The notes under the pieces: generated by a model
Databases searched by the model: none
Seen by the model: the letters and a program-made list of their open reading frames with translations, nothing else
What the model was told of the DNA's origin: nothing
Assembly (NCBI GenBank): GCA_015063325.1
Contig: SVUK01000006.1
Coordinates: 140,654 to 204,653 of the forward strand
Reading direction: 5' to 3'
Length of the DNA: 64,000 nt
Origin: Oscillospiraceae bacterium
Lineage (GTDB): Bacteria > Bacillota > Clostridia > Oscillospirales > CAG-272
Made by a program: the position numbers and the translations under genes
In this document: positions 1 through 64,000 of the stretch, in pieces
Position numbering within the stretch: the stretch's first letter is position 1
How the letters are laid out: each line of letters starts with the position of its first letter

Positions 1-613
1 AGGCATGAAAGGCAAAGTAGCCAAGTCCCAGCCCGAATGCAACCGTTTTTCCTCGCGCTTTTTGGATCGGTTCGTGCATTGTGGCGATCTCATTCGGCTT
101 TACAGCCATCCATTCAATCCCGTTTTCCCGAACGGCAGGAAATGAGTAGGAGCTTGTAAAATAGCCAAGCTGCGGAATTTCTCTTCCGGTATCGGTCATT
201 TTCGGCAATCCGCAAACAAAGGGTTCGTATGGGGCGTATCGTTCGGTTCCAAACGCCCAGTTTCCGGTCAGCGCAAGCGGAAAATCAATCGTTGTCAAAT
301 AGGCGTCCCGTTGCCAATCTTTCGGATCCAGTCTGTGGAGCGAGGGAAGGAGATATTGCTTTTCCAGCTCTTTGTCTTCCGCATTTTGCAAGATGTCTAA
401 ACCGATGGCAGATGCAAGAAGGACGCGAAATGCAATGTCCTCGGAAAGAGAACATTCCCGGGCAAGGTTTTTCACCATGCGTGCCGAGATCAGTCGAGGC
501 GTACGGTTCAGATATTCGGCAAGCAGTTCTGTGAATCGCTCGTTTTTTGAAAGAATATCATGGCAAAAGAAATCCCAACGTTTCCGATCTTCGTCAGAAA
601 AATTCAGTTTCAT
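1..613 (-). CDS. Class I SAM-dependent methyltransferase-like / spermidine-synthase-like protein (runs off the window start)
   Basis: Not in the ORF track because it is partial. ATG at 613-611 preceded by AAAGGAGG. Manual translation is open to base 1: MKLNFSDEDRKRW...WMAVKPNEIATMHEPIQKARGKTVAFGLGLGYFAFHA, containing the SAM-binding motif I (FGLGLGY). Confidence 0.7.
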   Translation of the reverse strand, partial: MKLNFSDEDRKRWDFFCHDILSKNERFTELLAEYLNRTPRLISARMVKNLARECSLSEDIAFRVLLASAIGLDILQNAEDKELEKQYLLPSLHRLDPKDWQRDAYLTTIDFPLALTGNWAFGTERYAPYEPFVCGLPKMTDTGREIPQLGYFTSSYSFPAVRENGIEWMAVKPNEIATMHEPIQKARGKTVAFGLGLGYFAFHA

Positions 614-733
614 AACGCCCCTCCTTTCTTCCAAACGATTTATTATATTGTAACACAAAATTGCCGATTTTGCAATTTTTTTTGTAAGGAACTTGCGAAA
701 AGAAAGCAGTTGTGATAGAATAAAATGGAAATA

Positions 734-767
734 GAAACGAAAGGAAACGAAAGGAAACGAAAAGGAG
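734..767 (+). repeat. 10-bp tandem repeat (GAAACGAAAG x3) ending in the RBS of nnrD
   Basis: Direct reading: gaaacgaaag gaaacgaaag gaaacgaaaa ggag. Confidence 0.9.
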
Positions 768-773
768 CCAATC

Positions 774-1658
774 GTGGAAGAAAATGCAATTCTTTTGAAA
801 ATGGAAAACGTTCGGTCGGTGCTCGGGGAACGCCCATGGGATTCGCATAAGGGAATGTTCGGATATATCGGAATTTTAGGTGGAAGTCTTTGCTATTCGG
901 GTGCGGCGAAACTGGCGAACCTCGGCGCTTCGGCTTTGCGGTCGGGGTGCGGCGTGGCAACGTTGGGGGTGCCGGCGTCCCTTGCGCCTGCAGTTGCCCC
1001 ATATTTGTTGGAGAGCACGCTGTTTCCCATGCCGGATCGGGATGGAAAAATGATTTTTGATCCGAACGCACTGGATTCTTTTTTTGCCGGAAAACGCGCC
1101 GTTGCCGTCGGTATGGGGTGGGGGCGATCAAGCGAATATGAAATGATTTTGGATTATTTATTCCGCAACTTTTCCGGAACAATCCTGCTGGATGCCGATG
1201 GACTGAATACGCTTGCCGAATCGGGAGTGAAAATGCTGACCCGAAAGCAGGGACGCGTGGTTTTAACACCGCATCCCATGGAGTTTTCAAGGTTGAGCGG
1301 AAATCCGGTTTCCGAAATTTTGAAAAAACCGATTGAACATGCAAAATCGTTTGCGTCCGAACATGAGGTAGTTGTTTTGCTGAAAGGATCGGTCACAACG
1401 GTTACCGATGGGAAAACCGTTTATCAAACCGATCGAGGCTGTGCCGGAATGGCGACGGCAGGGAGCGGAGACGTTCTTTCCGGCGTACTTGCCGGAATGC
1501 TCGGGTATCTGCCGCCGACCGCGCTGACGGTTGCCGCCGGCGCCTATCTTGCAGGACTTGCCGGGGAGCTTGCCGAGAAGGAGAGCAATCCGTTTTCCAT
1601 GGTTGCGTCGGATACCGCACGCGCAATTCCGAGGGCGTTCTCCAAAATATTGAAATAA
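774..1658 (+). CDS. nnrD: ADP-dependent NAD(P)H-hydrate dehydratase (YjeF C-terminal domain, stand-alone)
   Basis: Motifs SHKGMFG, GGSLCYSGAA, LLDADGL, LTPHPMEF, LKG and MATAGSGDVLSG. GTG start with GGAG RBS. Confidence 0.92.
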   Translation: MEENAILLKMENVRSVLGERPWDSHKGMFGYIGILGGSLCYSGAAKLANLGASALRSGCGVATLGVPASLAPAVAPYLLESTLFPMPDRDGKMIFDPNALDSFFAGKRAVAVGMGWGRSSEYEMILDYLFRNFSGTILLDADGLNTLAESGVKMLTRKQGRVVLTPHPMEFSRLSGNPVSEILKKPIEHAKSFASEHEVVVLLKGSVTTVTDGKTVYQTDRGCAGMATAGSGDVLSGVLAGMLGYLPPTALTVAAGAYLAGLAGELAEKESNPFSMVASDTARAIPRAFSKILK

Positions 1659-1728
1659 AGACGTCATTTGTAAGTAAATTTCAGTTTTCAGTTGTATAAG
1701 AGATAGAAAAACGAAAGGAGCTTTCAAA

Positions 1729-3027
1729 ATGAACAGAAAAATTTTGGTATCGTTTGGTTCCTTGCTTTTGGCGGTTGTTCTTCTATTTTTGACCGTTTCC
1801 TGCCAAAAGAAGATCATCGTTGAGGAGACAGATTTGCTCAAGGTCTATTTCGGGGAATCGGAAAATCCGCAACCGCGCAAAGCCGACGAGGTCAAGGGCG
1901 CCGCTCTTCCTGCCGATTTCCAAACTCAAATGGCACAGTTTGCGTTTTCGTTGCTCAATCGGACAATTCAATTCACAGAGGCAGGGGAAAATCAACTGTT
2001 GTCGCCGCTTTCGGCAATGTATTGTCTTGCGCTGATAGCCAACGGCGCAGGGAAAGAGACAAGAGCGCAGATGAGCCGTGTTCTCGGTATGGCACCAGAG
2101 GAACTCAATCCGGCTCTGCTTGCCTATGCGTTAGGGTTGCCGAGCGGCAAGGATGTCAAAATAGAAATGGCGAATTCGGTCTGGTTCCAGAATACCCCTT
2201 CGCTCAAAGTCAACGATTCCTTCCTGCAAACGGTGGCGGATTGGTACGCCGCGCAGGTCTACGCCTCGGCGTTCGACGACGAAACCGTAAAAAATATCAA
2301 CGCTTGGTGCGAAAAATATACCGACGGAATGATCAAAAAGATGATTGAAAACATTGATTCTCTCGGTATGCTCTATCTGATCAACGCGCTGGTTTTCGAT
2401 GCCAAATGGGAAACCGAATATGAAGATCATCAGGTCGGGGAGGGAGAATTTACTGCGGCAAACGGCGAAAAACAAACGGTAACTTTTCTTTCTTCTAACG
2501 AGTACGCGTATTTGGCAGGTAAAAATTTTGAAGGCGTTGTGAAATATTACAAAGGCGGGGACTACGCTTTTGTGGGTCTTCTTCCGAAAGCGGAAATCGA
2601 TGCCGAAACGCTTGCCGAAACGCTGACCGGTGACGAATGGATGACCGCATGGCAAAATAAGAGTTACGAGACGGTTAAAACCAAAATTCCCGAATTCAAA
2701 ACCGAATCTTCTATCAGATTGACCGATATTCTGCGCGAGATGGGCATGACTGACGCATTTGATCCAACCGTTGCCGACTTTTTGCCCATGGGCACTTGCA
2801 ATGACGGGGGACTCTGCCTTTCGAACGTCATGCAAAAGACCTATCTGGAAGTGGACCGCAACGGCACAAAAGCGGCGGCAGTGACGTGGGGAGAGATAAA
2901 GTTCGGCAGTGCGCCGCCATCAGAAAATTCCAAGGAGATCTATCTGGATCGTCCCTTTGTTTATCTTGTTGTGGATACCGCCACAGGCATTCCCTCCTTT
3001 ATCGGCGTTACGCAAACTCTGCGGTAA
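1729..3027 (+). CDS. Serpin-family lipoprotein (serine protease inhibitor)
   Basis: Lipobox LTVSC; serpin motifs SPLS, ANSVW, NAWC..YTDGMI, LINALVFDAKW, IPEFK, hinge EVDRNGTKAAAVT and signature DRPFVYLVVD. Confidence 0.92.
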   Translation: MNRKILVSFGSLLLAVVLLFLTVSCQKKIIVEETDLLKVYFGESENPQPRKADEVKGAALPADFQTQMAQFAFSLLNRTIQFTEAGENQLLSPLSAMYCLALIANGAGKETRAQMSRVLGMAPEELNPALLAYALGLPSGKDVKIEMANSVWFQNTPSLKVNDSFLQTVADWYAAQVYASAFDDETVKNINAWCEKYTDGMIKKMIENIDSLGMLYLINALVFDAKWETEYEDHQVGEGEFTAANGEKQTVTFLSSNEYAYLAGKNFEGVVKYYKGGDYAFVGLLPKAEIDAETLAETLTGDEWMTAWQNKSYETVKTKIPEFKTESSIRLTDILREMGMTDAFDPTVADFLPMGTCNDGGLCLSNVMQKTYLEVDRNGTKAAAVTWGEIKFGSAPPSENSKEIYLDRPFVYLVVDTATGIPSFIGVTQTLR

Positions 3028-3080
3028 AAGGGTATTCCTATATAATGTGGAAATAAAGACAAAATTTTTCAAAAAAAAGC

Positions 3081-3110
3081 TTGACAAACACTTATTTTAT
3101 ATGCTATAAT
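3081..3110 (+). promoter_or_regulatory. SigA promoter for rplU-prp-rpmA
   Basis: TTGACA-18 nt-TATAAT with extended -10 TG. Confidence 0.85.
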
Positions 3111-3111
3111 A

Positions 3112-3190
3112 AATAGCCGCTTGAAAATGGCTTCTTTTAAGTGCGCCCGGAAAAAGGCGACGCCATGGGTCAGCGAGTCTATAAGAAAGA
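3112..3190 (+). ncRNA. L21 ribosomal protein leader (putative)
   Basis: Structured leader between the SigA promoter and rplU with a GCGCCC...GGCGA core. Position matches the known L21 leader of Bacillota. Confidence 0.6.
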
Positions 3191-3202
3191 GAGGTGCTTT
3201 TC

Positions 3203-3514
3203 GTGTTTGCAGTGATTGAAACCGGCGGAAAGCAGTATAAGGTAACCGAGCAGGACATCATTTTCGTTGAAAAACTGGAAGCAGAAGAAGGCGCAGAGAT
3301 TGCGTTTGAAAGCGTTCTGGCAATTTCGGGTGATGATGGCTTCAAGGTTGGCACTCCCAAGTTGGACGGTGCAAAAGTAACTGCCAAAGTGCTCAAAAAC
3401 GGCAAGGGCAAAAAGATCGTTGTCTTCAAGTACAAGTCCAAGAAGAACGAGAAGAAAAAGATCGGACATCGTCAGCCGTACACCAAAGTTCAGATCTTGA
3501 AGATCGAAGGCTGA
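3203..3514 (+). CDS. rplU: 50S ribosomal protein L21
   Basis: [14 protein letters not shown]...[17 protein letters not shown] at 3203 after a GAGGTG RBS. Confidence 0.97.
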
Positions 3515-3543
3515 TCCGAAAATCGGGATCGGACAAAAACGAC

Positions 3544-3906
3544 ATGACAAAAATCGTTTTTTACAGAAACGACGGAATCTTTTATGGCTTCCGCGAGCAG
3601 GGACATACCGGATTCGGTGAGGCAGGGGACGATATCCTCTGCGCGGCGATTTCCTCTATGACCATGTTTTTGATCAATACCATTGAGGTGGCGTATGCTT
3701 CTCCGGTGGATTATCAGATCAACGATGGTGATACCGAGATCACGGTGCGTTGCAAGGCGGCGCTTCCTGAGTTTGAATCGGACGATTACAAGCGCTATGC
3801 CGTATCGGGTATTTTCATGGGGTATTATTGCCAGCTTGGCGATATGTTGGAAGAGTACGGAGATTATTTGGACGTTTCGGTCGAGGATCGACCTTACGAG
3901 GATTGA
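3544..3906 (+). CDS. prp: Ribosomal-processing cysteine protease Prp (YsxB)
   Basis: GHTGFG...DILCAAIS catalytic His/Cys motif; lies between rplU and rpmA. Confidence 0.9.
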   Translation: MTKIVFYRNDGIFYGFREQGHTGFGEAGDDILCAAISSMTMFLINTIEVAYASPVDYQINDGDTEITVRCKAALPEFESDDYKRYAVSGIFMGYYCQLGDMLEEYGDYLDVSVEDRPYED

Positions 3907-3939
3907 TCCGAACGCACAACGAAAAGGAGGAAAAGAAGA

Positions 3940-4218
3940 ATGTTGAAACTCAGTTTGCAATTCTTTGCTCATAAAAAGGGCGTTGGTTCTACTAAGAACG
4001 GACGTGACAGCGAGTCTAAGCGTCTCGGCGTTAAAAAGTCGGACGGTCAGGCAGTCGTCGCCGGCAACATCATTGTTCGTCAGCGTGGTTCTGCTATCAG
4101 AGCCGGTGAAAACGTCGGTTGCGGCAAAGATTACACACTTTATGCTTTGATTGACGGAAAGGTCAAATTCGAGCATCTTACCAAGGATCAAAAGAAGGTC
4201 AGCGTTTACGCTGAATAA
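3940..4218 (+). CDS. rpmA: 50S ribosomal protein L27 with Prp-cleaved N-terminal extension
   Basis: [24 protein letters not shown]...RQRG. Confidence 0.98.
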
Positions 4219-4225
4219 TTTGAGT

Positions 4226-4269
4226 CCAAAAATCCGCCGGTCACAAATTGTGACCGGCGGATTTTTTTG
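4226..4269. terminator. Bidirectional intrinsic terminator between rpmA and the ABC operon
   Basis: aaaaatccgccggtcacaa-ttgtgaccggcggattttttt inverted repeat with A/T tails. Confidence 0.9.
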
Positions 4270-4272
4270 TTT

Positions 4273-7158
4273 TTATTCGCTGCGCAAGGCTTCCACGGGA
4301 TTTTTGCGCGAGGCGAATCCGGCAGGAACCAAACCGGCAATAAAGGTCAGTCCCATGCTGATGAGTACCAAAATCAACGCCGCAACCGGTGGCAGGACGG
4401 CTTTGAGCGAGGCAATTCCTGTCAGATGGCGGAGAATGATATTGATAATTTGATCCAACAGCACCGAAATCACGATCCCGATCGTCCCGGCAACAAAGCC
4501 GATGATCAGCGTTTCAGCATTGAATACACGCCCAACGTCGCGGCGAGATGCACCGATCGAGCGCAGAATGCCAATTTCTTTGGTGCGTTCCAAAACCGAG
4601 ATATAGGTGATAATGCCGATCATAATCGAAGAAACGACCAATGAGATTGCCACAAACGCAACGAGAACATAGGTAATGGCGTTGACGATGGTGGTAATGG
4701 AGGACATCAAGAGAGCAACGTAGTCGGTATATTCAATTTTTTGCTTTTCGGGAACCGAGGCATTGTATTCGCCGATCAGATTTGCAATTTGATCCTTGTT
4801 TTCAAAGGTATTTGCATAAATGGCGATTGAACGCGGAGCGTCTGCTTTAACGTAACCCAAAAGCTTTAAATTGTCGGCATAGGTGGAGGTGGAATAACCT
4901 GCGGCAAGACTTTCTTCGTAAATTGCAAGGTATTGCTCATCGCTGATCGGAGCGGCAAGAATTTCTTCGTTGGAAAGCTTGGCAAGCTCCACTTCTTTTT
5001 GCATACGCAACAGCCGGCTGATACTGCTGCTCAAAAATATTGAAAGATAGGGTTTATAATTATTAAAGCTTTCTTCGTCGGTAATTCCGTATTGGCGCAT
5101 TTCTTCTTCCATTCCGGCTTTTCTCAGCATATCGTAGTCGATTTCCTGAATTTTGGCGTCAATCTTCGCGTTGGTCGGAGTTGCGAGAATGCGTTTGCGC
5201 AGTTCAATGCGGTCTGTTTCAGAAAGAGCTTGTTCCGCTTCATTTGCGGCGGCAATTTTCTCCTCGTCACTGCCGCTGAAGGGAAGACCGGTCAGAATGT
5301 CTGTATCAGGGTGGTCGATTTGTTTCTGCAAAAGGGGATTTTTTGCCGTTTGCTCCAGTACGTAGTCGGCAAGCGCGGCGGTGTATGCCAGTGTACCGGA
5401 AAGAACGGTAGAGGTTGCACCGGCTTTGGGACGAATGATACCGCAAATCTTCAATTCCATTCCTTCTGTTTTCGGGTAAAAGAGCTTTGCCCGACCTTCC
5501 GGCGTCGCGCTCGCGTCGGTATAGGTTCCGTCATCGTTCAATTGGTAGCATTCCGAGGCAAGATATAGGCGGAATTGCAGATTGCAGATCTCCTCATATG
5601 TGTATTTGCGGCTTGTAGAGGTGTCAATGATTTTTCCATCGTTGTAATCGCGAATTGTTTGCAAAATTTCGTCTTTGGTGCGCAATCCGAGCGCGTAAAG
5701 GGAGAGGTCGCTAATGGTGTTGTTCTCGTTGACGACCAGCAGAATTTCGTTTTTGGAAGTCGGCAGAGTACCGTAAATCAGGTCATATTCTTCGGGGATC
5801 AAAGAGTTAACAAGCTCATCCCCCTTGCCGCGCAGCATCTCCTGCCAAATGCGGTAGTTGGAGGTCATCACCGAGCTGCCCATCATTCCGTTGCTTGATC
5901 CCAAAATGGCTTCCAGTAATTCCTTTGTGTCGGATTTGATCACAGCGCCGGAGGTATCGTTGGTCAAAATGCGCCAGCGAAAATCGTAGGTATATTGCAT
6001 TGCGCTGACGTAGGGATCAAACTTTTCGGGGTGCTCTTCCACATATTTTTTAAAGGATGCAAGATCGTTGTGCGTGGTTTCCAAACTGTTGATTGAGTTC
6101 ATCAGATCCACCGTCACACTGCTCTCGTAAACGAAATCACCCTCGTGTTTTTCGGCAGCGCTTTCGTTGCGCGCGCCCATGATTGTGGTAATCAGGGAGG
6201 AGAGATCGGTGCTTTCCTCCTCCAGTTGGATCGGGTAGCTTGCCAACGTATCGCGCTGAACATAGTTGATATAGTTGTTTACTCCCGAGGAAACCGAAAG
6301 GATCAGCGCAATGCCGATAATGCCGATGGAACCGGCAAACGATGTCATAAAGGTGCGTCCTTTTTTGGTGAGCAGGTTGGTAAAGGAAAGCGAAAGCGCC
6401 GTCCAGAAGGACATAGAGCGTTTGGCTTTCTTTTTCTTTGCCGGCTTTTCTTCCGGCTTTTTTTCGGGCGCGGCTTCTTCTGAAAGGGGAGCCGAATCGC
6501 CAACAATCTGTCCGTCTAAAAGACGAACGATTCGGGAGGAATACTGTTCGGCAAGGTCGGGGTTGTGCGTGACCATAATGATCAGTTTCGTTTTGGAAAT
6601 ATTTTTCAGAATTTCCATAATTTGAATGCTGGTCTGCGTGTCCAACGCACCGGTCGGCTCGTCGGCAAGCAGAATTTCAGGGTCGTTGACCAAAGCGCGC
6701 GCAATGGCAACGCGCTGCATCTGTCCGCCGGACATCTGGTTCGGCTTTTTCTGCATCTGGTCTTCCAGACCCACCTGCTTCAGGGCATTGATCGCCCGTT
6801 CGCGGCGCTCGGCGCGCGAAACACCCGAAAGGGTCAGCGCCAGTTCCACGTTGGCAAGCACGGTCTGGTGGGGGATCAGATTGTAGTTTTGAAAGACGAA
6901 ACCAACCGAGTGGTTGCGGTAGGCGTCCCAGTCCTTTTCCTTGTATTGCTTGGTGGAAACGCCGTCAATCATCAAATCGCCGCTGGTGTATTGGTCCAGA
7001 CCGCCAATGATGTTGAGAAGCGTCGTTTTACCGCACCCGGACGGACCGAGAATCGAAACGAATTCCTGCCGCCGGAAGCGGATGGAAACGTCGTTCAATG
7101 CCAAAACGGTCTGGTCGCCGGTCGTGTATTCTTTGACGATGTGATTGAGGTTCAGCAT
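4273..7158 (-). CDS. MacB/FtsX-type ABC transporter, fused ATPase-permease with a large extracytoplasmic domain
   Basis: Walker A GPSGCGKT, signature [19 protein letters not shown], one TM, then ~500 aa external domain and C-terminal FtsX ([17 protein letters not shown]). Start reassigned to ATG 7158 (GGAGG RBS). Confidence 0.92.
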
Positions 7159-7186
7159 AGTTCCTCCTGTGTGGTAAGATGAAAAT

Positions 7187-8983
7187 TTAACTTTCAAACT
7201 GACTGTTGTATAAATGCGCGTAAAAGCCGTCTTTTTGCAAAAGGGTCTCGTGCGATCCCTGCTCAATGATCTTTCCGTCGCGCATTACAAGAATCACGTC
7301 GGCTTCCTGAATCGTGGAAAGTCGGTGCGCAACGATAAAAGAGGTCCTGCCGCGCATCAGTTCGGCAAAAGCGTTCTGAATTTTCAGTTCCATGCGCGTG
7401 TCGATCGAGGAAGTCGCCTCGTCCAAAATCAGCATGGGCGGCGGCGCAAGCATCACGCGCGCAATGCAGAGGAGCTGTTTTTGCCCCTGCGAGAGCGAGC
7501 CGCCGTTCTCGCCGAGAACGGTATCATATCCTTGCGGCAGGCGGCGAATAAAGGAATCCGCGTGAACGGCGCGCGCGGCGGCAACAACTTCTTCCATCGT
7601 TGCTTCCGGTTTGCCCATTGCAATGTTTTCGCGTACCGTTGCGGCGCGGAGCCAGGTTTCTTGCAGAACCATGCCCCATGAGGCGCGCAGACTTGCGCGT
7701 TTCAGGTCGCGAATATCGTTGCCGTCTATCGAAATACAGCCAGCGTCCACATCGTAAAAGCGCATCAAAAGATTGATGATTGTCGTTTTGCCGCAACCGG
7801 TCGGACCGACAATTGCAACGCGCTGTCCGGGAGCAACCTGCAAATTCAGACCGCGAATCAACTCGCGCTCGGGCGTATAGGAGAACGCAACGTCCGTGAG
7901 CGTGACCGAACCGGTTACCGAATCCGGAACCACTGCGTTTGGCGCGTCCGGCAGGATGGGCTCCTCATCCAACAGTTCAAATAATCGGGCGGCGCAGGCA
8001 AGCGAATTTTGAATTTCGGCAACCACGCCCGAAATCTCGTTAAAGGGTTTTGTATATTGGGTCGCGTAGGAAAGAAACGCCGTCAAGCGTCCAACGGTAA
8101 ATGCGGCTGCGCCCAGCGGTAGGCAGAGCATTGCACCAACCAAAGCAACGCCGGCATAAACCAGATTGTTGACAAACCGCGTGCTGGGATTGGTGGTAGA
8201 GGAGATGAAAAGCGCCTTGAGCGAGCATTTCTGAAGCCGACCGTTGATCTCGTCAAATTGCTTTTGCGCGTTTTCTTCCTGACCAAATGCCGCAACCACC
8301 TTGTGATTGCCGATGTATTCGTCAATCATGGCGGTTTCTTCCGCGCGAACCTTGGATTGTTTTTGGAAGAATTGATAGGTGCGCGAAGCGATAAATGAAG
8401 CAACGAACAGGGAAAGAGGAGTAATGAAAATAACCACTACGGCAACCGAAGGCTTGATGGCAAGCATGATTCCGATCGTTCCGAAAATCGTAATCATGCC
8501 GGTGAAGAATTGATTCAGCCCCAGCAGTAATCCTTCTGTGAATTGCTCTGCGTCGGTCATCATACGGCTGACAATTTCCCCCACCGAATGCGAATCAAGA
8601 TAGGAGAGCGGCAGTTTTTGCAGTTTTTCAAATGCCTCTTTGCGCAACCGATAGACCAGTCCATATGCCATACGATTGTTCAGAACATTCATCAGCCATT
8701 GGGAAAGCGCCGTTAAGGCAACGCAAACGCCGATTTGAATGGAAATTTGAACAACACCGTTCCAATCGACGTTGCTTTTCCCGATCATCAGGTCAATAGC
8801 ATTGCCGGTTAACAAAGGGATGATCAGTAAAAGAATCGAGGAAATCGCCGCAAAGAGGAGCGAAAGAAGCAGGAACGGGAGCTCGGGGCGGAGCATGCGG
8901 AGAACGCGTCGTACCGTTCCTTTTTCGAATCGTTTCTTGTTACTCTTATCGTTTTTATTTTTGTTTTTATTCAGAGGGGTCAT
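7187..8983 (-). CDS. Heterodimeric ABC exporter subunit (TMD-NBD, consensus-site half)
   Basis: Six TM helices, GPTGCGKT, LSQGQKQ, ILDEATSSID, IVAHRLSTI. Confidence 0.93.
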   Translation of the reverse strand: MTPLNKNKNKNDKSNKKRFEKGTVRRVLRMLRPELPFLLLSLLFAAISSILLLIIPLLTGNAIDLMIGKSNVDWNGVVQISIQIGVCVALTALSQWLMNVLNNRMAYGLVYRLRKEAFEKLQKLPLSYLDSHSVGEIVSRMMTDAEQFTEGLLLGLNQFFTGMITIFGTIGIMLAIKPSVAVVVIFITPLSLFVASFIASRTYQFFQKQSKVRAEETAMIDEYIGNHKVVAAFGQEENAQKQFDEINGRLQKCSLKALFISSTTNPSTRFVNNLVYAGVALVGAMLCLPLGAAAFTVGRLTAFLSYATQYTKPFNEISGVVAEIQNSLACAARLFELLDEEPILPDAPNAVVPDSVTGSVTLTDVAFSYTPERELIRGLNLQVAPGQRVAIVGPTGCGKTTIINLLMRFYDVDAGCISIDGNDIRDLKRASLRASWGMVLQETWLRAATVRENIAMGKPEATMEEVVAAARAVHADSFIRRLPQGYDTVLGENGGSLSQGQKQLLCIARVMLAPPPMLILDEATSSIDTRMELKIQNAFAELMRGRTSFIVAHRLSTIQEADVILVMRDGKIIEQGSHETLLQKDGFYAHLYNSQFES

Positions 8984-10773
8984 ACGGGTTCACCCCCTTT
9001 TTTGAACTGCGAATCGTAAATTTCACGGTAAACGGGGCAATTTTTCAAAAGTTCCGCATGCGTTCCAATTCCCACTGCCTGACCGTCCTCCAAAACAAGA
9101 ATCCGGTCGGCGTGCCGGATAGACGCCGTTCTTTGAGAGATGATAAAGACGGTCGGATTTTCGGGCAGGGAGCGCAGAGCGGCGCGCAAAGCCGCTTCGG
9201 TTGCATAGTCCAGAGCCGAAGCACTGTCATCCAAAATCAAAATTTTTGCTTTGCGAACAAGCGCGCGCGCAACGGTCAGGCGTTGGCGTTGACCGCCCGA
9301 AAAGTTTTTGCCGTTTTGCGCCACGGGTGCGTCCAGTCCGCCCTCTTTTTCGGCAACGAAATCTTTTGCCTGCGCCGCTTCCAGCGCCGCCCAAAGATCC
9401 TCGTCGGTCGCATTTTCATTGCCCCAAAGCAGATTGGAGCGAACCGTTCCGCGAAACAAAACCGCTTTTTGCGGAACGACGCCGATTTGCGCGCGCAGCT
9501 TGGAAAGATCCCATGCGCGTACGTCTTTGCCGAGAACGAAGACCGAACCCTCGGTCACGTCGTAGAACCGAGGAATCAGGTTGACCAGCGTGGATTTGCC
9601 CGATCCGGTCGAGCCGATAATGCCGATCACCTCTCCGGCGTTTGCCGAAAAACAAATGTGGGAAAGGGAGGGCGCGGCATTGCCTTCATAGGTCATGGAA
9701 ACGTTTTCAAACGCAACAACAGCGTTGGATTTTGAATTTTTTGGGGGATTTTCAATGGGATTTTTAATGGGATTTTCAGGGAATTTTTCGGGTGTTTTTT
9801 GGGAATTTTCGGGGTATTTTACGGGCATCCCGCCGGGTGTTTCCAGTACGTTTTCCACGCGTTTGGCACTAACCAAGGCTTTGTTGACGATAAAAACGGT
9901 GTTTGCAAATTTGATCAGCTCAATCAGAATTTGCGCCATGTAGTTGGTCAATGCAATAACCGAGCCGGTGGACATTGCTCCGGATTCCACGCGAATCGCA
10001 CCCGAGAGCAACAGCGCGATCAAACCGCCGTCCACCAAAAGAAGGGTGAGCGGATTCATCAGCGCGGAAATATTGCCAACCAGTTTCTGTGCCCGGCGGT
10101 GCTCGCGATTGGCTTTATCAAATCGTTCGGTTTCTTCTTCCTCGCGACGGAATGCGCGAATCACGCGCACACCGGTCAGCGTTTCGCGCGTCAGACCGGT
10201 TACGTGGTCCAAGTCTTTTTGCACGCGGTGGTAGAGCGGAAATCCGATCAAAAGAAGGGTAAAGACGACCGCGGCAAGCAGAGGAATGACAACGACAAAG
10301 ATCAGCGCACCGGTCGTATCCACCGTAAATGCCAAAATCACTGCGCCGAGAACGATGATGGGGGAGCGGAGCAACAGCCGCAGGGTCATATTGATACCGG
10401 ACTGTATCTGATTGACGTCCGACGTCATTCGGGTGATCAGGGTGTCCACGCCGGAACGATCGGTTTCGGCATAGGAAAAACTTTGAATTTTGCAAAACAG
10501 CGCACTTCGAAGCGAGGTCCCGAATCCGACTGCGGCGCGCGCCGCGAAATATTGCGCCGTCAATGCGCAAATCAATCCCACAACTGCAAAAACACAAAGA
10601 ACGCCAATCATTTTCCAAATGTAAGGCTTGTCTTCGTTTTGAATGCCAACGTCAATAATTTGCTTGACAATCAAGGGGACAAGAAGATCGAAACAGGCTT
10701 CCAAAAGCTTGAAGAAAGGAGCAAAAACGGTTTCTTTGCGATATGGTTTTAAAAATGGAAACAGTTTCTTCAT
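8980..10773 (-). CDS. Heterodimeric ABC exporter subunit (TMD-NBD, degenerate-site half)
   Basis: GSTGSGKS, FSGGQRQR, ILDDSASALD (D for the catalytic E), IISQR (Q for the switch H). Start reassigned to 10773. 4-bp overlap with its partner. Confidence 0.93.
   Translation of the reverse strand: MKKLFPFLKPYRKETVFAPFFKLLEACFDLLVPLIVKQIIDVGIQNEDKPYIWKMIGVLCVFAVVGLICALTAQYFAARAAVGFGTSLRSALFCKIQSFSYAETDRSGVDTLITRMTSDVNQIQSGINMTLRLLLRSPIIVLGAVILAFTVDTTGALIFVVVIPLLAAVVFTLLLIGFPLYHRVQKDLDHVTGLTRETLTGVRVIRAFRREEEETERFDKANREHRRAQKLVGNISALMNPLTLLLVDGGLIALLLSGAIRVESGAMSTGSVIALTNYMAQILIELIKFANTVFIVNKALVSAKRVENVLETPGGMPVKYPENSQKTPEKFPENPIKNPIENPPKNSKSNAVVAFENVSMTYEGNAAPSLSHICFSANAGEVIGIIGSTGSGKSTLVNLIPRFYDVTEGSVFVLGKDVRAWDLSKLRAQIGVVPQKAVLFRGTVRSNLLWGNENATDEDLWAALEAAQAKDFVAEKEGGLDAPVAQNGKNFSGGQRQRLTVARALVRKAKILILDDSASALDYATEAALRAALRSLPENPTVFIISQRTASIRHADRILVLEDGQAVGIGTHAELLKNCPVYREIYDSQFKKGGEPV
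9722..9820 (-). repeat. In-frame low-complexity repeat insertion (KYPENSQKTPEKFPENPIKNPIENPPKNSKSN) in the TMD-NBD linker
   Basis: Degenerate ~12-bp units (e.g. ttttcaatggga, tttttaatggga, ttttcaggga) on the + strand. Confidence 0.75.
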
Positions 10774-10930
10774 AAATCCGTTTTTTCCTCCTCTCTCAAA
10801 TTTTTCGCCGTTTCTAAATATAGTATACAATATTTAAAAGAATATATATGAACATACCGTTAATAAATTGAAAAAAACAAAAAATATAAAAGGGCAGAAA
10901 AGCAAAGTAATATTAAAATATTAATATATA

Positions 10931-10966
10931 AAAAAGAGGCGTATGAATTTCATACGCCGTTTTTAA
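10931..10966 (-). terminator. Intrinsic terminator after the yajC / TIGR04086 genes
   Basis: ggcgtatgaa-t-ttcatacgcc hairpin flanked by A and T runs. Confidence 0.75.
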
Positions 10967-10976
10967 ATCATCTGTG

Positions 10977-11432
10977 TTATCCGTGTTTCCGCTTTTTCTT
11001 TCGCGGTTGTTTTGCCTTTTTCAAAACGAAAAGATAGGCGCCGAGAAGCGAGAGCAGAATCATTCCTGCATGGAGCAGTGCCGTTGCGTAGACGGGGAGA
11101 GGGGAGACCGATTTGCGGAAGAAAAGAGAGATTGCAAGGAAAACTGCCGAAAGAACCAGTCCGTTCACCGTTCCTGCCGCCAAAGGCGCGTCGGGACGTA
11201 ATCCTGCCGCAACCATTCCGGCGGCAAGATAGGTAAGCGACGCGGCAACGATTGCAAAGGGGCGGATCAATCTTCCGGGATCGGGGGTCAAATTTGCAAT
11301 CAGAGACGCCAGTAGAATCAGGATTGCGCCAATGCCTGCCGCAATTCCGAAAGCAAGCAAAACCGATTTCCATACGGGGTGAAAAGATGTATTATTTTTC
11401 CTGTTTGTTTTCTTTACATGAGAGCGGTTCAT
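10977..11432 (-). CDS. TIGR04086-family (YrzE-like) four-TM membrane protein
   Basis: Four hydrophobic helices, YLAAGMVAAG and GTVNGLV patterns, Lys-rich C-terminus; downstream of yajC; GGAGGAG RBS before 11432. Confidence 0.7.
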   Translation of the reverse strand: MNRSHVKKTNRKNNTSFHPVWKSVLLAFGIAAGIGAILILLASLIANLTPDPGRLIRPFAIVAASLTYLAAGMVAAGLRPDAPLAAGTVNGLVLSAVFLAISLFFRKSVSPLPVYATALLHAGMILLSLLGAYLFVLKKAKQPRKKKRKHG

Positions 11433-11477
11433 TGTTTCTCCTCCTTCAAAAAATAACCTTTGCACGCTTTTCATTTC

Positions 11478-11506
11478 AGAATATGCGCGCAAAGGTCATT
11501 TTATGC
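11478..11506 (-). promoter_or_regulatory. Possible SigE-type (mother-cell) promoter for the TIGR04086 gene
   Basis: Minus strand gcATA-16 nt-CATAttcT matches the ATA-N16-18-CATAnnnT consensus. Confidence 0.4.
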
Positions 11507-11524
11507 AAGGGGAGAGGGGGACAA

Positions 11525-11815
11525 TCAGTCTGCCGCGTCCTCGGCTTTCACGTCTACGCGAGCAATCGCCGTTTTCAAAATGCGGATCTTGCTGCGCTCG
11601 TGCGCCGTTTCGATCACGCAGGTTTCTTCCTTGATGCTGACGACTTTTCCGATAATACCGCCGATGGTGGTAATTTCATCGCCAACTGTCAAGTTGTTTC
11701 GCATAGCATTTTCTTCTTTTTCCTTTTTCTTTTGCGGACGAATACCGAAAAAGTAGAAAACAACGATCAAAACGACCAGCATAGCCGGCATGAGCCACAT
11801 GGAAAGATTCTCCAT
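11525..11815 (-). CDS. yajC: Preprotein translocase subunit YajC
   Basis: FYFFGIRPQKKKEKE...LTVGDEITTIGGIIGKV. ATG 11815 with GGAGG RBS. Confidence 0.95.
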   Translation of the reverse strand: MENLSMWLMPAMLVVLIVVFYFFGIRPQKKKEKEENAMRNNLTVGDEITTIGGIIGKVVSIKEETCVIETAHERSKIRILKTAIARVDVKAEDAAD

Positions 11816-11846
11816 TTTTGATTCCTCCGTTTGGTTATGATACCTT

Positions 11847-11875
11847 ATTTTACCGCAAAATGGCTTAGGTTGCAA
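11847..11875 (-). promoter_or_regulatory. SigA promoter for yajC
   Basis: Minus strand TTGCAA-17 nt-TAAAAT. Confidence 0.6.
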
Positions 11876-12033
11876 GTCTTTTTTGTAAATTTTTTGTTTT
11901 TTTCAAAATTCTTTTGCTTTCAGCGCAAAAAAAAGACGAAAATTGAAAAAATAAAAGGCAAGCGTTGCTTTTTTTTCGGAATCATGGTATAATGAGAAAA
12001 CAAAGTTTTTTGTATCGTAAAAAAGGAGCGCGC

Positions 12034-12558
12034 ATGAAACACGAATATTTGGAATGCGGTAAGATTATCAATACGCACGGCTTTCGCGGCGCGGTCAAGT
12101 TGGAATCGTTTTGCGACCGTCCGCGCGATCTTGCCGCCCTGCCGTCGTTTTGGTTGGAGGAAAGGGGGATCTATCGTCCGGTCAAGGTCAACAAAGCTTC
12201 GGTCCTGGGCGCGTTTGTCATTGCCGAGTTGGAAGGTGTAACCGACGAGGATCAAGCGAATGCACTGCGCGGTAAAATCGTCTATGCGGCAAGAGCCGAT
12301 CTTGGACTTTCCGAAGGCGCCTTCTTTTTGGCGGATGTGATCGGTCTTCCGGTTAAGCGGATCGGAACGGGCGAAGAACTCGGAACCATCCTTTCGGTGG
12401 ATACGCGAGGGAAAAATGCGCTTTTTACCGTAAAAACGCCGTTCGGCGAGGCGCTTTTGCCCAATGTTCCGGCATTTGTTAAGCTGGTGGATGTTGAGGA
12501 CGCCGTTTATGTGGATCCCATTCCCGGACTTTTGGATGGAGGCGCCGAAAACGTATGA
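12034..12558 (+). CDS. rimM: 16S rRNA processing protein RimM
   Basis: GKIINTHGFRGAVK...FFLADVIGL...IPGLL. ATG 12034 after AAGGAG. Confidence 0.93.
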   Translation: MKHEYLECGKIINTHGFRGAVKLESFCDRPRDLAALPSFWLEERGIYRPVKVNKASVLGAFVIAELEGVTDEDQANALRGKIVYAARADLGLSEGAFFLADVIGLPVKRIGTGEELGTILSVDTRGKNALFTVKTPFGEALLPNVPAFVKLVDVEDAVYVDPIPGLLDGGAENV

Positions 12559-13271
12559 GATTTGATGTTATGACGCTTTTTCCCGATCTTGTAGGAACCG
12601 TTCTTGGCGAGAGCATTCTCGGCAGAGCGCAAAAAAACGGCGCGATGGACGTGCATCTGTTCAATATCCGAGACTATACCGAGGATAAACACCGCCGAGT
12701 AGACGATACTCCTTACGGCGGCGGCAAAGGAATGCTGATGATGGCGCCGCCCATTTGGAACTGTTATCAGGCTGTTCTCAAACAGCAGGAGATCGACGGC
12801 TTTTCGGGGCGACGGAGGGTGATCTATCTTTCCCCTGCCGGAAAGGTTTTAACGCAGAAAAAAGCTGAGGAGCTGGCGCGGAATTGCGATGATTTGATTC
12901 TTCTTTGCGGACATTACGAAGGGGTTGACCAGCGTATTTTGGATGAAATCGTTGATGAGGAAATCTCTATCGGAGATTATGTTCTTACCGGCGGAGAAAT
13001 TCCTGCCTGCATTTTGGTCGATTCGGTTGCGCGCCTCTGTCCCGGTGTTCTTTCGGACCCGGAGTGCTACGAAAAAGAGAGCATCTCATCAGGAATGTTG
13101 GAGTATCCGCAATACACGCGCCCCTATGAATTCCACGGTAAAACGGTTCCGGAAATTCTTATTTCCGGTCACCATGCCAATATTGACGTTTGGCGCGAGG
13201 ATCAGGCACGGCAAAAGACCGAAAAACAGCGCCCTGACCTTTTGGAAAAAGATGAAAATAAGAACGGATAA
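12555..13271 (+). CDS. trmD: tRNA (guanine37-N1)-methyltransferase
   Basis: VDDTPYGGGKGM, LCGHYEGVDQR, SIGDYVLTGGE, LEYPQYTRP. Confidence 0.98.
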   Translation: MRFDVMTLFPDLVGTVLGESILGRAQKNGAMDVHLFNIRDYTEDKHRRVDDTPYGGGKGMLMMAPPIWNCYQAVLKQQEIDGFSGRRRVIYLSPAGKVLTQKKAEELARNCDDLILLCGHYEGVDQRILDEIVDEEISIGDYVLTGGEIPACILVDSVARLCPGVLSDPECYEKESISSGMLEYPQYTRPYEFHGKTVPEILISGHHANIDVWREDQARQKTEKQRPDLLEKDENKNG

Positions 13272-13395
13272 AAGATAAGAACGGATAAAAGAGCTGATAA
13301 AAAACGGATAAAAACGGATAAAAACGGATCAAAAACGGATAAAGAAAACGAATAAAGAAAACAAATAAATAAAACAATTAAAGAAAACAAAAGCA
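13255..13395 (+). repeat. Degenerate A-rich tandem repeat (core AACGGATAAA) starting at the trmD stop codon
   Basis: At least six copies of AACGGAT(A/C)AA, decaying into AAAGAAAAC units. Confidence 0.9.
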
Positions 13396-13447
13396 ACCGA
13401 AAATCCTCTACATATCGTGCGAAAAGTGCGGTATGGGGAGGATTTTT

Positions 13448-15220
13448 ATGATTTGGGAGAAACTGGTTAGTGGTGCCGGAAAGATTCGGGCGAGCGCAGA
13501 AAACGGTTTTTTTGCCCGAACGATGATCGGCAGACCGCGTCCGATTGGGGAGATCGGCAAATTTCGCATTTCCTTTCACCGATCGATTTTGAAAAAAGCC
13601 GAAAATGCACGGTTGCTTTTTCTTCTTTCTCGTTTTTTGAACTTTTTGCTTGGCACGGCGCTGCATTGTTACGGAGTCTTTTTCCTTTCCTTTGGCGGCG
13701 TTGCCTTTTTGATTTTTTTGCTTGTCGGAAATCCGTCGAATTTTGATTTCCTCTCGCTCGGTGTCTTTTTGTCCGGAATTCCGCTATGCTTTTCACGCGA
13801 ACCGCTTGCCGAAGGGCTGGAAAAATCCGATTTCGCGCGGCTGTTTCTTTTTCGCTATTGTGGGTTTGCGGAGTTTCCTCAAAAGGGGCGAAAGGCAGGG
13901 AATACAATTTGGCAATTCTCGTTTGTCGGCGTTGCCGCAGGCGTATTCGGCGCTTTACTCGGCGTGAAATGGATTCTGCTTTTTCTCATCGTCGCAATTG
14001 TTTTGCCGATTGCATTTTGTGTTCCGGAATCAATATTTCCGCCTGTTTTTTTGTTCTTTCCGTTTTTGGGATGGACGGGGCATGCCTCGCTTTTCCTCGG
14101 TATTTTTGCGGTGCTCTCGCTTCTTTTTCGAATTCCGAAACTGCTTTCGGGGCATCGGCAGGATGTATTTGAAAAAAGCGATTTGCTTGTTTTATTATGC
14201 GGACTTTTGCTGGTTTTGGACGGCATAATCAGTGCATCGGGGCTGGATGGAAGAGGCTTTTTGTTATGTATCTATCTGCTATCTGTTTGGTTTGCTTTGC
14301 GCCCTTCTTTAACGGTTCCGAAATGGAGAAATCGCGTGTTTTTCTGCTTTCTTCTTTCCGGTTCGATTTGTTCTGCTATTGGAATTTTGCAGTACTTTTC
14401 AGGAAAAGCGACGATGAAATGGCTGGAGATCGAGCGATTTGACCTTTTGGGTGGGCGCGTGAGCGCCACTTTTTCCAACCCGAATTTTCTTGCGGTTTAC
14501 CTGCTCGTGGTATTCGGCGTTTCGCTTGGATGGATTTTCAAAACCGGAAAAGCTCGTTTTTTTGGCTGGATTCCGCTCCTTCTTTCTGTGGGGTGTTTAA
14601 TCGTTACTTGGACGCGCGGCGCATGGCTCGGTGTACTTGCGGCGAGCGGATTTTATTTGGCGTTTCATTCGGCGTCCACCTTGGCGGCTTTTTTTGTTCT
14701 TCCATTGTCTTTGCCGGGAATTTTTCTTTTTTTGCCGGGGGGAATTCGTGCGCGTTTCGGAAGCATCGGCAATCTTGCCGAAACTTCTTCCCGTTATCGG
14801 ATTGAAACATGGAAAGGGGTGTTGCGGCTGATTGCCGATCATCCGTTCGGTATTGGGAGCGGAGAAGAGACATTTCATCTTGTGTATCCGGCATATGCCG
14901 TTTCGGGAACCGAAAGCGTGATGCACGCGCACAATGTTTATTTGCAAATTGCCGTGGAACACGGTTTGATCGGCGTTTTTCTCTTTTTGTTCCTGATTGT
15001 ATTGCTGTTCCGAAGTTTTTTCGCTTGCAGAATTGGGCGGAATCAATCGGTCGACAGAGGTTTTTTCCTTGGAATTGCCGCAGCAATGGTCGGACTTCTG
15101 ACCATGGGATTTTTTGATCATCTTTGGTATCAACCAACGCTGTTTTATTTGTTTGCAACGCTTGCGGCGGCGCTTTCCGCATTTGCGTTGTCCGAAAGGG
15201 AGAAATTCTATGAAACGTGA
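13448..15220 (+). CDS. O-antigen ligase / Wzy-like polytopic membrane protein
   Basis: Many TM helices; ATFSNPNFLAVYL, TWTRGAWLG, RIETWKG, PFGIGSG and MHAHNVYLQIAVEHGLIG. GGGGAGG RBS before ATG 13448. Confidence 0.88.
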   Translation: MIWEKLVSGAGKIRASAENGFFARTMIGRPRPIGEIGKFRISFHRSILKKAENARLLFLLSRFLNFLLGTALHCYGVFFLSFGGVAFLIFLLVGNPSNFDFLSLGVFLSGIPLCFSREPLAEGLEKSDFARLFLFRYCGFAEFPQKGRKAGNTIWQFSFVGVAAGVFGALLGVKWILLFLIVAIVLPIAFCVPESIFPPVFLFFPFLGWTGHASLFLGIFAVLSLLFRIPKLLSGHRQDVFEKSDLLVLLCGLLLVLDGIISASGLDGRGFLLCIYLLSVWFALRPSLTVPKWRNRVFFCFLLSGSICSAIGILQYFSGKATMKWLEIERFDLLGGRVSATFSNPNFLAVYLLVVFGVSLGWIFKTGKARFFGWIPLLLSVGCLIVTWTRGAWLGVLAASGFYLAFHSASTLAAFFVLPLSLPGIFLFLPGGIRARFGSIGNLAETSSRYRIETWKGVLRLIADHPFGIGSGEETFHLVYPAYAVSGTESVMHAHNVYLQIAVEHGLIGVFLFLFLIVLLFRSFFACRIGRNQSVDRGFFLGIAAAMVGLLTMGFFDHLWYQPTLFYLFATLAAALSAFALSEREKFYET

Positions 15221-15674
15221 AAAAATGCGGTTTGGCTTTTTCGATTGGTGTATTCTTACGCTTGCCGCCGTTCTTTTGGCGGTTGGCGCTTTCCTGTTTT
15301 GGAAACGTGGTGACGCCGCTGTACCAACGGTAGAGGTGGAGTGTCTTTTGCGTTTGCCTGCAAGCAACCAATCCCTTGTGATTGCGGTTGGCGACGAGGT
15401 TCGCAACGAGAACGGAACGATTGCATTCGGCAAAGTGACGAGCATTTCGGAACGTCCTCAAACAACCGTCTTTTTGAAAGAGGGGGAGCCTGTTTACGAG
15501 GCGGTTGAAGGAATGAAGGAAACCGAATTGACCGTTCGTATGACTGCCGAAAAGACGACCGACTACCGTGTGGGCGATATTCGCATTTGCGCAGGTTCGA
15601 GCGGAGCCTACCGGATCGGGTCCTCCTATGTTGCCAATGTTCGGATGATTCGGCTTTCGGAGGTGAAAAAATGA
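15210..15674 (+). CDS. DUF4330-like membrane-anchored protein (paralog 1)
   Basis: N-terminal FGFFDWCILTL TM anchor and a beta-rich body (VGDEVRNENGTIAFGKV...IRICAG). ATG 15210 overlaps the ligase stop. Confidence 0.6.
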   Translation: MKREKMRFGFFDWCILTLAAVLLAVGAFLFWKRGDAAVPTVEVECLLRLPASNQSLVIAVGDEVRNENGTIAFGKVTSISERPQTTVFLKEGEPVYEAVEGMKETELTVRMTAEKTTDYRVGDIRICAGSSGAYRIGSSYVANVRMIRLSEVKK

Positions 15675-16138
15675 TGAAAAATCAAAAGGCACGCGTACGG
15701 ATTTTTGACTTTTTCCTGTTGTTGCTCGTCTTTTTTTCAGTGATTGGATTGACCCAGCGGTTCGGCGCCTTCGGCGCAAACGCAAAAGAATCTCTTTCCG
15801 ATTTTTCGGTCGAATTGCTTTGGGAAAATGTGGACGTGCAAACGGTGGATTGTCTTGCCGTCGGCGAGGAGATCAGAAACGAGAACGGAACGGTATTCGG
15901 TACGGTTAAAGCGATTCGCCGCACGCCCCATGAAGTGCTGATTTACCACGAGGGAAAAGAGTTTCGCAAAAGCTATCCGGAGGGAACGATTGAGGATGTG
16001 CGACTGACCGTTTTGATCTCGGGCAGAAGAAACAATCGGATTTTGCTTCGGGAGGACGGAAGCGCCGTTTTGGTGGGACAGAATTTGCGGCTGTATGCTC
16101 CGCGTGCTGCGCTTTCATTGTGCGTGATTTCTGCATAA
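15671..16138 (+). CDS. DUF4330-like membrane-anchored protein (paralog 2)
   Basis: RIFDFFLLLL anchor; VGEEIRNENGTVFGTV is nearly identical to paralog 1. ATGA overlap. Confidence 0.6.
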   Translation: MMKNQKARVRIFDFFLLLLVFFSVIGLTQRFGAFGANAKESLSDFSVELLWENVDVQTVDCLAVGEEIRNENGTVFGTVKAIRRTPHEVLIYHEGKEFRKSYPEGTIEDVRLTVLISGRRNNRILLREDGSAVLVGQNLRLYAPRAALSLCVISA

Positions 16139-16231
16139 GCAAATTCCGATTTTTCGGTCTGTTTTCTCGTTTTTCTTGCGTTTTGCACGAAAATTTCGTT
16201 TTACAGATTCAAAAATAGGTTAGATTGACTA

Positions 16232-16260
16232 TTGAAATGAAAAATTTTTTTTGATATAAT
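16232..16260 (+). promoter_or_regulatory. SigA promoter for ptsH
   Basis: TTGAAA-17 nt-TATAAT with extended -10 TG. Confidence 0.7.
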
Positions 16261-16324
16261 ACTATTAATAATCTATCGGATTTTCTGCATTTTTGCGAAA
16301 AAACGATCTTATAGGAGCATTCTT

Positions 16325-16591
16325 ATGATCTCACGCGACGTTACCATTTCCAATTCGAGCGGTCTCCACGCAAGACCGGCGACCTTTTTTGTTCAAAAAG
16401 CAAATCACTTCGCCTGCGCCATTTCTGTGGAAAACGGGGATCGGAAAGTGAACGCCAAAAGTTTGCTTGGCGTGCTTTCGCTTGGAATTGCCCAAGGGAT
16501 GACCATTACTTTGACGGCGGACGGAGCCGGCGAAGAAGAGGCGCTGGAGGCTATGATCGAACTGATTAACAGCGGATTTGCAGATCTTTGA
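16325..16591 (+). CDS. ptsH: Phosphocarrier protein HPr
   Basis: GLHARPA (His15) and VNAKSLLGVLSLG (Ser46). Confidence 0.96.
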   Translation: MISRDVTISNSSGLHARPATFFVQKANHFACAISVENGDRKVNAKSLLGVLSLGIAQGMTITLTADGAGEEEALEAMIELINSGFADL

Positions 16592-16615
16592 TCCGTTGCG
16601 TTGAGAAATGAAATG

Positions 16616-16672
16616 ACGGCGTGCGCCGGAGACTGACTCAAACCGTTCTCCAGGAGGCACGCCGCTTTTTTC
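16616..16672 (+). terminator. Long hairpin plus U-tract between ptsH and uvrC
   Basis: cggcgtgc..ggaga...tctcc..gcacgccg followed by cttttttc. Confidence 0.65.
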
Positions 16673-16693
16673 AGCGAAAGGAGGATAACAACC

Positions 16694-18544
16694 ATGCCGC
16701 AAACCGAAAAGGACCGCGCGCGCTTGTTGGAAAAGGCGAACTCTTTGCCGCTTGTTCCGGGCGTTTATCTGATGCACGATAAAAGCGGAAAAGTGATTTA
16801 CGTCGGAAAATCGCGCAAGCTTAAAAACCGCGTTTCGCAGTATTTTCAAAACGGCGAAAAAAATATCAAAACCGCGCGAATGGTTTCTTCCGTTTCAGAT
16901 TTCGACTACTATCTATGCACCAACGAAATGGAAGCCCTTTCGCTGGAAAACACATTGATCAAACAGTATAAACCAAAGTATAACATTCTCCTCAAGGACG
17001 CAAAGTCCTATCCCTATATCAAAATCACCGCCGAAGAGTATCCGCGGCTGATTTTTACCCGGAAACGCGAAGCCGATAGGGGAAAGTATTTCGGTCCCTA
17101 CTCAGGCGCGTCGATTGCCTACTCCATGATTGATCTGCTTTCCAAAACGCTCGGACTTCCCACCTGCCGTCGTAAATTTCCGCAGGAGATCGGCAAAGGG
17201 CGCCCCTGCATCTATTATGAGATCGGAAAATGCGCCGGGCTTTGCACCGGTCACGTCAGCGCCGAAGAGCACAGAACCGCAATTGCCTATGCGGCGGAGG
17301 TCCTGAATGGAAAAAATGACGCGGTGCGCAAACTTTTGGAGGAACAGATGAAAAGGGACGCCGAAGCGGAGCGCTATGAAGCCGCCGCAAAATGCCGCGA
17401 TACCATTCGCGCGCTGTCGGCAATTCGTGAAAAGCAGAGCGTGGTCGCCTCTCCCGATGCCGAGCAGGACGTTTTTGCCCTTTGGACGGACGATTTCTGC
17501 ACATGTATTTCGGTTTTCTATATCCGTGGCGGCGCAGTGCAGGATTCTTCCGATTTTCTGTTCGGAGCCGATGAAATCCCTGATGATTTGACTGCTTTTC
17601 TGACCGAGCATTATCGCTCGCGCGCCTATATTCCACCGCGCGTACTGCTCGCTTTTCACATGGAAGAGGAGGATCGCGCCCTGCTTGTCGAGAGCCTTTC
17701 GCAACTGGCAGGCAGAAAGGTGGACGTTCACACGCCCGAGCGCGGATCGCTTCGCACGCTTTGCGAGCTGGTGGAAAGTAACGCCGCCGAGCGCGCCAAA
17801 CGGTATCGGCTGGATTCCGAAAAAGAGGAGGGAACGATTGCCCGACTTGCCGAATTGCTGCGTTTGGAAGTTTATCCGCAAAGAATTGAGGCATACGATA
17901 TATCCAATTTCGGCTCCGAGCATTTGACTGCCGGAATGATTGTTTATAAAAACGGCTTGTTTTCCAAAGCGGATTATCGTTCCTTTCGGATCAAAACGGT
18001 TGTTGGAACCACCGATGACTACGCCAGCATGACCGAGGCGCTGGAACGTCGCCTTGCCCATTTAAGCGATGCAAGCGGTTCTTTTTCCGAGGAGCCTGAT
18101 CTCATCCTTTTGGACGGTGGCCGCGGTCACGTTTCGGTAATCCGTGAAAAACTGCGCGAGCTGGGATTGGATCGCATTCCGGTATTTGGAATGGTTAAGG
18201 ACGACTACCACAAAACGCGTGCGCTTTGTACCGAAAACGAGGAGATCAACATTGCGCGCGAACGAGAAATTTACACCTTGATTTACAAAATTCAGGAAGA
18301 GATTCACCGCTATACGGTTCGCGTTATGGAGCAGGCAAAGCGCGGAACGCTTTCTCATTCGGTATTGACGAAGATCCCCGGGATTGGCGACGCCAAGGCA
18401 AAGCGCGTTCTTGCAGCGTTCGGTGGACTTGCCGCTGTGAAAACGGCGAGTGCCGAGGAGATCGGCAATGTCAAAGGAATCAGCAAAAAGGACGCCGAGG
18501 CGATTTATCGGCATTATCACAAATCGGAGGACGATCGGATATGA
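16694..18544 (+). CDS. uvrC: Excinuclease ABC subunit C
   Basis: GIY-YIG (PGVYLM..VIYVGKS), UVR (YEAAAKCRD), RIEAYDISN, LILLDGGRGH and HhH (IPGIG) motifs. Confidence 0.97.
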   Translation: MPQTEKDRARLLEKANSLPLVPGVYLMHDKSGKVIYVGKSRKLKNRVSQYFQNGEKNIKTARMVSSVSDFDYYLCTNEMEALSLENTLIKQYKPKYNILLKDAKSYPYIKITAEEYPRLIFTRKREADRGKYFGPYSGASIAYSMIDLLSKTLGLPTCRRKFPQEIGKGRPCIYYEIGKCAGLCTGHVSAEEHRTAIAYAAEVLNGKNDAVRKLLEEQMKRDAEAERYEAAAKCRDTIRALSAIREKQSVVASPDAEQDVFALWTDDFCTCISVFYIRGGAVQDSSDFLFGADEIPDDLTAFLTEHYRSRAYIPPRVLLAFHMEEEDRALLVESLSQLAGRKVDVHTPERGSLRTLCELVESNAAERAKRYRLDSEKEEGTIARLAELLRLEVYPQRIEAYDISNFGSEHLTAGMIVYKNGLFSKADYRSFRIKTVVGTTDDYASMTEALERRLAHLSDASGSFSEEPDLILLDGGRGHVSVIREKLRELGLDRIPVFGMVKDDYHKTRALCTENEEINIAREREIYTLIYKIQEEIHRYTVRVMEQAKRGTLSHSVLTKIPGIGDAKAKRVLAAFGGLAAVKTASAEEIGNVKGISKKDAEAIYRHYHKSEDDRI

Positions 18545-19119
18545 TGCGCGTGATTACGGGTTCGGCAAAAGGGATCAGATTGCAAACGCCGGAAGGGGAA
18601 ACCACCCGTCCGACATCCGAACGCGCCAAGGAAGCCTTTTTTTCCATGATTCAGTTTGAGATAGTGGGCAGGCGCGTTTTGGATTTATTCGCCGGATCCG
18701 GGCAGTTGGGCATTGAGGCATTGAGCCGCGGCGCAAAGACGGCAACCTTTACCGATTCTTCCAAGGCGGCAATTCAAGCCGTTCGCGCCAACCTGAAAAA
18801 AACCGGATTTGAGGGGAATACCGTTGTTTATGCCGGCGACGCGCTCACTTTTTTGCGCGGAAGAGCACCGGAAAAATATGATCTTGTTTTTTTGGATCCT
18901 CCCTATGCGCTCGGTCTCGTTCCGCAGGCGCTGGAGCTTCTTTGCAAAGGAAATTTGCTTTTGCCGGGTGCGCTTTTACTCTGCGAAACGGGCGAATCCA
19001 AGGACGTTTTCGGCGGAAACGGAGAACTTGAAAAGCGGTTTACCGTTCGCAGTTTGAAAAAGCACGGCGTTGCGCATTTAACCTTGCTTGTGTATTCGGA
19101 AACGGAGGTTTCGCCATGA
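18541..19119 (+). CDS. rsmD: 16S rRNA (guanine966-N2)-methyltransferase
   Basis: MMRVITGSAKG..TRPTSERAKE, VLDLFAGSGQLGIEALSRGA, FLDPPY. Start at 18541. Confidence 0.95.
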   Translation: MMRVITGSAKGIRLQTPEGETTRPTSERAKEAFFSMIQFEIVGRRVLDLFAGSGQLGIEALSRGAKTATFTDSSKAAIQAVRANLKKTGFEGNTVVYAGDALTFLRGRAPEKYDLVFLDPPYALGLVPQALELLCKGNLLLPGALLLCETGESKDVFGGNGELEKRFTVRSLKKHGVAHLTLLVYSETEVSP

Positions 19120-19622
19120 ACGATCGTTTATCAAAAATTGCAATCGTTCCGGGCAGCTTTGACCCGATGACGCTCGGGCATCTTTCCCTGATTGAAGCGG
19201 TTGCAGCACAGTATGAAACGGTTTACGTTGCGGTGATGCCCAATTTTGAAAAACAGCCGTTTTTGGATACAGAGGCGCGCTGTGAAATTGCAAGATTAAC
19301 GGTTGAAAATCTTCCAAACGTCAAAGTGATTGCCGACGACGGACTTTTGGTGGATCTGTTCGATCGTCTGCACGCCGACGCGGTATGCAAGGGATACCGC
19401 AACGAGACCGACCTTGCCTACGAAACGGTGCAGGATGAATGGAACCGTGCGCACAATCCGCGTTTTTTTACCAAGTTGATTCCGGCAAAACCGGGAACCG
19501 AGGAGATTAGCTCCACATTTGTGCGTCGACTTTTGGAAAGCGAAGCGACGCTGTCCGGATTTGTAGCAGAGAATGCGATCCCGTTTTTACAGTCGGAATT
19601 TGCAAAAATCAAAAGAAAATAA
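19116..19622 (+). CDS. coaD: Pantetheine-phosphate adenylyltransferase
   Basis: PGSFDPMTLGH, KGYR...DLAYE, ISSTFVR; downstream of rsmD. Confidence 0.93.
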   Translation: MNDRLSKIAIVPGSFDPMTLGHLSLIEAVAAQYETVYVAVMPNFEKQPFLDTEARCEIARLTVENLPNVKVIADDGLLVDLFDRLHADAVCKGYRNETDLAYETVQDEWNRAHNPRFFTKLIPAKPGTEEISSTFVRRLLESEATLSGFVAENAIPFLQSEFAKIKRK

Positions 19623-19651
19623 CTCTTTTTCAAAAAAAATGAAAAAAAGTA

Positions 19652-19680
19652 TTGCAAAATGAAATCGATTATGCTATAAT
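19652..19680 (+). promoter_or_regulatory. SigA promoter for rplS
   Basis: TTGCAA-17 nt-TATAAT with extended -10 TG. Confidence 0.8.
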
Positions 19681-19707
19681 ATACGCGTTGCGCGATTTTC
19701 GCGCTAT

Positions 19708-19750
19708 TTTGAGGGTGGTCCGCTGCATGCTCGCATGAACACCTGATTTT
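19708..19750 (+). ncRNA. L19 ribosomal protein leader
   Basis: GGGTGGTCCGCTG-catgctcgc-ATGAACACC immediately upstream of the rplS RBS, matching the known L19-leader pattern. Confidence 0.7.
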
Positions 19751-19765
19751 GAAGGAGGACTCATC

Positions 19766-20107
19766 ATGAATCAGATTGAGGCTTTTACAAACGAGCAATT
19801 GAAAAGCGAAGTGCCCGTAATCCGCATTGGTGACACCGTTCGTGTTCACAACAAAATCAAAGAGGGCGCAAGAGAGAGAATCCAGATGTTTGAGGGAACC
19901 GTTATTGCCAGACACGGCGGCGGTATTTCCGAAACCTTCACCGTTCGCCGCATTTCTTACGGCGTAGGTGTGGAGAAAACCTTCCCGATTCATTCTCCCA
20001 ACGTTGAGAAAGTGGAAATCATTCGCGTCGGTAAAATCCGTCGTGCAAAGCTCTACTATCTGCGTGGCAGAGTTGGTAAAGCTTCCAAGGTCAAGGAACA
20101 AATTTGA
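19766..20107 (+). CDS. rplS: 50S ribosomal protein L19
   Basis: [24 protein letters not shown]...[13 protein letters not shown]...RRAKLYYLR. Confidence 0.98.
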
Positions 20108-20123
20108 CCCGTACTTTTTCAAA

Positions 20124-20170
20124 ACAGGAAAGACCGGTGACAGTTTTTGTCGCCGGTCTTTCCTGTTTTT
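20124..20170 (+). terminator. Intrinsic terminator after rplS, followed by a ~90-nt T-rich low-complexity tract
   Basis: acaggaaagaccggtgaca-...-tgtcgccggtctttcctgt followed by T runs. Confidence 0.85.
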
Positions 20171-20323
20171 TATTTATTTATTTCTTTCTTATTTTTTCTT
20201 TTTTCTTTCTTGTTTTTTCTTTTTTTGCTGTCGCCTTTTTGCGACAGTTTTTTTTATTTTCCCATGATATTATAAAGTTTGCGAAGGACAAGCTTGTAAG
20301 AAAACAAAAAGGAGAAGTGACTG

Positions 20324-20674
20324 ATGATTCATATCAAGCACCAAGTCAACTTTGAAACGGAGGGGGAAGCGCTGTATATTCGCCTTTCCGGAGAGATTGA
20401 CCATCATTCGGCAGTCGGCGTTCGCGTTGGGATCGACGAAAAAATGTTGTCGGACCGACCGAAAATTGTCTATTTGGATCTTTCCAGCATTGATTTTATG
20501 GATAGTTCCGGATTGGGACTGATTATGGGGCGGTTGGCAACTGCAAATCGGTACGGCGGACAGTTGATTGTTCTTGACCCTTCTGTTGCCGCGCAAAGAA
20601 TGATTCGTCTTGCCGCGCTTGATCGCGTCATTCAAATTCAATTTAGCAAAAATAGAAAGGAGATCAACTCATGA
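20324..20674 (+). CDS. spoIIAA: Anti-sigma F factor antagonist
   Basis: STAS domain: LSGEIDHHSA, IDFMDSSGLGLIMGR (phospho-Ser). Confidence 0.93.
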   Translation: MIHIKHQVNFETEGEALYIRLSGEIDHHSAVGVRVGIDEKMLSDRPKIVYLDLSSIDFMDSSGLGLIMGRLATANRYGGQLIVLDPSVAAQRMIRLAALDRVIQIQFSKNRKEINS

Positions 20675-21126
20675 ACAAAAGCACAATTGATTATACCGCG
20701 CGCGTGGAAAACGAGATGGATTTAAAAATGCCTTCGCGCTCGGTCAACGAGGGATTTGCCCGAGCCGCGGTTGCGGCGTTTTGCGCGCAACTCAACCCAA
20801 CTGCAGTGGAGCTTGCCGATTTGAAATGCGCCGTTTCCGAGGCGGTAACGAATTGTATTGTGCACGCTTACCCTGATGGGGTGGGGGAGATTCGATTAAA
20901 CGTTAAGCTTTGCGAGGGAAGAATTGTTCAAGTGGAGATTCGCGACCGCGGATGTGGAATTGCCGATGTCAAAAAGGCGCGCGAGCCGCTCTTTACCACC
21001 GACGCGGCAGGCGAGCGAAGCGGAATGGGATTTACCGTTATGGAGAGCTTTTGCGATTCGGTTCGCGTTCACAGTCGGTTGGGACGCGGCACCACCGTCG
21101 TTCTTTTGAAACGGTTACATATTTGA
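20671..21126 (+). CDS. spoIIAB: Anti-sigma F factor / kinase
   Basis: SVNEGFAR, AVSEAVTNCIVHAY, DRGCGI, ERSGMGFTVMESFCD. Confidence 0.96.
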   Translation: MNKSTIDYTARVENEMDLKMPSRSVNEGFARAAVAAFCAQLNPTAVELADLKCAVSEAVTNCIVHAYPDGVGEIRLNVKLCEGRIVQVEIRDRGCGIADVKKAREPLFTTDAAGERSGMGFTVMESFCDSVRVHSRLGRGTTVVLLKRLHI

Positions 21127-21150
21127 TCCATGATGAAAGGGGATCTGCAA

Positions 21151-21888
21151 ATGCCGGATTGCCTGAAAGAACGCAACGAATATCTGTTGGAGCGGTTTCG
21201 ACTCGGTGATCCGACCGCTGAATCGCTTTTGGTAGAAGAAAATATGGGACTCGTTCGTGCGATTGTTTTGCGTTTTCTCGGCAGAGGGACAGAATACGAC
21301 GATCTGATGCAGATTGGAACGATCGGCATGGTCAAAGCCATTCGCTCCTTTTCGCCCGAATTTGGGGCGAGGTTTTCCACCTACGCCGTTCCGCTCATTG
21401 CCGGCGAGATTCGCCGCCATTTGCGCGATGACGGACCAATCAAGGTCAGCCGAATCTACCGCAAGCAGGGAATTGCCCTTTTGCGCGAAAAAAACCGGAT
21501 TCTTGCAGAGGAAGGCAGAGAGCCGGGAATCGCCGAACTTGCCGAACGTTGCTCTCTTTCCAAAGAAGAGGCGGCAATTTCGTTGGACGCGCTTTCTCCC
21601 ATCGCTTCGCTGTCCGGCGCCATTCACGATGACGACGGAGGACTTACTTTGGAGGGAACGCTTTCGGATGAGGAATCCGAGCGCGAGACCGAGCGTATTT
21701 GCGACCGTATTGCCATTGCGCAAAGTATCGGAAAACTGCCGCCGCTTTGGAGAAAGATTGTTTTGCTACGATATTTTCGCAATTTTACGCAACAGCAAAC
21801 TGCTGAGGAGCTGGGACTTTCACAGGTTAAGGTTTCCCGGGAGGAGAAAAAAATCCTGCAAAGTATGCGATTAGCGCTTGGAGGATAG
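21151..21888 (+). CDS. sigF: Forespore sigma factor SigF
   Basis: EENMGLVR, DDLMQIGTIGMVKAI, FSTYAVPLIAGEIRRHLRDDGPIKVSR, TQQQTAEELGLSQVKVSR; third gene of the spoIIA operon. Start 21151 chosen by RBS; 21130 is an alternative. Confidence 0.93.
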   Translation: MPDCLKERNEYLLERFRLGDPTAESLLVEENMGLVRAIVLRFLGRGTEYDDLMQIGTIGMVKAIRSFSPEFGARFSTYAVPLIAGEIRRHLRDDGPIKVSRIYRKQGIALLREKNRILAEEGREPGIAELAERCSLSKEEAAISLDALSPIASLSGAIHDDDGGLTLEGTLSDEESERETERICDRIAIAQSIGKLPPLWRKIVLLRYFRNFTQQQTAEELGLSQVKVSREEKKILQSMRLALGG

Positions 21889-21925
21889 AAAAACCGCAAC
21901 CCTTAAAAAGGTTGCGGTTTTTCTA
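21889..21925. terminator. Bidirectional terminator sigF / ychF
   Basis: aaaaaccgcaacc-cttaaaaa-ggttgcggttttt. Confidence 0.88.
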
Positions 21926-21953
21926 TTTTTCATCTATCAAACGTTAAAATCAA

Positions 21954-23048
21954 TCAAACGTTAAACCGGAAGTAAACGACATCTCCGTCCTGCATGATAT
22001 AGTCTTTTCCCTCGCTGCGGAGCGCGCCGGCTTCCTTGACGGCGTTCATACTGCCGTATTTCTTCAAATCGTCAAAGGCGACGACCTCGGCGCGAATGAA
22101 TCCGCGCTCAATATCCGAGTGGATTTTTCCGGCGGCTTTCGGCGCCTTTGTTCCTTTTCGGATCGTCCATGCGCGGCATTCGTCGGGACCGGCAGTCAGA
22201 AAGCTGATCAGCCCCAAAAGGGAATAGCTTGCCTTGATCAAACGATCCAATCCGCTTTCTTCAATGCCGAGGTCGGAAAGGAACAAGCTCTTTTCCTCTG
22301 CCGAAAGCTCGGCGATTTCGGCTTCAATCTGACAGCAGATGGGAATGACCTGCGAGTGCTCCTCTTCGGCAAACTCTTTGAGCGCTTTGTAAGCGAGGAG
22401 ATCAAGCGGCTCGGTTGCGGCATAGTCTTCGCTGACGTTGGCAACATAAATCACCGGTTTCATGGTCAAAAGCGGCGTATCCGCAAGAATTGTTTTTTCA
22501 TCCTCGGTCAATTCCAGCGTGCGCGCACTCTTTCCGCTTTCCAAAACGGCGTAAATTTTTTCCAAAAGTTCCAGTTCAACCGCGTATTTTTTGTCGCCGC
22601 GTAAAGCTTTCTTTGTTTTATCAATGCGGCGCTCCAAAATTTCCATATCCGAAAAGATCAATTCCAAATTGATGGTCTCCAAATCGCGCATGGGGTCAAT
22701 CTTTCCGTCCACGTGGATGATATTATCGTCCTCAAAACAGCGAATGACGTGCAGAATAGCGTCCACTTCCCGAATGTTGCCCAAGAATTGATTGCCCAAT
22801 CCTTCTCCTTTGGAAGCTCCTTTTACCAAACCGGCAATATCCACAAATTCGATCACTGCCGGGGTATATTTTGCCGGATGGTGCATTTCTGCAAGAAAAT
22901 CCAGCCGCGCGTCGGGAACGGTGACCACGCCGACGTTCGGTTCAATGGTGCAAAAAGGATAGTTTGCGGATTCTGCTCCCGCGTTTGTCAGCGCGTTGAA
23001 CAGCGTGCTCTTTCCAACGTTCGGCAATCCTACGATACCAAGTTTCAT
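21954..23048 (-). CDS. ychF: Redox-regulated ribosome-binding ATPase YchF
   Basis: [62 protein letters not shown]. Confidence 0.98.
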
Positions 23049-23165
23049 AAAAAAGTCCTCTTTCATTTCGTTCTGTCTTTCCCGTCTATTATAAACGATT
23101 TTCGCTTGTTTGGCAAGAGAGAAGAGGAAAAAAGGCGAAAATTTACAAAAAATTCGGTTTTTGTA

Positions 23166-23195
23166 TTTACAAAGCGGATTTTAATATGGTATAAT
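23166..23195 (+). promoter_or_regulatory. SigA promoter for the two-component system
   Basis: TTTACA-18 nt-TATAAT with extended -10 TG. Confidence 0.7.
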
Positions 23196-23234
23196 ACAGA
23201 AAAGAATGGAAGAAAATTCAAGGAGGACCGGAAT

Positions 23235-23927
23235 ATGACCGATACCCGAATTTTGATCGTTGATGACGACGCGAATATCAGCGAGCTTTTGAAAATCCAC
23301 TTCGAAAGCGAAGGTTACAGTGTGAAAACCGCCGGGGACGGTATCGAGGGGATTGCGCTGTTCAAATCCTTTGAGCCGGATCTGGTTCTTTTGGATATTA
23401 TGCTTCCAAAAAAGGACGGCTGGCAGGTTTGTCGCGAGATCCACGAGATTTCTTCCAAACCGATTATCATGGTCACCGCGAAAGGCGAGGTTTTTGATAA
23501 GGTGTTGGGGTTGGAACTCGGCGCCGACGATTTTGTTGTCAAGCCCTTTGATATGAAGGAACTTTCCGCTCGCGTCAAAGCGGTGCTTCGCCGCTCAAAA
23601 CTCAATGCGCGTGACGCCGACGAGGAAGTGCTCAAATTTGAAAATTTGGAAATCAGCCTGCAAAAATATGAACTGAAAATCAATGGCAAAGCCGTTGATA
23701 CCCCACCGAAGGAACTGGAGTTGCTCTATTTTTTAGCCTCCAATTATAATCGCGCTTTTTCGCGTAACCAACTGCTGGACAAGGTTTGGGGATTTGACTA
23801 TTTGGGCGATTCCAGAACCGTTGACGTTCATGTTAAGCGCCTACGCGACAAACTCAAGGATGTTTCCGACAAATGGCAACTCAAAACGGTTTGGGGCGTT
23901 GGTTATAAATTTGAAGTGTTCAACTGA
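23235..23927 (+). CDS. OmpR/PhoB-family response regulator
   Basis: ILIVDDD, LLDIMLP (phospho-Asp), GADDFVVKPF, wHTH SRTVDVHVKRLRDKL..TVWGVGY. Start 23235 after AGGAGG. Confidence 0.96.
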   Translation: MTDTRILIVDDDANISELLKIHFESEGYSVKTAGDGIEGIALFKSFEPDLVLLDIMLPKKDGWQVCREIHEISSKPIIMVTAKGEVFDKVLGLELGADDFVVKPFDMKELSARVKAVLRRSKLNARDADEEVLKFENLEISLQKYELKINGKAVDTPPKELELLYFLASNYNRAFSRNQLLDKVWGFDYLGDSRTVDVHVKRLRDKLKDVSDKWQLKTVWGVGYKFEVFN

Positions 23928-23940
23928 TCGTTGATTTAAC

Positions 23941-23980
23941 ATTTGCCGCCGTCGAGCAATTTCGGCGGCGGCAAATTTTA
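23941..23980 (+). terminator. Hairpin/terminator between the response regulator and the kinase
   Basis: atttgccgccg...cggcggcaaat-ttta. Confidence 0.7.
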
Positions 23981-24014
23981 TCATTGCTTTTTTTAAAAAG
24001 GGGAGGATCGCAGA

Positions 24015-25499
24015 ATGTTCAAAAGTGTTTTTGCAAAATACGTAACCGCGGTTATGTCGATTTTTGCCATCGGCTTTGCAATCCTTTTGTTTATCGCAAC
24101 CTCTATCGTTAACAATTATATTTCACGCTCCAAAATCCGGGAGATGGATAGTACGGCGAAAGCACTGCAAAATGTAGTGTCTCATCTTGCGGTTGATTGC
24201 GAGCCGGAGAATTTTGAGGCGTGTTTCCAAGCCGCTGTGGAGAAGCCCGAGTTGCCGCTCTCCCAACTGATTTCCGCACTGACCGGAAGAGACGGCGATA
24301 TTGCCGTCCTTGTTGCCGACGCAAACGGGAACGTTTTTTCCATTGCCGGTTTTCATCTTACCAAAGGGCAGCCGGAGGAACGGTTTGTTCTTTCCGAGGA
24401 GCTGAACGGGGCTGCTAAACAAGGGGAACAAACGGTGCAAAGCGCGCAACTGCCGTTTCTTTCCAGTGCGATTCCGGCACGCGTGGAACCCATTCGGAAT
24501 TTTGAACGAGACTATTGCGGCTGTATCGTCGTTTGCGTTACGCAGTTGGATAGCAGTCTCATGCGAGAAGAGATGATTCAATCTATTCTTTCAACGGCAA
24601 TGCTTGTGTTGGTTGCCGCAATGATTGCCGTTTATTTCATCAGTGCGCGCGTCATCTCTCCGCTTCGGGAAATGAGTATTGCCGTTGATCGCTTTGCAAA
24701 GGGAAAATTTGATACGCGCGTCAGCGTTCGGGGAAATGATGAGGTTGCGCGTCTTGCGGAAGCTTTTAACAATATGGCGGATTCACTGGATAATTTGGAA
24801 AAAATGCGCTCCTCCTTTGTTGCCAATGTCTCTCACGATTTGCGAACGCCGATGACGACCATCAGCGGTTTCATCGGAGAGATTCGTTCGGGAGTAATTC
24901 CGCCCGAAAAGCAGGATTATTACCTCGGTGTGATTGAGACCGAGGTGAAGCGGCTTTCCAGACTTGTTGCATCGCTTTTGGATCTTTCCAAGATTCAGGC
25001 AGGCGAACGAAAATTCGTTATGCGGCAATTTGATATTTGCGAAATGGGGCGGCAGATCTTGCTTTCTTTTGAACAGCCGATTGAGCAGAAAAATTTGCAG
25101 ATTTCGTTTGATTGCGACGAGGAGCGAATGCTTGCGAATGCCGATCAGGACGCCATTTATCAGGTGTTCTATAACCTATGCCATAACGCCGTCAAGTTTT
25201 CGCGCGAGGGCGGAGAACTGCGGATTGCAATTGCAGAAACCAAAGAGCATAAAATTCGAGTTTCGGTTTATAATGAAGGAGAGGGGATTCCCGAGGAAGA
25301 TCTTCCGTTTGTGTTCGATCGTTTTTATAAGAGCGATAAAAGTCGGGGACTGGATAAATCGGGGCTGGGATTGGGACTGTATATTTCCAAAACCATTATC
25401 GAAGCGCACGGAGAGACCATTTCCGTCCGAAGCGAACCGAACAAATATTGTACCTTTCAATTCTCCCTCAAAAAAGCCGCCGCAGACGAGCGAGAATAA
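24015..25499 (+). CDS. HAMP-domain sensor histidine kinase
   Basis: Two TMs, HAMP, H-box VSHDLRTP, N-box NLCHNAVKF, FDRFYK, GLGLGLYIS. Confidence 0.96.
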   Translation: MFKSVFAKYVTAVMSIFAIGFAILLFIATSIVNNYISRSKIREMDSTAKALQNVVSHLAVDCEPENFEACFQAAVEKPELPLSQLISALTGRDGDIAVLVADANGNVFSIAGFHLTKGQPEERFVLSEELNGAAKQGEQTVQSAQLPFLSSAIPARVEPIRNFERDYCGCIVVCVTQLDSSLMREEMIQSILSTAMLVLVAAMIAVYFISARVISPLREMSIAVDRFAKGKFDTRVSVRGNDEVARLAEAFNNMADSLDNLEKMRSSFVANVSHDLRTPMTTISGFIGEIRSGVIPPEKQDYYLGVIETEVKRLSRLVASLLDLSKIQAGERKFVMRQFDICEMGRQILLSFEQPIEQKNLQISFDCDEERMLANADQDAIYQVFYNLCHNAVKFSREGGELRIAIAETKEHKIRVSVYNEGEGIPEEDLPFVFDRFYKSDKSRGLDKSGLGLGLYISKTIIEAHGETISVRSEPNKYCTFQFSLKKAAADERE

Positions 25500-25511
25500 C
25501 GGAGAATCAAA

Positions 25512-26546
25512 ATGCCGAGCTATGCATTTTTCGATACAAAATCCTACGACCGTCCTTTTTTTGAGCGATACGGAAAGAAATCGGGGATCGAATTTCGCTT
25601 TTTTGAAACTCGGCTCACACAAGATACCGTTGGGCTTGCCAACGGGTTTGACGGCGTTTGCGCGTTTGTCAATGATGTGATAAACGCCGAAGTTCTTGAA
25701 TCGCTTTACTGCGGCGGTGTGCGTACCGTTGCTTTGCGGTGCGCCGGCTACAATAATGTGGATCTTCACACCGCATTTGGTAAAATCCATGTCGTTCATG
25801 TTCCGGCGTATTCGCCCAATGCCGTTGCCGAGCATGCCATGGCAATGCTTTTGACCAGCATTCGCCGTATTCACAAAGCCTATATCCGAACAAAGGATTT
25901 CAATTTCAGTCTTGATGGATTGACCGGATTTGAATTGCACGGCAAAACGGTAGGCGTTATCGGTACCGGGCGCATCGGACGCGCGTTTATTGAGATCTGC
26001 CGGGGATTCGGTATGAAAATCATCGCTTATGATAAATTTCCAACACCCGAAGGCGGTATTGATTATGTTTCTTTAGATACTCTTTTTGCCGAGAGCGATG
26101 TGATCTCCCTGCATTGTCCGCTGACCGAGGAGACATACCATACTGTTTGTGCAGAGACTATTGAAAAAATGAAAACCGGAGTGGTTATCGTCAACACTTC
26201 ACGCGGTGCACTCATTGACGCTGAAGCGTTGCTGGATGCCATTAAGGATCGCAAGATAGGCGCGGCTTGTCTGGACGTTTACGAGGAGGAAAGCGATATT
26301 TTTTTTGAGGACTATTCCGGACACATTCTGGAAGACGATACGCTGGCAAGGCTGATCTCCATGCCCAATGTACTGGTCACATCTCATCAGGCTTTTTTAA
26401 CCGAAGAAGCACTGGATACAATTGCAAAAACGACGGTGGAAAACATTCTTGAATTGCAGACAAACGGATGGTGCAAAAACGAGCTATGCTACCGGTGCGG
26501 CAAAACCGAAGTTTGTAGCGCCGCCAGAACGGGTAAATGTTTTTGA
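25512..26546 (+). CDS. ldhA: D-isomer-specific 2-hydroxyacid (D-lactate) dehydrogenase with a Cys-rich C-terminal tail
   Basis: LRCAGYNNVD, VPAYSPNAVAEH, GVIGTGRIG, SLHCPL, VNTSRG, LDVYEEE, TSHQAFLT. Confidence 0.88.
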   Translation: MPSYAFFDTKSYDRPFFERYGKKSGIEFRFFETRLTQDTVGLANGFDGVCAFVNDVINAEVLESLYCGGVRTVALRCAGYNNVDLHTAFGKIHVVHVPAYSPNAVAEHAMAMLLTSIRRIHKAYIRTKDFNFSLDGLTGFELHGKTVGVIGTGRIGRAFIEICRGFGMKIIAYDKFPTPEGGIDYVSLDTLFAESDVISLHCPLTEETYHTVCAETIEKMKTGVVIVNTSRGALIDAEALLDAIKDRKIGAACLDVYEEESDIFFEDYSGHILEDDTLARLISMPNVLVTSHQAFLTEEALDTIAKTTVENILELQTNGWCKNELCYRCGKTEVCSAARTGKCF

Positions 26547-26611
26547 AAAATCAGGGCAGAAAAAAGAAACGACTTTGAAAAAACAAAGCCGTTCTTTTTT
26601 TGCTTTTTGCA

Positions 26612-26640
26612 TTGACAGAAATACCGTTTCGTGATACAAT
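26612..26640 (+). promoter_or_regulatory. SigA promoter of the decarboxylase operon
   Basis: TTGACA-17 nt-TACAAT with extended -10 TG. Confidence 0.85.
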
Positions 26641-26664
26641 AAAAATAATGTGGGAGGGTTTGGA

Positions 26665-26703
26665 ATGATATCCGAAATTTCCCGTTTTACCGGATCATTT
26701 TGA
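26665..26703 (+). CDS. Putative 12-aa leader peptide (uORF) MISEISRFTGSF
   Basis: GGGAGG at 26652-26657, ATG 26665, TGA 26701-26703, inside the predicted 5' leader. Confidence 0.35.
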   Translation: MISEISRFTGSF

Positions 26704-26775
26704 TTTTTGAATATGATCGTTTTAATCTTTGAATATGATCATTTTGATCGTTGAATATGATCGGAATATGATTGT
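26693..26775 (+). repeat. Three 22-bp tandem repeats plus a partial unit, with GATC every 22 bp
   Basis: GATCATTTTGATTTTTGAATAT / GATCGTTTTAATCTTTGAATAT / GATCATTTTGATCGTTGAATAT / GATCGGAATATGATT. Confidence 0.92.
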
Positions 26776-26802
26776 TTTATTCTTTGAAAAGGAGCTTTTG
26801 GT

Positions 26803-28131
26803 ATGAAAAACAATTCGGTGGGTTCCCAAAGAATTGCCCGGCTTTTTGACGCCGGAACCTTTGTGGAGCTGGGTGCTTACCGCAAAAGACCCGACGGAGC
26901 CGCCACCGGCGCCGTTTGCGGTTACGGTGCTGTAAACGGTCGGCTCGTTTATGCATTCTCGCAGGACAGCGACCGCCAAAAAGGCGCGTTTGACATTCTG
27001 CAAGCCGAGAAGATTGCCGATCTCTATTCGCTTGCACTCAAAAACGGGGCGCCGGTCGTCGGTATTTTCGATAGTGCAGGTGCCTATGTTGCAGACGGCG
27101 CCTCGGCACTTTCGGCATTCGGCAAATTCCTTGCTTCGGTCAGTCGTGCGTCGGGCGCAATTCCGCAAATTGCCTTGATCGGCGGCACCTGTGCAGGACT
27201 TGCGGCAACCGCCGCCGCCATGTTTGATTTGACGGTTTTGATTGATGGAAAATCGCAACTTTTTGTCAACGCGCCTTTTGTGGTGGGCAAAGAGGTTGGG
27301 ACAGCCGAGTTTGTCCGCGCGAAGGGACTTTCCTCGGTAACGGTTGCCGAGGAGAATGAAGCGTTTGCCGCACTGCGCACGATTCTTGATTTGCTTCCGG
27401 CAAGCGCCGAGGAGGGCGTTACTGCCGCTGACTCTGCCGACGACGTTAATCGCGCGGTTTCTTCGGCAGATGTTGCCGAACTTGCCGATACGGGTTCGCT
27501 TTTAGAGATTGGCGCCGGCTATGCCGACGAAATGCGCGTTTATCTTGCGCGTATGGGCGGTGTTCCTTGCGGAGTTGTGGCAAACAATGGTGCCATTACT
27601 GCCGAGGGGGCAAAAAAGACCGCGCGGTTTGTCGGTTTTTGCGATAGTTTCGGTTTGCCGATTGTAACGCTGACCGATAGCGTTGGCGTTGCCGTTAGTT
27701 CAGCGGAAGAGGGAAGCCCACTTGCCGCCGCGCTCGGCAAACTTGCCATGACCTACGCAAACGCGACCGCGGCGAAGATCACCGCCGTCATTGGGAAAGC
27801 CTATGGTGCGGCGTTTACCTTGATGGGCTCCAAAGCGCTTGGCGCGGATGTGGTTTACGCGCTCCCGACCGCCGAGATCAGCGCAATGGCGCCGGAAGCC
27901 GCCGTAGCATTCCTTTGGAATGATCAAATCACCGAAACGACCACAAGAGAAACGCTCGTTTCCAGGTGGAAAGCCGAGTGTGCCTCTCCCGAAGCGGCTG
28001 CCGCCGACGGAAGCATTGATGATGTGATTGATCCTTCGGAGCTTCGTCAGCGTATTTGCGCCGCCGTTTACATGCTTCTTGAAAAGAGTAACGGTGAACC
28101 GGCGCGCCTGCACAGCAATCTTCCGCTTTGA
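26803..28131 (+). CDS. Acyl-CoA carboxyltransferase-family protein (MmdA / transcarboxylase 12S-like), divergent
   Basis: RIARLFDAGTFVELG, GAVCGYGAVNGRLV, ASGAIPQI, GKAYGAAF..MGSKALGAD, IDDVIDPSELR...HSNLPL. Confidence 0.85.
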   Translation: MKNNSVGSQRIARLFDAGTFVELGAYRKRPDGAATGAVCGYGAVNGRLVYAFSQDSDRQKGAFDILQAEKIADLYSLALKNGAPVVGIFDSAGAYVADGASALSAFGKFLASVSRASGAIPQIALIGGTCAGLAATAAAMFDLTVLIDGKSQLFVNAPFVVGKEVGTAEFVRAKGLSSVTVAEENEAFAALRTILDLLPASAEEGVTAADSADDVNRAVSSADVAELADTGSLLEIGAGYADEMRVYLARMGGVPCGVVANNGAITAEGAKKTARFVGFCDSFGLPIVTLTDSVGVAVSSAEEGSPLAAALGKLAMTYANATAAKITAVIGKAYGAAFTLMGSKALGADVVYALPTAEISAMAPEAAVAFLWNDQITETTTRETLVSRWKAECASPEAAAADGSIDDVIDPSELRQRICAAVYMLLEKSNGEPARLHSNLPL

Positions 28132-28145
28132 TGGGAGGCGCTTTT

Positions 28146-28502
28146 ATGGCACAATTGTTGTTTTTGTTGACCAAAGACACTCGCCCGTTCGGGGAACGCG
28201 CGAGTGAAGCCGGTACCGTATCGCTGTTGGGAATGTTGGCAATTTTCGGCGTTCTTGCGCTGCTTTGGGGGGCGATTGAACTATTTCACCTCTGCATTTC
28301 CGCTTTGGAAAAGAAAAAAGCAAAAAAGCAGGCGCTCTTCCAACAATCCTTGCCGGTTGAAGGTATCGATCTGCAACCGGAGGTACAACCGGTGGATGAC
28401 GGCGCGCTGATTGCCGCCATTACTGCGGCAATTACCGCCGCAAGAACCGAGGAGGGAAATACGACCGGATTCCGTGTGGTTTCCTTCCGTCGTATGCACT
28501 GA
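28146..28502 (+). CDS. Na+-translocating decarboxylase small membrane subunit (OadG / MmdD family)
   Basis: Single TM (LLGMLAIFGVLALL), DDGALIAAITAAI, C-terminal FRVVSFRR. Confidence 0.85.
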   Translation: MAQLLFLLTKDTRPFGERASEAGTVSLLGMLAIFGVLALLWGAIELFHLCISALEKKKAKKQALFQQSLPVEGIDLQPEVQPVDDGALIAAITAAITAARTEEGNTTGFRVVSFRRMH

Positions 28503-28547
28503 TTTTCGAAATACAGCACCGAAAATAAGAAAGGTTTGGTATATCAA

Positions 28548-28919
28548 ATGAAAAATTATCGTGTTACCGTCAACGGCGTCGCTTACGACGTCTCTGTAGA
28601 AGAAATTGAGGGAAATACCCCCGTAGCCGTTTCCGCGGTTCCCAAGGTGGCTCCTGCCGCTCCTAAAGCCGCACCTGCCGCCCCTGCGGCAAGTGTTCCT
28701 GCCGGTGCCAATACTGTGAAAGCACCCATGCCGGGCAACATTCTCAAAGTTGCCGTCAAAGCCGGCGACAGCGTGAAAAAAGGCGCGCTATTGTGCGTTC
28801 TGGAAGCCATGAAGATGGAAAACGAGATCCTTGCTCCTGCAGACGGGACCATTGATACCGTTGCGGTTGCTCCCGGCGCCACCGTTGCCACCGACGCGGT
28901 TTTAGTTACCTATCATTGA
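28548..28919 (+). CDS. Stand-alone biotin carboxyl carrier protein
   Basis: YRVTVNGVAYDV, Ala/Pro linker, APMPGNI, LEAMKMENEI biotinylation motif. Confidence 0.95.
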   Translation: MKNYRVTVNGVAYDVSVEEIEGNTPVAVSAVPKVAPAAPKAAPAAPAASVPAGANTVKAPMPGNILKVAVKAGDSVKKGALLCVLEAMKMENEILAPADGTIDTVAVAPGATVATDAVLVTYH

Positions 28920-28961
28920 TCCTTTTTCAAAAAACAAAAATTTTAAGAAAGGATTTTACCC

Positions 28962-30299
28962 ATGATAGAGGCAATCAAAAACTTTTTGGGTTCTACCGGC
29001 GTTGCCCGATTGTTTGACGGGCAGGAAGCCTGGTGGAAGACCTTGATTATGATGGCGATTGCCGGGATTTTAGTCTATCTCGCCATTGCCAAAAAATTTG
29101 AGCCTTTGCTCCTGTTGCCGATTGCAATCGGCGTGCTTTTGACAAACCTTCCCGGCGGCGGACTCTTTCACGAGGGAATGTGGTTCGCCAATGTGGATCA
29201 ACTCAACGAGCTGATTCGGACGATTGCCAATCCAACCTCGACAAGCGAGGCGGTTGCGGCTGCAGAAGAAGCGCTCGCCCAATTCAGCGAGTGGTATTCA
29301 ATTGAATATGTTTACCAAAACGGGATTCCGGTCGTTACGTCGATTGCAGTCAACTATTTAAGCGTTCTTCAGCACGGCGGACTATTGGATATTCTGTATA
29401 TCGGCGTTAAAACCGGTATTTATCCCTGTCTGATTTTCATCGGTATTGGTGCGATGACCGATTTTACTCCGCTGATCTCCAATCCCAAAAGCCTGTTGAT
29501 CGGTGCCGGCGCGCAACTCGGCGTGTTTGTGGCGTTTGGCGGTGCCTTGCTTTCCGGTCAGTTTTTGGGTGTGGAAGCGGCTTCCATCGGAATTATCGGT
29601 GGCGCCGACGGACCAACGGCGATTACCGTTACCAAAACGCTTGCACCGGCTTTGCTCGGCGCCATTGCCATTGCGGCGTATTCCTATATGGCGCTGATCC
29701 CCATGATCCAGCCGCCGCTGATGAAGCTGTTGACCACCAAAAAGGAGCGCAAAATCCGCATGACAGCGCTTCGTCCCGTTTCCAAGGTCGAAAAAATCAT
29801 TTTCCCTGTCATCGTTACCGTGATTGTTGCCTTGATCGTTCCGGACGCGCTGGTGTTGATCGGTTGCCTGATGTTCGGCAATCTACTCAACGTTTGCGGT
29901 GTGACTGAGCGGCTTTCCAAAACGGTGCAGAACGAGCTGATGAATATTGTCACCGTCTTCCTCGGCATCACCGTCGGGGCAACGGCTGTTGCGGCGAACT
30001 TCTTGCGGTTGGAGACGTTGCTTATCATTGCGCTGGGGCTCGTTGCCTTTGCAATTTCGACGATCGGCGGACTGCTCACGGCGAAGATCATGAATAAGCT
30101 CACCGGCGGCAAGATCAATCCGCTCATCGGCTCCGCCGGCGTTTCCGCCGTTCCGATGGCGGCGCGCGTCAGCCAGAAGGTGGGGCAGGAGGAAGACCCC
30201 GGCAATTTCCTCTTGATGCACGCGATGGGACCGAACGTTGCCGGCGTGATCGGCTCGGCGGTTGCGGCAGGCGTTCTGCTTTCCTTCTTCAATAAATAA
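28962..30299 (+). CDS. oadB: Na+-translocating decarboxylase beta subunit (OadB / MmdB)
   Basis: FEPLLLLPI, GIGAMTDF, IGIIGGADGPT, AYSYMALIP, IGSAGVSAVPMAARV, MGPNVAGVIGSA. Confidence 0.95.
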   Translation: MIEAIKNFLGSTGVARLFDGQEAWWKTLIMMAIAGILVYLAIAKKFEPLLLLPIAIGVLLTNLPGGGLFHEGMWFANVDQLNELIRTIANPTSTSEAVAAAEEALAQFSEWYSIEYVYQNGIPVVTSIAVNYLSVLQHGGLLDILYIGVKTGIYPCLIFIGIGAMTDFTPLISNPKSLLIGAGAQLGVFVAFGGALLSGQFLGVEAASIGIIGGADGPTAITVTKTLAPALLGAIAIAAYSYMALIPMIQPPLMKLLTTKKERKIRMTALRPVSKVEKIIFPVIVTVIVALIVPDALVLIGCLMFGNLLNVCGVTERLSKTVQNELMNIVTVFLGITVGATAVAANFLRLETLLIIALGLVAFAISTIGGLLTAKIMNKLTGGKINPLIGSAGVSAVPMAARVSQKVGQEEDPGNFLLMHAMGPNVAGVIGSAVAAGVLLSFFNK

Positions 30300-30323
30300 G
30301 TCGGTAAAAAGGAGATTTGATCA

Positions 30324-31721
30324 ATGGCAAAAGTGAAAATTACCGAAACGGTTTTGCGCGATTCACACCAATCGCTGATTGCTACCCGGATGACCACCGA
30401 GGAAATGCTTCCCATTTTGGAAACAATGGATGGGGTGGGGTACCACTCGCTGGAAGCCTGGGGCGGCGCGACCTTTGACGCTTGTATGCGTTTCCTCAAC
30501 GAGGACCCTTGGGAGCGGTTGCGCAAGATCCGCGAACGGGTGAAAAATACCAAATTGCAAATGCTGTTCCGCGGTCAGAATATTCTGGGCTATCGCCACT
30601 ATTCGGACGACGTGGTGGAATATTTTGTGCAAAAGTCGATCGCAAACGGCATTGACATCATTCGCATTTTCGACGCGCTCAACGATCCGCGCAACCTCAA
30701 AACGGCGATCAACGCCACCAAAAAAGAGGGCGGACACGTGCAGGCGGCGTTCTCCTATACCACCGGACCCGTTTACACGCTGGAGTACTTTGCCAACTAT
30801 GCAAAACAGCTCGAAGAAATGGGTGCGGATTCCATTTGCATTAAGGATATGGCAGGACTTCTCAAACCTTACGACGCCTACGATCTTGTCAAGGCGCTCA
30901 AAGAGGCGGTCAAGGTGCCGATCCAGTTGCACACGCACTACACCTCCGGTCTTGCCTCCATGACGTTGCTCAAAGCGGTGGAAGCCGGGGTGGATATTAT
31001 TGATACGGCGATCTCGCCGATGGCAATGGGAACCTCGCAGGCGCCGACCGAATCGCTGGTCGCCGCGCTTGCCGGAACCGAATACGATACCGGCATCAGT
31101 TTAGATCAGCTCGACCCCATCACCAAATACTTTACACCTTTGCGCGAAAAATATCTGGCGAGCGGTCAGCTCAACCCAAAAGCGCTCAAAGTGGACGTCA
31201 ACGCCCTGCGCTACCAGGTGCCGGGCGGAATGCTCTCCAACCTGATGAGCCAGCTGGCGCAGGCAGGGAAGTCGGATCAACTCACCGCCGTGCTGGAAGA
31301 GGTTCCGCGCGTGCGCGCCGACGTTGGCTATCCGCCGCTGGTTACGCCTTCCTCGCAGATCGTGGGAACGCAGGCGGTGTTCAATGTGATTATGGGCGAG
31401 CGTTATAAGACCACCACCAAAGAGTTCCGCGGACTTGTGCGCGGCGAATACGGCAAAACGCCGGTGGAGATTGACCCCGCTTTTGTCAAAAAGATCATCG
31501 GCGACGAGGAACGCATTACCTATCGCCCTGCCGACGCGCTCAAGCCGGAGCTTGACACGCTGCGCGCCGAGATCGCCCCGTATCTCGAACAGGACGAGGA
31601 CGTTCTTTCCTACGCGCTCTTCCCGGAGGTTTCCAAAAAGTTTTTTGAGTACCGCAAGGCAAAGAAATACGGTTTAGACGCCGACCATGCCGATGCCAAA
31701 CTGGGTGTTCACGCAATTTAA
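30324..31721 (+). CDS. oadA: Oxaloacetate decarboxylase alpha / pyruvate carboxyltransferase (no biotinyl domain)
   Basis: LRDSHQSLIATR, WGGATFDACMRFL.EDPWERL, CIKDMAG, LHTHYTSG, QVPGGMLSN, PPLVTPSSQIVG. Confidence 0.93.
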   Translation: MAKVKITETVLRDSHQSLIATRMTTEEMLPILETMDGVGYHSLEAWGGATFDACMRFLNEDPWERLRKIRERVKNTKLQMLFRGQNILGYRHYSDDVVEYFVQKSIANGIDIIRIFDALNDPRNLKTAINATKKEGGHVQAAFSYTTGPVYTLEYFANYAKQLEEMGADSICIKDMAGLLKPYDAYDLVKALKEAVKVPIQLHTHYTSGLASMTLLKAVEAGVDIIDTAISPMAMGTSQAPTESLVAALAGTEYDTGISLDQLDPITKYFTPLREKYLASGQLNPKALKVDVNALRYQVPGGMLSNLMSQLAQAGKSDQLTAVLEEVPRVRADVGYPPLVTPSSQIVGTQAVFNVIMGERYKTTTKEFRGLVRGEYGKTPVEIDPAFVKKIIGDEERITYRPADALKPELDTLRAEIAPYLEQDEDVLSYALFPEVSKKFFEYRKAKKYGLDADHADAKLGVHAI

Positions 31722-31737
31722 AAAAGTTAAAATAAAA

Positions 31738-31777
31738 GCTCCGGGCGCCGCACGTTTCGTGCGGCGCCCGGTTTTCT
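31738..31777. terminator. Terminator between oadA and the convergent membrane-protein gene
   Basis: ccgggcgccgcacg-ttt-cgtgcggcgcccgg-ttttc. Confidence 0.88.
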
Positions 31778-31801
31778 ATGCGCTTTTGGGTTGTTTTTCG
31801 G

Positions 31802-32215
31802 TTATTTTACGCCCATGGCGCGGAGGAGGTCGGCAAGCGTTTTGCCCTGCGTTTGCAAGAGGTATTGATCCAGCAGTTTGGCAATTTCGCCGTCCGGGTG
31901 GTTCATGGCTTCCATTACGATATAAACGCCGATGGCGATCAGGGCGATGGTGGCGACCAGCGCGAGAATGCCGAGCACCAGTCCGGCAATCGAAAATCCG
32001 CCCCATTTTCCTGCCTGCTTGCGCGAGATGACGGCGAAAACGATGGAAAGGATGACTGCCATCAAATCAAACCAAAGTCCGCCGAAAAAAAGAAACACAA
32101 GCGCGGCGATTCCCAAAATGAACGAGGCGATTGCCATACTGCGTCCGCGCCACGCAGAATTGGAAAAATCTACGGGCGGAAATCCGTTTTGATAATCGTT
32201 TTGATTGGGGTCCAT
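31802..32215 (-). CDS. DUF4190-like small membrane protein
   Basis: MAIASFILGI...AIVFAVISRKQ...GFSIAGLVLGIL; GGAGG RBS. Confidence 0.7.
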   Translation of the reverse strand: MDPNQNDYQNGFPPVDFSNSAWRGRSMAIASFILGIAALVFLFFGGLWFDLMAVILSIVFAVISRKQAGKWGGFSIAGLVLGILALVATIALIAIGVYIVMEAMNHPDGEIAKLLDQYLLQTQGKTLADLLRAMGVK

Positions 32216-32396
32216 AAAAAGCCCTCCTTTTTTCTGCTGCCATTATTTTACCACGTTTTCCGCCTTTTTACAATCCCATGCAAAAAAAGTTTACAAAAAC
32301 GAGACAAAAAAAGGGTATTTCCAAATACCTGTGCGCAAAAACTAAAGAAAATGGATAAAACGAACAAAAAAAGGATTAAAAAAAGGAGAGTGAAAA

Positions 32397-33500
32397 GTGC
32401 GGATTTTACATGTGATCAGTGACTCCAATATCGGCGGCGCAGGCGTTTTGCTATTAAATTTGTTGCGTTGGTTTGACCGCAAAAAAGTGGAAAGTGTGGT
32501 CGGGCTTCCCCGGGGAAGCCGACTGCGCCGCGCAGTGTTGGAAACGAAAACGCAGGTGGTGGAGCTGGATCAGGCGTGCGACCGCGTTTCGCCTGCATCG
32601 GTTTTGGAACTGCTGGGTGTCATCCGAGCAGTCAAGCCCGATCTTGTTCATGCAAATGCGGCAATTTCCGCGCGCCTTGCCGGAAAGCTCGCCGGGAAAA
32701 AGGTGATCTATACCCGGCATTGCACCTTCCCGGTCGAAAAGAAACTGCCGGTCGTCCGCTTTGCGCGGAATTTTTGGAACAACGCGCTTTGCGACTGCGC
32801 GATTGCAACGGCACGGGTGGCGGCGGTCGATCTGCGCGAAACGGGTATTCCGCGGCGAAAGATCGTCGTCATTCCCAACGGCTGTGAGCCGGTGCGCGAA
32901 GTTTTGCCGGGCGAGATCGAGCTTTTTCGGGCAAAATACGGCATTTCCGAAGAAGATTTTTGCGTTGGCATTTGCGCGCGTTTGGAACCCTGCAAAGGAC
33001 ACGAAATTTTTCTGCGTGCGGCAAAAGAGGCAATCGACGCCATGCCGGAAATCCCGTTTCGTTTTTTGATTGTTGGAGAGGGAAGCTGCCGTGCAGAACT
33101 GGAGACTTTGGCGAAAGAGTTGAAAATTGCCGACCGCGTGGTCTTTTGCGGCTTTTTGTACGACCCTGCGCCGATCTACCGGATTATGCAAATTCACGTA
33201 AACTGCTCGGTTGGCACCGAAACCTCATCTCTTGCCGTTAGCGAAGGGTTTAGCGCCGGACTGCCTACCGTTCTTTCCGACTACGGCGGCAACCGTGATA
33301 TGCTCGGGGAGAGCGGCGCAGGAATATGCGTTTCAAAGGGCAACCCAAAAGCCCTTGCCGAGGCAATTTGCAAATTGGCAGGCGATGACGCGTTTCGAGC
33401 GGAAACTTCGCGCAAGGCAAGAAAACGCTACGAGCAAAACTATACCGCCGCCAGCATGGCAAAACGGCTGACGGCGGTATATGAGGGGATGTTGCGCTAA
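32397..33500 (+). CDS. Glycosyltransferase family 4 (GT-B)
   Basis: MRILHVISDSNIGGAG, VHAN, ARLEPCKGH, ETSSLAVSEG..GLP. Confidence 0.92.
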   Translation: MRILHVISDSNIGGAGVLLLNLLRWFDRKKVESVVGLPRGSRLRRAVLETKTQVVELDQACDRVSPASVLELLGVIRAVKPDLVHANAAISARLAGKLAGKKVIYTRHCTFPVEKKLPVVRFARNFWNNALCDCAIATARVAAVDLRETGIPRRKIVVIPNGCEPVREVLPGEIELFRAKYGISEEDFCVGICARLEPCKGHEIFLRAAKEAIDAMPEIPFRFLIVGEGSCRAELETLAKELKIADRVVFCGFLYDPAPIYRIMQIHVNCSVGTETSSLAVSEGFSAGLPTVLSDYGGNRDMLGESGAGICVSKGNPKALAEAICKLAGDDAFRAETSRKARKRYEQNYTAASMAKRLTAVYEGMLR

Positions 33501-34897
33501 AAGTTTGCCAACAGCATGGATGCAACGGCAAAGTAGATCATCAGCGTGACCGCGTCCACAATGGTGGTGATGAACGGGCTTGCCATGACGGCAGGGTCAA
33601 AACCGAGTCGCTTTGCACCGATGGGAAGAATGGCGCCCACCAGTTTTGCAACCACAATGGCAAAGAAAACGGTAATGCAAACAACGGCGCAGATGATGAG
33701 GTTGTTTTGCAAAACATTTCCTTCCAACATGGTACTTGCCTGAAATTTAAAATCAATTGCAAAAACCTTGATAAAGGTTGCGGCGGCAATGGTCAAGCCG
33801 CAAAGGCAGGCAACGCGGAATTCTTTCCAAATGACGCGGAAAACATCGCGCAAGTGAACTTCTCCCAACGAAAGGCTACGAATGATTGTAACCGAAGTTT
33901 GTCCACCTGCATTTCCGCCGGTATCCATCAGCATGGGGAAAAAGGCAGTCAAAATTGCAACATGCGCAATTTTCGATTCGTAATTGCGGATGATCATGCT
34001 GGTGAAGGTTGCCGAAATCATCAATAAAAGCAACCATGGAATGCGCTTTTTCCAAGTTTCAAAAACGCCGGTTTTGAAATAGGGTTTATCGGTCGGCAAA
34101 ATTGCCGCCATTTTTTCAATATCCTCGGTTGCTTCGGCTTCCAACACGTCCAAAGCGTCGTCGACGGTGACGAGACCGACGAGTCGGTTTTCATTGTCCA
34201 CGATGGGAAGCGCAATCAAGTCGTAGTGGGAGATCATGTTTGCAACGGTTTCCTGGTCATCGCTGGTGTGCGCGAAGATGACGTTTGGATTCATAATGTC
34301 CTCAATCACGTCGTCCGGTTTTGCAAACAGGAGCTGTTTGAGCGGCACAACGCCTTGCAGAACGCGCGATTTGTCGGTAACGTAAGCAACGTACACCGTT
34401 TCCTTATCCAAACCGGTTTTGCGAATGTGGGCAATTGCCTGTTCGCAGGTCATGTTTTTCTTCAGGTCGATGAACTCGCTGGTCATCACGCTTCCGGCGC
34501 TATCTTCGGGGTAGGCAAGGAAGCGGTTAATTTCTGCGCGTGTTTGCGGTGTTGCCAGCTGCAGAATACGCTTGACAACGTTTGCCGGCATTTCTTCCAG
34601 CGTATCTACTGCGTCGTCCACGTAGAGCTCTTCATAAATTTCCTTAACTTCCCGGTCGGTCATGAGTCCTACTAGTTTGGTTTGCAGGTCGGGATCCAGT
34701 TCGGCAAAAATTTCGGCGGCGCTGTCCTTTTTCAGCATTCTGAAAATGACGGCGGCGCGGTTTTCGGGAAGACTTGCCAAAAATTCGGCGGCGTCTACAG
34801 GCGGAATTTCATCCAATTCGCGAACCAGTTGGGAGTATTTTTTTTCTTCCAGGAGCTGGTTCAGTTTTTCTATATCAAAAATTTCATTCTCTTCCAT
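33497..34897 (-). CDS. mgtE: Magnesium transporter MgtE
   Basis: N domain, CBS pair (YPEDSAGSVMT, LVGLVTVDD), TM KKRIPWLL, GGNAGGQT, DPAVMASPFITTIVD. Confidence 0.96.
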   Translation of the reverse strand: MEENEIFDIEKLNQLLEEKKYSQLVRELDEIPPVDAAEFLASLPENRAAVIFRMLKKDSAAEIFAELDPDLQTKLVGLMTDREVKEIYEELYVDDAVDTLEEMPANVVKRILQLATPQTRAEINRFLAYPEDSAGSVMTSEFIDLKKNMTCEQAIAHIRKTGLDKETVYVAYVTDKSRVLQGVVPLKQLLFAKPDDVIEDIMNPNVIFAHTSDDQETVANMISHYDLIALPIVDNENRLVGLVTVDDALDVLEAEATEDIEKMAAILPTDKPYFKTGVFETWKKRIPWLLLLMISATFTSMIIRNYESKIAHVAILTAFFPMLMDTGGNAGGQTSVTIIRSLSLGEVHLRDVFRVIWKEFRVACLCGLTIAAATFIKVFAIDFKFQASTMLEGNVLQNNLIICAVVCITVFFAIVVAKLVGAILPIGAKRLGFDPAVMASPFITTIVDAVTLMIYFAVASMLLANF

Positions 34898-34952
34898 CCG
34901 ATTGCCCTCCTTTTCTGTTTCATTCGGCTACTGACGGGTTGCAAAAGGGGAT

Positions 34953-36672
34953 TCAGACGCCTGCAAGACGATTAAAATAAGCATTGTATGCCGTATATCT
35001 TGTTTTTGTTTCTTCTTCGTTTTCGCCTTTGAGCAGGAAATAGAACTTGATTTTCGGCTCGGTTCCGGATGGACGGGCAACAATCAGGTCGCCGTTTTCC
35101 AATCGGAAGGAAAGAACATTGGAACGGGGAAGTCCGGTCGGTTTTGTTGTTTTGCCGTCGGCGATCGTTTGCTTCAGATAATCCCCGGTAACGGTGACCG
35201 GAATGCCCAAAAATTCCTTGGGGGGATTTTCGCGCAAAACATTCATCAAAGCCGCTATTTTTTCCTGTCCGTCGTACCCCTCCATGTAGACCTCTCTGGT
35301 TACTTCATAGTGGAATCCGTAACGGCGGAACAAATCGTCCAGCGCATCCGAAAGGGTCATTCCGGGCGGCATGGTAGTAAGCGGTCATTTCGGTAATGAG
35401 CATTGTGGCAACGACTGCGTCCTTATCCCGTGCGTAAGTGCCTTTGAGGTAGCCGTAGCTTTCCTCAAATCCGAACAGAAAAGTACCGTGCCCGGCTTCC
35501 TCCTGCTTTTTAATCACCTCGCCGATAAATTTGAATCCGGTTAGAACATTGTAAAGCCGGATACTGTTTTCGGCACAGATTTTTGCGGTCATTTCGGATG
35601 TTACGATCGTTTTGACCATATAAGGTTCGGGCGGCATTGTCCCGGTCTTTTTGTAGGCGGTGATGATGTAGTCTGCAAGCAGTGCGCCCATCTGGTTACC
35701 GGTAATGGTGCGGAAAGCGCCCGATTTGGTGCGCGTCATGACGCCAACACGGTCGGCGTCCGGATCGGTGGCAATAATCAAATCGCATCCAACGCGGTTG
35801 GCAACGTCAATTCCCAGTGCAAACGCCGTGGGATATTCGGGGTTCGGCTTTTCCAACGTGGGGAAGTTTCCGTCCGGTTCGGATTGCGCTTCGACGGGGA
35901 AAAGATGCCGGATGCCAATGCGGCGCATCACCTCGGGCACCAAACGGTAGCCTGCACCATGCAGAGGAGTATAGACGATTTTCAAATCTTCGGCAACTGC
36001 TTTAATCGCCTGCGGATTGACCGCCTGCGCGAGTACCCGGGCAAGATATTTTTCGTCCAGCTCCTTGCCGACGATGGTCAAAAGTCCGGAAGCAAGCGCT
36101 TCTTGAATGGAAATTTGATGAACGTCTTTGAAAATATCCAGCTTTGCAATTGCGGTTGCAACGGCGTCGGCATGTTCGGGGGGGAGTTGAGCGCCGTCCT
36201 CCCAATAGGCTTTATATCCGTTATACTGTTTGGGATTATGCGAAGCGGTGATGTTGATTCCGGCAACGCAACCAAGCTCCCGAACGGCAAAAGAGAGTTC
36301 GGGCGTGGGGCGAAGGGAATCAAAAAGATAGACGCGAATGCCGTTTGCGGCAAGAACGCCGGCGGCAGTTTCTGCAAAGAGGGGGGAATTATTGCGGCTG
36401 TCGTAGGCAATTACAACGCCGTCCTGCTCGCGTTTTTCCTTCAAAATCAGATTTGCAAGTCCTTGCGTAGCGTGCGCAACGGTGTGGGTATTCATGGCGT
36501 TTAAGCCCGGTTTCATCGTTCCGCGAAGTCCTGCCGTACCAAAAGAGAGTGCACGGGAAAAACGGAATGCAATTTCCTGCTCGTCATTTGCAATGGAGCG
36601 GAGTTCCTCTTTTTCCGCGTCGGTTACGGTAGGTTCATGGAGCCATTTTTCGTATTCTTTGCGGTAATCCAT
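34953..36672 (-). pseudogene. pgm: Phosphoglucomutase / phosphomannomutase split by a +1 frameshift (real lesion or sequencing error)
   Basis: FGTAGLRG, ITASHNP, ATDPDADR, GFEESYG, RDKDA in the 5' frame and RPSGTEPKIKFY in the 3' frame. Removing one C from gcc-gcc-c-gga (G run 35364-35366 on +) restores YYHAAGMTLSDAL. Confidence 0.85.
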
Positions 36673-36714
36673 CTGCGATTTCTCCATTCTTTCTTTTCTT
36701 TAAATCGAATCTCT

Positions 36715-38550
36715 TTAAATCAAATCCAAAATTGCGTATCCGTCGGCAAGGAACTGTTTGAGTTCTTCGCCCGTAAGCTTGCGCTGGGAAAGAAGCGCGA
36801 GTCGATAGAGATATGCTGCAGTTTTTTCCCGTTTTTCACCTTCCAGTGCCGCGAGCTTTGCAATCAGCGGTGAGGCGGTGTTAACAGTCAGCGTTTCCTC
36901 GGTCGGAAAAGCGCCCATGGAACCCATTCCGCTCATGGAATACATTTTCATCATTTCTTCCATCCTGCGCGATTCTTCGCTGACGGTGAGAAGCAGTGGC
37001 ACGCCTGCGTCTTTGAGCGCCGCAAACGAAACATTCAACTTTTCATTGCCGGAAATTTTGATAAACAATTCTTTGAGCTCCGTATTTTCGGATGCTGCGT
37101 CTTCGCCCTTCAATGCGCCTGCAACGTCGGCATCGATCCGCAGATATTTGACATTGGGATCATAGGATTCCAAATAGGATAAAAACTGTGTATCCAGCGG
37201 TTTTTCAAAAACGGAGATTTGAATACCTTCGGCGCTGAACATGGAGATATACTGCGCCTGTGCGGCTTTATCCGAGGTATAGTAAATTTTGTTTTCGTGC
37301 TTTTCCTTTGCAGCTTCAAGATAATCTTTCGTGGTCAGGAATGTTCCGTCGGTCAGCTCAAGCAGAAGGGAATCTTGCACACGTTCGTAGAATTTGCGGT
37401 CGCGCATACAAGCATATTCCACAAAGGTGCGAATATCGCTCCAAACCTTTTCATATTCTTCGCGCTCGGTATTGCAAAGACTGTTCAGCTTGTCGGCAAC
37501 CTTTTTGACAATATGCGCTGAAACTTTGGAGACATAGGTATTATTCTGTAAATAGCTGCGCGAAACGTTCAAAGGCAGTTCGGGACAATCCAACACGCCT
37601 TTGAGCATCAGCAAATATTCGGGAATGACTTCCTTAATATTGTCGGCAACAAAGACCTGATTGTAATACAGTTTGACCTGTCCTTCAATAGATTCGTATT
37701 CGTTGGTCAGTTTGGGGAAGAAGAGAATTCCGCGGAAATTGAGCGGATAATCGGCGTTGATGTGAATCCAAAACAGCGGCTCGCGGAAATCGTGAAAGAC
37801 CTTGCGATAGAAATCTTTGTATTCCTCCGGCGTGCAGTCGGATGGGTTCTTCAGCCAAAGCGGCATCGTATCGTTGACGGGCTTTTCCTCTGCCGTTTTT
37901 TGATCATCCGGCTTTTCGCTCATATCGGAAAAATAAATATCCACAGGCATAAAGGAACAGTATTTTTCCAAAATTTCTTTGAGTTTGCTTGCATCCAAAT
38001 ATTCTTTTTCCTCGTCGGAAACATGCATGATTACGGTGGTGCCGTGCCCTTCATGTTTCCCCGGTGAAATTTCATAGTCGCCTGTATCGGAGCAGACCCA
38101 GTGGACGGCAGGCGCGCCGGTATAAGATTTCGTTTGCAGTTCTACCGATCCGCTGACCATAAACGCCGAATAAAATCCGAGACCGAAATGTCCGATGATT
38201 CCGTTGGATTGATTATCGCCTTCATATTTCTGAATAAAGTCCAGCGCGCCGGAAAGAGCGATTTGGCAAATATAGCGGTCAACCTCTTCTTCGGTCATTC
38301 CGATTCCGTTGTCGGAAACGGTCAATGTTCCGGCTTCTTTATCCAAAATTACGTCAATGCGATAGGTTTCTCCATTGTCCTCGTATTGACCGAGCGAGGA
38401 GAGCCGCCGCAGTTTTGTAACTGCGTCCGCGGCGTTGGAAACGATTTCTCGCAGAAAGATATCCTTTTCGGAATACAGCCATTTTTTAATGACGGGGAAG
38501 ATATGCTCGGTTTGAACCGAGATACCGCCTTTTTTTGTTGTTTCAGACAT
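36715..38550 (-). CDS. htpG: Chaperone HtpG (Hsp90)
   Basis: FLREIVSNAADA, DNGIGM, IGHFGLGFYSAFMV, DCPELPLNVSRSYLQ. Confidence 0.97.
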   Translation of the reverse strand: MSETTKKGGISVQTEHIFPVIKKWLYSEKDIFLREIVSNAADAVTKLRRLSSLGQYEDNGETYRIDVILDKEAGTLTVSDNGIGMTEEEVDRYICQIALSGALDFIQKYEGDNQSNGIIGHFGLGFYSAFMVSGSVELQTKSYTGAPAVHWVCSDTGDYEISPGKHEGHGTTVIMHVSDEEKEYLDASKLKEILEKYCSFMPVDIYFSDMSEKPDDQKTAEEKPVNDTMPLWLKNPSDCTPEEYKDFYRKVFHDFREPLFWIHINADYPLNFRGILFFPKLTNEYESIEGQVKLYYNQVFVADNIKEVIPEYLLMLKGVLDCPELPLNVSRSYLQNNTYVSKVSAHIVKKVADKLNSLCNTEREEYEKVWSDIRTFVEYACMRDRKFYERVQDSLLLELTDGTFLTTKDYLEAAKEKHENKIYYTSDKAAQAQYISMFSAEGIQISVFEKPLDTQFLSYLESYDPNVKYLRIDADVAGALKGEDAASENTELKELFIKISGNEKLNVSFAALKDAGVPLLLTVSEESRRMEEMMKMYSMSGMGSMGAFPTEETLTVNTASPLIAKLAALEGEKREKTAAYLYRLALLSQRKLTGEELKQFLADGYAILDLI

Positions 38551-38638
38551 GAATTTTACGCCTCCTGATATTTAAAACTGCCGACAGAAAGTGTCCAAGC
38601 CGAAAAATTTTCGGGTGGTGTTTTCTGTTGCAAAAAAG

Positions 38639-40141
38639 TCAATTTTCCGTTTTGGAATTGGTTTCTTTTATTTTTGCCGCTTCGCTCCGAATCGCTTCCT
38701 CGGCGGCAAACTGCGCCAGCGCCTCGGCGGAAATTTTTGGAATGATTGAGAGTTTTCTGCCTTTTTCATAAAACCAAACGGACAACTTTTCTCCGGTTGA
38801 TAATTTTTTGCCGTTCGCCTGCAATTTTTGCAAACGAAGAACGCCGGATTCCCATTTTCGCAAGGTTCGCTCGGATCCGCTTTGCATATCGGCGGCAGGA
38901 TCCAGCGGACTGTCGGGCGGATAATAGTTTTCGGTCGTTGTCGGCAGTCCTTTTGTACGCAGGCGATCTTTGGAAAAGGTATCCAGTAGATCCAGTACGG
39001 TTGCAAATAGCGGTACGCCGACCAGCATCCCCCAAAGCCCCCAAAGTTTGCCCATAACCATGACGGCAACAAGAACGCAAAGTGAGCTGACGCCGTTGCT
39101 GCTGCCCAAAATCTTCGGACCGATGATATTTCCGTCAATCTGCTGGATGACCAAAATGATCAGCAAAACCGGGAGAATCTTCGAAGGATCCTCAAACGCA
39201 ACGATCAGCGCCGATGGAATTGCTCCGAAGATGGGTCCGATGATGGGTACGATATTGGTACTGCCGACGATGGTGGCGACCAAAATCGGGTAGGGAATGC
39301 GGAAGATCAGCAGGACGAGGTAGGTTAGAATCCCGATGATCAACGAGTCAAACAGTTTGCCTTCCAAAAAGCTGCCGAAAGAACGGTCGGCAACCGTACA
39401 AACCCGGGTAATCCGGGCATTGACGCGGTCGGAGAACAGCGCGCGGCGCAGTTTCATGGTTTGCGCGTACAGCCGTTCTTTGGACGCCAGCAGATACAGC
39501 GAAATGAAGAATGAAAAAATCGCGTGCGTAATTCCCGTAACCGTGCCCATAATTGCCGAAAGCATATTTCCGGGTGTTGCAGAGGGGGCAAGCTGCTTCA
39601 GCAAATCGGCAAGTTTTTGAACATCGCTGATCAAGTCTTTGAGATAATTGCTGACTTCTTCCACAGTAATTGATTGTAAAAAGCTTTGCGTCAAATTCCA
39701 TTTCCCCAGCGAGGTGTTCAGCCATTCGACAAACCCGTTATAGTGGGTAACCGAGTTTTGCAGATATTCCTCTCGGGTTGCCAAAAAATTGGTAATACCG
39801 GAAGCCAGTTGCGGTACAATCAGCAAAAACAGCAAAACGAAAATCAAAAGAAGAAACAGATAGGCGCAGATCAATGCAAACGTTCTCCGCAAACCGAGCG
39901 GATGAATATTTCGGAATATTCGGCGCTCAAAGAAGCGGAAAACGGGTAGGAGCAGATAAGCGATGATCAAGCCTGCTAAAATCGGACGAAAGAGACGCAA
40001 AACAGATTTGAACCAGACATTGACGGCGTTGGAGTTGATGATGAAAAATATCAAAAGGATCACGATTGCCAAAATGATTCCGATCACCGTCAATCGTCGG
40101 CGCAGTGGGCGATTTTTTTGTTCAAATTCACCGTTGTTCAT
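38639..40141 (-). CDS. AI-2E family transporter (paralog 1)
   Basis: SFLEGKLFDSLIIG, NIVPIIGPIFG, QQIDGNIIGPKILG, GMLVGVPLFA. Confidence 0.92.
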   Translation of the reverse strand: MNNGEFEQKNRPLRRRLTVIGIILAIVILLIFFIINSNAVNVWFKSVLRLFRPILAGLIIAYLLLPVFRFFERRIFRNIHPLGLRRTFALICAYLFLLLIFVLLFLLIVPQLASGITNFLATREEYLQNSVTHYNGFVEWLNTSLGKWNLTQSFLQSITVEEVSNYLKDLISDVQKLADLLKQLAPSATPGNMLSAIMGTVTGITHAIFSFFISLYLLASKERLYAQTMKLRRALFSDRVNARITRVCTVADRSFGSFLEGKLFDSLIIGILTYLVLLIFRIPYPILVATIVGSTNIVPIIGPIFGAIPSALIVAFEDPSKILPVLLIILVIQQIDGNIIGPKILGSSNGVSSLCVLVAVMVMGKLWGLWGMLVGVPLFATVLDLLDTFSKDRLRTKGLPTTTENYYPPDSPLDPAADMQSGSERTLRKWESGVLRLQKLQANGKKLSTGEKLSVWFYEKGRKLSIIPKISAEALAQFAAEEAIRSEAAKIKETNSKTEN

Positions 40142-41723
40142 CCTGCGTTTCCTCCTTCTCGTCTGGATTTTGCGCCGGAGCGGCAGGTGTATCGTTCAAA
40201 AAAGAATCCAGCGAAGGCTGATCCGGAAGCGGCTCAATTTCTGAAACGGTTGCGCGCTCTTCCGGATTTTCCGCGGCGGCAGTTTCGTGCATAGCGCGGC
40301 TTTCCTCTTCCAAAAAGCTTTGCAAATCTTCATCGGAAATATCCGAAAACAGATGATATTTTTTTGCCGTTTGATAGGTTTTCAAGCGAACGCGCTCGCC
40401 GAAATTCAAGTCGCCGGAGCCGGTTTCCTCGGTTGCGCTTTGCGCTTCTTTCTTTTCGCGAATCTTTCTGCGGCGGCGTTCAATCACCGTTTCCGAGCGG
40501 CGCGCAACGGTTGCAGGAGAGTAGTAGCTTTCGGTATTGTGCGGCAAATTGCGCGCTTTCAGGCGTGCGTCCATCCAATAGTCCATCACTTCCAAAACGG
40601 TTGCAAAAAGCGGAACGCCGATCAGCATTCCGGCAAATCCCCACAATCCGCCCATCAGAATGATGGCAATCATAACGCAAAGGGAACTGACGCCGGTATT
40701 TTCACCCAAAATCTTCGGGGCGATCAAGTTGCCGTCCAACTGCTGGATTACAACGATGCTGATCAGGAAGAAGATAACTTTGATCGGGTCATCCAACAGA
40801 ATGATCAACGCAGTAGGAATTACGCCGATAAAAGGACCCACCACGGGAATGATATCGGTAATGCCCACAATGGTGGCAACCAGCAGCGCGTCCTGAATGC
40901 CGATGATCCGGCAGGCAAAGTAGGTCAAAACGCCAACGATCAGCGAATCCAAAATTTTTCCGCGCAGAAAGCCGCCGAAGGAGCGGTCGGCAACGGTGCA
41001 GATCCGGGTTACGTGAAAATTGATTGAATCATTGAACAGAGAGCGGCGCAGTTTCATCATCTGCGCATAGCGCTTTTCTTTGGAGAAAAGCAGGTAGATG
41101 GAGAAAAAGACGCCGAAAACGACTTCCAAAATCCAGGAGGCTGTTGCGGAAAGAAATGCCAAAAGCCGCGGTGCGGTTGAAAAACCGATCCGCTCTTTCA
41201 AAACATCCTGCAGATAGTTCCAAAAGTTTTCCATCGCATTCACAATTCCATCCCGATTCAAAAGGGGAAGAAATCCGTTTCCGTCTTCTTTTAAGAGCAG
41301 ATGACCGTTGATATTGGAGATGATTCGGTTGACCGGTTCGATCAGGCGCGAAAGCCGGACATCGAAATTGTCGACAAAACTTTGAATACTGCCGAACAGT
41401 TGCGGAAAGATGAGCATGAACAGCGCAAGAACAAACAAAAAGAAAAGCATATAGGTTAAAACCATTGCCAAAATGCGGCGGAAATAGGGAGCAGGAATGC
41501 GAACAAGCAACTTTTTTTCAAAGAGCCGGAAAAACGGATTGGTCAGATAAGCAATCACCAAACCGATCAGAATCGGGCGCAGAATTGCCAAAACATAGCT
41601 CATCCATGTTTTTACTGCTTCAATGTTGGAGATCAGCAAAATGGCGGTGAAAAGAAGAGCATAAACAATGATGCCGAGCAGCAAACGTTTATTGACTCTG
41701 CCGCTTTTTTGTTCCGAATCCAT
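40128..41723 (-). CDS. AI-2E family transporter (paralog 2)
   Basis: GFLRGKILDSLIVG, DIIPVVGPFIG, QQLDGNLIAPKILG. Start 41723 after AGGAGG. Confidence 0.92.
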   Translation of the reverse strand: MDSEQKSGRVNKRLLLGIIVYALLFTAILLISNIEAVKTWMSYVLAILRPILIGLVIAYLTNPFFRLFEKKLLVRIPAPYFRRILAMVLTYMLFFLFVLALFMLIFPQLFGSIQSFVDNFDVRLSRLIEPVNRIISNINGHLLLKEDGNGFLPLLNRDGIVNAMENFWNYLQDVLKERIGFSTAPRLLAFLSATASWILEVVFGVFFSIYLLFSKEKRYAQMMKLRRSLFNDSINFHVTRICTVADRSFGGFLRGKILDSLIVGVLTYFACRIIGIQDALLVATIVGITDIIPVVGPFIGVIPTALIILLDDPIKVIFFLISIVVIQQLDGNLIAPKILGENTGVSSLCVMIAIILMGGLWGFAGMLIGVPLFATVLEVMDYWMDARLKARNLPHNTESYYSPATVARRSETVIERRRRKIREKKEAQSATEETGSGDLNFGERVRLKTYQTAKKYHLFSDISDEDLQSFLEEESRAMHETAAAENPEERATVSEIEPLPDQPSLDSFLNDTPAAPAQNPDEKEETQDEQR

Positions 41724-41843
41724 TTTTTGCAACCTCCTTTCGTTTCCCAATTTTATCGACCTTGATATGTTTTTGCGCTTTTTACATGTTTTTTTTCTGC
41801 GTGTATAGCGCGCCAGCATAAAATTAATAATCTACTCTATATA

Positions 41844-41872
41844 TTTTACCCGGTTTTCCGGAATTCGTCAAG
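41844..41872 (-). promoter_or_regulatory. SigA promoter for the AI-2E / htpG / pgm / mgtE run
   Basis: Minus strand TTGACG-17 nt-TAAAAT. Confidence 0.65.
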
Positions 41873-41977
41873 TGCTTTTACTGATTTTTCAATTTTTCTT
41901 GCAAAATTCGCAGATATGTGCTAAAATAGAAACATAGTTTTGATAAATTGAACGAAAAACGGGAAAGCAGAGTGAAA

Positions 41978-42898
41978 ATGCAACTGAAGACAACCGAAAA
42001 CGCATACGCAAAAATCAATCTGATGCTGGATATTACCGGTATCCGAGAAGACGGGTATCATTTGATCGACGGGGTTATGCAAACCGTTTCGCTTGCCGAT
42101 CGGCTGGAGGTGGAATTCGAGGTTGACAAAGCTACCCGAATCGAAATCCGGATCGTCAATGGAAAAGAAAATATTCCGGCGGATTCTTCCAATCTCGCCT
42201 GCCGTGCGGCAAGCGCCTATTTGGGAAGAATCTGCAAGACGGGAATCGTCAAAATTCAACTTCGGAAAGAAATTCCGGTTGCCGCCGGACTTGCCGGCGG
42301 AAGCGCCGACGCCGCGGCGGTTTTGCGCGCGTTGAACAGGTTGTTCGGGTATCCGATCGGTACCGAAGAGCTCTGCGCCGTCGGCGCAAAATTGGGCGCC
42401 GACGTTCCGTTTTGCGTTCGCGGCGGTGCTATGCGCACCGAAGGAATCGGGGAAAAATTGACTCCCTGCGCCGGGCTTCCGGAATGCTTTTTGGTTATCC
42501 TGCATCGAGACGATCTTCCGTTTTCCACGCCGCGGATGTACGCTGAACTCGATCGTGTGCATAATCGTTTTTCCAATCATCCGAATTCGGCAGAAAAGGT
42601 GGAAAAACTGATACAGGTACTGCGCAAAGGGGATCTTTCGGCTATTTGCGAGCGCATGGGAAATGTTTTTGAAGAGCCTGCAATTTTGTTATCGAACGGC
42701 AGAATTGAAGAACTGAAATCCCTTCTTATGCGACAGCCGGGAATGATGGGTGCGCTGATGAGCGGAAGCGGTTCGGCTGTGTTCGGTATTTTTGCAAAAG
42801 AAGAGGACGCACAAATTGCATGCGATGTTTTGAAGCAACAACCGGGCATCAACGCTTGGCTTTGCAACCCGATTTCCAAAGAATTTTGCGTTTGTTAA
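41978..42898 (+). CDS. ispE: 4-diphosphocytidyl-2C-methyl-D-erythritol kinase
   Basis: AYAKINL, YHLIDGVMQ, KEIPVAAGLAGGSADAA, LGADVPFC, MSGSGSAVFG. Start approximate (41972 or 41978). Confidence 0.95.
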   Translation: MQLKTTENAYAKINLMLDITGIREDGYHLIDGVMQTVSLADRLEVEFEVDKATRIEIRIVNGKENIPADSSNLACRAASAYLGRICKTGIVKIQLRKEIPVAAGLAGGSADAAAVLRALNRLFGYPIGTEELCAVGAKLGADVPFCVRGGAMRTEGIGEKLTPCAGLPECFLVILHRDDLPFSTPRMYAELDRVHNRFSNHPNSAEKVEKLIQVLRKGDLSAICERMGNVFEEPAILLSNGRIEELKSLLMRQPGMMGALMSGSGSAVFGIFAKEEDAQIACDVLKQQPGINAWLCNPISKEFCVC

Positions 42899-42982
42899 TA
42901 TAGAGTTCATATCTTAGGTCTATAATGTCGTTGTAAAATCGTTAGTTGGTTAAACGGATTTTTCCCGAAAGGACAGACAGCA

Positions 42983-44110
42983 TTGAAGAAAAAGCAAGAG
43001 CAAAAAAGTTGCGCGCTCCGCACGTCGATCGGCGGACAGGCGCTGATGGAAGGAATCATGATGCGCGGACCGCAAAAGACGGCGCTCGCCGTGCGCAATC
43101 CCAAGGGCGAGATTGTGCTGGAAGAGTCCGAAACGCGCGGCGTTAAGCGCCCGAAAATTTGTAAATTACCGCTGATCCGCGGTATTTTCGGCTATATTGA
43201 TTCCATGGTCATCGGTTACAAAGCGTTGATGCGCTCGGCAGAAATTGCAGGACTTGATGATATTGTGGAACAGAAACCTCAAAAGGGAGAGGCGTCCGCG
43301 GAATGCGTGCCTGAACCGAATGGGGAACGGGTCGAATCTGCAAGCGAAGAGTGCGCAGAGGCGGACAAGAAAACAGAACAGGACAAGAAAACAGAACAGG
43401 ATAAGGAAACAAAAGAGGAGAAGAAACTGCCCCGATGGGTGGTTACGCTGACGATGGTGGCGAGTATTATTTTCGGACTTGCCGTTGCCATCGGACTGTT
43501 CGTTTGGCTCCCTGCGTTTCTGTTTTCGCTTTTTACAAAAGCCGTACCGGGAGCGGAAGATACGGGAAACGCGGCGCTCAATTCGCTGATTAAATCGGCG
43601 TTTGAAGGCGTTTTGAAGGTCTTTTTGATCGTCGGATATATGGCTGCCATTTCTTTGATGAAGGACATTCGCCGTACCTTCCGCTACCATGGCGCGGAAC
43701 ATAAGAGTATTTTTTGCTACGAAGCAGGGAAGGAACTTACGGTGGAAAATGTTCGCTCCATGCGTCGCTTTCATCCACGTTGCGGAACATCGTTTTTGAT
43801 TTTGATGATTCTTGTCAGCATTTTTATTTCATTTTTTATTGACCCGATTTGCATTGCCATTACGGGTGATGAGTTGAGCATTGTTTGGCGCGTACTCTTG
43901 AAAATTCTGCTTATTCCGCTCATTGTAGGCATTGGGTACGAGCTCATTAAGTTTGCCGGACGGCACGACAACTGGCTGACGCGCGTGATTTCTGCGCCTG
44001 GGCTTTGGCTCCAACGCCTGACCGTTCTGGAACCCGACGACGAAATGATCGAATGCGCCATTGCCGCGCTCAAAGCCGTGATTCCCGAGGATGGAAGCGA
44101 CAAGATCTGA
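42983..44110 (+). CDS. DUF1385 (YqhQ-like) membrane protein
   Basis: SIGGQALMEGIMMRG, FRYHGAEHK, RFHPRCGTSF, PGLWLQRLT..EPDD.MIECAI. Confidence 0.92.
   Translation: MKKKQEQKSCALRTSIGGQALMEGIMMRGPQKTALAVRNPKGEIVLEESETRGVKRPKICKLPLIRGIFGYIDSMVIGYKALMRSAEIAGLDDIVEQKPQKGEASAECVPEPNGERVESASEECAEADKKTEQDKKTEQDKETKEEKKLPRWVVTLTMVASIIFGLAVAIGLFVWLPAFLFSLFTKAVPGAEDTGNAALNSLIKSAFEGVLKVFLIVGYMAAISLMKDIRRTFRYHGAEHKSIFCYEAGKELTVENVRSMRRFHPRCGTSFLILMILVSIFISFFIDPICIAITGDELSIVWRVLLKILLIPLIVGIGYELIKFAGRHDNWLTRVISAPGLWLQRLTVLEPDDEMIECAIAALKAVIPEDGSDKI
43363..43416 (+). repeat. In-frame 18-bp tandem repeat (DKKTEQ x2 plus a degenerate copy)
   Basis: ggacaagaaaacagaaca x2, then ggataaggaaacaaaaga. Confidence 0.9.
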
Positions 44111-44138
44111 TCCGGAGAGAAGAAAAGAGGGATTCGTT

Positions 44139-44675
44139 TTGGAAAGTATTGCAAAGCAGGGCGTTCGCGCCTTTGAAGAATTGATTGAGGTTGCCGGACT
44201 GACCAAAGGGCAAATTTTGGTGGTTGGCTGCTCCTCCTCGGAGATCGTTGGCGAAACGATTGGAAAAGGCTCAAGTTTTGAGACTGCAAACGAACTATTT
44301 GAGGCGATTTACCCTGTTTTAAAGGAAAAGGGGATTTTTCTTGCCGCGCAGTGTTGCGAGCACCTCAACCGCGCGCTGATCGTGGAGAGAGAATGCGCTG
44401 AAAAATACGGACTGGATCCCGTTTGCGTGGTGCCTTATCCCAAAGCCGGCGGATCGTTTGCAACGGCGGCTTGGCGGCATTTTGAGGCGCCGGTTGCCGT
44501 GGAGCACATCCGCGCGCATGCCGGCATTGACATTGGCGGCGTTCTGATCGGAATGCATTTGCGCGAGGTTGCCGTTCCGGTGCGCCTGTCGGTCAAAAAA
44601 ATCGGCGAAGCAAGCATTCTCTGCGCACGGACGCGTCCGAAACTCATCGGCGGCGAACGCGCAAAATATGAATGA
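44139..44675 (+). CDS. TIGR01440 / DUF436 (YwlG-like) protein
   Basis: VVGCSSSEI, LAAQCCEHLNRALIVE, AGGSFA, GIDIGGVLIGMHL, RTRPKLIGGERA. TTG start. Confidence 0.92.
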   Translation: MESIAKQGVRAFEELIEVAGLTKGQILVVGCSSSEIVGETIGKGSSFETANELFEAIYPVLKEKGIFLAAQCCEHLNRALIVERECAEKYGLDPVCVVPYPKAGGSFATAAWRHFEAPVAVEHIRAHAGIDIGGVLIGMHLREVAVPVRLSVKKIGEASILCARTRPKLIGGERAKYE

Positions 44676-44734
44676 GAAAGACGTACGTTTTTTAAGAAAT
44701 TTTTTAGAGGATTTGAAATTTTCTTGATATTCCC

Positions 44735-44764
44735 TTGACAAAGTCGGAGGGAGTATGGTATAAT
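44735..44764 (+). promoter_or_regulatory. SigA promoter for mgsA
   Basis: TTGACA-18 nt-TATAAT with extended -10 TG. Confidence 0.8.
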
Positions 44765-44809
44765 AAGACCGTATTCGGAAGTCGTATTTTTGAAAGGAGC
44801 CGGAGACTG

Positions 44810-45235
44810 ATGCAAATCGCTATTATCGCACATGACTTGAAAAAAGAACTCATCACGCAGTTCTGCATCGCCTATTGCGGTATTTTGAGCAAGCATAAAC
44901 TCTGCGCAACCGGTATTACGGCAAAATATATTTCCGAGGCAACCGGATTGGAAGTGGAAAGTCTCCTGCCCGGTCAGCAGGGCGGCGACCAGCAAATCGC
45001 TTCCCGAATTGCCTACAACGAGATCGATATGCTCCTGTATTTTAAGGATACTCGTCCCGAATCCGATTACAGCGATGTCAAAAAAGAGATTTTGCGGCTT
45101 TGCGACGTTTACAACATCCCGGTTGCAACCAATATTGCAACGGCGGAGATTCTGATCATGGCGCTCGACCGCGGCGATCTTGACTGGCGCGAGATCGTGA
45201 AAGCCGACGCGAAAGGTAACAAAAAGACTTTTTAA
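44810..45235 (+). CDS. mgsA: Methylglyoxal synthase-like protein (divergent active site)
   Basis: IAIIAHDLKK, ATGIT, GGDQQI, LRLCDVYNIPVATNIATAE, ALDRGDLDWRE. Confidence 0.85.
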   Translation: MQIAIIAHDLKKELITQFCIAYCGILSKHKLCATGITAKYISEATGLEVESLLPGQQGGDQQIASRIAYNEIDMLLYFKDTRPESDYSDVKKEILRLCDVYNIPVATNIATAEILIMALDRGDLDWREIVKADAKGNKKTF

Positions 45236-45244
45236 GTTTCCAAT

Positions 45245-45445
45245 GTGAAAAAGACACGTTCCCGGAAGGTCTTTGCGAAAAAGAGACGGATCCCTTGGCT
45301 GAAAGGATCCGGCAAAGCTCCGCGGAATACCACTTTTTTGCCAAATTGCATAAACCCGAAAGAGTGAAACGTTTGGGTGGAACCGTGCGGAATGATCCAC
45401 ACCCCGAACCGACCGAAAAGGTCTGTCGAGGTGTGGATTTTATTT
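45245..45445 (+). ncRNA. T-box riboswitch (Thr) upstream of thrS
   Basis: Stem I AGAGA and GCTGAAAG boxes, candidate specifier ACC at 45329-45331, T-box GGGTGGAACCGTG at 45375-45387, terminator atccacacc/ggtgtggat plus T run. Confidence 0.9.
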
Positions 45446-45522
45446 TTGTAAAAGCTGTATTCATTTTGCAAAAAAACATTCATTTTTGTAAAAACTGTAT
45501 TTATATAAAGGAGAGAACTGCT

Positions 45523-47454
45523 ATGAAAATCAAAATGCAAGGCAAGGAATTGGAGGTCGCGGCGCCAATCACGATTTATGAAGCCGCGCGCGAAGCCGAA
45601 CTCATCTCCCGTGCCGTGATCGGCGCCGAGATCGCCGGCAAAACCGTTGCGCTGACGCAGGAGCTTGCCGAGGGCGACGACGTCAAACTGTTGACCTTTG
45701 CCGACGAAGCCGGCAAACACCTGTTCCGCCATACCGCGTCCCATATTTTGGCGCAGGCAGTCAAACGGCTGTTCCCGAACGCCAAATTGACCATTGGACC
45801 GGCGGTGGAAAACGGATTTTATTACGACATTGATTCGGACGACGCATTTACGCCCGAGGTTTTGAAGAAACTGGAAGACGAGATGAAGAAGATCGTCAAG
45901 GAGAACCTGAAGATCGAGCGCTTTGAACTGCCGCGTGCAGAAGCCGTCAAGCTGATGACCGAGCGCGACGAGCCATATAAAGTACAGCTGATCAATGAAC
46001 TGCCCGAAGGGGAGACAATCAGTTTCTATCGTCAGGGCGAATTTGTCGATCTCTGCGCAGGTCCGCACCTGTTCTCCACGGGCGCTGTCAAGGGGCTGAA
46101 ACTGACGCAATGCACCGGCGCTTACTGGAAGGGCGACCAGAAAAATAAGGTTCTCCAGCGCATCTACGGCGTGGCGTTCCCCTCCAAAGAGGAGCTGAAC
46201 ACCTATCTTGCCGAACAGGAGGAAGCGCTCAAACGCGACCATAACAAACTGGGGCGCGAGCTCGGCTATTTTACCACGGTCGATTTCATCGGTCAAGGCT
46301 TGCCGATCCTGCTTCCCAAAGGTGCGCGTGTGGTACAGCTGTTGCAACGGTGGGTAGAGGACGTGGAGCAAAAGAAGGGCTGTCTGCTCACCAAAACGCC
46401 CTATATGGCAAAGCGCGAACTTTATAAAATCTCCGGTCACTGGGATCATTATTTGGACGGAATGTTTGTCCTCGGCGATCCTGCCGACGAGAGCAAGGAA
46501 TGCTTCGCCCTGCGCCCCATGACCTGCCCGTTCCAATACCAGGTTTATTTGAATAAGAATCGTTCTTACCGCGAGCTTCCCATGCGCCTGACCGAGACGT
46601 CCACGCTCTTCCGCAACGAGGACAGCGGCGAAATGCACGGGCTGATCCGCGTGCGCCAGTTTACCATTTCCGAAGGGCATTATATTCTGCGCCCCGACCA
46701 GCTGGAAGAAGAGTTCCGCGGCTGTTTGGAACTTGCCAAATACTTCCTTGGCACGGTGGGACTGTTGGATAAATGCACCTTCCGCTTCTCGCAATGGGAT
46801 CCGGCAAACCCGAAGAACAAGTATGAGGGCACGAGAGAGCAGTGGGAAGTCGCACAGGCGACCATGGCGCAGATTTTGGACGACCTCGGCGTAGAATACA
46901 CCGTCGGAATCGACGAAGCCGCATTCTACGGTCCGAAGCTGGATATTCAGTACCGCAACGTTTACGGCAAAGAGGATACGCTTGTCACCATTCAGATCGA
47001 TATGCTGCTTGCCGAAAAATTCGGAATGTACTATACCGATAAGGACGGCGAAAAGAAACTGCCGTATATCATTCACCGCACGTCGCTCGGTTGCTACGAG
47101 CGCACGCTTGCCTACCTGATCGAGACCTACGCCGGCGCGTTTCCGCTTTGGCTGGCGCCCGAACAGGTACGCATTCTGCCCATCGGCGACGAGCATATCG
47201 AGTATGCCAAAAAGCTGCAAAAACAGCTTGACGACGCCGGTTTGCGCGTAGAGCTGGACGATAGCTCCAACACCATCGGCTATAAGATCCGCAACGCGCA
47301 AACGCAAAAAATTCCCTATATGCTTGTTATCGGAGCAAAGGAAATGGAAACCGGAACGGTTGCCGTTCGCAACCGCGCAGGGGAAACGGTCACCAAATCG
47401 GTGGACGAATTCCTTGCCGACGCGCTTTTGGAAATTGCCGAAAAGCGGCGGTAA
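45523..47454 (+). CDS. thrS: Threonine--tRNA ligase
   Basis: TGS domain, FRHTASHILAQAV, DLCAGPH, RDHNKLG, RPMTCP, HGLIRVRQFT, AFYGPKLD, IHR. Start 45523 after AAGGAG. Confidence 0.98.
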   Translation: MKIKMQGKELEVAAPITIYEAAREAELISRAVIGAEIAGKTVALTQELAEGDDVKLLTFADEAGKHLFRHTASHILAQAVKRLFPNAKLTIGPAVENGFYYDIDSDDAFTPEVLKKLEDEMKKIVKENLKIERFELPRAEAVKLMTERDEPYKVQLINELPEGETISFYRQGEFVDLCAGPHLFSTGAVKGLKLTQCTGAYWKGDQKNKVLQRIYGVAFPSKEELNTYLAEQEEALKRDHNKLGRELGYFTTVDFIGQGLPILLPKGARVVQLLQRWVEDVEQKKGCLLTKTPYMAKRELYKISGHWDHYLDGMFVLGDPADESKECFALRPMTCPFQYQVYLNKNRSYRELPMRLTETSTLFRNEDSGEMHGLIRVRQFTISEGHYILRPDQLEEEFRGCLELAKYFLGTVGLLDKCTFRFSQWDPANPKNKYEGTREQWEVAQATMAQILDDLGVEYTVGIDEAAFYGPKLDIQYRNVYGKEDTLVTIQIDMLLAEKFGMYYTDKDGEKKLPYIIHRTSLGCYERTLAYLIETYAGAFPLWLAPEQVRILPIGDEHIEYAKKLQKQLDDAGLRVELDDSSNTIGYKIRNAQTQKIPYMLVIGAKEMETGTVAVRNRAGETVTKSVDEFLADALLEIAEKRR

Positions 47455-47462
47455 AATTACTA

Positions 47463-47510
47463 AAACAAGCAGAGCCGACCTGCGAGGCAGGTCGGCTCTG
47501 CTTGTTTTTA
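47463..47510. terminator. Bidirectional terminator after thrS
   Basis: aaaacaagcagagccgacctgc-ga-ggcaggtcggctctgcttgtttt long inverted repeat. Confidence 0.9.
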
Positions 47511-47526
47511 TCAAAAGGGATTCTTG

Positions 47527-47961
47527 TCAAAACTCCCAAAAACTCGTTCCGGTTTCGGGGTCGCGTTTTCTGCCGATCTTGCCGCCGGTCACCGGGCGCA
47601 GTTCGATTTCGGCGGTGTAGAGCACTGTGACCGATTTGATATGTCCGCCTGCCATTTGGTGCTTTCCGTTTTCCAAGTAGGCAAAGGCGCCGTGCGTATG
47701 GTGGGAGAGAGATTCGTCGGATTCGATCGTCACGCTTCCGTTCAGCGAGACCAGTTCCAGCATTCCCGAAAGTTCACGGGTTTCAAAGGTGCGGCTTTCC
47801 GGCAAAAAGGTTTGAATTTCGGCGCTTTTGCAACCGCCGATACCCGAAAAAATTGCCGATTGGATGTTTTCGCGCCGGCATACCTCCAGAATACCGCCGA
47901 TGATCTCGTCATCTTTGTCCATGCGGAGATAATAGGTGTTGTCAAATTTTCTGTAGTCCAT
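47527..47961 (-). CDS. PPC / DUF296 domain protein
   Basis: YYLRMDKDDEI, SGIGG, ELVSLNGSV, HTHGAF, GGHI..VTV.YTAEI. Confidence 0.85.
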   Translation of the reverse strand: MDYRKFDNTYYLRMDKDDEIIGGILEVCRRENIQSAIFSGIGGCKSAEIQTFLPESRTFETRELSGMLELVSLNGSVTIESDESLSHHTHGAFAYLENGKHQMAGGHIKSVTVLYTAEIELRPVTGGKIGRKRDPETGTSFWEF

Positions 47962-47965
47962 TTTT

Positions 47966-48050
47966 ACCCCTTTTTTTATGTTTTTTTATGTTTTACAGCA
48001 TTTTACGGCATTTTACGGTTTTTTACGGCATTTACATGTTTTTACAGTTC
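47966..48050 (-). repeat. 10-bp-period tandem repeat (TTTTACGGCA on +) continuing from the phosphorylase stop codon
   Basis: ttttacagca ttttacggca ttttacggtt ttttacggca tttacatgtt tttacag. Confidence 0.9.
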
Positions 48051-48815
48051 TTTCACGGCTTCTATGCAAAGCTCCAGCGCGACGTTGATCGAATCGGCGC
48101 CCCAGTCGCGCTCGTCATAGCGTTCAACGTCGGCAAGTGTGTCGGCGGTGTAGAGCAGTTCGCCAAAGGTCGCGCCGCGGAAGTGCGCGCAAGCCGCTAA
48201 AGCGGCGCATTCCATTTCCACTGCGGCACAGCCCTCTTCTTTGCGGTATGCCACCATTTCTTTGGTCTCGCGAAAGAATCCGTCGGTCGTCCATGTCGTC
48301 ACCTCTGTAAAGGGAAGCCCGCGGTTTTTCAGTGCTTTCCGAATGGCGGCGCGTGCTGTTTCGGGAATTTCCACGTAACGGTCGGGCGGCAGATAATGAT
48401 AGGATGTTCCCTCGTCTCTCAATGCGCGCGAGGGGATCAAAAATCGATTTTCGTCAAACTTTTCCAAAACGCCGCAGGAGCCGCAGGAAATGATTTTCCG
48501 GGCGCCGTAGGCAATCAGCCAGTCCAGAATTTGTACCGCGGCAGGCGCGCCAACAGGTGCTTGTACAAGGGCAATTTGCTTGCCGTCCGCCTCTGTGGTA
48601 TATACGGGATATTCTTTGGTGATCGAAACGAATTTGCCGGCGATTTTTGCGCCGTGCGCCTTTGCATAATCGTCCACCGCCTCGCCCAAAAAGGCGAAGA
48701 CTGCACGCTCGGGCAGGCGCAGGGACAAAAGGTGCCGTTCGTGGTCAGGTTGAATGACCGCCGATGGGGAAGAATCGTATTCCAAAATTGGAAGTTCGTG
48801 CTTTGTAATGCTCAT
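48042..48815 (-). CDS. Nucleoside phosphorylase (PNP/UDP family)
   Basis: APVGAPAA, SCGSCG, ALRDEGTSYHY, WTTDGFFRET, VEMECAALAA. Confidence 0.9.
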   Translation of the reverse strand: MSITKHELPILEYDSSPSAVIQPDHERHLLSLRLPERAVFAFLGEAVDDYAKAHGAKIAGKFVSITKEYPVYTTEADGKQIALVQAPVGAPAAVQILDWLIAYGARKIISCGSCGVLEKFDENRFLIPSRALRDEGTSYHYLPPDRYVEIPETARAAIRKALKNRGLPFTEVTTWTTDGFFRETKEMVAYRKEEGCAAVEMECAALAACAHFRGATFGELLYTADTLADVERYDERDWGADSINVALELCIEAVKEL

Positions 48816-48827
48816 CGTAACCTCTTT

Positions 48828-49352
48828 TCAAATGGTGATCCAATAGCGCTGTTCCACAACGCCCTCGGAGTTGACGATCTCGTTTTCCATAATGCCGCCG
48901 TTCTTTTGAATACACTTTGCCGAGGCAAGATTATCTTTGTCACATGTGATCAAAACCTTGTCGATTCCCAGTTTTTTGCATTCCGACAGAGCAAGCCGGA
49001 GCAGTTCGGTTCCGTAGCCTTTTCCGCGTTCCGAAGGACGAATACCATCGCCGATATGACCGCCCTCGCGTAACAGGAAATCGTTCAGGTAATGGCGGAT
49101 GTTGACCGCGCCCAAAAGGCGATTTCGGTCAATGTCCAAGAGGAAAAAGACCGAATCGGGCACCTTATCGCCCTCGGCGGTTTGGTGTTCCAAATGCGCA
49201 AGATAAAAGTCAAAATCGCGGTAATCGTTTTTGAAAATTGCCCAGGGGGAGTGGTTGGTGCCGTTGGTTTCCCAATCGGCTCGCCACTCGGCAAGCATTT
49301 CGCCCAACTGCGTTTCGTATGCTTTTGATAGTTTGATCAATTTCAGGTTCAT
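48828..49352 (-). CDS. GNAT-family N-acetyltransferase
   Basis: NIRHYLN..L..GGHIGDGIRPSERGKGYGT, LITCDKDNLASAKCI.KNGG. Confidence 0.92.
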   Translation of the reverse strand: MNLKLIKLSKAYETQLGEMLAEWRADWETNGTNHSPWAIFKNDYRDFDFYLAHLEHQTAEGDKVPDSVFFLLDIDRNRLLGAVNIRHYLNDFLLREGGHIGDGIRPSERGKGYGTELLRLALSECKKLGIDKVLITCDKDNLASAKCIQKNGGIMENEIVNSEGVVEQRYWITI

Positions 49353-49371
49353 GATAAACTCTCTATTGCTT

Positions 49372-49830
49372 TTATTTGTGTTCTTCCATCCATTTTTTCA
49401 GAACGGGACGAATGGGGGGTGAGATTTCGGAAAGGTCAATTTCTTCGAGAGAAAAGAAGCGCAATTCTTCCATTTCTCCGTCTGCCGGGTGGGGAATACC
49501 GTGCCATTTTTTGCAAATAAATATAAGTTCAAAATTGGAGACTTCGTCGCCGTTTGGATAGACGTAATGGGCTTCTGGACCGGAATTGACGAAGAAAAAT
49601 TGCAGCTCTTCGGCAATCAGACCCATTTCTTCAAAGAGCTCTCGTTTGGCGCAGTCCTCAACGCGCTCATCAATCTCAAGAGAACCGCCGGAATATCCCC
49701 ATTTGTGGTTGTCAGAACGCTTTCCTAATAATACGCGTCCGTGTTCGTCAAGACAAATAATACTTGCCGCGCATTGGATGAGCGTTCGATGTCCCACGAG
49801 TTTTCGCATTTCCTGCATATATCCTGTCAT
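49372..49830 (-). CDS. NUDIX hydrolase
   Basis: Nudix box GGSLEIDERVEDCAKRELFEEMG; YPNGDEV. Confidence 0.92.
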   Translation of the reverse strand: MTGYMQEMRKLVGHRTLIQCAASIICLDEHGRVLLGKRSDNHKWGYSGGSLEIDERVEDCAKRELFEEMGLIAEELQFFFVNSGPEAHYVYPNGDEVSNFELIFICKKWHGIPHPADGEMEELRFFSLEEIDLSEISPPIRPVLKKWMEEHK

Positions 49831-49899
49831 CACTGTTTCTCCGTATCTTTTTTGTCAGTATAACATAAAAATGTGATTTTTTCAATCTTTGGCAAGGAA

Positions 49900-50134
49900 A
49901 AAGCCCCCGACGGGGCAAGAGACGAGTGATATTGCCGCTTTCAGCGGCAGTTTACACAGATCAGCCCACAGGGCTGTATCTTATCACGCCGTAGGCACGG
50001 ATATCATCAATTCCGCAGGAATTGTATCTCATCATTGCGAAAGCAAAAATGCACCTTCGGTGATGAGAGCATGCTGACGCGTGATGATATACCCCTTGTG
50101 GGGAATGATATGCTATTGCTTTCGCAATGAATAC
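49900..50134. repeat. Nested multi-hairpin palindromic element (REP-like or structured ncRNA) 3' of tRNA-Arg
   Basis: At least eight short hairpins joined by TATC(T)CATCA / TGATGA(T/G)A linkers that pair with one another (50027-34 with 50061-68; 50001-09 with 50082-90). Confidence 0.75.
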
Positions 50135-50168
50135 AAAAAGTCCAAGCCGATTGGCTTGGACTTTTTGT
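50133..50168 (-). terminator. Terminator after tRNA-Arg
   Basis: 16-bp perfect inverted repeat acaaaaagtccaagcc-gatt-ggcttggactttttgt. Confidence 0.9.
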
Positions 50169-50244
50169 GGCGCGGCGTAAGGGATTCGAACCCCCGACCT
50201 TTTGGTTCGTAGCCAAACACTCTATCCAGCTGAGCTAACGCCGC
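50168..50244 (-). tRNA. tRNA-Arg (anticodon ACG), CCA encoded
   Basis: gcggcgttagctcagctggatagagtgtttggctACGaaccaaaaggtcgggggttcgaatcccttacgccgcgcca folds as a 77-nt cloverleaf. Confidence 0.98.
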
Positions 50245-50262
50245 ATTTTTTCGTACCCATAT

Positions 50263-50291
50263 ATTCTATCACAAAGAAGAAGTTTTGTCAA
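50263..50291 (-). promoter_or_regulatory. SigA promoter for tRNA-Arg
   Basis: Minus strand TTGACA-17 nt-TAGAAT with extended -10 TG. Confidence 0.8.
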
Positions 50292-50327
50292 CCCTTTTTT
50301 AGGAAAAATTTCATCTTTTTTGGAGGA

Positions 50328-50388
50328 AAAAAACAGGAACGAAAAAACGAAAAAACGAAAAAACGAAGAAACGAAGAAACGAAGAAAT
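50328..50388. repeat. 8-bp-period microsatellite (ACGAAAAA / ACGAAGAA) downstream of hslO
   Basis: acgaaaaa x3 then acgaagaa x3. Confidence 0.9.
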
Positions 50389-50399
50389 TCAAGGCGCTA

Positions 50400-51290
50400 T
50401 TAAAACATATTGTCAATATCGGCTCGTGTGTAGTATTGCTTTTTATTACAGAACCGACAGTTGACCTCCAACCTTTCCGGCTTGCCTTCACGAACTTGCT
50501 CGGAAAGCATTTTGAGGAGTTCTTCTTTTCCCAGCGTAATGAGTGCTTTTGTAGTGCGCTCGCGACTGCAATTACAGCGATAGGAAACGTCCAATTCGTC
50601 AAAAATATTAAACGGAATATCGCGCAGGGCAATATTTGCAATTTTTTCAAGCGATTTTCCCTCGTCAAACAAACGGGAAATGTTGGAAAGCTCTTTCGCG
50701 TTGCGCTCCACAAGGTCGATCACTTTGGGATCGGGAAAGGGAAGAAGCTGTAAAATCAAACCGCCTGCCGCGCGGCAGGAGCCGTCGGTGTCGATCAGAA
50801 CACCAAGCGCGCAAACGGTTGGTACCTGCTCGCTTTGGGCAAAATACGCCGCAATATCCTCGGCGATTTCGCCTGAAACGAGCGGAATGGAGCCATTGTA
50901 AGGCTCCTCGCCGCCGGTATCGCGGATGATGGTCAAAAGACCTCTGCCAACCGCGCCGCCAACGTCCAGCTTGCCGTTGGATTTGAGGGGCAGATCGACC
51001 GCCGGATTTTGAATGTATCCGCGCACGTTGCCAAGATAGTCCGAAACGGCGATCACCCGACCTGCAGGACCGTCGCCGCCCAGTGAAACGGTAATGCTGT
51101 CGGTCTTTTCTCCCAGCATACAACCCATCATAGAGGTTGCCGTTAAAAGCCGACCGAGCGTTGCCGACGCAGTGGGCGAGGTGTGATGATATTGAATTGC
51201 CTGATTGACGATTGCGGTGGAATCAATGACATGAATGCGCGCACTGCCGTCGGCGGTCATGGCGCGCAGAATCGTAGAAACGGATTTCAT
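50400..51290 (-). CDS. hslO: Hsp33 redox-regulated chaperone
   Basis: [47 protein letters not shown], Zn switch CNCS...CRFC. Confidence 0.97.
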
Positions 51291-51301
51291 AATTCTTCCT
51301 T

Positions 51302-52078
51302 TCAGGATTTTTTAGCGCGAGCGGCAAAATACCAGCGCTCGGCGGTTTTCGTAGGGGCGGAAAATTGATAATCGGCAAATACGCCGAGAATTTCAAAACC
51401 GGATTTTTCCAAGGCGGTTTTCAGCTCATCCATCGAATAGCAGCGCTCCTGCTGATGTTCAGCCGAGCGAAAATATGAACCGTCCGGTTGTTCCTCAAAC
51501 AGGGAAAGGTCAAAGTCGCAAATTCGGGTCGTTTTGTCGTAGCAGTTTTGCCATCCGCAGTAAATATTTTTGGCATTTTTGCCTTTGCCGAAAGAATCCT
51601 CTAAAATATAGGCGTTTTGACCGTAAATCGTTTCAAATTTGTAGGGCGTGTTGACATCGAACAGGAAAAGTCCGTCGGGGTCGAGATAGTTATGAACAAG
51701 AGAGAAACACGCGGTAAGATCCTTTTCGGTCAGCAGATAGTTTACACTGTCGAGACAGCAGGTCACAGCGCCCACTGTGCCATAGAGTTCGAAAGAACGC
51801 ATATCCTGTAAAAGATAGAGAATGCCCTTGCGTTCTTTTTGGCAAGCTTCGGATAGCATTTCAGCGCTTCCGTCAATACCGATCATATCGTAGCCGCGTC
51901 CGGAAAGCTCACGCGTCATGCGACCGGTTCCGCAGGCAAGATCAAGGACCAAAGAAGGACGACCGGATAGGTATTTTTGAAAGCAGGACTCAATAAAATC
52001 CGCCCAAGACGCATAGTCGATCTCTTCTCCCAAACGCTCGTAAACGGGGGCGAGCGCCGAATAACCTTCACAACCCAT
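51302..52078 (-). CDS. Class I SAM-dependent methyltransferase
   Basis: [49 protein letters not shown]. Confidence 0.93.
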
Positions 52079-52171
52079 AGCAGTCCTCCTTTTTTAACAA
52101 TGCTTTAAACAATACAAAAAATCTAATACCCAGTATAACACGAACGAGGGAAAAAGTAAAGAGAAAACAAT

Positions 52172-52202
52172 AAAAAAGGGATCTGTAAAGATCCCTTTTT
52201 TA
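52172..52202 (-). terminator. Terminator after rnpB
   Basis: aaaaaaagggatct-gtaa-agatccctttttt. Confidence 0.85.
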
Positions 52203-52204
52203 TT

Positions 52205-52556
52205 GGGCCGACCTGTAAGCCGGGTTCTGTCGGGAACGGTCATCAATCTGCGCGTTCCGTTGCCGGAAACGCTTCGGAGATGTTCTCTCCGTGCCACCCC
52301 GGAGCAAATGCCGGACAAAGCACTCCTTGGGGTGTTGCTTCGGATAGGGTTTACAGCGGACCTATGTTGCCATAGGAACGGGTGAGCTCTTACCTCGCCT
52401 TTCCATCCTTACCGCTTGTGCGGCGGTTTGTTTCTGTTGCACTTTCCCGGTGGTTACCCACGGCGGACGTTATCCGTTATCCTTGTCCTGTGAAGCCCGG
52501 ACTTTCCTCACGGTAATACCTTACGGCGCCATACCGCGCGACCGTTCGATCGACCC
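52205..52556 (-). ncRNA. rnpB: RNase P RNA (type A)
   Basis: Minus strand has GAGGAAAGTCCGGGC, GAAAGTGCAACAGAAAC, GGTAAGGATGGAAAGGCG, GAGCAAGA-like and ACAGAACCCGGCTTACAG hallmark motifs. Confidence 0.97.
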
Positions 52557-52563
52557 GAACAGC

Positions 52564-52592
52564 ATTTTACCATAAATTTGTGCTCTTGTCAA
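52564..52592 (-). promoter_or_regulatory. SigA promoter for rnpB
   Basis: TTGACA-17 nt-TAAAAT with extended -10 TG. Confidence 0.8.
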
Positions 52593-52595
52593 GAA

Positions 52596-53255
52596 TCAGA
52601 GCGTTTCTTTTTGAATTTGCGGAATTCTGGAAACGGCAACTGCGGCAATCGACGTCAGAATGATCTCCGGAATCATGTATAGTCCATTGTAAACGATGGA
52701 ATATAACAGCGCCAGTCCTGCGCCGGAAAAGGTGTTCAAAATCGTTTTTCCAAGCCAGAGTCCTTCCTGCCCGAAAAACCATTCCGCCCATGCGCCGTAA
52801 AAGATGAAGCCGGACAGAATGTGCACCAGGTAGGAAAGCGTCAATGCAAAAATCGAACCCAGGCAAAGCGCCCCTGTTTTTTTGAAGCGCTTGCGGAACA
52901 GTCCGCCAAGACCGAGGACTGTGTAGGCGACAAGGTAGTCCAAAAGAATGATCCAAACGGCGGCGGTGTAGCCCATAAAATCGTCGGATGCCGGCGTAAA
53001 CAAGGCAAGCACCGTTTTCCCTTGAATCAGGCTGATCAGAATTTGAATGACCGAATAGACGAACGCGGTCAGCGTTCCCCAACCGACCCCGTACATATAG
53101 GCAACGATGATGATCGGCAGCATACTTGCAATGGTAAATCCGCCGCCGAAGGGCAGATTCAAAAAGGGAATCAGATCGCAAACGATCGCAATGGCGGCGG
53201 CAATGGCGACCATCATTGCCGAAACGATCAGGCGTTTTGTTTTTTCGCGTTGCAT
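52596..53255 (-). CDS. thiT: ECF transporter S-component for thiamine (ThiT)
   Basis: LPFGGGFTIASMLPI, G.GWG, LDYLVAYTVLGLGG, HILSGFIFY, YSIVYNGLY; TPP riboswitch upstream. Confidence 0.92.
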   Translation of the reverse strand: MQREKTKRLIVSAMMVAIAAAIAIVCDLIPFLNLPFGGGFTIASMLPIIIVAYMYGVGWGTLTAFVYSVIQILISLIQGKTVLALFTPASDDFMGYTAAVWIILLDYLVAYTVLGLGGLFRKRFKKTGALCLGSIFALTLSYLVHILSGFIFYGAWAEWFFGQEGLWLGKTILNTFSGAGLALLYSIVYNGLYMIPEIILTSIAAVAVSRIPQIQKETL

Positions 53256-53274
53256 AAAGGACCTCCCGGGTATC

Positions 53275-53310
53275 AAAAATTGACCGCACGAATCGTCGCG
53301 CGGTCAAATG
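53275..53310 (-). terminator. Riboswitch expression-platform terminator
   Basis: Minus strand atttgaccgcgcgacgattcgtgcggtcaa-ttttt. Confidence 0.8.
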
Positions 53311-53335
53311 GTCGGAACGGCAGTTCCGTTTCAAA

Positions 53336-53420
53336 ATCTCCCTACGCCGGCATTATCCGTATCAGGTTCATGGGTTTGGTTTGCACCATCTCAGCCGTTT
53401 GCACAGCACCCCCGATTTAT
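53336..53420 (-). ncRNA. TPP riboswitch
   Basis: GGGGTGC...GCTGAGA...ACCC.TGAACCTGAT.CGGATAATGCCGGCGTAGGGA on the minus strand. Confidence 0.96.
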
Positions 53421-53436
53421 GCGGTTTTCAGTTGAG

Positions 53437-53465
53437 ATTATAGCACCGATAGTTTCCGATGTCAA
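53437..53465 (-). promoter_or_regulatory. SigA promoter for TPP riboswitch-thiT
   Basis: Perfect TTGACA-17 nt-TATAAT. Confidence 0.9.
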
Positions 53466-53492
53466 GTCTTTTTTTTCAAAAAAACGAAAATG

Positions 53493-54623
53493 TCAGAAAT
53501 AATTGTTCGGTTCCGTCTCTTTAATCTTCGGTGTTTCGGTAAATACGATCTCATTTACGACGATCTTGTCCGCGTAGCTTTTGCATTGCTTTGCAAACAG
53601 TTCTGCCATCAAATTGTCGGCAAACGAGGTAAACCAAACGGCGTTAACGCTTAAATCGTAAGCTTCGGGCGTCGGCTCGTACCGCCGAACGATCTGAATT
53701 CCTTCAGAAAGCTCCAAAAGTGCAATTTCTCCAATTTTCATTGTACCTAATTTTTCGCGGATCTCCTCTTCTGCCGTTCCGCTGCTGAGAGTTCCGCTGA
53801 TCGGAAGATAGTAGCCGTCGGTAAATTCGTCTTCTCCGTTTTCTCCTGTCAATGCGGCTTCAAACGCGGCTTCTTCTTTGCCTTGCAGTTCGGCAAATAA
53901 AGTGTTTGCTTTGGCGCGCTGTTCGTCTTTTTCTTCGTCGGTCATTGCGCGAATTGTTTCATTTTCGTCGTCGGAAGTTTCATAAAAAGGAAACAGGATT
54001 CGCTTGTAGTGGAAATAGTTGGCATTCAGATAGGGATCTTTGACAGTCGCGTCCAACAATTTCGCATTTTCTCCATACAGAAAAATCATGGCGGCTTCGT
54101 TCTTTGCTTCTATTTCATAAAATGATTTAAGCAGATCGTAATTCACGCCGTATTTTGAAAGAATGGAATTCAGTTTTGCTTTGGAACCGTTCGCCTGATA
54201 GGTCAAAAGATCGTTCATCTTTTCGTCAATGTTTGCGCGCGCCGACTCGGATAGGAAAAGATGATTCTTTTCAAAAATCCAAAGACCGACGAGGTAAGTT
54301 TTGCAATTCTCCAAAACCTGTTCGCTGTAGAAGGTATCCCATGTTTTCAAAGTATCGGTTTCGTCAAAGTATCCCTGCACATCCCAAAAAGCGGCTTCAT
54401 CGGCGCTTCCGGCACTGTTTGCAATCCCCTGACGGACAAAATAGCCGCGCAAACGCGAAAGCAGAAATTGAAAAGAATTGACCGAAAACGTGACCTTTGT
54501 ACCTTCTAAATCCAATGTCAAAAGCGTTTTTCCTTGTTTGCCGGCGCAGGCGGCAAGCGGCAGAACAAGCAAAATTGCAAGGAACAACGCGACGGCACGC
54601 CACCGCAGATGATATTTTTTCAT
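53493..54623 (-). CDS. PrsA/parvulin-like lipoprotein foldase (divergent)
   Basis: Lipobox LPLAAC, helical N domain, parvulin-like segment (YKRILF...KIGEIALLELSEGIQIVRR); position downstream of mfd is typical of Clostridia. Start 54623. Confidence 0.6.
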   Translation of the reverse strand: MKKYHLRWRAVALFLAILLVLPLAACAGKQGKTLLTLDLEGTKVTFSVNSFQFLLSRLRGYFVRQGIANSAGSADEAAFWDVQGYFDETDTLKTWDTFYSEQVLENCKTYLVGLWIFEKNHLFLSESARANIDEKMNDLLTYQANGSKAKLNSILSKYGVNYDLLKSFYEIEAKNEAAMIFLYGENAKLLDATVKDPYLNANYFHYKRILFPFYETSDDENETIRAMTDEEKDEQRAKANTLFAELQGKEEAAFEAALTGENGEDEFTDGYYLPISGTLSSGTAEEEIREKLGTMKIGEIALLELSEGIQIVRRYEPTPEAYDLSVNAVWFTSFADNLMAELFAKQCKSYADKIVVNEIVFTETPKIKETEPNNYF

Positions 54624-54669
54624 AAAAGCAGATCCTTCCTTTTTCTCTTCAGAGTTAAAATGATTAGTG

Positions 54670-57600
54670 TTAATTGTCCTGATAGTGTTCCGATGAAGAT
54701 TGAGAAGCAGATGGCTTTGCCGCACGGTAAAGATCGATACATTCCTGCAACTGATCCAGCACGGTTTCTTTTTTCGCAACCTTTAAAACAAGATGCGGTT
54801 CGCCAGAAACCAGCATACGCAATTTTCCGCTGAAACGATCGGAAACTTCGGTCCATTTTTCAAGCTCCAACTCGCGCGGGAAAATGTGAACTTCGTTTCC
54901 CGTTTGCCGGATGGATGTCAAGTTTGCAGCAACTGCGGCGCTGTGAATGCGCGCGATTTTGAGCAGATTTTGCGTTGGTTTGGGCGGCTCCCCGTAACGG
55001 TCGCCGAGTTCGTCCAGCATATCCTGCAAATCATCCTCGGTGGCAATCAGGGCAATTTTTTTGTAAAGCGCCATGCGCTGGGCAGGATAGGGAATATATT
55101 TTTCGGGGAGATAAGCGTCAAAGTCAAGGCTGACGGTGCATTCTGCCTCCGGCGCAATCTCTTCGCCGCGTTCTTCGAGGACGGCACGATTCAATAGTTT
55201 GATATAAAGATCGTAACCAATCGCGTCGAGATGCCCGTGCTGTTCGGCGCCAAGCAGATTCCCGGCGCCGCGAATTTCTAAATCGCGCAGGGCAATTTTG
55301 AAGCCGGCACCGAATTCGGCGTATTCCCGAACGGCTTCCAAACGCTTGCGCGCAATATCGGTCAGCGCACGGTAGGGCGGATAGGTGAAATAGGCGTACG
55401 CACGGCGCGAGGATCGACCAACCCGACCGCGAATCTGATGGAGCTGGGAAAGTCCGAGCCGGTGCGAATTGGAAACGATCAGCGTATTTGCGTTCGGAAC
55501 GTCCACGCCGGTTTCAATAATGGTGGTACAAACCAAAATGTCAATCTTTCCGGCAAGCATTTCCTCCCAAATTTTTTCCAGCTCTTCCTTTTCCATTTTT
55601 CCGTGCCCCACACGTACATGCGCTTCGGGAATGGCTTCTTGTATTTTTGCGGCAACCGAATAGATCGTTTCCACATCGTTGTGCAGATAAAAGATTTGTC
55701 CGCCGCGCCGCAGTTCGCGTCGCATAGCTTCCTCTAAAATCAAAGGATCTTCTTCTAAAACATAGGTTTGAACGGGGAGACGGTCGGTTGGCGCTTCGTC
55801 AAGAATTGAAATATCCCGAATACCGCCCATCGCCATATTCAGCGTGCGCGGAATGGGGGTTGCCGAAAGAGAAAGAACGTCAATTCCGGAAGAAAGCTGT
55901 TTCAGCTTTTCTTTTTGCGCAACGCCGAAGCGCTGCTCTTCATCCACAATCAGCAATCCGAGATCATGAAATTTCACATCCTTGGAAAGCAGACGGTGGG
56001 TGCCGACGAGAATGTCCACGTCACCGCGCGCCAGCCGACGGAGCGTTTCCGCCTGCTGCTTTGGCGTTCGAAAGCGAGAGAGCATTTCCACATTGACGGC
56101 AAAACTGCGCATCCGGCTGACCATCGTTTGATAATGTTGCAGGGCAAGCAGAGTGGTCGGAACGAGCAGAGCGACCTGCTTGCCGCCCAAAACGGCTTTG
56201 TAGGCGGCGCGCAAAGCAACCTCGGTTTTTCCGTAGCCAACGTCGCCGCAGAGCAGGCGATCCATCGGAACGGCGCGCATCATGTCCGATTTGATCTCGT
56301 CCGCCGCGGTTTTTTGACTTTCGGTTTCGGTGTATTCAAAAGCTTCTTCAAAAGCTTTTTGATATTTATCATCGGCAGGAAAGGCAAACCCGGGGAGGCG
56401 CATCCGCTGGGCATAAAGCCGAATCAAATCTTTCGCCATGTCTTTAACGGCGGCTTTTGCGCGCTGTTTGGATTTCTGCCAGCTTTCGCCGCCCATTTTG
56501 GAAAGCTTGAGCAGTCCGTCATCAGCATGCGCACCGATATATTTGGAAACGCGATCCAGTTGTTCTACAGGAAGGAACAGGCGGTCGCTTCCGGCATATT
56601 GAATGCCGATATAATCATGGGTTACACCGTCCACCGTCAGCGTTTCGATCCCGGTGTATTGACCGATACCGTATTTTTCGTGAACGACGTAATCTCCCGT
56701 TTCCAGCTCGGCAAAGGAAAGAATACTTTTGGTGTCCTTGCGCTTTTTGCGAACGAGCGAAGATTTTCCGCCGATGCCGGGAACCGCAGGGCGGATATCC
56801 GAGCCGGCGGAAAGAACGGCAAACCGAGGAACAATCAGCTCAAATCCGGCAAAATCGTTTCGAGCAAGCAGACAAACCGAACCGGGGGGAAGCTCCTCCG
56901 GCGTTTGCGGTTCCTGAAACACCGAAAATCCGGCACTTTGAATACTCTCTTTCAGTTGCGCTTCGGCAATTGGATTATCGGCAAGAATAACGCAACGATA
57001 GCCGCCGCGGATTAAACCGTCCAAATCCTCCAAAAACAGCGCTTCATTTCCGGAATATGCGGCGGTATGACGGGTGCGGAAACCGAAGAGACCGGCGAGT
57101 TTTCGGTCGGTCAGATGATAGGAAATCGAGTCTAAATGCAGGGTTATATTCCGGTCAAAAAAGCGATCCAACTCGGAGACCGATTTTGCATAATCGGCAA
57201 CAGGCACAGAGAGCATCCCCGTTTCCAAAAGCTCGGCAACCGTTTCACCGAGATGTGCTTCAAATCCTTTCGCACGTTGGCGAACGGCGGTTGTTCCAAC
57301 GATCAGAATCAAGGAACTTTCGGGGAAATAGTCGACCAGCGTTGCTCTTTCTGGATAGATCAGCGAAACATATTTATCCGAAAAGGGAAGATCTCCGCCG
57401 CTTTGTAAGGCGGCGTCAATGGCAAATGCTTCCTTTTTTAATTCTGTCAGAGTTGCGTCCTTTTCTGTTGATCGAATCAGACCGGCAATCTCCTTTTTCA
57501 GACGTTCCAGCGTGGCTTTGTCCCAAAGAAGTTCGCGCGCCGGCTGAAAATCTGCGCCGGTCACCGATTGCGTCATACGTTGGGTGTCCGGTTCAAAAAC

Positions 57601-58266
57601 CCCCATGCGGTCAATTTCGTCGCCGAAGAGTTCTATACGAAGCGCATAGGCGCCGCGTAATTCGCCTCCGTCCCGATCGGTAAAAATACCGTAGGGAGGG
57701 AAGATGTCCACAATGCCGCCGCGAACGGCAAACTGCCCGGGACTGTCAACAAGATCAACGCGCACGTATCCTGCCTCCGAAAGGCGGTTGGCAAATGCTT
57801 GGGGATCCAAACGATCGGATTCGTCAATGGTAATTGTAGAGCGCAGAAGCCGGTCGGGCGGAATGGTGTATCCCATTGCGGCGTCCGGCGTAGTCAGTAT
57901 CACATCGTAGTCGCCGCCGGCAAGACCGGAAAGAATTCGCAGACGTTCGTGCTCGTACTCGTGGGAAGCGGTCATAAAATGGAAGGTCAGATCGCGCGCC
58001 ATATAAAATCCGGCGCGAATGCCGAAACGCTCCAAAACCGAGGCGAGACGAACGCATTCTTTTTCCTCGGAACAAATCAAAAGCGCGGCGGCTTTCCGGA
58101 CCTCGCGCGTATCTTCCAACAGGGAGATCAGAAGCGCGTCGGAGGCGCCGTCGCATAGACCGGAAACCACGATCGGCAAAGGATTCGGACGAAAATCCCG
58201 GCGCACCGTTGCAAGAAGTTGGGCGTATTCGGGATCCAGCCGAATGCAGGAGGAGAGAATGCTCAT
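54670..58266 (-). CDS. mfd: Transcription-repair coupling factor
   Basis: GQFAVRGGIVDIF, GDYVVHEKYGIG, DRLLCGDVGYGKTEVA, VDEEQRFGV, SATPIPRTL, QIRGRVGRS, DLEIRGAGNLLG. Start 58266. Confidence 0.98.
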   Translation of the reverse strand: MSILSSCIRLDPEYAQLLATVRRDFRPNPLPIVVSGLCDGASDALLISLLEDTREVRKAAALLICSEEKECVRLASVLERFGIRAGFYMARDLTFHFMTASHEYEHERLRILSGLAGGDYDVILTTPDAAMGYTIPPDRLLRSTITIDESDRLDPQAFANRLSEAGYVRVDLVDSPGQFAVRGGIVDIFPPYGIFTDRDGGELRGAYALRIELFGDEIDRMGVFEPDTQRMTQSVTGADFQPARELLWDKATLERLKKEIAGLIRSTEKDATLTELKKEAFAIDAALQSGGDLPFSDKYVSLIYPERATLVDYFPESSLILIVGTTAVRQRAKGFEAHLGETVAELLETGMLSVPVADYAKSVSELDRFFDRNITLHLDSISYHLTDRKLAGLFGFRTRHTAAYSGNEALFLEDLDGLIRGGYRCVILADNPIAEAQLKESIQSAGFSVFQEPQTPEELPPGSVCLLARNDFAGFELIVPRFAVLSAGSDIRPAVPGIGGKSSLVRKKRKDTKSILSFAELETGDYVVHEKYGIGQYTGIETLTVDGVTHDYIGIQYAGSDRLFLPVEQLDRVSKYIGAHADDGLLKLSKMGGESWQKSKQRAKAAVKDMAKDLIRLYAQRMRLPGFAFPADDKYQKAFEEAFEYTETESQKTAADEIKSDMMRAVPMDRLLCGDVGYGKTEVALRAAYKAVLGGKQVALLVPTTLLALQHYQTMVSRMRSFAVNVEMLSRFRTPKQQAETLRRLARGDVDILVGTHRLLSKDVKFHDLGLLIVDEEQRFGVAQKEKLKQLSSGIDVLSLSATPIPRTLNMAMGGIRDISILDEAPTDRLPVQTYVLEEDPLILEEAMRRELRRGGQIFYLHNDVETIYSVAAKIQEAIPEAHVRVGHGKMEKEELEKIWEEMLAGKIDILVCTTIIETGVDVPNANTLIVSNSHRLGLSQLHQIRGRVGRSSRRAYAYFTYPPYRALTDIARKRLEAVREYAEFGAGFKIALRDLEIRGAGNLLGAEQHGHLDAIGYDLYIKLLNRAVLEERGEEIAPEAECTVSLDFDAYLPEKYIPYPAQRMALYKKIALIATEDDLQDMLDELGDRYGEPPKPTQNLLKIARIHSAAVAANLTSIRQTGNEVHIFPRELELEKWTEVSDRFSGKLRMLVSGEPHLVLKVAKKETVLDQLQECIDLYRAAKPSASQSSSEHYQDN

Positions 58267-58916
58267 GCGTTTTCGCCCTCCGGTAAAAAGCCGTTGCAAA
58301 GCTGCATAGCTCCGTCAAAATCTTTTAAGAGCAATTTTTTTAAGCCGCTTTCAACAATAGGGAACGCTTTTTGCAAAAGTTTTCGATCGGTTTCGGAAAA
58401 AGATGACAAAACCCAGTCTGCAAGATCGTAATCGGGGTGCGGTTTTTCACCGATTCCAATGCGAATCCGGGGAAAATCCTCGGTCCCGAGACAGGAAATG
58501 ATATCTTTCAGTCCGTTGTGCCCCCCGGCGCTTCCTTTTCTGCGAACGCGCAAATGCGCAACGGGCAGGGAGATGTCGTCAGATATCACAATCACGTTGC
58601 TTGCCGGGATTTTGTAGAAGTCCGCGGCTTCACCAACGGCAAGACCGGAAAGATTCATCAGAGTTTGCGGTTTCATCAAAAGCACGCGAACTCCCTCAAT
58701 CACAGCTTCTCCGACCAAGGAATGAAATTTTGCGTGATCGACGGTCGTACCGGCGGATGCGGCAATAAAATCCAATGCCAAAAAGCCGGTGTTGTGTCGT
58801 GTGCCGGCGTACTGCTTTCCCGTATTTCCAAGTCCGACAATCAAGAAAGAGATCGGCTCTTTTTGTGCAGACTCTTTTTTTTCAATTTTACGAAACAAAT
58901 CAAAAATATTCGACAT
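58263..58916 (-). CDS. pth: Peptidyl-tRNA hydrolase
   Basis: LIVGLGN..Y..TRHNTGF, KPQTLMNLSG, DDISL, GSAGGHNGLK, RIRIGIG. Confidence 0.97.
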   Translation of the reverse strand: MSNIFDLFRKIEKKESAQKEPISFLIVGLGNTGKQYAGTRHNTGFLALDFIAASAGTTVDHAKFHSLVGEAVIEGVRVLLMKPQTLMNLSGLAVGEAADFYKIPASNVIVISDDISLPVAHLRVRRKGSAGGHNGLKDIISCLGTEDFPRIRIGIGEKPHPDYDLADWVLSSFSETDRKLLQKAFPIVESGLKKLLLKDFDGAMQLCNGFLPEGENA

Positions 58917-59028
58917 GGTTGATTATCCTTTCCGGTTCCCCCGAATACGCCAAAAGGCGCCCGATTCCGTTTGCCCGAGGTTCATCGGTGCCGCGGAATC
59001 CGCCGCGCATTGTTTTTATTCTTTCTGT

Positions 59029-59057
59029 ATTATACATGATTTTCGGGAGTTTGTCAA
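59029..59057 (-). promoter_or_regulatory. SigA promoter for pth-mfd
   Basis: Perfect TTGACA-17 nt-TATAAT with extended -10 TG. Confidence 0.88.
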
Positions 59058-59257
59058 ACGAAAAACGTGCATTTTTAGCCGTTCACAAAATGTTTACAAT
59101 TTTGAAATATATTTCTGACTGTAAAACTATGGAAAAAAAGAGAAAAATATGGTATAATGCAAGGCGAACTGTGACATGGACAACCGTGCGACGGCTTTTT
59201 TGTGTGCAAAAGGGAGTTTCATGTCGAGAAAAATCAAAATTTGGAGGAATACCAAAC

Positions 59258-61903
59258 ATGGCAAAGAAGTATTGCTATCTGTTCACCGAAGGTGATGCCA
59301 GCATGCGCAACCTGCTGGGCGGCAAAGGCGCAAACCTTGCGGAAATGACCAAGATCGGTCTCCCGGTTCCCCAGGGCTTCACCATTTCCACTGAGGCTTG
59401 CACGCAGTATTATGAGGACGGCAGAACCATCAACGATTCCATCATGGCGGAGATCATGAAAAACGTTGAAAAAATGGAAGAGATCAACGGCAAAAAGTTC
59501 GGCGATCTTAAAAATCCGTTGCTCGTTTCTGTTCGTTCCGGCGCTCGCGCTTCCATGCCGGGTATGATGGATACCATCCTGAACCTCGGTTTGAACGACG
59601 ATGTAGTTGCCGCAATGATCAAAGGCAACCCCGATCCCGCATTCGAGCGTTTCGTATACGACTCTTACAGACGTTTCATTCAAATGTTCTCCGACGTCGT
59701 TATGGAAGTTGGCAAGAAGTATTTTGAACAGCTGATCGACAAGATGAAAGAGCAGAAGGGCGTGAAGTTCGACGTTGATTTGACCGCCGCTGACCTCAAA
59801 GAGCTTGCCGGACAGTTCAAAGCAGAATACAAGAAACAGTTGGGCAAAGATTTCCCGAGCGATCCGAAGGAACAGCTCTACGAAGCAATTCGCGCCGTCT
59901 TCCGCTCTTGGGACAACCCCCGTGCCAACGTTTATCGCCGCGACAACGACATTCCGTACTCTTGGGGTACCGCCGTCAACGTGATGCCGATGGTGTTCGG
60001 TAACCTGAACAACAATTCCGGTACAGGCGTTGCTTTCACGCGCGACCCTGCAACCGGCGAAAAGAAACTGATGGGCGAATTCCTCGTCAATGCACAGGGC
60101 GAAGACGTTGTTGCAGGCGTTCGTACCCCGATGCCTATCGCACAGATGGAAAAACAGTTCCCCGAAGCTTACGCACAGTTCGTTGAAGTTTGCGGAATTT
60201 TGGAGAACCGTTACCGCGATATGCAGGATATGGAATTCACCGTTGAAAACGGCAAACTCTATATGCTTCAGTGCCGCAACGGTAAGAGAACCGCACAGGC
60301 AGCTCTCCAAATCGCATGCGACCTCGTTGACGAAGGCATGAGAACCGAGAAGGAAGCCGTTCTGATGATCGATCCTCGTAACCTTGACACGCTTCTGCAC
60401 CCACAGTTTGACGCAAAAGCTCTCAAAGCCGCAAAACCGCTCGGTCGCGGTTTGGGCGCTTCTCCCGGAGCCGCTTGCGGACAGATCGTCTTCACCGCTG
60501 ATGATGCCGAGGCTTGGAAGAAAGCCGGCAAGAAGGTCGTCCTCGTTCGCTTGGAGACCTCTCCCGAAGATATCACCGGTATGAAAGCCGCACAGGGCAT
60601 TCTGACCGTTCGCGGCGGTATGACCTCTCACGCAGCCGTCGTTGCTCGCGGTATGGGTACCTGCTGCGTTTCCGGATGCGGCGACATTGTTATGGACGAG
60701 GAGAACAAGAAGTTTACCCTCGCCGGCAAGACCTTCCATGAAGGCGACGTCATCTCCATCGACGGTTCCACCGGTAACATTTACGGCGAAGCCATCGCAA
60801 CCGTTGACGCCACCATCGGCGGCAACTTCGGACGCATCATGGCTTGGGCTGATAAATATCGCAAACTCAAGGTCCGCACCAATGCCGACACGCCGCGCGA
60901 CGCAAAGAAAGCGCGCGAGCTGGGCGCCGAGGGCATCGGACTTTGCCGCACCGAGCATATGTTCTTCGAGCCGGATCGTATCGCAGCATTCCGCGAAATG
61001 ATCTGCTCGGATACCGTTGAGGAAAGAGAAGCTGCTCTTGCAAAGATTCTGCCCATGCAGCAGAGCGATTTCGAGAAACTCTACGAAGCTTTGGAAGGCT
61101 ACCCGGTTGTTATCCGCTTCCTGGATCCGCCGCTCCACGAGTTCGTTCCCACCACCGAGGAGGACATTGCTCTCCTCGCAAAGGCACAGGGCAAGACCGT
61201 TGAGCAGATCAAAGCGATTATCGCAAGCCTGCACGAGTTCAACCCCATGATGGGTCACCGCGGATGCCGCCTTGCAGTTACCTATCCGGAAATCGCCGCA
61301 ATGCAAACCCGTGCCGTCATTCGCGCCGCTATCAACACCAAGAAAGCTCACCCCGATTGGAATGTTGAACCCGAGATCATGATTCCGCTGGTTGGCGAAG
61401 TCAAAGAGCTCAAGTATGTCAAGAATACCGTCGTTAAAGTTGCCGACGAGGAAATTGCCGCCGCAAAGAGCAATCTGAAGTATCAGGTTGGTACCATGAT
61501 CGAGATTCCGCGCGCCGCTCTGACCGCCGATGAGATCGCAAAAGAAGCCGAATTCTTCTGCTTCGGTACCAATGACCTCACTCAGATGACCTTCGGCTTC
61601 AGCCGCGATGATGCCGGCAAATTCCTGGGCGCTTACTACGACGCCAAGATTTACGAGAACGATCCGTTTGCAAAACTCGACCAGGTCGGTGTTGGCAAAC
61701 TGATGAAGATGGCTGTTACTCTCGGTCGTGAAGCTCGTCCGGGCCTCTCCTGCGGTATCTGCGGAGAGCACGGCGGCGATCCCACGTCGGTTGAGTTCTG
61801 CCATGAGATCGGTCTGGACTACGTTTCCTGCTCGCCTTACCGTGTACCGATCGCACGCCTCGCCGCTGCACAGGCTGCAATCAAGGAAGCAGAAGCAAAA
61901 TAA
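59258..61903 (+). CDS. ppdK: Pyruvate, phosphate dikinase
   Basis: LLGGKGANLAEM, SVRSGARASMPGMMDT, RGGMTSHAAVVARG (phospho-His), GIGLCRTEHMF, FGTNDLTQ, GICGEHGG. Start 59258 after GGAGG. Confidence 0.99.
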   Translation: MAKKYCYLFTEGDASMRNLLGGKGANLAEMTKIGLPVPQGFTISTEACTQYYEDGRTINDSIMAEIMKNVEKMEEINGKKFGDLKNPLLVSVRSGARASMPGMMDTILNLGLNDDVVAAMIKGNPDPAFERFVYDSYRRFIQMFSDVVMEVGKKYFEQLIDKMKEQKGVKFDVDLTAADLKELAGQFKAEYKKQLGKDFPSDPKEQLYEAIRAVFRSWDNPRANVYRRDNDIPYSWGTAVNVMPMVFGNLNNNSGTGVAFTRDPATGEKKLMGEFLVNAQGEDVVAGVRTPMPIAQMEKQFPEAYAQFVEVCGILENRYRDMQDMEFTVENGKLYMLQCRNGKRTAQAALQIACDLVDEGMRTEKEAVLMIDPRNLDTLLHPQFDAKALKAAKPLGRGLGASPGAACGQIVFTADDAEAWKKAGKKVVLVRLETSPEDITGMKAAQGILTVRGGMTSHAAVVARGMGTCCVSGCGDIVMDEENKKFTLAGKTFHEGDVISIDGSTGNIYGEAIATVDATIGGNFGRIMAWADKYRKLKVRTNADTPRDAKKARELGAEGIGLCRTEHMFFEPDRIAAFREMICSDTVEEREAALAKILPMQQSDFEKLYEALEGYPVVIRFLDPPLHEFVPTTEEDIALLAKAQGKTVEQIKAIIASLHEFNPMMGHRGCRLAVTYPEIAAMQTRAVIRAAINTKKAHPDWNVEPEIMIPLVGEVKELKYVKNTVVKVADEEIAAAKSNLKYQVGTMIEIPRAALTADEIAKEAEFFCFGTNDLTQMTFGFSRDDAGKFLGAYYDAKIYENDPFAKLDQVGVGKLMKMAVTLGREARPGLSCGICGEHGGDPTSVEFCHEIGLDYVSCSPYRVPIARLAAAQAAIKEAEAK

Positions 61904-61935
61904 TTTGCCGCTGAATCCTTCCATCATTTTATAAT

Positions 61936-61975
61936 TGCAAGCCGCTGTGCCATTTGACACAGCGGCTTGTTTTAT
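61936..61975 (+). terminator. Terminator after ppdK
   Basis: caagccgctgtg-ccatttga-cacagcggcttg-tttt. Confidence 0.85.
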
Positions 61976-61999
61976 ATAATGATGGTTGCGTTTTGTCCC

Positions 62000-62028
62000 T
62001 TTACATTTTTTCATTTCTATCGTATAAT
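62000..62028 (+). promoter_or_regulatory. SigA promoter for the XRE-sigma4 / membrane protein pair
   Basis: TTTACA-17 nt-TATAAT. Confidence 0.7.
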
Positions 62029-62077
62029 ACAAGCGAAGACGTCTTCCGGGAAAATGCAGGGAAAGGAGAAAAAACTT

Positions 62078-62530
62078 TTGGATATTGCAAAAGCAATCGG
62101 CAAGCTCCGGGCGGATCAAAATCTATCGCAGGACGACCTTGCAAAAAAGCTGTTCGTTTCGCGCGATCTCATTGCAAAGTGGGAAACCGGAGCAAGACGC
62201 CCCGATTGGCAGACGATCGAAAGAATTGCAGCCGTTTTCGGGGTTTCTCCTTCTTTCATTGCCGATAAGAGCGAGTTGGTTATGAAGGAGCTTTCCAAAT
62301 GTTTGCCAAAGGATTGCCCAATGTCCGTTGCGGAGTTGATTCCCGTTCTCAATTCCTTTTTGGAACGCTTGACCGAAACTGAAGCAAACATATTTCTGCA
62401 AAGGTATTATTTTCTGAAAAATATTGCCGATATTGCTGTAATTTATCATTTGGGAAGTTCCCATGTTCGAACAATCCTTTCCAGAACTAGAAAAAAACTG
62501 AAAAAATACATCCGGGAGGTAGAAAAATGA
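62078..62530 (+). CDS. Hybrid regulator: N-terminal XRE (HTH_3) domain fused to an ECF-type sigma region 4
   Basis: LRADQNLSQDDLAKKLFVSRDLIAKWETGARRPD (XRE), then ELSKCLP...LNSFLERLTETEANIFLQRYYFLKNIADIA...VRTILSRTRKKLK (sigma 4). TTG 62078 after AAGGAG; ATG 62054 is an alternative. Confidence 0.8.
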   Translation: MDIAKAIGKLRADQNLSQDDLAKKLFVSRDLIAKWETGARRPDWQTIERIAAVFGVSPSFIADKSELVMKELSKCLPKDCPMSVAELIPVLNSFLERLTETEANIFLQRYYFLKNIADIAVIYHLGSSHVRTILSRTRKKLKKYIREVEK

Positions 62531-63819
62531 AAAAATCAAAATTGTTTGATGCCATTGCGCAAATCGACGATCATTTCATTGACCGTTGCCTGCAAGATGA
62601 AAGAGCAGCGGCAGAAAAAAATGATGAAAAGACATTGCCGTCGCCCAAATCGGTCGCCTTAAAAAAGGCGGCGCTCATTGCAGTGTCGGTTGTTTTGATC
62701 CTTGCAATTTCGATATCGGTGACAATTTTTCTTTCCAATCGACCGCGCGATTCAATCGTATCCGATCATGGATTAAATATTGGCTTTGACGGTCTTCAAA
62801 TTGAAAATCGCGGTGCAAAGCTTGTTGTGCAAACAGAAAAATCAAAAATTCAGGTTGGAGAAGATCTGCCGGTCTCGTTCTATTGCATTTGCGGAGCCGA
62901 AGAGGAGTATGCCCAAAACACGCCGAAGACCGCGACTGCCGAAATTTTGATGTCTTACACCGGCGTAGCTCAGGATAAAATCGTTGAAACGGTTCAAAAA
63001 ATCAACGATGCAACGACACGTGATTATACTTGGAACGGTAGCTTTGAAAGTATCAAAAACGAGCAAATGGTTGTTTCCACCGAAATTTTCAGCAAAGGGT
63101 ATGATTCAGTCAACTCTTCCAATGGGGGAAGCGGCGTACTCGTCTGGGCGCTGGAAGTTGAAAAGAAATATGCCGATGGAAGCAAGAAAACCGATCAGGA
63201 CAGTGTTGCGCTTTATTATCAGATCGTCGGTGACGAGATTTATCTAACTCCCGGTGATGAGACTTTGATGCTTGCCCGATCGGCGGTTCAAAAAATGGGA
63301 GAGGGAGTTTGTTTTTTTGGTTCTTCAAGGGTAGATGAAACAACTCAATCTGTTTATGATCATGATAAATGGGTAGCACCCGAAACAATCACGCTGGAAA
63401 CGAGAAATGACGCCGCAATCGCGCTGATCAAAGTGTATGAAGAACTTTTAGCCGAGTACCGTTCGTTAGACCTTGAACGAGTTTATCGGGTGGCACATGA
63501 GGACTACGAACTGCTGAACAAATTGATCGCAGAGGGAAGAAGGGATGAATATCAAAAGCCGGTTTATGACGATGAATTTTTAAGAACGTTTTATTTGGGA
63601 AATGTTCGCCGCGTCATCGAGGCATTGCTTTCATTGGACTGCTATTATGATCAACTTGACGAGCCGATGATTGAGCGTATGCTTACCGACTTTGAAGAAT
63701 ACGCCGCAGTCGAATACGCCGCTCAATGCAAGATTTTCGATGATGCAACGCCAAGGGTACTGTTTTATATGTATCGCGAAACCAGAAACACGAATGAACA
63801 CTTCATCTCGTGGACATAA
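62527..63819 (+). CDS. Single-pass membrane protein with an anti-sigma-like N-terminus and a large extracellular region
   Basis: MKKSKLFDAIAQIDDHFID N-terminal helix, TM AALIAVSVVLILAISISVTIFL, ~360 aa external region; ATGA overlap with the upstream gene. Confidence 0.65.
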   Translation: MKKSKLFDAIAQIDDHFIDRCLQDERAAAEKNDEKTLPSPKSVALKKAALIAVSVVLILAISISVTIFLSNRPRDSIVSDHGLNIGFDGLQIENRGAKLVVQTEKSKIQVGEDLPVSFYCICGAEEEYAQNTPKTATAEILMSYTGVAQDKIVETVQKINDATTRDYTWNGSFESIKNEQMVVSTEIFSKGYDSVNSSNGGSGVLVWALEVEKKYADGSKKTDQDSVALYYQIVGDEIYLTPGDETLMLARSAVQKMGEGVCFFGSSRVDETTQSVYDHDKWVAPETITLETRNDAAIALIKVYEELLAEYRSLDLERVYRVAHEDYELLNKLIAEGRRDEYQKPVYDDEFLRTFYLGNVRRVIEALLSLDCYYDQLDEPMIERMLTDFEEYAAVEYAAQCKIFDDATPRVLFYMYRETRNTNEHFISWT

Positions 63820-63837
63820 AACCAAATAAAAAATCGA

Positions 63838-63876
63838 AAAAACCGCTGTGACGTTTTGTTACGGCGGTTTTTTACA
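63838..63876 (+). terminator. Terminator after the two-gene unit
   Basis: aaaaaccgctgtgac-gtttt-gttacggcggtttttt. Confidence 0.8.
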
Positions 63877-63906
63877 AAACAGAACCAAATTATTTGTGGC
63901 AAAGTC

Positions 63907-63935
63907 TTGCAACTCGTTATCTGATATGATATAAT
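63907..63935 (+). promoter_or_regulatory. SigA promoter for a gene beyond the window end
   Basis: TTGCAA-17 nt-TATAAT with extended -10 TG. Confidence 0.65.
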
Positions 63936-64000
63936 TACTATTATTTATATGTTCGCTGTATTTTTATTGCGGAGAAAAAGGCATTTCGGTCAGTTCCAAT

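Follow-up and report, generated by a model that had tools for sequence, protein, structure and literature searches.

An operon of five co-directional genes in the window, the 64-kb stretch of DNA analyzed here from an Oscillospiraceae bacterium (Clostridia) of the rumen or gut, encodes what is very probably an intact split oxaloacetate decarboxylase (OAD) sodium pump, predicted from the sequences of OadA, OadB, OadG and a separate biotin carrier, and adds to this complete pump a second carboxyltransferase (CT) of the transcarboxylase type. Among primary pumps, sodium-pumping decarboxylases make up a small, classic family, each described member of which, to our knowledge, uses one carboxyltransferase. 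The reading tentatively preferred here, and as yet unproven, is that of a PEP-oxaloacetate-pyruvate sodium pump in which the CT would form an architectural or regulatory core rather than a working acyl-CoA head. Hundreds of uncultured Clostridia species from rumen and gut conserve the CT, which is under selective pressure equal to that on OadB and is kept in genomes where FAS, acetyl-CoA carboxylase and the methylmalonyl-CoA pathway were not found.

The operon is bounded by one promoter and one terminator and runs from the CT gene through the genes for OadG, the biotin carrier and OadB to that for a biotinyl-less OadA (Table 1). All five open reading frames were found where a first-pass annotation of this DNA, made from the sequence alone, had placed them, and their Pfam and NCBIfam matches confirm the gene content, order and coordinates, as well as its proposal that two different carboxyltransferases come with a single biotin carrier and a single pump subunit. 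For OadG, the likely start codon is an ATG at 28131 that shares bases with the stop codon of the CT (TGATG); for the biotin carrier it is the ATG at 28548. Both promoter hexamers are kept in four related loci. The GATC-containing tandem repeats of the leader are missing from the aligned leaders of loci L003, L005, L006, and L008, which points to an insertion specific to the window. The dehydrogenase encoded directly upstream, a possible pyruvate sink, has D-lactate dehydrogenases as its best NCBIfam matches and is found 0.2-1.3 kb ahead of the CT in L003, L006, and L008 and ∼3.8 kb upstream in L007; a PPDK gene is also present within the window.

Table 1. Features of the five-gene operon and its immediate surroundings (positions within the window).
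Feature	Positions	Strand	Basis
D-isomer 2-hydroxyacid (D-lactate-type) dehydrogenase, directly upstream of the operon	25512..26546	+	2-Hacid_dh_C, 184 bits
Promoter-like site	26612..26640	+	TTGACA, 17-nt spacer, TACAAT, extended TG; 11 of 12 consensus positions matched
Tandem repeats of ∼22 bp with GATC, transcribed leader	26693..26775	+	Seen in the leader sequence
Divergent 12S/PccB-type acyl-CoA carboxyltransferase (CT), 442 aa	26803..28131	+	Pfam PF01039 Carboxyl_trans, 254 bits
OadG-like membrane anchor	28128..28502	+	Pfam OAD_gamma, 53 bits (cut-off 27)
Free biotin carboxyl carrier protein (MmdC/OadD/1.3S-like)	28536..28919	+	Biotin_lipoyl, 72 bits
OadB, Na+-translocating carboxybiotin decarboxylase	28962..30299	+	OAD_beta, 507 bits; TIGR01109, 486 bits
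OadA/5S-type oxaloacetate-pyruvate carboxyltransferase, 465 aa	30324..31721	+	HMGL-like and PYC_OADA; NF008985, 792 bits (cut-off 718)
Bidirectional intrinsic terminator closing the operon	31741..31771	.	14-bp stem, 13 of the pairs being G-C; T runs on both strands

The four pump genes carry the features of a split OAD. OadA consists of the carboxyltransferase domain only, lacking both the association and the biotinyl domain; its residues 1-446 align to residues 1-443 of the 617-aa PycB (5ks8), and it also aligns to OadA (2nx9) and to the 5S subunit (1rqb; E = 3e-146). Its metal and carbamyl-lysine motifs (RDSHQS, IKDMAG, and LHTHYTSG) are present, and its dN/dS is 0.023-0.027. Aligned to Salmonella OadB (6iva), the OadB of the operon keeps the motifs containing E40, D203, Y229, R304, N311, N373, G377, S382, N412, and S419, residues that are essential (PMC7274780) and that include those needed for binding Na+ and for decarboxylating carboxybiotin. 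The separate carrier has an EAMKME biotinylation motif, which is accompanied by an Ala/Pro linker, and its best match is NF047903 MmdC, at 126 bits and under the cut-off of 200. The small anchor, OadG, combines a single hydrophobic helix with a C-terminal tail reading AAITAAITAA...FRVVSFRR. Where a split OAD would comprise four subunits with a single type of carboxyltransferase, a 12S-type CT stands here as the fifth gene.

The three motif deviations quoted in the first-pass annotation of the CT proved exact when the protein was aligned to 1vrg and a set of canonical enzymes: DSAGAYVADG (residues 90-99) aligns to canonical DSGGARIQEG, GTCAGLA (128-134) to GPCAGGA, and DSVGVAVS (292-299) to D(T/V)PG(Y/F)LPG, while KAYGAAF is found where canonical enzymes read KAYGGAY. 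Both glycine-based oxyanion holes, the role of which has been described (bioRxiv 10.64898/2026.02.06.704326), are changed, from G-G to G-L/M and from G-A to A-A, and 36 of the 130 columns invariant in the canonical set are retained in the five-gene-type CT. The overall fold is preserved: an AlphaFold2 model (pLDDT 94.1) shows the full 12S fold, and Foldseek aligns it with a TM of 0.90 to PCC beta, 12S (1on3), and AccD5. The CT thus has the fold of a transcarboxylase 12S subunit but not its canonical catalytic motifs, namely the two glycine oxyanion holes and DxPGFLPG. Many core motif residues are nonetheless still present (D90, S91, G93, G128, C130, G132, K272, C280, D281, and G335), and oxyanion holes work through backbone amides, with the active AccD4 already having G-A in hole 1 (bioRxiv 10.64898/2026.02.06.704326); these points count against reading the CT as non-catalytic.

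The CT had also been described as motif-eroded. Its dN/dS is 0.075-0.105, the same range as OadB, which indicates purifying selection and not erosion. The variant motifs are family-wide across the relatives of the CT, and in the subclade of the window's CT the new residue is invariant at 18 of the 50 canonical positions that were replaced, including A336, T136, A138, G331, and W389. At the canonical residues that are retained, entropy is 0.25 against a background of 1.06. Evidently, from these alignments, the motif deviations mark a large, old CT subfamily under purifying selection and not the erosion of one gene. Loss of the canonical motifs, and the occasional broken copies found elsewhere (for example with internal stop codons in genome G239), might suggest that the gene is a decaying, functionless relic, but this reading is refuted by the selection data; a reading frame that is intact in hundreds of species and the confident structural model also count against it.

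The same five-gene order recurs in 58 of 80 related species loci, a repetition which argues that the cluster is not a chance juxtaposition; 21 loci are cut by contig ends, and one contains CT-BCCP-OadA only. The 58 OadA proteins that accompany variant CTs all fall into a single clade (support 97), from which the same-family OadA of CT-less operons is excluded, and in the sample searched the variant CT branch occurs only beside this one OadA lineage. The single OadA clade fits a physical partnership between CT and OadA. CT-less OadG-BCCP-OadB-OadA operons, with an OadA that is equally short, are common in the same order and the same family, and since such four-gene pumps exist in close relatives, the pump does not need a CT core. 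The same observation weakens the idea that the CT acts as a membrane bridge made necessary by an OadA without an association domain. A second, CT-less OAD was also considered for the five-gene genomes, but the extra OadB copies inspected are orphans without an adjacent OadA or carrier. In a sample of 251 genomes representing the order Oscillospirales, the five-gene operon was present in 36 and a 'type II' form, CT-BCCP-OadA, in 23. About half of the sampled genomes are missing FAS II. No biochemical study of the five-gene operon type was found in the literature.

The genome that hosts the operon is a 95.6% complete draft, and the pathway absences reported for it rest on Pfam searches. It contains only one Carboxyl_trans gene, that of the operon's CT. 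FabD (PF00698), FabF (PF00109), methylmalonyl-CoA mutase (PF01642), and acyl-CoA dehydrogenase were not found by these searches, nor were acetyl-CoA carboxylase or any of the other malonyl-CoA consumers searched for, and a profile search for biotin carboxylase, the ATP-grasp partner expected of an acyl-CoA carboxylase beta subunit of the PccB/AccD5 type, gave no match to PF02785 and only a 38.8-bit match to PF02786. A lone ACP is encoded. Because no partner pathways were found in the host, and because, in the order sample, FabF and biotin carboxylase are missing from most five-gene genomes and the mutase from all genomes but one, roles for the CT in malonyl-CoA supply or propionate metabolism are disfavored in this organism.

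A role as an independent MmdA, or as the 12S subunit of a propionate-pathway transcarboxylase, is very improbable and close to refuted. TIGR01117 mmdA is the best NCBIfam match of the CT, as MmdC is of the carrier, but the CT reaches 283 bits where the cut-off is 998.8. A similar three-gene cluster in the Clostridia isolate BL-4 has been proposed to encode a methylmalonyl-CoA transcarboxylase, yet its authors found no mutase (PMC7764203). In the order sample, the mutase occurs in one of the 251 genomes and in none that carries the CT, so that the MmdA-like role raised in the first-pass annotation has no pathway behind it and was rejected.

The CT might instead be active as one head of a dual-head enzyme, catalyzing carboxyl exchange of biotin with a short acyl-CoA (the acetyl-CoA/malonyl-CoA pair being the most plausible), in which case one carrier could direct the CO2 of oxaloacetate to either the pump or malonyl-CoA and the whole would operate as a membrane-coupled transcarboxylase/decarboxylase switch. 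This appears rather unlikely, although several observations are consistent with it. The full 12S fold, the strong purifying selection, and the retention of the core motif glycines with C130, K272, and D281 are compatible with activity, but both oxyanion holes are altered. Four-gene relatives in Clostridium thermocellum and Caldicellulosiruptor bescii have been treated as a putative malonyl-CoA source (PMC5414155, PMC7071700), whereas the host genome yielded no FabD, FabF, acetyl-CoA carboxylase or other searched consumer, and malonyl-CoA supply for FAS was rejected there. FabF is present in 9 of the 36 five-gene genomes, but FabF and biotin carboxylase are both missing from 27. The operon is found in FAS-positive and FAS-negative members of four families, and within one family the CT motifs are alike whether or not FAS is present. 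FAS-positive genomes with the CT-BCCP-OadA form carry an ordinary AccC and AccA beside fabF in any case. Malonyl-CoA supply is accordingly disfavored for the five-gene type in general.

The new residues fixed in the former active site could also mean a new substrate rather than a structural role. On that view the CT would be a biotin-enzyme subunit of a new kind, either a head for a substrate outside the classical set of short acyl-CoAs, which it would carboxylate or decarboxylate, or an acyl-CoA-sensing module that gates the sodium pump by metabolic state, for example by the level of acetyl-CoA. Both the newly fixed positions in the window's subclade (18 of 50) and the retention of the CT without known partner pathways are in keeping with this proposal, as is its co-diversification with a dedicated OadA lineage. 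It is an unlikely and purely inferential one, however, for neither the genome nor the gene neighborhood offers a candidate ligand or pathway, and replaced positions 92, 294, 298, 310, and 363 vary freely, as relaxed sites would. If true, it would define a new class of Na+-translocating decarboxylase, the output of which is set by the thioester state of the cell.

In the preferred reading, that of a sodium pump with an architectural or regulatory CT core, OadA would transfer the carboxyl group of oxaloacetate to biotin on the free carrier, OadB would decarboxylate the carboxybiotin and export Na+, and OadG would anchor the complex. Oxaloacetate would most likely be derived from PEP through the ATP-forming PEPCK of the host, the genome of which also encodes pyruvate kinase and malic enzyme. 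Passage from PEP to pyruvate by this route would yield both ATP and a sodium gradient, and pyruvate may be converted to D-lactate by the neighboring dehydrogenase. The PEP-oxaloacetate-pyruvate route suggested earlier for this locus remains plausible, given the ATP-type PEPCK in the genome, the D-2-hydroxyacid dehydrogenase directly upstream, and PPDK in the window. The CT would be a non-catalytic or at most ligand-sensing core, and the CT oligomer, OadA, and the biotin carrier may together form a transcarboxylase-like head docked on the pump. We infer here that the CT assembles with OadA, that acyl-CoA catalysis has been lost, and in which direction the flux runs, and a CT that is non-catalytic in this organism is given somewhat less than an even chance. 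Between the two options posed by the first-pass annotation, a switch or a non-catalytic scaffold, the evidence leans toward the non-catalytic side, as acetyl-CoA carboxylase, FAS II, and the mutase were not found in the host or in most genomes with the operon, but a pump that needs the CT as its scaffold is at odds with how common CT-less operons are.

A structural CT would mean that a catalytic hexamer has been put to new use as an assembly core, and an active or regulatory one would introduce a new reaction or point of control at the PEP-oxaloacetate-pyruvate node, which sets the yield of ATP and of the sodium gradient in abundant gut fermenters. The host genome provides a natural clean background in which the role of the CT can be probed.

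Among known systems, the Na+-translocating methylmalonyl-CoA decarboxylase (MmdABCDE) found in Veillonella parvula and Propionigenium modestum combines an acyl-CoA-type carboxyltransferase with a beta pump subunit, a biotin carrier, and a small anchor, in a gene order similar to that of the operon. The operon differs in also encoding OadA, in having no methylmalonyl-CoA source that could be found, and in a CT that falls widely short of the mmdA equivalog cut-off, with a carrier that is likewise under the MmdC cut-off. The methylmalonyl-CoA:pyruvate transcarboxylase of Propionibacterium freudenreichii (12S/5S/1.3S, EC 2.1.3.1; 1on3, 1rqb) shares with the operon a carboxyltransferase of the 12S fold, one of the 5S type, and a small biotin carrier that is extended at its N terminus. 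It is a soluble enzyme that uses methylmalonyl-CoA made by the mutase, whereas the window adds membrane-bound OadB and OadG, has a 12S-like subunit without the canonical oxyanion-hole and DxPGF motifs, and has no methylmalonyl-CoA mutase pathway that was found.

The clusters of C. thermocellum (Clo1313_1523-1526) and C. bescii, likewise poorly characterized and from Clostridia, resemble the operon in their gene order, which runs from a CT through a small gamma-like protein and a BCCP to an OadA/5S protein described as 'oxaloacetate decarboxylase'. A metabolic model has used the former as a putative source of malonyl-CoA that needs no ATP (PMC5414155), and the latter is co-regulated with fab genes (PMC7071700). 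Compared by description only, both differ from the operon in lacking OadB and in belonging to hosts that make fatty acids, and the CT of C. thermocellum, at 56 kDa, is of full size. The CT-BCCP-OadA triad of BL-4, with a CT 33% identical to 12S, corresponds to the 'type II' form and has no adjacent OadB or OadG (PMC7764203). The pump itself resembles the Na+-translocating OAD of Enterococcus faecalis (OadA, OadD, OadB, and OadH; PMC6193673, PMC3198936), which likewise pairs a biotinyl-less OadA with a separate carrier, OadB, and a small anchor, and this four-subunit split enzyme of like composition is functional (PMC6193673). The operon of the window differs from it in standing outside a citrate-lyase cluster, in drawing its OadA from a separate lineage that is always CT-linked, and in being headed by a fifth gene, the 12S-type CT.

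The operon consists of five genes, all transcribed in the same direction and framed by a promoter and a terminator, in which a 12S/PccB-type acyl-CoA carboxyltransferase (CT) precedes the four components of a sodium pump. Judged from sequence, it very probably encodes a Na+-pumping oxaloacetate decarboxylase (OAD), and all four pump genes appear to be fully functional. OadA scores above its NCBIfam equivalog cut-off (792 vs 718) and contains the RDSHQS, IKDMAG, and LHTHYTSG motifs. Its alignment with PycB, OadA, and 5S structures runs from end to end; the association and biotinyl domains are lacking, since the protein ends where its carboxyltransferase domain ends. OadB retains, in alignment, every residue defined as essential by mutagenesis of the Salmonella and Klebsiella pumps (PMC7274780).

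Features of the operon and of other genes in the window
Feature	Position	Strand	Remarks
Bacterial serpin gene	1729-3027		432 aa, Serpin 259 bits
YchF GTPase gene	21954-23066	-	
Response regulator ORF, as listed	22713-23927		404 aa, GTG start
Kinase	24015-25499		
Promoter	26612-26640	+	near-consensus; hexamers kept in related loci
Leader repeats	26693-26775		tandem, ~22 bp, GATC in each unit
CT	26803-28131	+	442 aa, Carboxyl_trans 254 bits
OadG-like anchor	28128-28502	+	likely ATG at 28131, overlapping CT stop codon
Free biotin carrier	28536-28919	+	EAMKME motif after Ala/Pro linker
OadB	28962-30299	+	Na+ pump subunit
OadA/5S-type carboxyltransferase	30324-31721	+	465 aa, no Biotin_lipoyl match
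Terminator	31741-31771	bidirectional	strong
ORF past terminator	31778-32422	+	214 aa, low-complexity, no family match
Opposing ORF	31802-32215	-	137 aa
PPDK	58775-61903		listed as 1042-aa ORF

The leader repeats are missing from four related loci whose leaders otherwise align, and therefore look like a recent insertion or duplication specific to the window. Just upstream of the operon are the genes of an OmpR-type two-component system; its response regulator ORF, as listed, overlaps the ychF gene, and the actual start probably lies close to 23240, as the receiver domain does not begin until residue 180. Beyond the terminator and outside the operon, the low-complexity plus-strand ORF is probably spurious; it is antisense to the 137-aa ORF, which looks like a small membrane protein when its translation is read by eye. 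Elsewhere, the window carries a serpin gene.

The first-pass annotation had considered a PEP-oxaloacetate-pyruvate route plausible, a view strengthened by the genome (1.68 Mb), which encodes an ATP-type PEPCK (713 bits), pyruvate kinase, and malic enzyme, along with the PPDK of the window. Typical PPDKs are shorter than the listed ORF, whose start codon is probably further downstream, as its first Pfam domain begins only at residue 179. In the proposed route, PEPCK probably supplies oxaloacetate from PEP, and the conversion of PEP to pyruvate would then give ATP and a sodium gradient. A D-2-hydroxyacid dehydrogenase encoded just upstream of the operon could serve as a sink for pyruvate; four near relatives also have it upstream.

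The CT had been described as motif-eroded. The three motifs quoted in support, DSAGAYVADG, GTCAGLA, and DSVGVAVS, are exact and align to canonical DSGGARIQEG, GPCAGGA, and D(T/V)PG(Y/F)LPG, and the protein additionally has KAYGAAF where canonical enzymes have KAYGGAY. Erosion is nevertheless the wrong description, given that these variants form a family signature, that the gene is constrained, and that its model adopts a confident 12S fold. A word-index search returned 2068 CT relatives, hundreds of them at 60-90% identity and all of the latter hosted by uncultured Clostridia from rumen, caecum, colon, and human gut, while an exhaustive search with the CT gave 757 clusters at E <= 1e-30. Across 265 homologues the signature reads DSxGAxVxDG, G[VI]C[AS]G[LM], [TV]DSxGVxVS, and KAYGAAFT. 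Measured against the three nearest relatives, dN/dS of the CT (0.075-0.105) is close to that of OadB (0.06-0.08); the values for OadA, the carrier, and OadG are 0.023-0.027, 0.17-0.20, and 0.08-0.11, respectively. The AlphaFold2 model (pLDDT 94.1, from 92 sequences) superposes on PCC beta, 12S, and AccD5 at a TM score of 0.90. With this dN/dS and the conservation of its retained residues, a pseudogene is close to excluded. Signs of occasional decay are seen among relatives, in one genome (G239, locus L102) where the CT match is interrupted by one TGA and one TAG, and in another (G114, L146) where the CT lies beside only weak, split OadA-like matches and carrier and OadB are absent.

Cryo-EM has defined two glycine-based oxyanion holes in the acyl-CoA carboxyltransferase class, the first formed by G-G in AccD5 and G-A in AccD4, and the second by G-A or G-G (bioRxiv 10.64898/2026.02.06.704326). 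The corresponding pairs in the window's CT are G132-L133 and A336-A337. Since oxyanion holes work through backbone amides, altered side chains need not abolish catalysis, and the CT might still act as an acetyl/malonyl-CoA head, an unlikely reading to which we give some weight. Set against 28 canonical clostridial MmdA/12S-like proteins, the CT subclade of the window keeps 72 canonical-invariant residues (entropy 0.25 vs a background of 1.06) and replaces 50 more. Eighteen of the replaced positions are fixed in a new state (e.g., A336, T136, A138, G331, F370, and W389), and those varying freely include 92, 294, 298, 310, and 363. The active-site region is remodelled, not abandoned. The newly fixed residues could serve new chemistry, and it is conceivable, if rather improbable, that the CT handles a new substrate or has a regulatory role. 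We tentatively lean instead towards a CT that does not catalyse but forms the core, architectural or ligand-sensing, of a head resembling that of a transcarboxylase.

CT relatives occur in at least 433 species-level genomes. Among the best 80 loci, the order CT-carrier-OadB-OadA is kept in 58 (with OadG detectable in 57 of these), contig ends truncate another 21, and the last one consists of CT-carrier-OadA alone. In a sample of 251 genomes evenly chosen from the Oscillospirales, the order of the window, a CT relative occurs in 66, and all 66 loci were fetched. The five-gene form (type I) is found in 36 genomes, including the window's own, and CT-carrier-OadA without adjacent OadB or OadG (type II) in 23, with one more in which OadB lies ~4 kb off. 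A few CTs are canonical, namely three solo copies and one adjoining carrier and OadA, and these are the only ones with DSGGARIxEG, GPCAGG, DVPGFLPG, and KAYGGAY; all CTs linked to the CT-associated OadA lineage are of the variant type. In one genome (G096, L141), which has no FabF, biotin carboxylase, or mutase, a fully canonical CT (DSGGARIEEG, GPCAGG, DVPAFLPG, and KAYGGAY) directly precedes a carrier and an OadA that belongs to the CT-less lineage; the three genes resemble a classical transcarboxylase triad.

In the OadA tree, all 58 variant-CT-linked OadA proteins fall into one clade (support 97), which leaves out the OadA of CT-less operons of the same family as well as canonical-CT-linked OadA, and type II is nested within type I. 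It follows that the variant CT and its OadA have been passed on jointly, as one unit. The unrooted CT tree is less clean, with a tight canonical clade branching among variant lineages. In the 12S-5S-1.3S transcarboxylase, CT, the OadA-like 5S, and carrier physically associate, and by analogy the linkage fits a physical association of CT with OadA.

Of the 251 genomes, 183 encode OadB. The inspected loci without a CT, three of them from the window's own family (CAG-272), encode OadG (~105 aa), carrier, OadB, and OadA (464-469 aa) and two gene orders occur; hence no CT is needed for the short OadA to work with OadB and OadG. Such four-gene pumps weaken the earlier suggestion of a scaffold insofar as the scaffold would be obligatory, and its non-catalytic part survives as the leaning stated here. 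Five-gene genomes frequently have a second OadB paralogue (45-54% identical, ~375 aa). In six of six such loci (L162-L167, from G075, G210, G021, G163, G179, and G152) it is unaccompanied by other operon proteins, and, where inspected in type I genomes, such second copies are orphans; in one Pfam-scanned locus it adjoins an FAD-binding oxidoreductase, an ABC transporter, and an ECF transporter component.

The CT is the only Carboxyl_trans gene of the window's genome, and neither biotin carboxylase, FabF, FabD, methylmalonyl-CoA mutase, nor acyl-CoA dehydrogenase was found in this 95.6% complete assembly; a single orphan ACP lies between argininosuccinate lyase and ComEC. Across the order sample, where absences are non-detections in draft genomes, 127 genomes have FabF and 121 have biotin carboxylase; the two are nearly always co-present or co-absent and both go undetected in about half, which suggests that loss of fatty-acid synthesis (FAS) is widespread in gut and rumen Clostridia of this order. 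In FAS-positive genomes with listed coordinates (e.g., G246, G233, and G187), a few kb separate AccC and fabF, and AccA adjoins AccC/fabF in all five checked. Both FabF and biotin carboxylase are present in 21 of 23 type II genomes, and among the 36 type I genomes 27 have neither, 7 have both, and 2 have FabF alone. Type I occurs in FAS-positive and FAS-negative members of four families, and within one family both share the same CT motifs. Because partner pathways are mostly undetected in type I genomes, two roles are argued against: ATP-free malonyl-CoA supply, by the non-detection of both FabF and biotin carboxylase in 27 of 36, and a propionate pathway, by a methylmalonyl-CoA mutase in a single genome of the 251, itself without a CT. 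The latter count also brings an MmdA identity of the CT close to exclusion.

No biochemical or structural work on pumps that combine the two carboxyltransferase types turned up in a literature search. What is added here is a clean metabolic background in which to ask the role of the CT, an order-wide cross-tabulation of CT with FabF, biotin carboxylase, OadB, and mutase, the coexistence of CT-less four-gene pumps in the window's own family, selection and site-fixation data on the CT, and its tie to a single OadA lineage. The nearest published mentions are the clusters of C. thermocellum and C. bescii, proposed to supply malonyl-CoA without ATP, which comprise four genes with a CT as against five in the window, and the three-gene CT-carrier-OadA cluster of isolate BL-4, whose authors likewise noted a missing mutase. 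The pump genes themselves match, in their four-part composition, the characterised split OAD of Enterococcus faecalis (OadA, OadD, OadB, and OadH; PMC6193673).

Follow-up and report, generated by a model that had tools for sequence, protein, structure and literature searches.

The locus lies within the window, by which we mean the whole 64,000-nt stretch of DNA analysed here. A tRNA-Arg(ACG) gene on the minus strand (50168..50244; ARAGORN, and Rfam tRNA at 65 bits) has its own promoter, TTGACA-17-TAGAAT, which a promoter scan placed at 50291-50263. The gene runs into a perfectly symmetric A5-hairpin-T5 bidirectional terminator at 50133..50168 (arms 50133-48 and 50153-68), whose stem, GTCCAAGCC...GGCTTGGAC, is nearly identical to the terminator adjoining a related hairpin array in another genome (G058). 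Beyond the terminator is a hairpin-rich stretch at 49900-50134, followed by a minus-strand promoter, TTGAAA-17-TATACT (with TG), found by the same type of scan at 49857..49885. This promoter serves a four-gene block at 47527..49833, defined by Pfam matches and by synteny with the closest relative, G064; the genes, all on the minus strand and all assigned by Pfam, encode a NUDIX protein (49372-49833), a GNAT protein (48828-49352), a PNP_UDP_1 phosphorylase (48042-48815) and a PCC-domain protein (47527-47961). In the tRNA-sense direction, the hairpin array is located between the terminator and the next promoter. A run of about 20 nt in the NUDIX promoter (TCACATTTTTATGTTATA) recurs unchanged in the promoter that follows this genome's tRNA-Ser array, and a homologous promoter precedes the NUDIX homologue of genome G004.

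An earlier note, made from the sequence alone, had described 49900-50134 as a single nested element of about 230 nt bearing nine hairpins. All nine are genuine inverted repeats at the positions it gave: 49903-16 (GCCCC/GGGGC), 49933-49 (TGCCGCT/AGCGGCA), 49962-76, 49988-96 (with a stem of only 3 bp), 50008-24, 50035-46, 50052-62, 50092-103 and 50115-28. An additional hairpin is present at ~50070-83 (CATGC/GCGTG, one of the pairs being G-T). The linker pairs listed in the note are exactly complementary (50027-34 with 50061-68, 50001-09 with 50082-90, and 49982-86 with 50106-10), and it was also correct that no real ORF accounts for the stretch: the two overlapping ORFs (62 and 69 aa) have TTG starts, one of them extends into the tRNA, and neither is a credible gene. 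The idea of one element did not stand, as a repeat-family profile aligns end to end with 49960-50131 only. This profile, together with own-genome matches, indicates that 49900-50134 is a composite of different array types.

The larger component, at 49960..50134, is a full-length but diverged copy of a hairpin array family characterised by the word TGATGATAT. In order, it contains three units of a hairpin plus a TGTATATCATCA-type word, a centre, three units of a TGATGATATAC-type word plus a hairpin, and a terminal hairpin; in the family as a whole, the linker word is TGTATATCATCA in the left half and TGATGATATACA in the right half. The left half (49962..50034, plus strand) comprises the hairpins at 49962-76, 49988-96 and 50008-24 and the words TGTATCTTATCA (49975-86), CGGATATCATCA (49998-50009) and TGTATCTCATCA (50023-34). 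The centre, TCATTGCGAAAGCAA (50032..50046), is the exact complement of 50116-50130. The right half (50052..50130, plus strand) comprises the words TGATGAGA (50061-68), TGATGATAT (50082-90) and ATGATATGC (~50104-12) with the hairpins at 50052-62, ~50070-83 and 50092-103, followed by the terminal hairpin ATTGCTTTCGCAAT at 50115-28. As regards a MITE or transposon-end origin, the dyad symmetry of the array extends to its very ends (ATC-hairpin ... hairpin-GAT), where any target-site duplication would be indistinguishable from the A/T tracts of the terminator.

The smaller component, 49900-49958, consists of a remnant of a different array type, a hairpin/T5 and the shared promoter module. The remnant is a classic Gut-1-type unit at 49924..49952, reading [TGCCGCTGAAAGCGGCA]ATATCAC on the minus strand, and is the one true GTGATAT unit to survive here. 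The true Gut-1 arrays of this genome have the same form in their second half (own-genome match C21:78349-78376), and the unit also aligned with the arrays behind tRNA-Ser, tRNA-His and tRNA-Gln. The GCCCCGTCGGGGGC hairpin followed by T5 was detected by a terminator scan at 49898..49916 on the minus strand, and is terminator-like on the tRNA-sense strand.

The family profile was built from 37 full-length copies with three units per side, and the window copy matches positions 7-183 of its 184 (nhmmer; 49960-50131, 86.2 bits, E 1.3e-24). The window copy is considered eroded because it scores 86 bits, versus 100-175 bits for the other full-length copies. A modular family of hairpins and linkers had been anticipated from the sequence, and homologues were indeed found in many gut and rumen MAGs with a strong tRNA association: arrays are present in 27 of 61 relatives, and more than 120 Oscillospirales contigs have an exact 35-mer in common. 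Family copies almost always come directly after the terminator of a tRNA or tmRNA gene. In 63 of 110, a tRNA 3' end is no more than 60 nt away, with 25 anticodons represented and the orientation uniform, the TGATGATAT half being nearest the terminator as it is in the window copy at tRNA-Arg. Many of the remaining copies adjoin tmRNA ends or tRNA 3' fragments of 10-25 nt, and the same terminator hairpins accompany arrays at different tRNAs. Copy number reaches 10-20 per genome in some genera, including that of G049; in the present genome the family array is single-copy, and arrays adjoin about 8 of 43 tRNA loci, with most tRNA loci having none.

The recurring module begins with a tRNA or tmRNA 3' end, the bidirectional terminator (A-tract, hairpin, T-tract), the terminal hairpin and three word-plus-hairpin units, and continues with a centre complementary to the terminal hairpin and three inverted hairpin-plus-word units. 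It often finishes with the −35 of a promoter pointing from the tRNA toward the following gene; the −35 adjoins the array end in 17 family copies, and outward promoter-like sites occur in 48% of array flanks across the family versus 25% in shuffles. Among viral contigs, only two exact family matches were found, both at contig edges, and as judged from this search the array family is not a phage feature.

In an Rfam search at permissive thresholds only the tRNA passed, and no family matched the array. The Gut-1 covariance model (RF01706) scored 22 bits (E 0.27) on the window, over 50041-50116, against a gathering cut-off of 50 bits; the true Gut-1 arrays at four other loci of this genome score 55-62 bits. 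A k-turn or C/D-box reading was also considered, as scattered archaeal C/D-box matches arose from UGAUGA words, and was rejected because the words are fully Watson-Crick complementary between halves. Both Gut-1 and the window family consist of runs of short GC-rich hairpins with a constant purine-rich word, GUGAAAU or GUGAUAU in Gut-1 versus UGAUGAUAU here, and the window array keeps the plan of hairpin plus word, but with UGAUGAKAU as its word. The true Gut-1 arrays of this genome resemble the window family further in lying directly behind tRNA terminators and ahead of a promoter, in being made of a word half and then a complement half, and in their head-to-centre complementarity; one of them is followed by a PF05635 gene. 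The window family differs in that its word is longer and of different sequence, and in that its half order is inside-out, with complement-word followed by word on every strand, where Gut-1 has word followed by complement-word. The PF05635 proteins linked to the window family also form a clade separate from those of Gut-1. These profile and covariance-model comparisons identify 49960-50134 as one full-length, diverged, single copy of an undescribed Gut-1-like array subfamily of gut and rumen Oscillospirales. Gut-1 was reported from human gut metagenome sequence and classed as a likely ncRNA (Weinberg et al. 2010, Genome Biol 11:R31, PMC2864571), in a description that has no tRNA link, second half or protein partner. 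A search of the literature on Gut-1-like arrays gave no report of a function, of linkage to tRNAs or of a protein partner.

Relative to G064, the array and the four genes form a single indel of ~2.65 kb (47457-50134) between thrS and tRNA-Arg; G064 keeps Hsp33, tRNA-Arg and thrS, and both the array and the four genes are absent. The NUDIX gene is found in only 3 of the 41 genomes of the genus, and its homologue in G004 also lies directly behind such an array, at tRNA-Ala. The suggested association of the array with the four-gene block is thus upheld both by their joint absence in G064 and by a NUDIX gene that follows an array at a different tRNA. No duplicate of the tRNA-Arg 3' end, as would mark an att scar, is present within the 64-kb window, which leaves unproven whether the array and genes were gained here or lost in G064. 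The genus of G049 provided no clean pair of filled and empty sites, the tRNA segment being inverted in the informative relatives.

Among 92 arrays, the only genes to recur within 5.5 kb are PF05635-like (Avd-like) ones, separated from the array edge by ~31 nt and without exception pointing away from the tRNA. They accompany about 12% of copies, with ~85-90% lacking them; the other neighbours are unrelated and include XRE-TPR, thioesterase-like, sugar isomerase-like, MATE and CPBP genes. The PF05635 proteins adjoining TGATGATAT arrays form one clade with 100/100 support, and the eight word types require only 7 changes on the PF05635 protein tree, which none of 200 shuffles matched. A linked array and gene that are simply inherited together could also produce this match of word type to protein clade. 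Proteins of the matching clade are encoded by G049 and G058, both high-copy genomes. The present genome has none, its two PF05635 proteins being 50% and 39% identical to the clade and falling outside it, and no PF05635 gene adjoins the window array, whose neighbours are NUDIX, GNAT and PNP. Arrays also persist without the matching clade in G000 and G015 (at least 95% complete), indicating that the protein is not needed for array persistence. Elsewhere in this genome, the tmRNA gene has a PF05635 cassette behind it, and a decayed second copy of the tmRNA 3' end comes after that cassette. The ORF-bearing intervening sequences of 23S rRNA and the Avd proteins of diversity-generating retroelements (PMC10053308) share with these loci the PF05635 family, a position beside or inside a stable-RNA gene, and inverted-repeat flanks. 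They differ in that the host gene here is an uninterrupted tRNA or tmRNA with no linked reverse transcriptase, and in that the window copy has no PF05635 gene.

The 251-nt stretch folds at -92.8 kcal/mol on the plus strand and -92.0 kcal/mol on the minus strand, compared with ~-68 +/- 5 for dinucleotide shuffles (z = -5.08 and -4.55, respectively; 0 of 200 shuffles as good). Across the family, 1707 of 1732 stem pairs (98.6%) are Watson-Crick, and the exceptions, 13 G-T versus 12 A-C, show no excess of G-T. The 8-12-nt words between hairpins are constant while stem sequences vary freely, with 16-25 different stems per slot among the 37 copies and the pairing staying perfect; units also shuffle between slots. 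G...A loops are found in ~82% of left-half units on the plus strand and ~48% of right-half units on the minus strand, but in only ~1% on the opposite strand. On the plus strand the loops are of GNA/GNRA type in the left half and UNAC/UUCG type in the right half, all of these being stable RNA loops. The dyad-symmetric loop polarity, together with the lack of a G-T excess, argues against a functional RNA made from one strand.

The nested central stem with side hairpins that the earlier note had proposed is preferred by RNAfold, but that register shows no covariation among position-specific word variants (10.59 vs 10.66 of 12 matches), and the stem crosses a predicted pairing that does covary. 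In the latter, the centre pairs with the terminal hairpin (50032-46 with 50116-30, 15/15; inverted repeat I3, 15 nt, 100%), as is supported by covariation across families. The centre-to-terminal pairing could close the terminator-proximal half into a domain of ~98 nt holding three hairpins. Of 17 arrays that together represent every word type, at least 14 show head-to-centre complementarity of 9-15 bp, ~90-98 nt apart and different in sequence.

Taken together, we favour a reading, at a probability of roughly 45%, in which the array is a DNA-acting site read by a PF05635 protein at the edges of islets, with the window copy an orphan relic. The array would act on DNA rather than as a one-strand RNA, as a two-fold-symmetric assembly site whose repeated word would be read by the matching clade of the PF05635 four-helix-bundle protein, and it would mark the tRNA-proximal edge of small accessory-gene islets accumulating at tRNA 3' ends. 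The window copy most likely arrived with the NUDIX/GNAT/PNP/PCC islet, and is regarded as an orphan because the matching PF05635 clade is absent from the genome and its words are eroded; today it probably does little beyond spacing and insulating the tRNA-Arg terminator from the NUDIX promoter. Iteron and arm-site clusters (plasmid parC/iterons, and the arm-type sites of integrase att regions) offer a parallel, as they also have several 8-12-bp words spaced ~22-25 bp apart in two inverted groups beside a promoter or recombination core. Unlike the array, their spacers are not perfect palindromes, and the array has no linked partition, replication or integrase gene. A double-stranded DNA site leaves the perfect-palindrome spacers and the centre-to-terminal pairing unexplained, and these features point to a single-stranded state, either ssDNA or RNA. 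Also counting against a DNA-level view are the stable RNA types of the plus-strand loops and the good terminator in which the plus strand ends.

A structured small RNA, transcribed from the plus strand of the window antisense to the tRNA and ending at the shared bidirectional terminator, is an unlikely alternative. In this RNA the hairpins would display the word as a single strand, for contact by a protein or a second RNA. Such an RNA would follow the original annotation of Gut-1 as an sRNA (a likely ncRNA; PMC2864571), and would fit the strong fold (z -5.1), the heavy compensatory variation in the stems, the loop types of the plus strand, the intrinsic terminator at the 3' end of that strand and the covarying centre-to-terminal pairing. 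However, compensatory variation with as few G-T as A-C changes is not in its favour, and the flip in loop polarity means that one strand contains two kinds of unit. The flanks show no positional peak of inward, sRNA-type promoters (promoter-like sites in 34% of flanks versus 25% of shuffles), no Rfam family was matched at threshold, and in the tRNA-sense direction the array is situated between the terminator and the next promoter.

Similarly tentative is the suggestion that the module is the cis-acting end of an unrecognised gene-cassette system. The tRNA or tmRNA 3' end copy, bidirectional terminator, array and outward promoter would then form a unit without its own recombinase, small islets would be stacked exactly at the 3' ends of stable-RNA genes, and PF05635 would be a word-specific nucleic-acid-binding factor. 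The window copy would be a spent front end that had delivered the NUDIX/GNAT/PNP/PCC genes.

Less likely still, the array could be the arm region of a non-autonomous integrative element, in which the tRNA 3' end copy, terminator and array constitute the attachment-site side of small islets that a recombinase acting in trans places within tRNA and tmRNA genes, and the words correspond to arm-type or accessory-factor sites. That arrays face one way wherever they adjoin a 3' end, whether of tmRNA or of 25 different tRNAs, agrees with this, as do the same terminators with arrays at different tRNAs, the decayed tmRNA duplicate and the indel relative to G064; in addition, at least 15 copies adjoin truncated tRNA 3' fragments, as expected if later insertions displaced the ends. 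Against this, no recombinase family recurs within 5.5 kb of the 92 arrays, and 25 different tRNAs are not expected of one site-specific integrase. The tRNA-Arg 3' end has no duplicate in the window, no clean filled and empty site pair was found, and the perfect mini-hairpins are unlike known att arms, none of which, to our knowledge, is built in this way.

More doubtful again is a passive transcription or topology buffer with no dedicated protein, in which the hairpins downstream of a strongly transcribed tRNA gene block read-through and protect the promoter that follows, and copies are kept uniform by inter-copy recombination, as is thought for BIME/REP elements. The constant position between terminator and promoter and the extra hairpin and T5 ahead of the NUDIX promoter are in keeping with such a role, and unit shuffling between slots is expected from recombination at identical words. 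A buffer leaves unexplained the strict conservation of the words, their inverted order in the two halves, the tracking of PF05635 clade by word type and the conserved head-to-centre complementarity, and most tRNA loci of this genome (all but about 8 of 43) do without arrays.

The remaining proposal, a REP/REPIN-like ssDNA element mobilised by a RAYT or IS200-family HUH transposase as raised in the earlier note, is very improbable and already largely refuted: like the REP/BIME/REPIN elements of proteobacteria the arrays are intergenic mosaics of hairpin modules in both orientations, multi-copy in some genomes, and G049 and G058 encode Y1 transposases, but those of G049 do not adjoin arrays, the array is single-copy in this genome, no PF01797 (Y1_Tnp) gene was found in this 95.6%-complete genome or in 5 of 7 other array-bearing genomes, the arrays sit strictly at tRNA/tmRNA 3' ends in fixed orientation, and their stems vary while their linkers are constant, the reverse of REPs, whose conserved part is the palindrome and whose flanks are variable.

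Since it entered Rfam in 2010, Gut-1 has carried no organism, context or function. The sister subfamily described here and the true Gut-1 arrays of the same genome can be placed precisely, directly behind the terminators of tRNA and tmRNA genes and ahead of the promoter that follows. They are further linked to the borders of small accessory-gene islets and to a single recurrent partner, the PF05635/Avd-like protein, whose clade follows the word. The window copy itself is an eroded orphan, useful mainly as a dated case of an islet fronted by an array. Two long-standing puzzles, that of the Gut-1 motif and that of the "23S rRNA intervening sequence proteins" which occur free-standing, may thereby be connected, and a cassette system, if real, would also explain the presence of the PF05635 family inside 23S rRNA intervening sequences. 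The arrangement suggests a route by which gut Clostridia may gain genes at tRNA loci with no integrase linked to them.

The hairpin stretch of the window is a diverged orphan of a tRNA-terminator-linked family of hairpin arrays related to Gut-1 (Rfam RF01706). By BLAST, the array occurs once in the 1.68-Mb genome of this bacterium and has matches in 27 of 61 relatives, some with many copies, and an exact 35-mer from its right end is shared by more than 120 contigs from ruminant and human gut MAGs of Acutalibacteraceae, Oscillospiraceae and other Clostridia, bearing out an earlier note's suggestion of a modular element. On the window plus strand, the family plan opens at its left edge with ATC and a hairpin, and continues through a left half (TGTATATCATCA, hairpin, TGCATATCATCA, hairpin, TGTATATCATCA), a centre (TTGCGAAAG...) and a right half (hairpin, TGATGATATACA, hairpin, TGATGAGATACA, hairpin, TGATGATATRCC) to a terminal hairpin, ATTGCTTTCGCAATGG; the right edge consists of AT, an A7 tract, the terminator hairpin, T6 and GG, followed by a tRNA gene on the opposite strand. 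The commonest build has three left and three right words and totals 177–200 nt, and 37 copies of it were used to build a family profile of 184 positions. Window 49960–50131 aligned to 177 of these positions (86 bits, E 1.3e-24), and a profile search of the same genome gave no other match. Because other full-length copies score 100–175 bits, the window copy is complete but eroded; five of its six words are off consensus. The genus of one array-rich genome, G049, carries 10–20 family copies per genome.

The array stands behind a tRNA-Arg(ACG) gene (50168–50244, minus strand) with a promoter of its own and an A5-hairpin-T5 terminator (50133–50168) whose symmetry is perfect. To the left of the array are a GC hairpin with T5 (49916–49903, minus strand) and a strong promoter, TTGAAA-17-TATACT (49885–49857, minus strand), so that in the tRNA direction the hairpins have a terminator before them and the next promoter after them. 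Co-directional minus-strand genes for NUDIX, GNAT, PNP_UDP_1 phosphorylase and PCC-domain proteins stop against the convergent thrS (45295–47454, plus strand; tRNA-synt_2b, HGTP_anticodon and tRNA_SAD domains). A 760-aa ORF antisense to thrS (45232–47514, minus strand) has no Pfam match and was rejected as a shadow ORF. On the other side of the tRNA, between its promoter and the Hsp33 stop codon, is a tandem A-rich repeat (50336–50386), (AACGAAAAA)x3 then (AACGAAGAA)x3. The 251-nt hairpin stretch has a minimum free energy of about -92 kcal/mol on each strand, whereas shuffles give -68 ± 5 (z -5.1 and -4.6). All hairpins listed previously are genuine inverted repeats, the three linker pairs are exact complements, and no credible ORF covers the hairpins, as had been stated.

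An Rfam search of the stretch returned nothing above threshold, the top non-tRNA match, Gut-1, scoring 22 bits with the cut-off at 50. In the same genome four loci exceed the Gut-1 threshold (55–62 bits), each with a weaker opposite-strand match, and all four lie directly behind the terminators of tRNA genes (tRNA-His, tRNA-Ser(GGA), tRNA-Gln and tRNA-Thr), in the order terminator, hairpin-plus-GTGATAT units, centre, ATATCAC-plus-hairpin units, promoter. Arrays of this kind are found behind about 8 of the 43 tRNA and tmRNA genes. The window element follows their overall plan but has a longer word and inside-out halves: on either strand it runs from complement-word to word, whereas Gut-1 arrays run from word to complement-word. 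The earlier note had taken 49900–50134 as a single element; only 49960–50131 matches the family profile, and 49900–49958 instead retains one unit of a Gut-1-type array of the classic kind (minus strand [TGCCGCTGAAAGCGGCA]ATATCAC), together with the hairpin/T5 and a promoter module that is identical over about 20 nt to the promoter behind the tRNA-Ser array of this genome. The literature places Gut-1 in human gut metagenomes as a probable ncRNA (PMC2864571); no literature on its genomic context or function was found.

The suspected tRNA association proved strong: a tRNA lies no more than 60 nt away in 63 of the 110 family copies whose flanks are long enough, always in the same relative orientation, and 25 anticodons are represented. 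GG, the complement of CCA, follows the T-run in 30 of the other 45 copies; in about 20 of these 30, the next 10–25 nt match the 3' end of a tRNA or tmRNA and the sequence then diverges. These are tmRNA ends or truncated tRNA 3' fragments. The same terminator hairpins adjoin arrays at many different tRNAs (e.g., TTCGACAAGTCGAAACTTGTCGAA in 10 copies and TCGACAGGTCGAAACCTGTCGA in 11), so that the terminator belongs to the repeated module. The terminator stem of the window is almost identical to that adjoining a copy in G058, another array-rich genome. Elsewhere in the window genome, tRNA-Leu(CAA) (C17:206285 onward) and tmRNA (C17:309855 downward) have near-identical terminators, AAAATCCCGCGC.../AAAATCCCACGCG..., and the same TTTTCAC(T)-word run, and thus share a terminator-plus-array module. 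Most terminators at the 43 tRNA/tmRNA loci are long, perfectly symmetric A-tract/stem/T-tract palindromes, i.e., bidirectional, with or without an array behind. A second recurrent module, GGCGAYAAAAAAGATATTTTT...GTACGGACTTGAACTCACGTACC, occurs beside many arrays, in the far flank at L051, L052, L053, L059, L066, L078 and L094, and also at L225; it holds a T-loop-like TTCAAGT/TTCGAAC motif and may be a decayed tRNA-like piece.

Perfect local pairing in the arrays is under selection. Each hairpin slot has 16–25 different stem sequences among the 37 copies, but Watson-Crick pairs account for 1707 of the 1732 stem pairs, so compensatory variation is strong. The exceptions, 13 G-T and 12 A-C, favour neither strand. 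On the plus strand about 82% of left-half loops are of the G...A type (GAA, GCA, GAAA and the like), as are about 48% of right-half loop complements on the minus strand, against about 1% on the other strand. Loop polarity thus reverses between the halves, making them genuine inverted copies of a single type of unit. This two-fold symmetry is a property of the duplex rather than of a single transcript. The main rival explanation, that the array is an sRNA transcribed from the plus strand, is the less likely one. The nested central stem proposed earlier is not supported: left- and right-half words are complementary by the very plan of the array, but position-specific word variants match at 10.59 of 12 in the nested register versus 10.66 in other registers, and the middle-left word TGCATATCATCA mismatches the middle-right word TGATGAGATACA. 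It is also crossed by a second pairing, in which the centre is complementary to the terminator-proximal unit over 9–15 bp, with a span of ~90–98 nt, in at least 14 of 17 arrays examined; shuffled sequences rarely exceed 8–9 bp. This head-to-centre pairing, by which the terminator-proximal half becomes a closed domain of three hairpins, is seen across all word types with a different sequence in each (GATGTTTGCC / GGCAAACATC, TAAGTGTTCCGC / GCGGAACACTTA, GAAGTCGCCCG / CGGGCGACTTC, TTATATTCGCC / GGCGAATATAA and, in the window, TCATTGCGAAAGCAA / TTGCTTTCGCAATGA), and suggests that some single-stranded state matters.

The far-side genes of 90 arrays are directed away from the tRNA in 71 cases and are otherwise unrelated. 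Outward promoter-like sites occur in 48% of array flanks versus 25% in shuffles, with the -35 right at the array edge in 17 copies, and inward promoters showed no positional peak in the flanks scanned. Among genes no more than 5.5 kb from 92 arrays a single family recurs, a ~115-aa protein matching PF05635, the Avd-like family of diversity-generating retroelements and 23S rRNA intervening sequences (PMC10053308); no recombinase or transposase recurs in this range. The previously suggested REP-like element mobilized by a RAYT transposase is very unlikely on grounds of copy number (a single copy), enzyme and architecture.

The association of the arrays with PF05635 is specific. The median distance between array edge and PF05635 gene is 31 nt, with the gene invariably pointing away from the tRNA, and the products of the 13 such genes directly behind arrays of the TGATGATAT word, that of the window family, form one clade with 100/100 support. 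For 26 array-adjoining proteins and eight words, the word labels require the minimum of seven changes on the tree, a result reached in 0 of 200 shuffles. G049 and G058 possess PF05635 proteins of the TGATGATAT clade; G015 (≥95% complete) bears an array but lacks them, as does the window genome. The two PF05635 proteins of the latter fall outside the clade, with 50% and 39% identity to it. One is encoded behind the GTGATAT array of tRNA-His and the other (C17:309336–310222) behind tmRNA, after the terminator and an AGTGAA/TTCACT-word array. Beyond the latter gene comes GGGTTCTGATTCCCATCATCTGAAAC, a decayed second copy of the tmRNA 3' end, and the region looks like a ~0.7-kb integrated cassette without a recombinase. 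PF05635 genes occur widely in the order, in 69 of 151 genomes and with up to nine per genome, and a mirrored word array and tRNA lie just upstream of about one third of 29 inspected loci, where the words are GTGATAT, AATGATG, GTGAAGT, GTGATGC/T or AATGAAG.

The closest relative, G064 (Hsp33 87% identical), has the order Hsp33, tRNA-Arg(ACG), terminator, a 190-nt spacer and convergent thrS; its nucleotide sequence is 85.6% identical to the window as far as the thrS stop codon and also matches well through the tRNA. The array and the NUDIX/GNAT/PNP/PCC genes (47457–50134, ~2.65 kb) are therefore one indel, which upholds the proposed link between the array and the four-gene block. In the G064 spacer, GCAAACATCACTTATAAC may be a piece of a decayed array. 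Of 41 genomes of the genus, only 3 have the NUDIX gene; in one of them, G004, it lies directly behind a TGATGATAT array, after tRNA-Ala(GGC), with a homologous promoter. This second occurrence behind an array, at a different tRNA, favours gain of an array-fronted islet at the window locus; the direction is not proven, since no duplicated tRNA-Arg end was found at the far border of the islet. The arrays may be the front ends of islets that accumulate at the 3' ends of tRNA genes, with the constant word read by a clade-matched PF05635 protein, and the window copy would be a relic that is without its protein and whose words have eroded.

Follow-up and report, generated by a model that had tools for sequence, protein, structure and literature searches.

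Positions 62,078 to 63,819 of the stretch of Oscillospiraceae DNA analysed here (64,000 nucleotides, hereafter the window) carry a two-gene operon that probably constitutes an ECF-derived, membrane-controlled autoregulatory module, the output of which would be a transcription factor, probably an activator, and not a sigma factor. Computational analysis showed a regulator of XRE-sigma4 architecture, a family of such regulators, conserved synteny with a membrane partner, a partner helix shared with true ECF systems, a cis motif in the promoter, and covariation between that motif and the regulator. The two-box motif and its covariation with both recognition helices are new in the present analysis. 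No description of the XRE-sigma4 architecture was found in the literature, and the operons apparently represent an undescribed family in gut and rumen Clostridia. The ectodomains of the family are very diverse, and its regulators would have gone uncounted in an ECF census that required both sigma2 and sigma4 (PMC7826278), since they have no region 2.

Operon organization and promoter architecture

The operon is flanked by ppdK on one side and by its own terminator on the other, and mobility genes are absent. The preliminary description, made from the sequence of the window alone, had proposed a SigA promoter at 62000-62028, an ATGA overlap of the two genes, and a terminator at 63838-63876, and all three are present (Table 1).

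Table 1. Coordinates of the operon and its features in the window.
Feature	Position	Strand	Basis or remark
17-bp bipartite operator GTTGCGTTTTGTCCCTT, predicted	61985..62001	+	-50 to -34; terminal TT coincides with positions 1-2 of the -35 hexamer
Distal box GTTGCG with T tract, putative target of the sigma4 HTH	61985..61994	+	covariation of -49/-48/-47 with sigma4 residues
Proximal box GTCCCTT, proposed target of the XRE HTH	61995..62001	+	covariation of base -38 with residue 38
SigmaA-type promoter	62000..62028	+	TTTACA 62000-62005, 17-bp spacer, TATAAT 62023-62028; 11/12 consensus matches
Palindrome GAAGACGTCTTC	62035..62046	+	at predicted transcription start
Gene 1, XRE-sigma4 regulator	62078..62530	+	150 aa, TTG start; RBS GGAAAGGAGA at 62061-62070
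Cro/C1 (XRE) HTH domain	62102..62257	+	Pfam HTH_3, E = 7.5e-12; recognition helix VSRDLIAKWETG
ECF-derived linker (ELVMKELSKCLP...)	62267..62347	+	comparison with homologues and sibling sigma factors
Sigma-70 region 4 domain	62357..62506	+	Pfam Sigma70_r4, E = 4.7e-11; r4_2, E = 7.1e-8; recognition helix HVRTILSRTRKKLK
Gene 1/gene 2 stop-start overlap	62527..62530	+	ATGA
Gene 2, single-pass (N-in) membrane partner	62527..63819	+	430 aa; start overlaps gene 1 stop
Cytoplasmic N-terminal helix (KLFDAIAQIDDHFIDRCL...), putative anti-sigma-like handle	62536..62619	+	homology to N-termini of sibling ECF partners
Transmembrane helix	62665..62736	+	hydropathy and AlphaFold helix at ~41-70
Ectodomain	62818..63783	+	AlphaFold: beta-sandwich residues 98-242, helical domain 246-419
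Intrinsic terminator	63837..63879	+	hairpin 63837-63873, then U run; -22.4 kcal/mol, z = -5.5

The promoters of the regulator genes were compared across 80 loci and have spacers of 16-18 bp. The -10 element is a perfect TATAAT in 57 promoters and matches at five of six positions in another 20. At -35, TTGACA is found in none of the 80, with five of six matches in 31 and three or fewer in 22. The fusion family's own promoters follow the form TT(T/G)AC(A)-16/18-TATAAT, whereas the -10 of sibling ECF genes is of the GTCT(T/A)TATAGG type, and an ECF-type autoregulated promoter (-35 AAC-like, -10 CGT-like) was not found at the fusion operons. The palindrome downstream of the -10 is kept as GAAGATATCTTC or GTAGATATCTAC in one clade only (the orthologues and locus L003) and was rejected as an RNA hairpin of the 5'-UTR, having no stable fold.

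Domain architecture and descent of the regulator

All 30 aligned homologues of gene 1 begin with M(D/N)IAKAI, and on this basis the TTG at 62078 is taken as the start, as proposed earlier together with a length of about 150 residues. Pfam HTH_3 was matched at residues 17-68 (45.6 bits, cut-off 23) and Sigma70_r4 at residues 103-151 (42.5 bits, cut-off 24.1), with Sigma70_r4_2 at 32.4 bits (cut-off 25.7). Sigma70_r2 had no Pfam match, its half of the protein being occupied by HTH_3, and the Pfam search likewise gave no LytTR domain. The NCBIfam model TIGR02937 was matched only over its positions 106-164, with a score below the cut-off. The combination of an XRE HTH with sigma region 4 and without region 2, as given in the preliminary description, was confirmed, and with region 2 missing the protein would not be able to serve as a sigma factor.

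The AlphaFold model of gene 1 had a pLDDT of 91.2 and a pTM of 0.75. Foldseek aligned its XRE domain with C.AhdI, C.BclI, CapH, and ClgR at 1-2 Å rmsd over about 60 residues, and the entire model was matched at the level of the XRE domain only. A phmmer search of the PDB with the C-terminal half alone found nothing, so a profile of this half was required; it retrieved sigma region 4 chains only, including region 4 of SigL from the crystal structure with its anti-sigma RslA (3hug). Pfam and the PDB profile search both identify the C-terminal half as sigma region 4, on which the initial reading had depended.

Within the linker, E79 and L80 are invariant, and C83 and P85 each occur in 90% or more of the sequences. 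Among complete sigma factors, the closest to gene 1 are P0055-like proteins of Oscillospirales, with which it shares the EL..CLP linker and a region 4 of the form RRY(F/W)(F/Y)...ILSRTRKKLK. The fusion proteins group in a single clade (SH-aLRT 86) of a tree built from linker plus sigma4. Sequence comparison supports the proposal that gene 1 descends from an ECF sigma family common in Oscillospirales, with a Cro/C1 HTH taking the place of region 2 and with retention of both linker and region 4. The earlier suggestion of such a swap is borne out by the shared linker and region 4, by the single clade, and by the partner helix described below.

The membrane partner

Nothing in Pfam, NCBIfam, PADLOC, or PHROGs matched the gene 2 protein (P0001), and known anti-sigma domains (zf-HC2, RsgI_N, RskA, DUF4179, and similar) were absent from it in Pfam and NCBIfam. 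Its 33 homologues share 37-97% identity, and none of them has a Pfam family. The AlphaFold model (pLDDT 78.6) contains N-terminal helices at residues 5-31 and agrees with the single transmembrane segment and the beta-rich, then helical, extracellular part that had been predicted. Foldseek comparison of this model with the PDB yielded TM-scores of at most 0.20, none of them convincing.

The N-terminal LFDAIAQIDD.FI helix had been likened to the N-termini of ECF partners, and homology now supports the likeness. An HMM built from 30 sibling ECF partner N-termini singled out gene 2 in the genome as the sole significant match among 5352 frames (19.7 bits vs 12.1 for the next) and recovered 58 of the 77 fusion partners. 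For all 30 sibling true ECF sigma genes, the partner begins with this helix; no curated family exists for these putative anti-sigma partners. Across the fusion partners, the helix is the only segment common to proteins with unrelated ectodomains. The ectodomains are unrelated between loci, some being serpins and some BspA repeats, and the families detected in the 77 partners were Serpin, LRR_5, LRR_8, and one weak CUX1_N match, with no others. When the regulator and the N-terminus of its partner were compared for covariation (MI with APC, 75 pairs), no enrichment for sigma4 was seen.

Distribution of the family

The XRE-sigma4 architecture was counted, as the preliminary description had suggested, and occurs at 141 loci of a one-genome-per-species collection, in uncultured Oscillospirales. 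The fusion is conserved to about 40% identity across these loci. The same architecture is found in at least 50 protein clusters at 90% identity, and the exact gene 1 protein is present on two contigs. The next gene encodes a coupled partner with the same N-terminal helix of about 25 residues and one transmembrane segment in 79 of the 81 loci examined, and ATGA coupling is almost universal among the 81.

In the source genome, gene 1 is single copy and has neither paralogues nor sibling ECF genes; the only true ECF gene (C17) is unrelated and has a different partner. The genome contains only seven region-2 frames, with no separate region-2 gene near the operon, and encodes M50 site-2 proteases. 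None of 50,697 phage records and none of 72,556 plasmids covers at least 80% of the gene 1 protein. PADLOC and PHROGs gave generic HTH matches only, and a reading of the operon as a defence system was rejected on these results.

A predicted bipartite operator and its covariation with the regulator

Homologous upstream regions share the motif G-TRCR-TTTT-GT(C/A)CC-TT, the strict pattern being present in 80 of 85 and recognisable variants in the other five. Its register to the -35 and -10 of the SigmaA-type promoter is fixed. The two boxes of the conserved site differ from each other and give it an asymmetric form, unlike the palindromic operator of an XRE dimer; the palindrome at 62035-62046 is limited to one clade. 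Using a PWM trained without the window's own site, the operon's promoter scored 33.4 bits against 18.6 bits for the next best site in the 1.68-Mb genome, and is the only strong motif site of the source genome. The second-best site (C11:45005) was rejected as a target, as promoter geometry is absent there. In two multi-paralogue genomes (G256 and G336), motif and promoter were found upstream of four lipoprotein/secreted-protein genes. A loose 16-mer pattern allowing one mismatch gave counts close to the control across 61 genomes of the family.

Residue 38 of the XRE recognition helix, D or E, varies in step with base -38, C or A, at 72 of the 77 loci (p = 0.0003). This value was obtained by permutation within clusters of 60% identity, a procedure adopted because the tree of these 150-residue proteins is poorly resolved and offers too few strict independent pairs. 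The best covariation with bases -49, -48, and -47 was seen for residues 144, 143, 140, and 137 of the sigma4 recognition helix, which lie on one helical face, albeit with few independent evolutionary events. With the same restriction to few events, K144 occurs with G, and R144 with T or A, at -49 in 76 of 77 loci, the remaining row having V144 with T. These pairings suggest a code linking residues to bases (D or E at 38 with C or A at -38, K or R at 144 with base -49), which is directly testable and could be used in synthetic circuits. The proximal box loosely resembles the sibling ECF -35 element (TGTAAG/TGTCAG); an anchored alignment of these elements was partly successful and, because both boxes proved loosely similar to them, assigns no domain to either box.

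Proposed mechanism and alternative readings

The gene 1 protein is predicted to bind DNA through both HTH domains, probably as a monomer, with sigma4 reading the distal box G-TRCR-TTTT (-50 to -41) and the XRE domain the proximal box GT(C/A)CC-TT (-40 to -34). The boxes would be presented about one helical turn apart, abutting the sigmaA -35 hexamer. From this position, the protein would probably act as a class-II-type activator exerting positive autoregulation of its own operon, a reading based on the geometry, which is that of lambda cI at OR2/PRM, and on the likeness to LytTR regulatory systems. Dependence on an activator would fit the near-perfect -10 and a -35 that is never consensus. Gene 2, coupled 1:1, would keep the regulator inactive at the membrane, its N-terminal helix docking on the linker and sigma4 in the manner of the ancestral sigma/anti-sigma pair. 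On a signal received by the variable ectodomain, the regulator could then be released through regulated proteolysis, for which the M50 site-2 proteases are candidates, or through a conformational change. Binding of partner and regulator, the mode of release, and the choice of activation over repression are inferred.

The same module might operate with the opposite sign, which is rather unlikely. The XRE-sigma4 protein would then be a repressor with an operator overlapping the upstream edge of the -35; sequestration by the partner would derepress, and loss of the partner on signal would silence the lipoprotein genes together with the operon. Autorepression is typical of XRE-family proteins, the motif does overlap positions -35/-34, and one target promoter (L132) has the full TTGACA. 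A repressor also fits equally well in that many regulator promoters, with 31/80 matching five of six positions at -35 and 57/80 perfect at -10, could be strong unaided. Opposed to this are the 22/80 promoters with three or fewer matches at a -35 that is never consensus before regulator genes, and the lack of obvious regulation if a repressor is produced 1:1 with the very partner that sequesters it. Furthermore, since the operon is the only target in the source genome, a shut-off switch would regulate itself alone, and positive feedback is used both by the ancestral ECF logic and by LytTR regulatory systems (PMC6193735 for the latter).

Other readings depart further from a membrane-controlled activator. 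Gene 1 could be a dedicated regulator of the downstream membrane or surface protein without any sequestration, the partner N-terminus serving membrane insertion or another cytoplasmic contact, and the operon's standing as the sole strong target in the source genome is compatible with this. The reading is improbable, as the helix alone is conserved among unrelated ectodomains and is shared specifically with sibling ECF partners (30/30), ATGA coupling is almost universal, and the complete retention of sigma4 and linker is most simply explained as a retained docking surface. It is more improbable still that region 4 continues to act on RNA polymerase, whether in a sigma-like subunit with the XRE domain replacing region 2 or in an appropriator that takes over the beta-flap from sigmaA region 4, even though conservation of the region 4.1-like RYYF motif and of the linker equals that in true ECF siblings. 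There is no region 2 for -10 melting or core binding, no region-2 gene lies nearby among the seven such frames of the genome, and the -10 is a sigmaA-type TATAAT, not that of the sibling ECF genes. The sigma4-covarying box, at -50 to -45, is about 15 bp upstream of the position of a flap-bound region 4, and for this reason the sigma-appropriating factor entertained in the preliminary description is disfavoured. The probability is negligible that the fusion is a chimera of the assembly or arose by recent deletion, or that the operon is a repressor cassette from a phage or plasmid: phage repressors gave only generic XRE-domain matches, the phage and plasmid searches and the flanks of the operon speak against a cassette, and the concern that the fusion might be unique to this assembly is refuted by a family conserved at 141 species-level loci.

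Returning to the favoured reading of a membrane-controlled activator, the family seems to have turned the sigma/anti-sigma switch into an ordinary transcription-factor switch. If so, the sigma/anti-sigma interface would be a modular switch that can be transferred in evolution to a transcription factor outside the sigma class, and gene 1 would exemplify a natural monomeric regulator in which two different HTH folds read adjacent boxes. With more than 140 species-level loci, such a signalling family would be new and would bear on the poorly understood sensing of uncultured gut and rumen Clostridia. Tentatively, and with rather more doubt than confidence, XRE-sigma4 regulators and their helix-bearing partners may be placed as a distinct transmembrane signalling class beside ECF and LytTR. 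Sigma4 would have been exapted twice, as a DNA-reading head one helical turn upstream of sigmaA region 4 and as a transferable handle on which a helix of the anti-sigma type can dock. Under this same proposal the 'sensor' might also be an effector, acting at the surface as a bait or shield that, once captured or cleaved, frees the regulator to replenish it, given that the operon is its own only target here and that some partners have serpin or LRR ectodomains.

Comparison with characterized systems

The closest characterized counterparts are the ECF (group 4) sigma factors with a co-transcribed single-pass anti-sigma, such as SigW/RsiW and SigV/RsiV of B. subtilis, to which region 4 and the linker are homologous. 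These pairs likewise form two-gene operons with translational coupling, their partners are also N-in, single-pass proteins in which a short N-terminal helix lies in the cytoplasm and the ectodomain varies, and they share a cis site in their own promoter and envelope or secreted-protein targets. In contrast, the XRE-sigma4 protein has no region 2, and its promoter is of the sigmaA type with an upstream operator rather than of the AAC/CGT type. The direct sibling of the family is the uncharacterised Oscillospirales ECF family represented by P0055.

In Streptococcus mutans, the LytTR regulatory systems HdrRM and BrsRM combine a regulator with a membrane inhibitor, sites just upstream of the -35, and positive feedback (PMC6193735). 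The operon is like them in pairing a non-sigma regulator with a putative transmembrane inhibitor and in its predicted site just upstream of the -35. However, the DNA-binding domains are unrelated, LytTR reading direct repeats and XRE plus sigma4 being predicted to read two different boxes, the membrane inhibitors are unrelated, and LytTR has no ECF ancestry. The operon thus resembles a LytTR regulatory system in its predicted working and is not a member.

SigO-RsoA of B. subtilis is a two-subunit sigma factor, and other split sigma factors exist. Gene 1 is similar in being a region-4-bearing protein without a functional region 2, but has no region-2 partner nearby, and its promoter geometry is unfit for a holoenzyme-bound region 4. 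Lambda cI at OR2/PRM is the archetype for Cro/C1 proteins and also for class II activation via sigma region 4, its 17-bp site at OR2 spanning about -50 to -34 and overlapping the -35 hexamer by 2 bp. Control of the two would differ, a membrane partner being proposed here and RecA-stimulated autocleavage operating on cI, and the XRE-sigma4 protein carries two HTH folds in one polypeptide facing an asymmetric site. The predicted operator is nevertheless like that of cI in its span, its 2-bp overlap with the -35, the spacing of HTH units by one helical turn, and the promoter-proximal placement of the Cro/C1 HTH.

Domain architecture and operon layout

The predicted product of gene 1 joins a Cro/C1 (XRE) helix-turn-helix to sigma region 4, in keeping with the preliminary description of this DNA. 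In the 158-aa reading from an ATG, residues 17-68 match HTH_3 and residues 102-151 match Sigma70_r4 and r4_2, all above the Pfam curated thresholds, and no region 2 was detected in the Pfam scan. The match to the generic ECF model of NCBIfam is confined to the C-terminal third. In the PDB, all chains matched by a profile of the C-terminal half were sigma region 4, including 3hug, the region 4 of SigL crystallised with the anti-sigma RslA. All 30 aligned homologues open with M(D/N)IAKAI, which identifies TTG at 62078 as the true start; read from this codon, which is preceded by GGAAAGGAGA, the protein has 150 aa. The AlphaFold model (pLDDT 91, pTM 0.75) comprises a five-helix XRE head and a sigma4 domain of four helices, joined by a linker helix.

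Promoter, gene 1, gene 2 and terminator form a compact unit 3' of ppdK; the SigA promoter, stop/start overlap and terminator first read from the sequence are all present (Table). A perfect palindrome, GAAGACGTCTTC, lies at the predicted transcription start. The orthologue clade and locus L003 keep it in the form GAAGATATCTTC or GTAGATATCTAC, and other clades lack it. A stable RNA hairpin was rejected for this palindrome, and a dimeric protein could use it as a second operator.

Table. Features of the operon and of related loci (positions without a prefix are window coordinates)
Feature	Position	Detail
ppdK	end at 61903	gene upstream of operon
ppdK terminator	61937-61970	
17-bp element	61985-62001	
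Promoter	62000-62028	TTTACA-17-TATAAT
Palindrome	62035-62046	
Gene 1/gene 2 overlap		ATGA
Strong terminator	63837-63879	-22.4 kcal/mol, z = -5.5
Candidate non-regulator targets	L128, L130/L136, L132, L134	17-bp motif and sigmaA promoter
Serpin partner	L005:5450-6904, and five others in alignment A3	full serpin domain outside membrane
Family member P0054	L009:4001-4447	
ECF sigma gene outside the window	C17:189235-190433	199 aa

Distribution of the fusion family

The XRE-sigma4 fusion is a family and not an artefact. A word-indexed search returned at least 50 clusters (90% identity) whose members combine both domains in about 150 aa, and an exhaustive profile search gave 133 representatives with E <= 1e-30; about half of its top 150 were full-length, at about 150 aa. 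A one-genome-per-species collection held 141 fusion loci, nearly all of them belonging to uncultured Clostridia of the rumen or gut (labels Ruminococcus RUG, Acutalibacteraceae, Oscillospiraceae, Faecousia and Mageeibacillus). These loci and clusters rule out a fusion confined to this assembly, whether as a chimera or as a deletion remnant. Within the order of the window the gene is patchy, occurring in 7 of 301 genomes with up to six copies in some, and the 1.68-Mb genome of the window carries a single copy. No full-length relative of gene 1 was found in any phage or plasmid record searched.

Four fusion loci (L078, L081, L086, L093) are nearly identical: each has the motif GATACAAATTGTACCTT and one and the same type of 150-aa partner. 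Their bins carry the labels Paludibacteraceae, Butyricicoccaceae, Phascolarctobacterium and Muribaculaceae, and near-identity under such disparate labels points to either mislabelling of the bins or a recent transfer. Some family members do not have the usual partner: P0054 has a degenerate XRE head with no HTH_3 match and no membrane gene downstream, and at L058 and L072 a gap of ~165 bp separates the fusion gene from an unrelated ORF.

Membrane partners and probable ECF ancestry

Gene 2 (430 aa) matched no family in Pfam, NCBIfam, PADLOC or PHROGs. Its model runs from N-terminal helices through a single TM helix to a beta-sandwich and then a helical domain, much as had been described earlier, and no convincing structural relatives of the model were found. 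In 79 of 81 loci the partner gene starts within a few bases of the fusion gene, mostly with an ATGA overlap, and its product begins M..(L/M)(F/Y)(D/N)A...ID(D/E).(L/I)(I/V)DR. A TM segment follows at about residues 30-75, with ~100 to >900 extracellular residues. Beyond the N-terminus the partners are mutually unrelated (10-15% identity). Pfam assigned serpin domains to 6 of 77 ectodomains and BspA-type leucine-rich repeats to 4; other matches were one LRR_8 and one weak CUX1_N, the remainder having no family. The coupling of a serpin, anchored in the membrane, to a transcription factor suggests that proteases outside the cell are being sensed.

The nearest region-2-bearing proteins (P0055 to P0057) share with gene 1 the linker motif (D/E)EL..CL and the region 4 motif RRY(F/W)(F/Y) ... 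ILSRTRKKLK, bearing out the proposed kinship with clostridial ECF sigmas. This sibling ECF family is widespread in the order, occurring in 42 of 101 genomes in up to nine copies; none was found in the genome of the window. At each of the 30 loci fetched, the gene after the sibling ECF gene, in most cases overlapping it by ATGA, encodes a single-pass protein beginning M(K/N)..(L/I)(F/Y/L).A(I/L)G.(I/A)DD.(L/Y)(I/V).EA. An HMM built from these 30 N-termini recovered 58 of 77 fusion partners at E <= 1e-3 and, among 5352 frames of >=100 aa from the window's genome, gene 2 only, so the suspected resemblance of its N-terminal helix to ECF partners stands. A tree of linker and sigma4 groups all 77 fusion proteins in a single clade (SH-aLRT 86), compatible with region 2 having been replaced once. 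A published ECF census demanded both sigma2 and sigma4 (PMC7826278) and would thus have left these proteins out.

In two sibling ECF partners (L160, L164) the helix motif KLF.A...IDD.LI..A is doubled in tandem ahead of the TM segment. The only true ECF sigma gene of the window's genome overlaps the gene of a single-pass partner, 200 aa long, whose N-terminus is unrelated; the sizes of the six other region-2 frames suggest SigA and sporulation sigma factors.

A 17-bp element adjoining the promoter

Aligned upstream regions of 85 loci contain a 17-bp motif, G-N-T-R-C-R-T-T-T-T-G-T-(C/A)-C-C-T-T, matched strictly in 80 and as deviating but recognisable variants in the other 5. Its final TT is also the start of the -35 hexamer, and the motif thus spans -50 to -34. 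In the 80 loci a spacer of 16-18 bp leads to TATAAT, perfect in 57 and 5/6 in 20, whereas the -35 is never TTGACA (5/6 in 31, 4/6 in 27, 3/6 or worse in 22). Sibling ECF promoters differ and are ECF-type (...TGT(A/C)A(G)..TT-N-GTCT(T/A)TATAGGTGAAGG); their conserved -10 region, 3' of the -35 element (L137-L166), is unusually long.

With the window excluded from training, a PWM scored the operon's site at 33.4 bits, compared with 18.6 bits for the runner-up of the genome, which lacks promoter geometry; the operon is therefore predicted to be its own only confident target here. In G256 and G336, genomes with several paralogues each, motif and promoter also precede four non-regulator genes encoding lipoproteins or secreted proteins, in what looks like a small envelope regulon. 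The proteins encoded at L128 and L130 are distantly homologous to each other.

For 77 pairs, protein columns were compared with motif positions by mutual information. The strongest partner of base -38 (C/A) was residue 38 of the XRE recognition helix (p = 0.0003, bases permuted within 60%-identity clusters), the second-best column being far weaker: D accompanies C in 51 loci and E accompanies A in 21, and the 5 exceptions are recent D-to-E changes. Bases -49, -48 and -47 paired best with residues 144, 143, 140 and 137, which share one face of the sigma4 recognition helix. In 76 of 77 loci residue 144 is either K, accompanied by G, or R, accompanied by T or A (the last has V144 with T); these co-occurrences stem from few independent events, and their statistics are weak. 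Together, these pairings support a putative assignment of sigma4 to the distal box (-50 to -41) and of the XRE head to the proximal box (-40 to -34), whose centres lie ~9-10 bp apart.

Mode of action

The preliminary description had allowed for a sigma-appropriating factor. This option is disfavoured by position, the distal box lying ~15 bp upstream of where holoenzyme-bound region 4 is expected. Furthermore, the -10 is of sigmaA type and no region 2 was found in the gene 1 protein or nearby, all of which argues that the protein would be a transcription factor, neither a sigma factor nor a sigma appropriator.

The geometry of the fusion operon is like that of lambda cI at OR2/PRM, where the 17-bp site extends from about -50 to -34 and a Cro/C1 head adjoins the -35. 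The arrangement also resembles that of LytTR regulatory systems, whose sites lie just 5' of the -35 and which show positive feedback after removal of a membrane inhibitor (PMC6193735). Given this geometry and the pairing of a perfect -10 with an imperfect -35, activation appears somewhat probable, and repression would be rather unlikely.

The N-terminal helix of the partner would inhibit the regulator, as suggested by the universal coupling of the two genes, the occurrence of the helix in ECF partners and the retention of sigma4 and linker. Across 75 pairs, covariation of the regulator with the partner N-terminus (mutual information with APC) showed no enrichment for sigma4. M50 site-2 proteases are encoded in the genome, a presence that would allow regulated proteolysis without demonstrating it. 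A full-text literature search found no account of an HTH_3 and Sigma70_r4 regulator with a membrane partner. With neither a region 2 nor an ECF promoter, the module falls outside the ECF sigma factors; it is not a LytTR system either, yet in its predicted workings it is like both.
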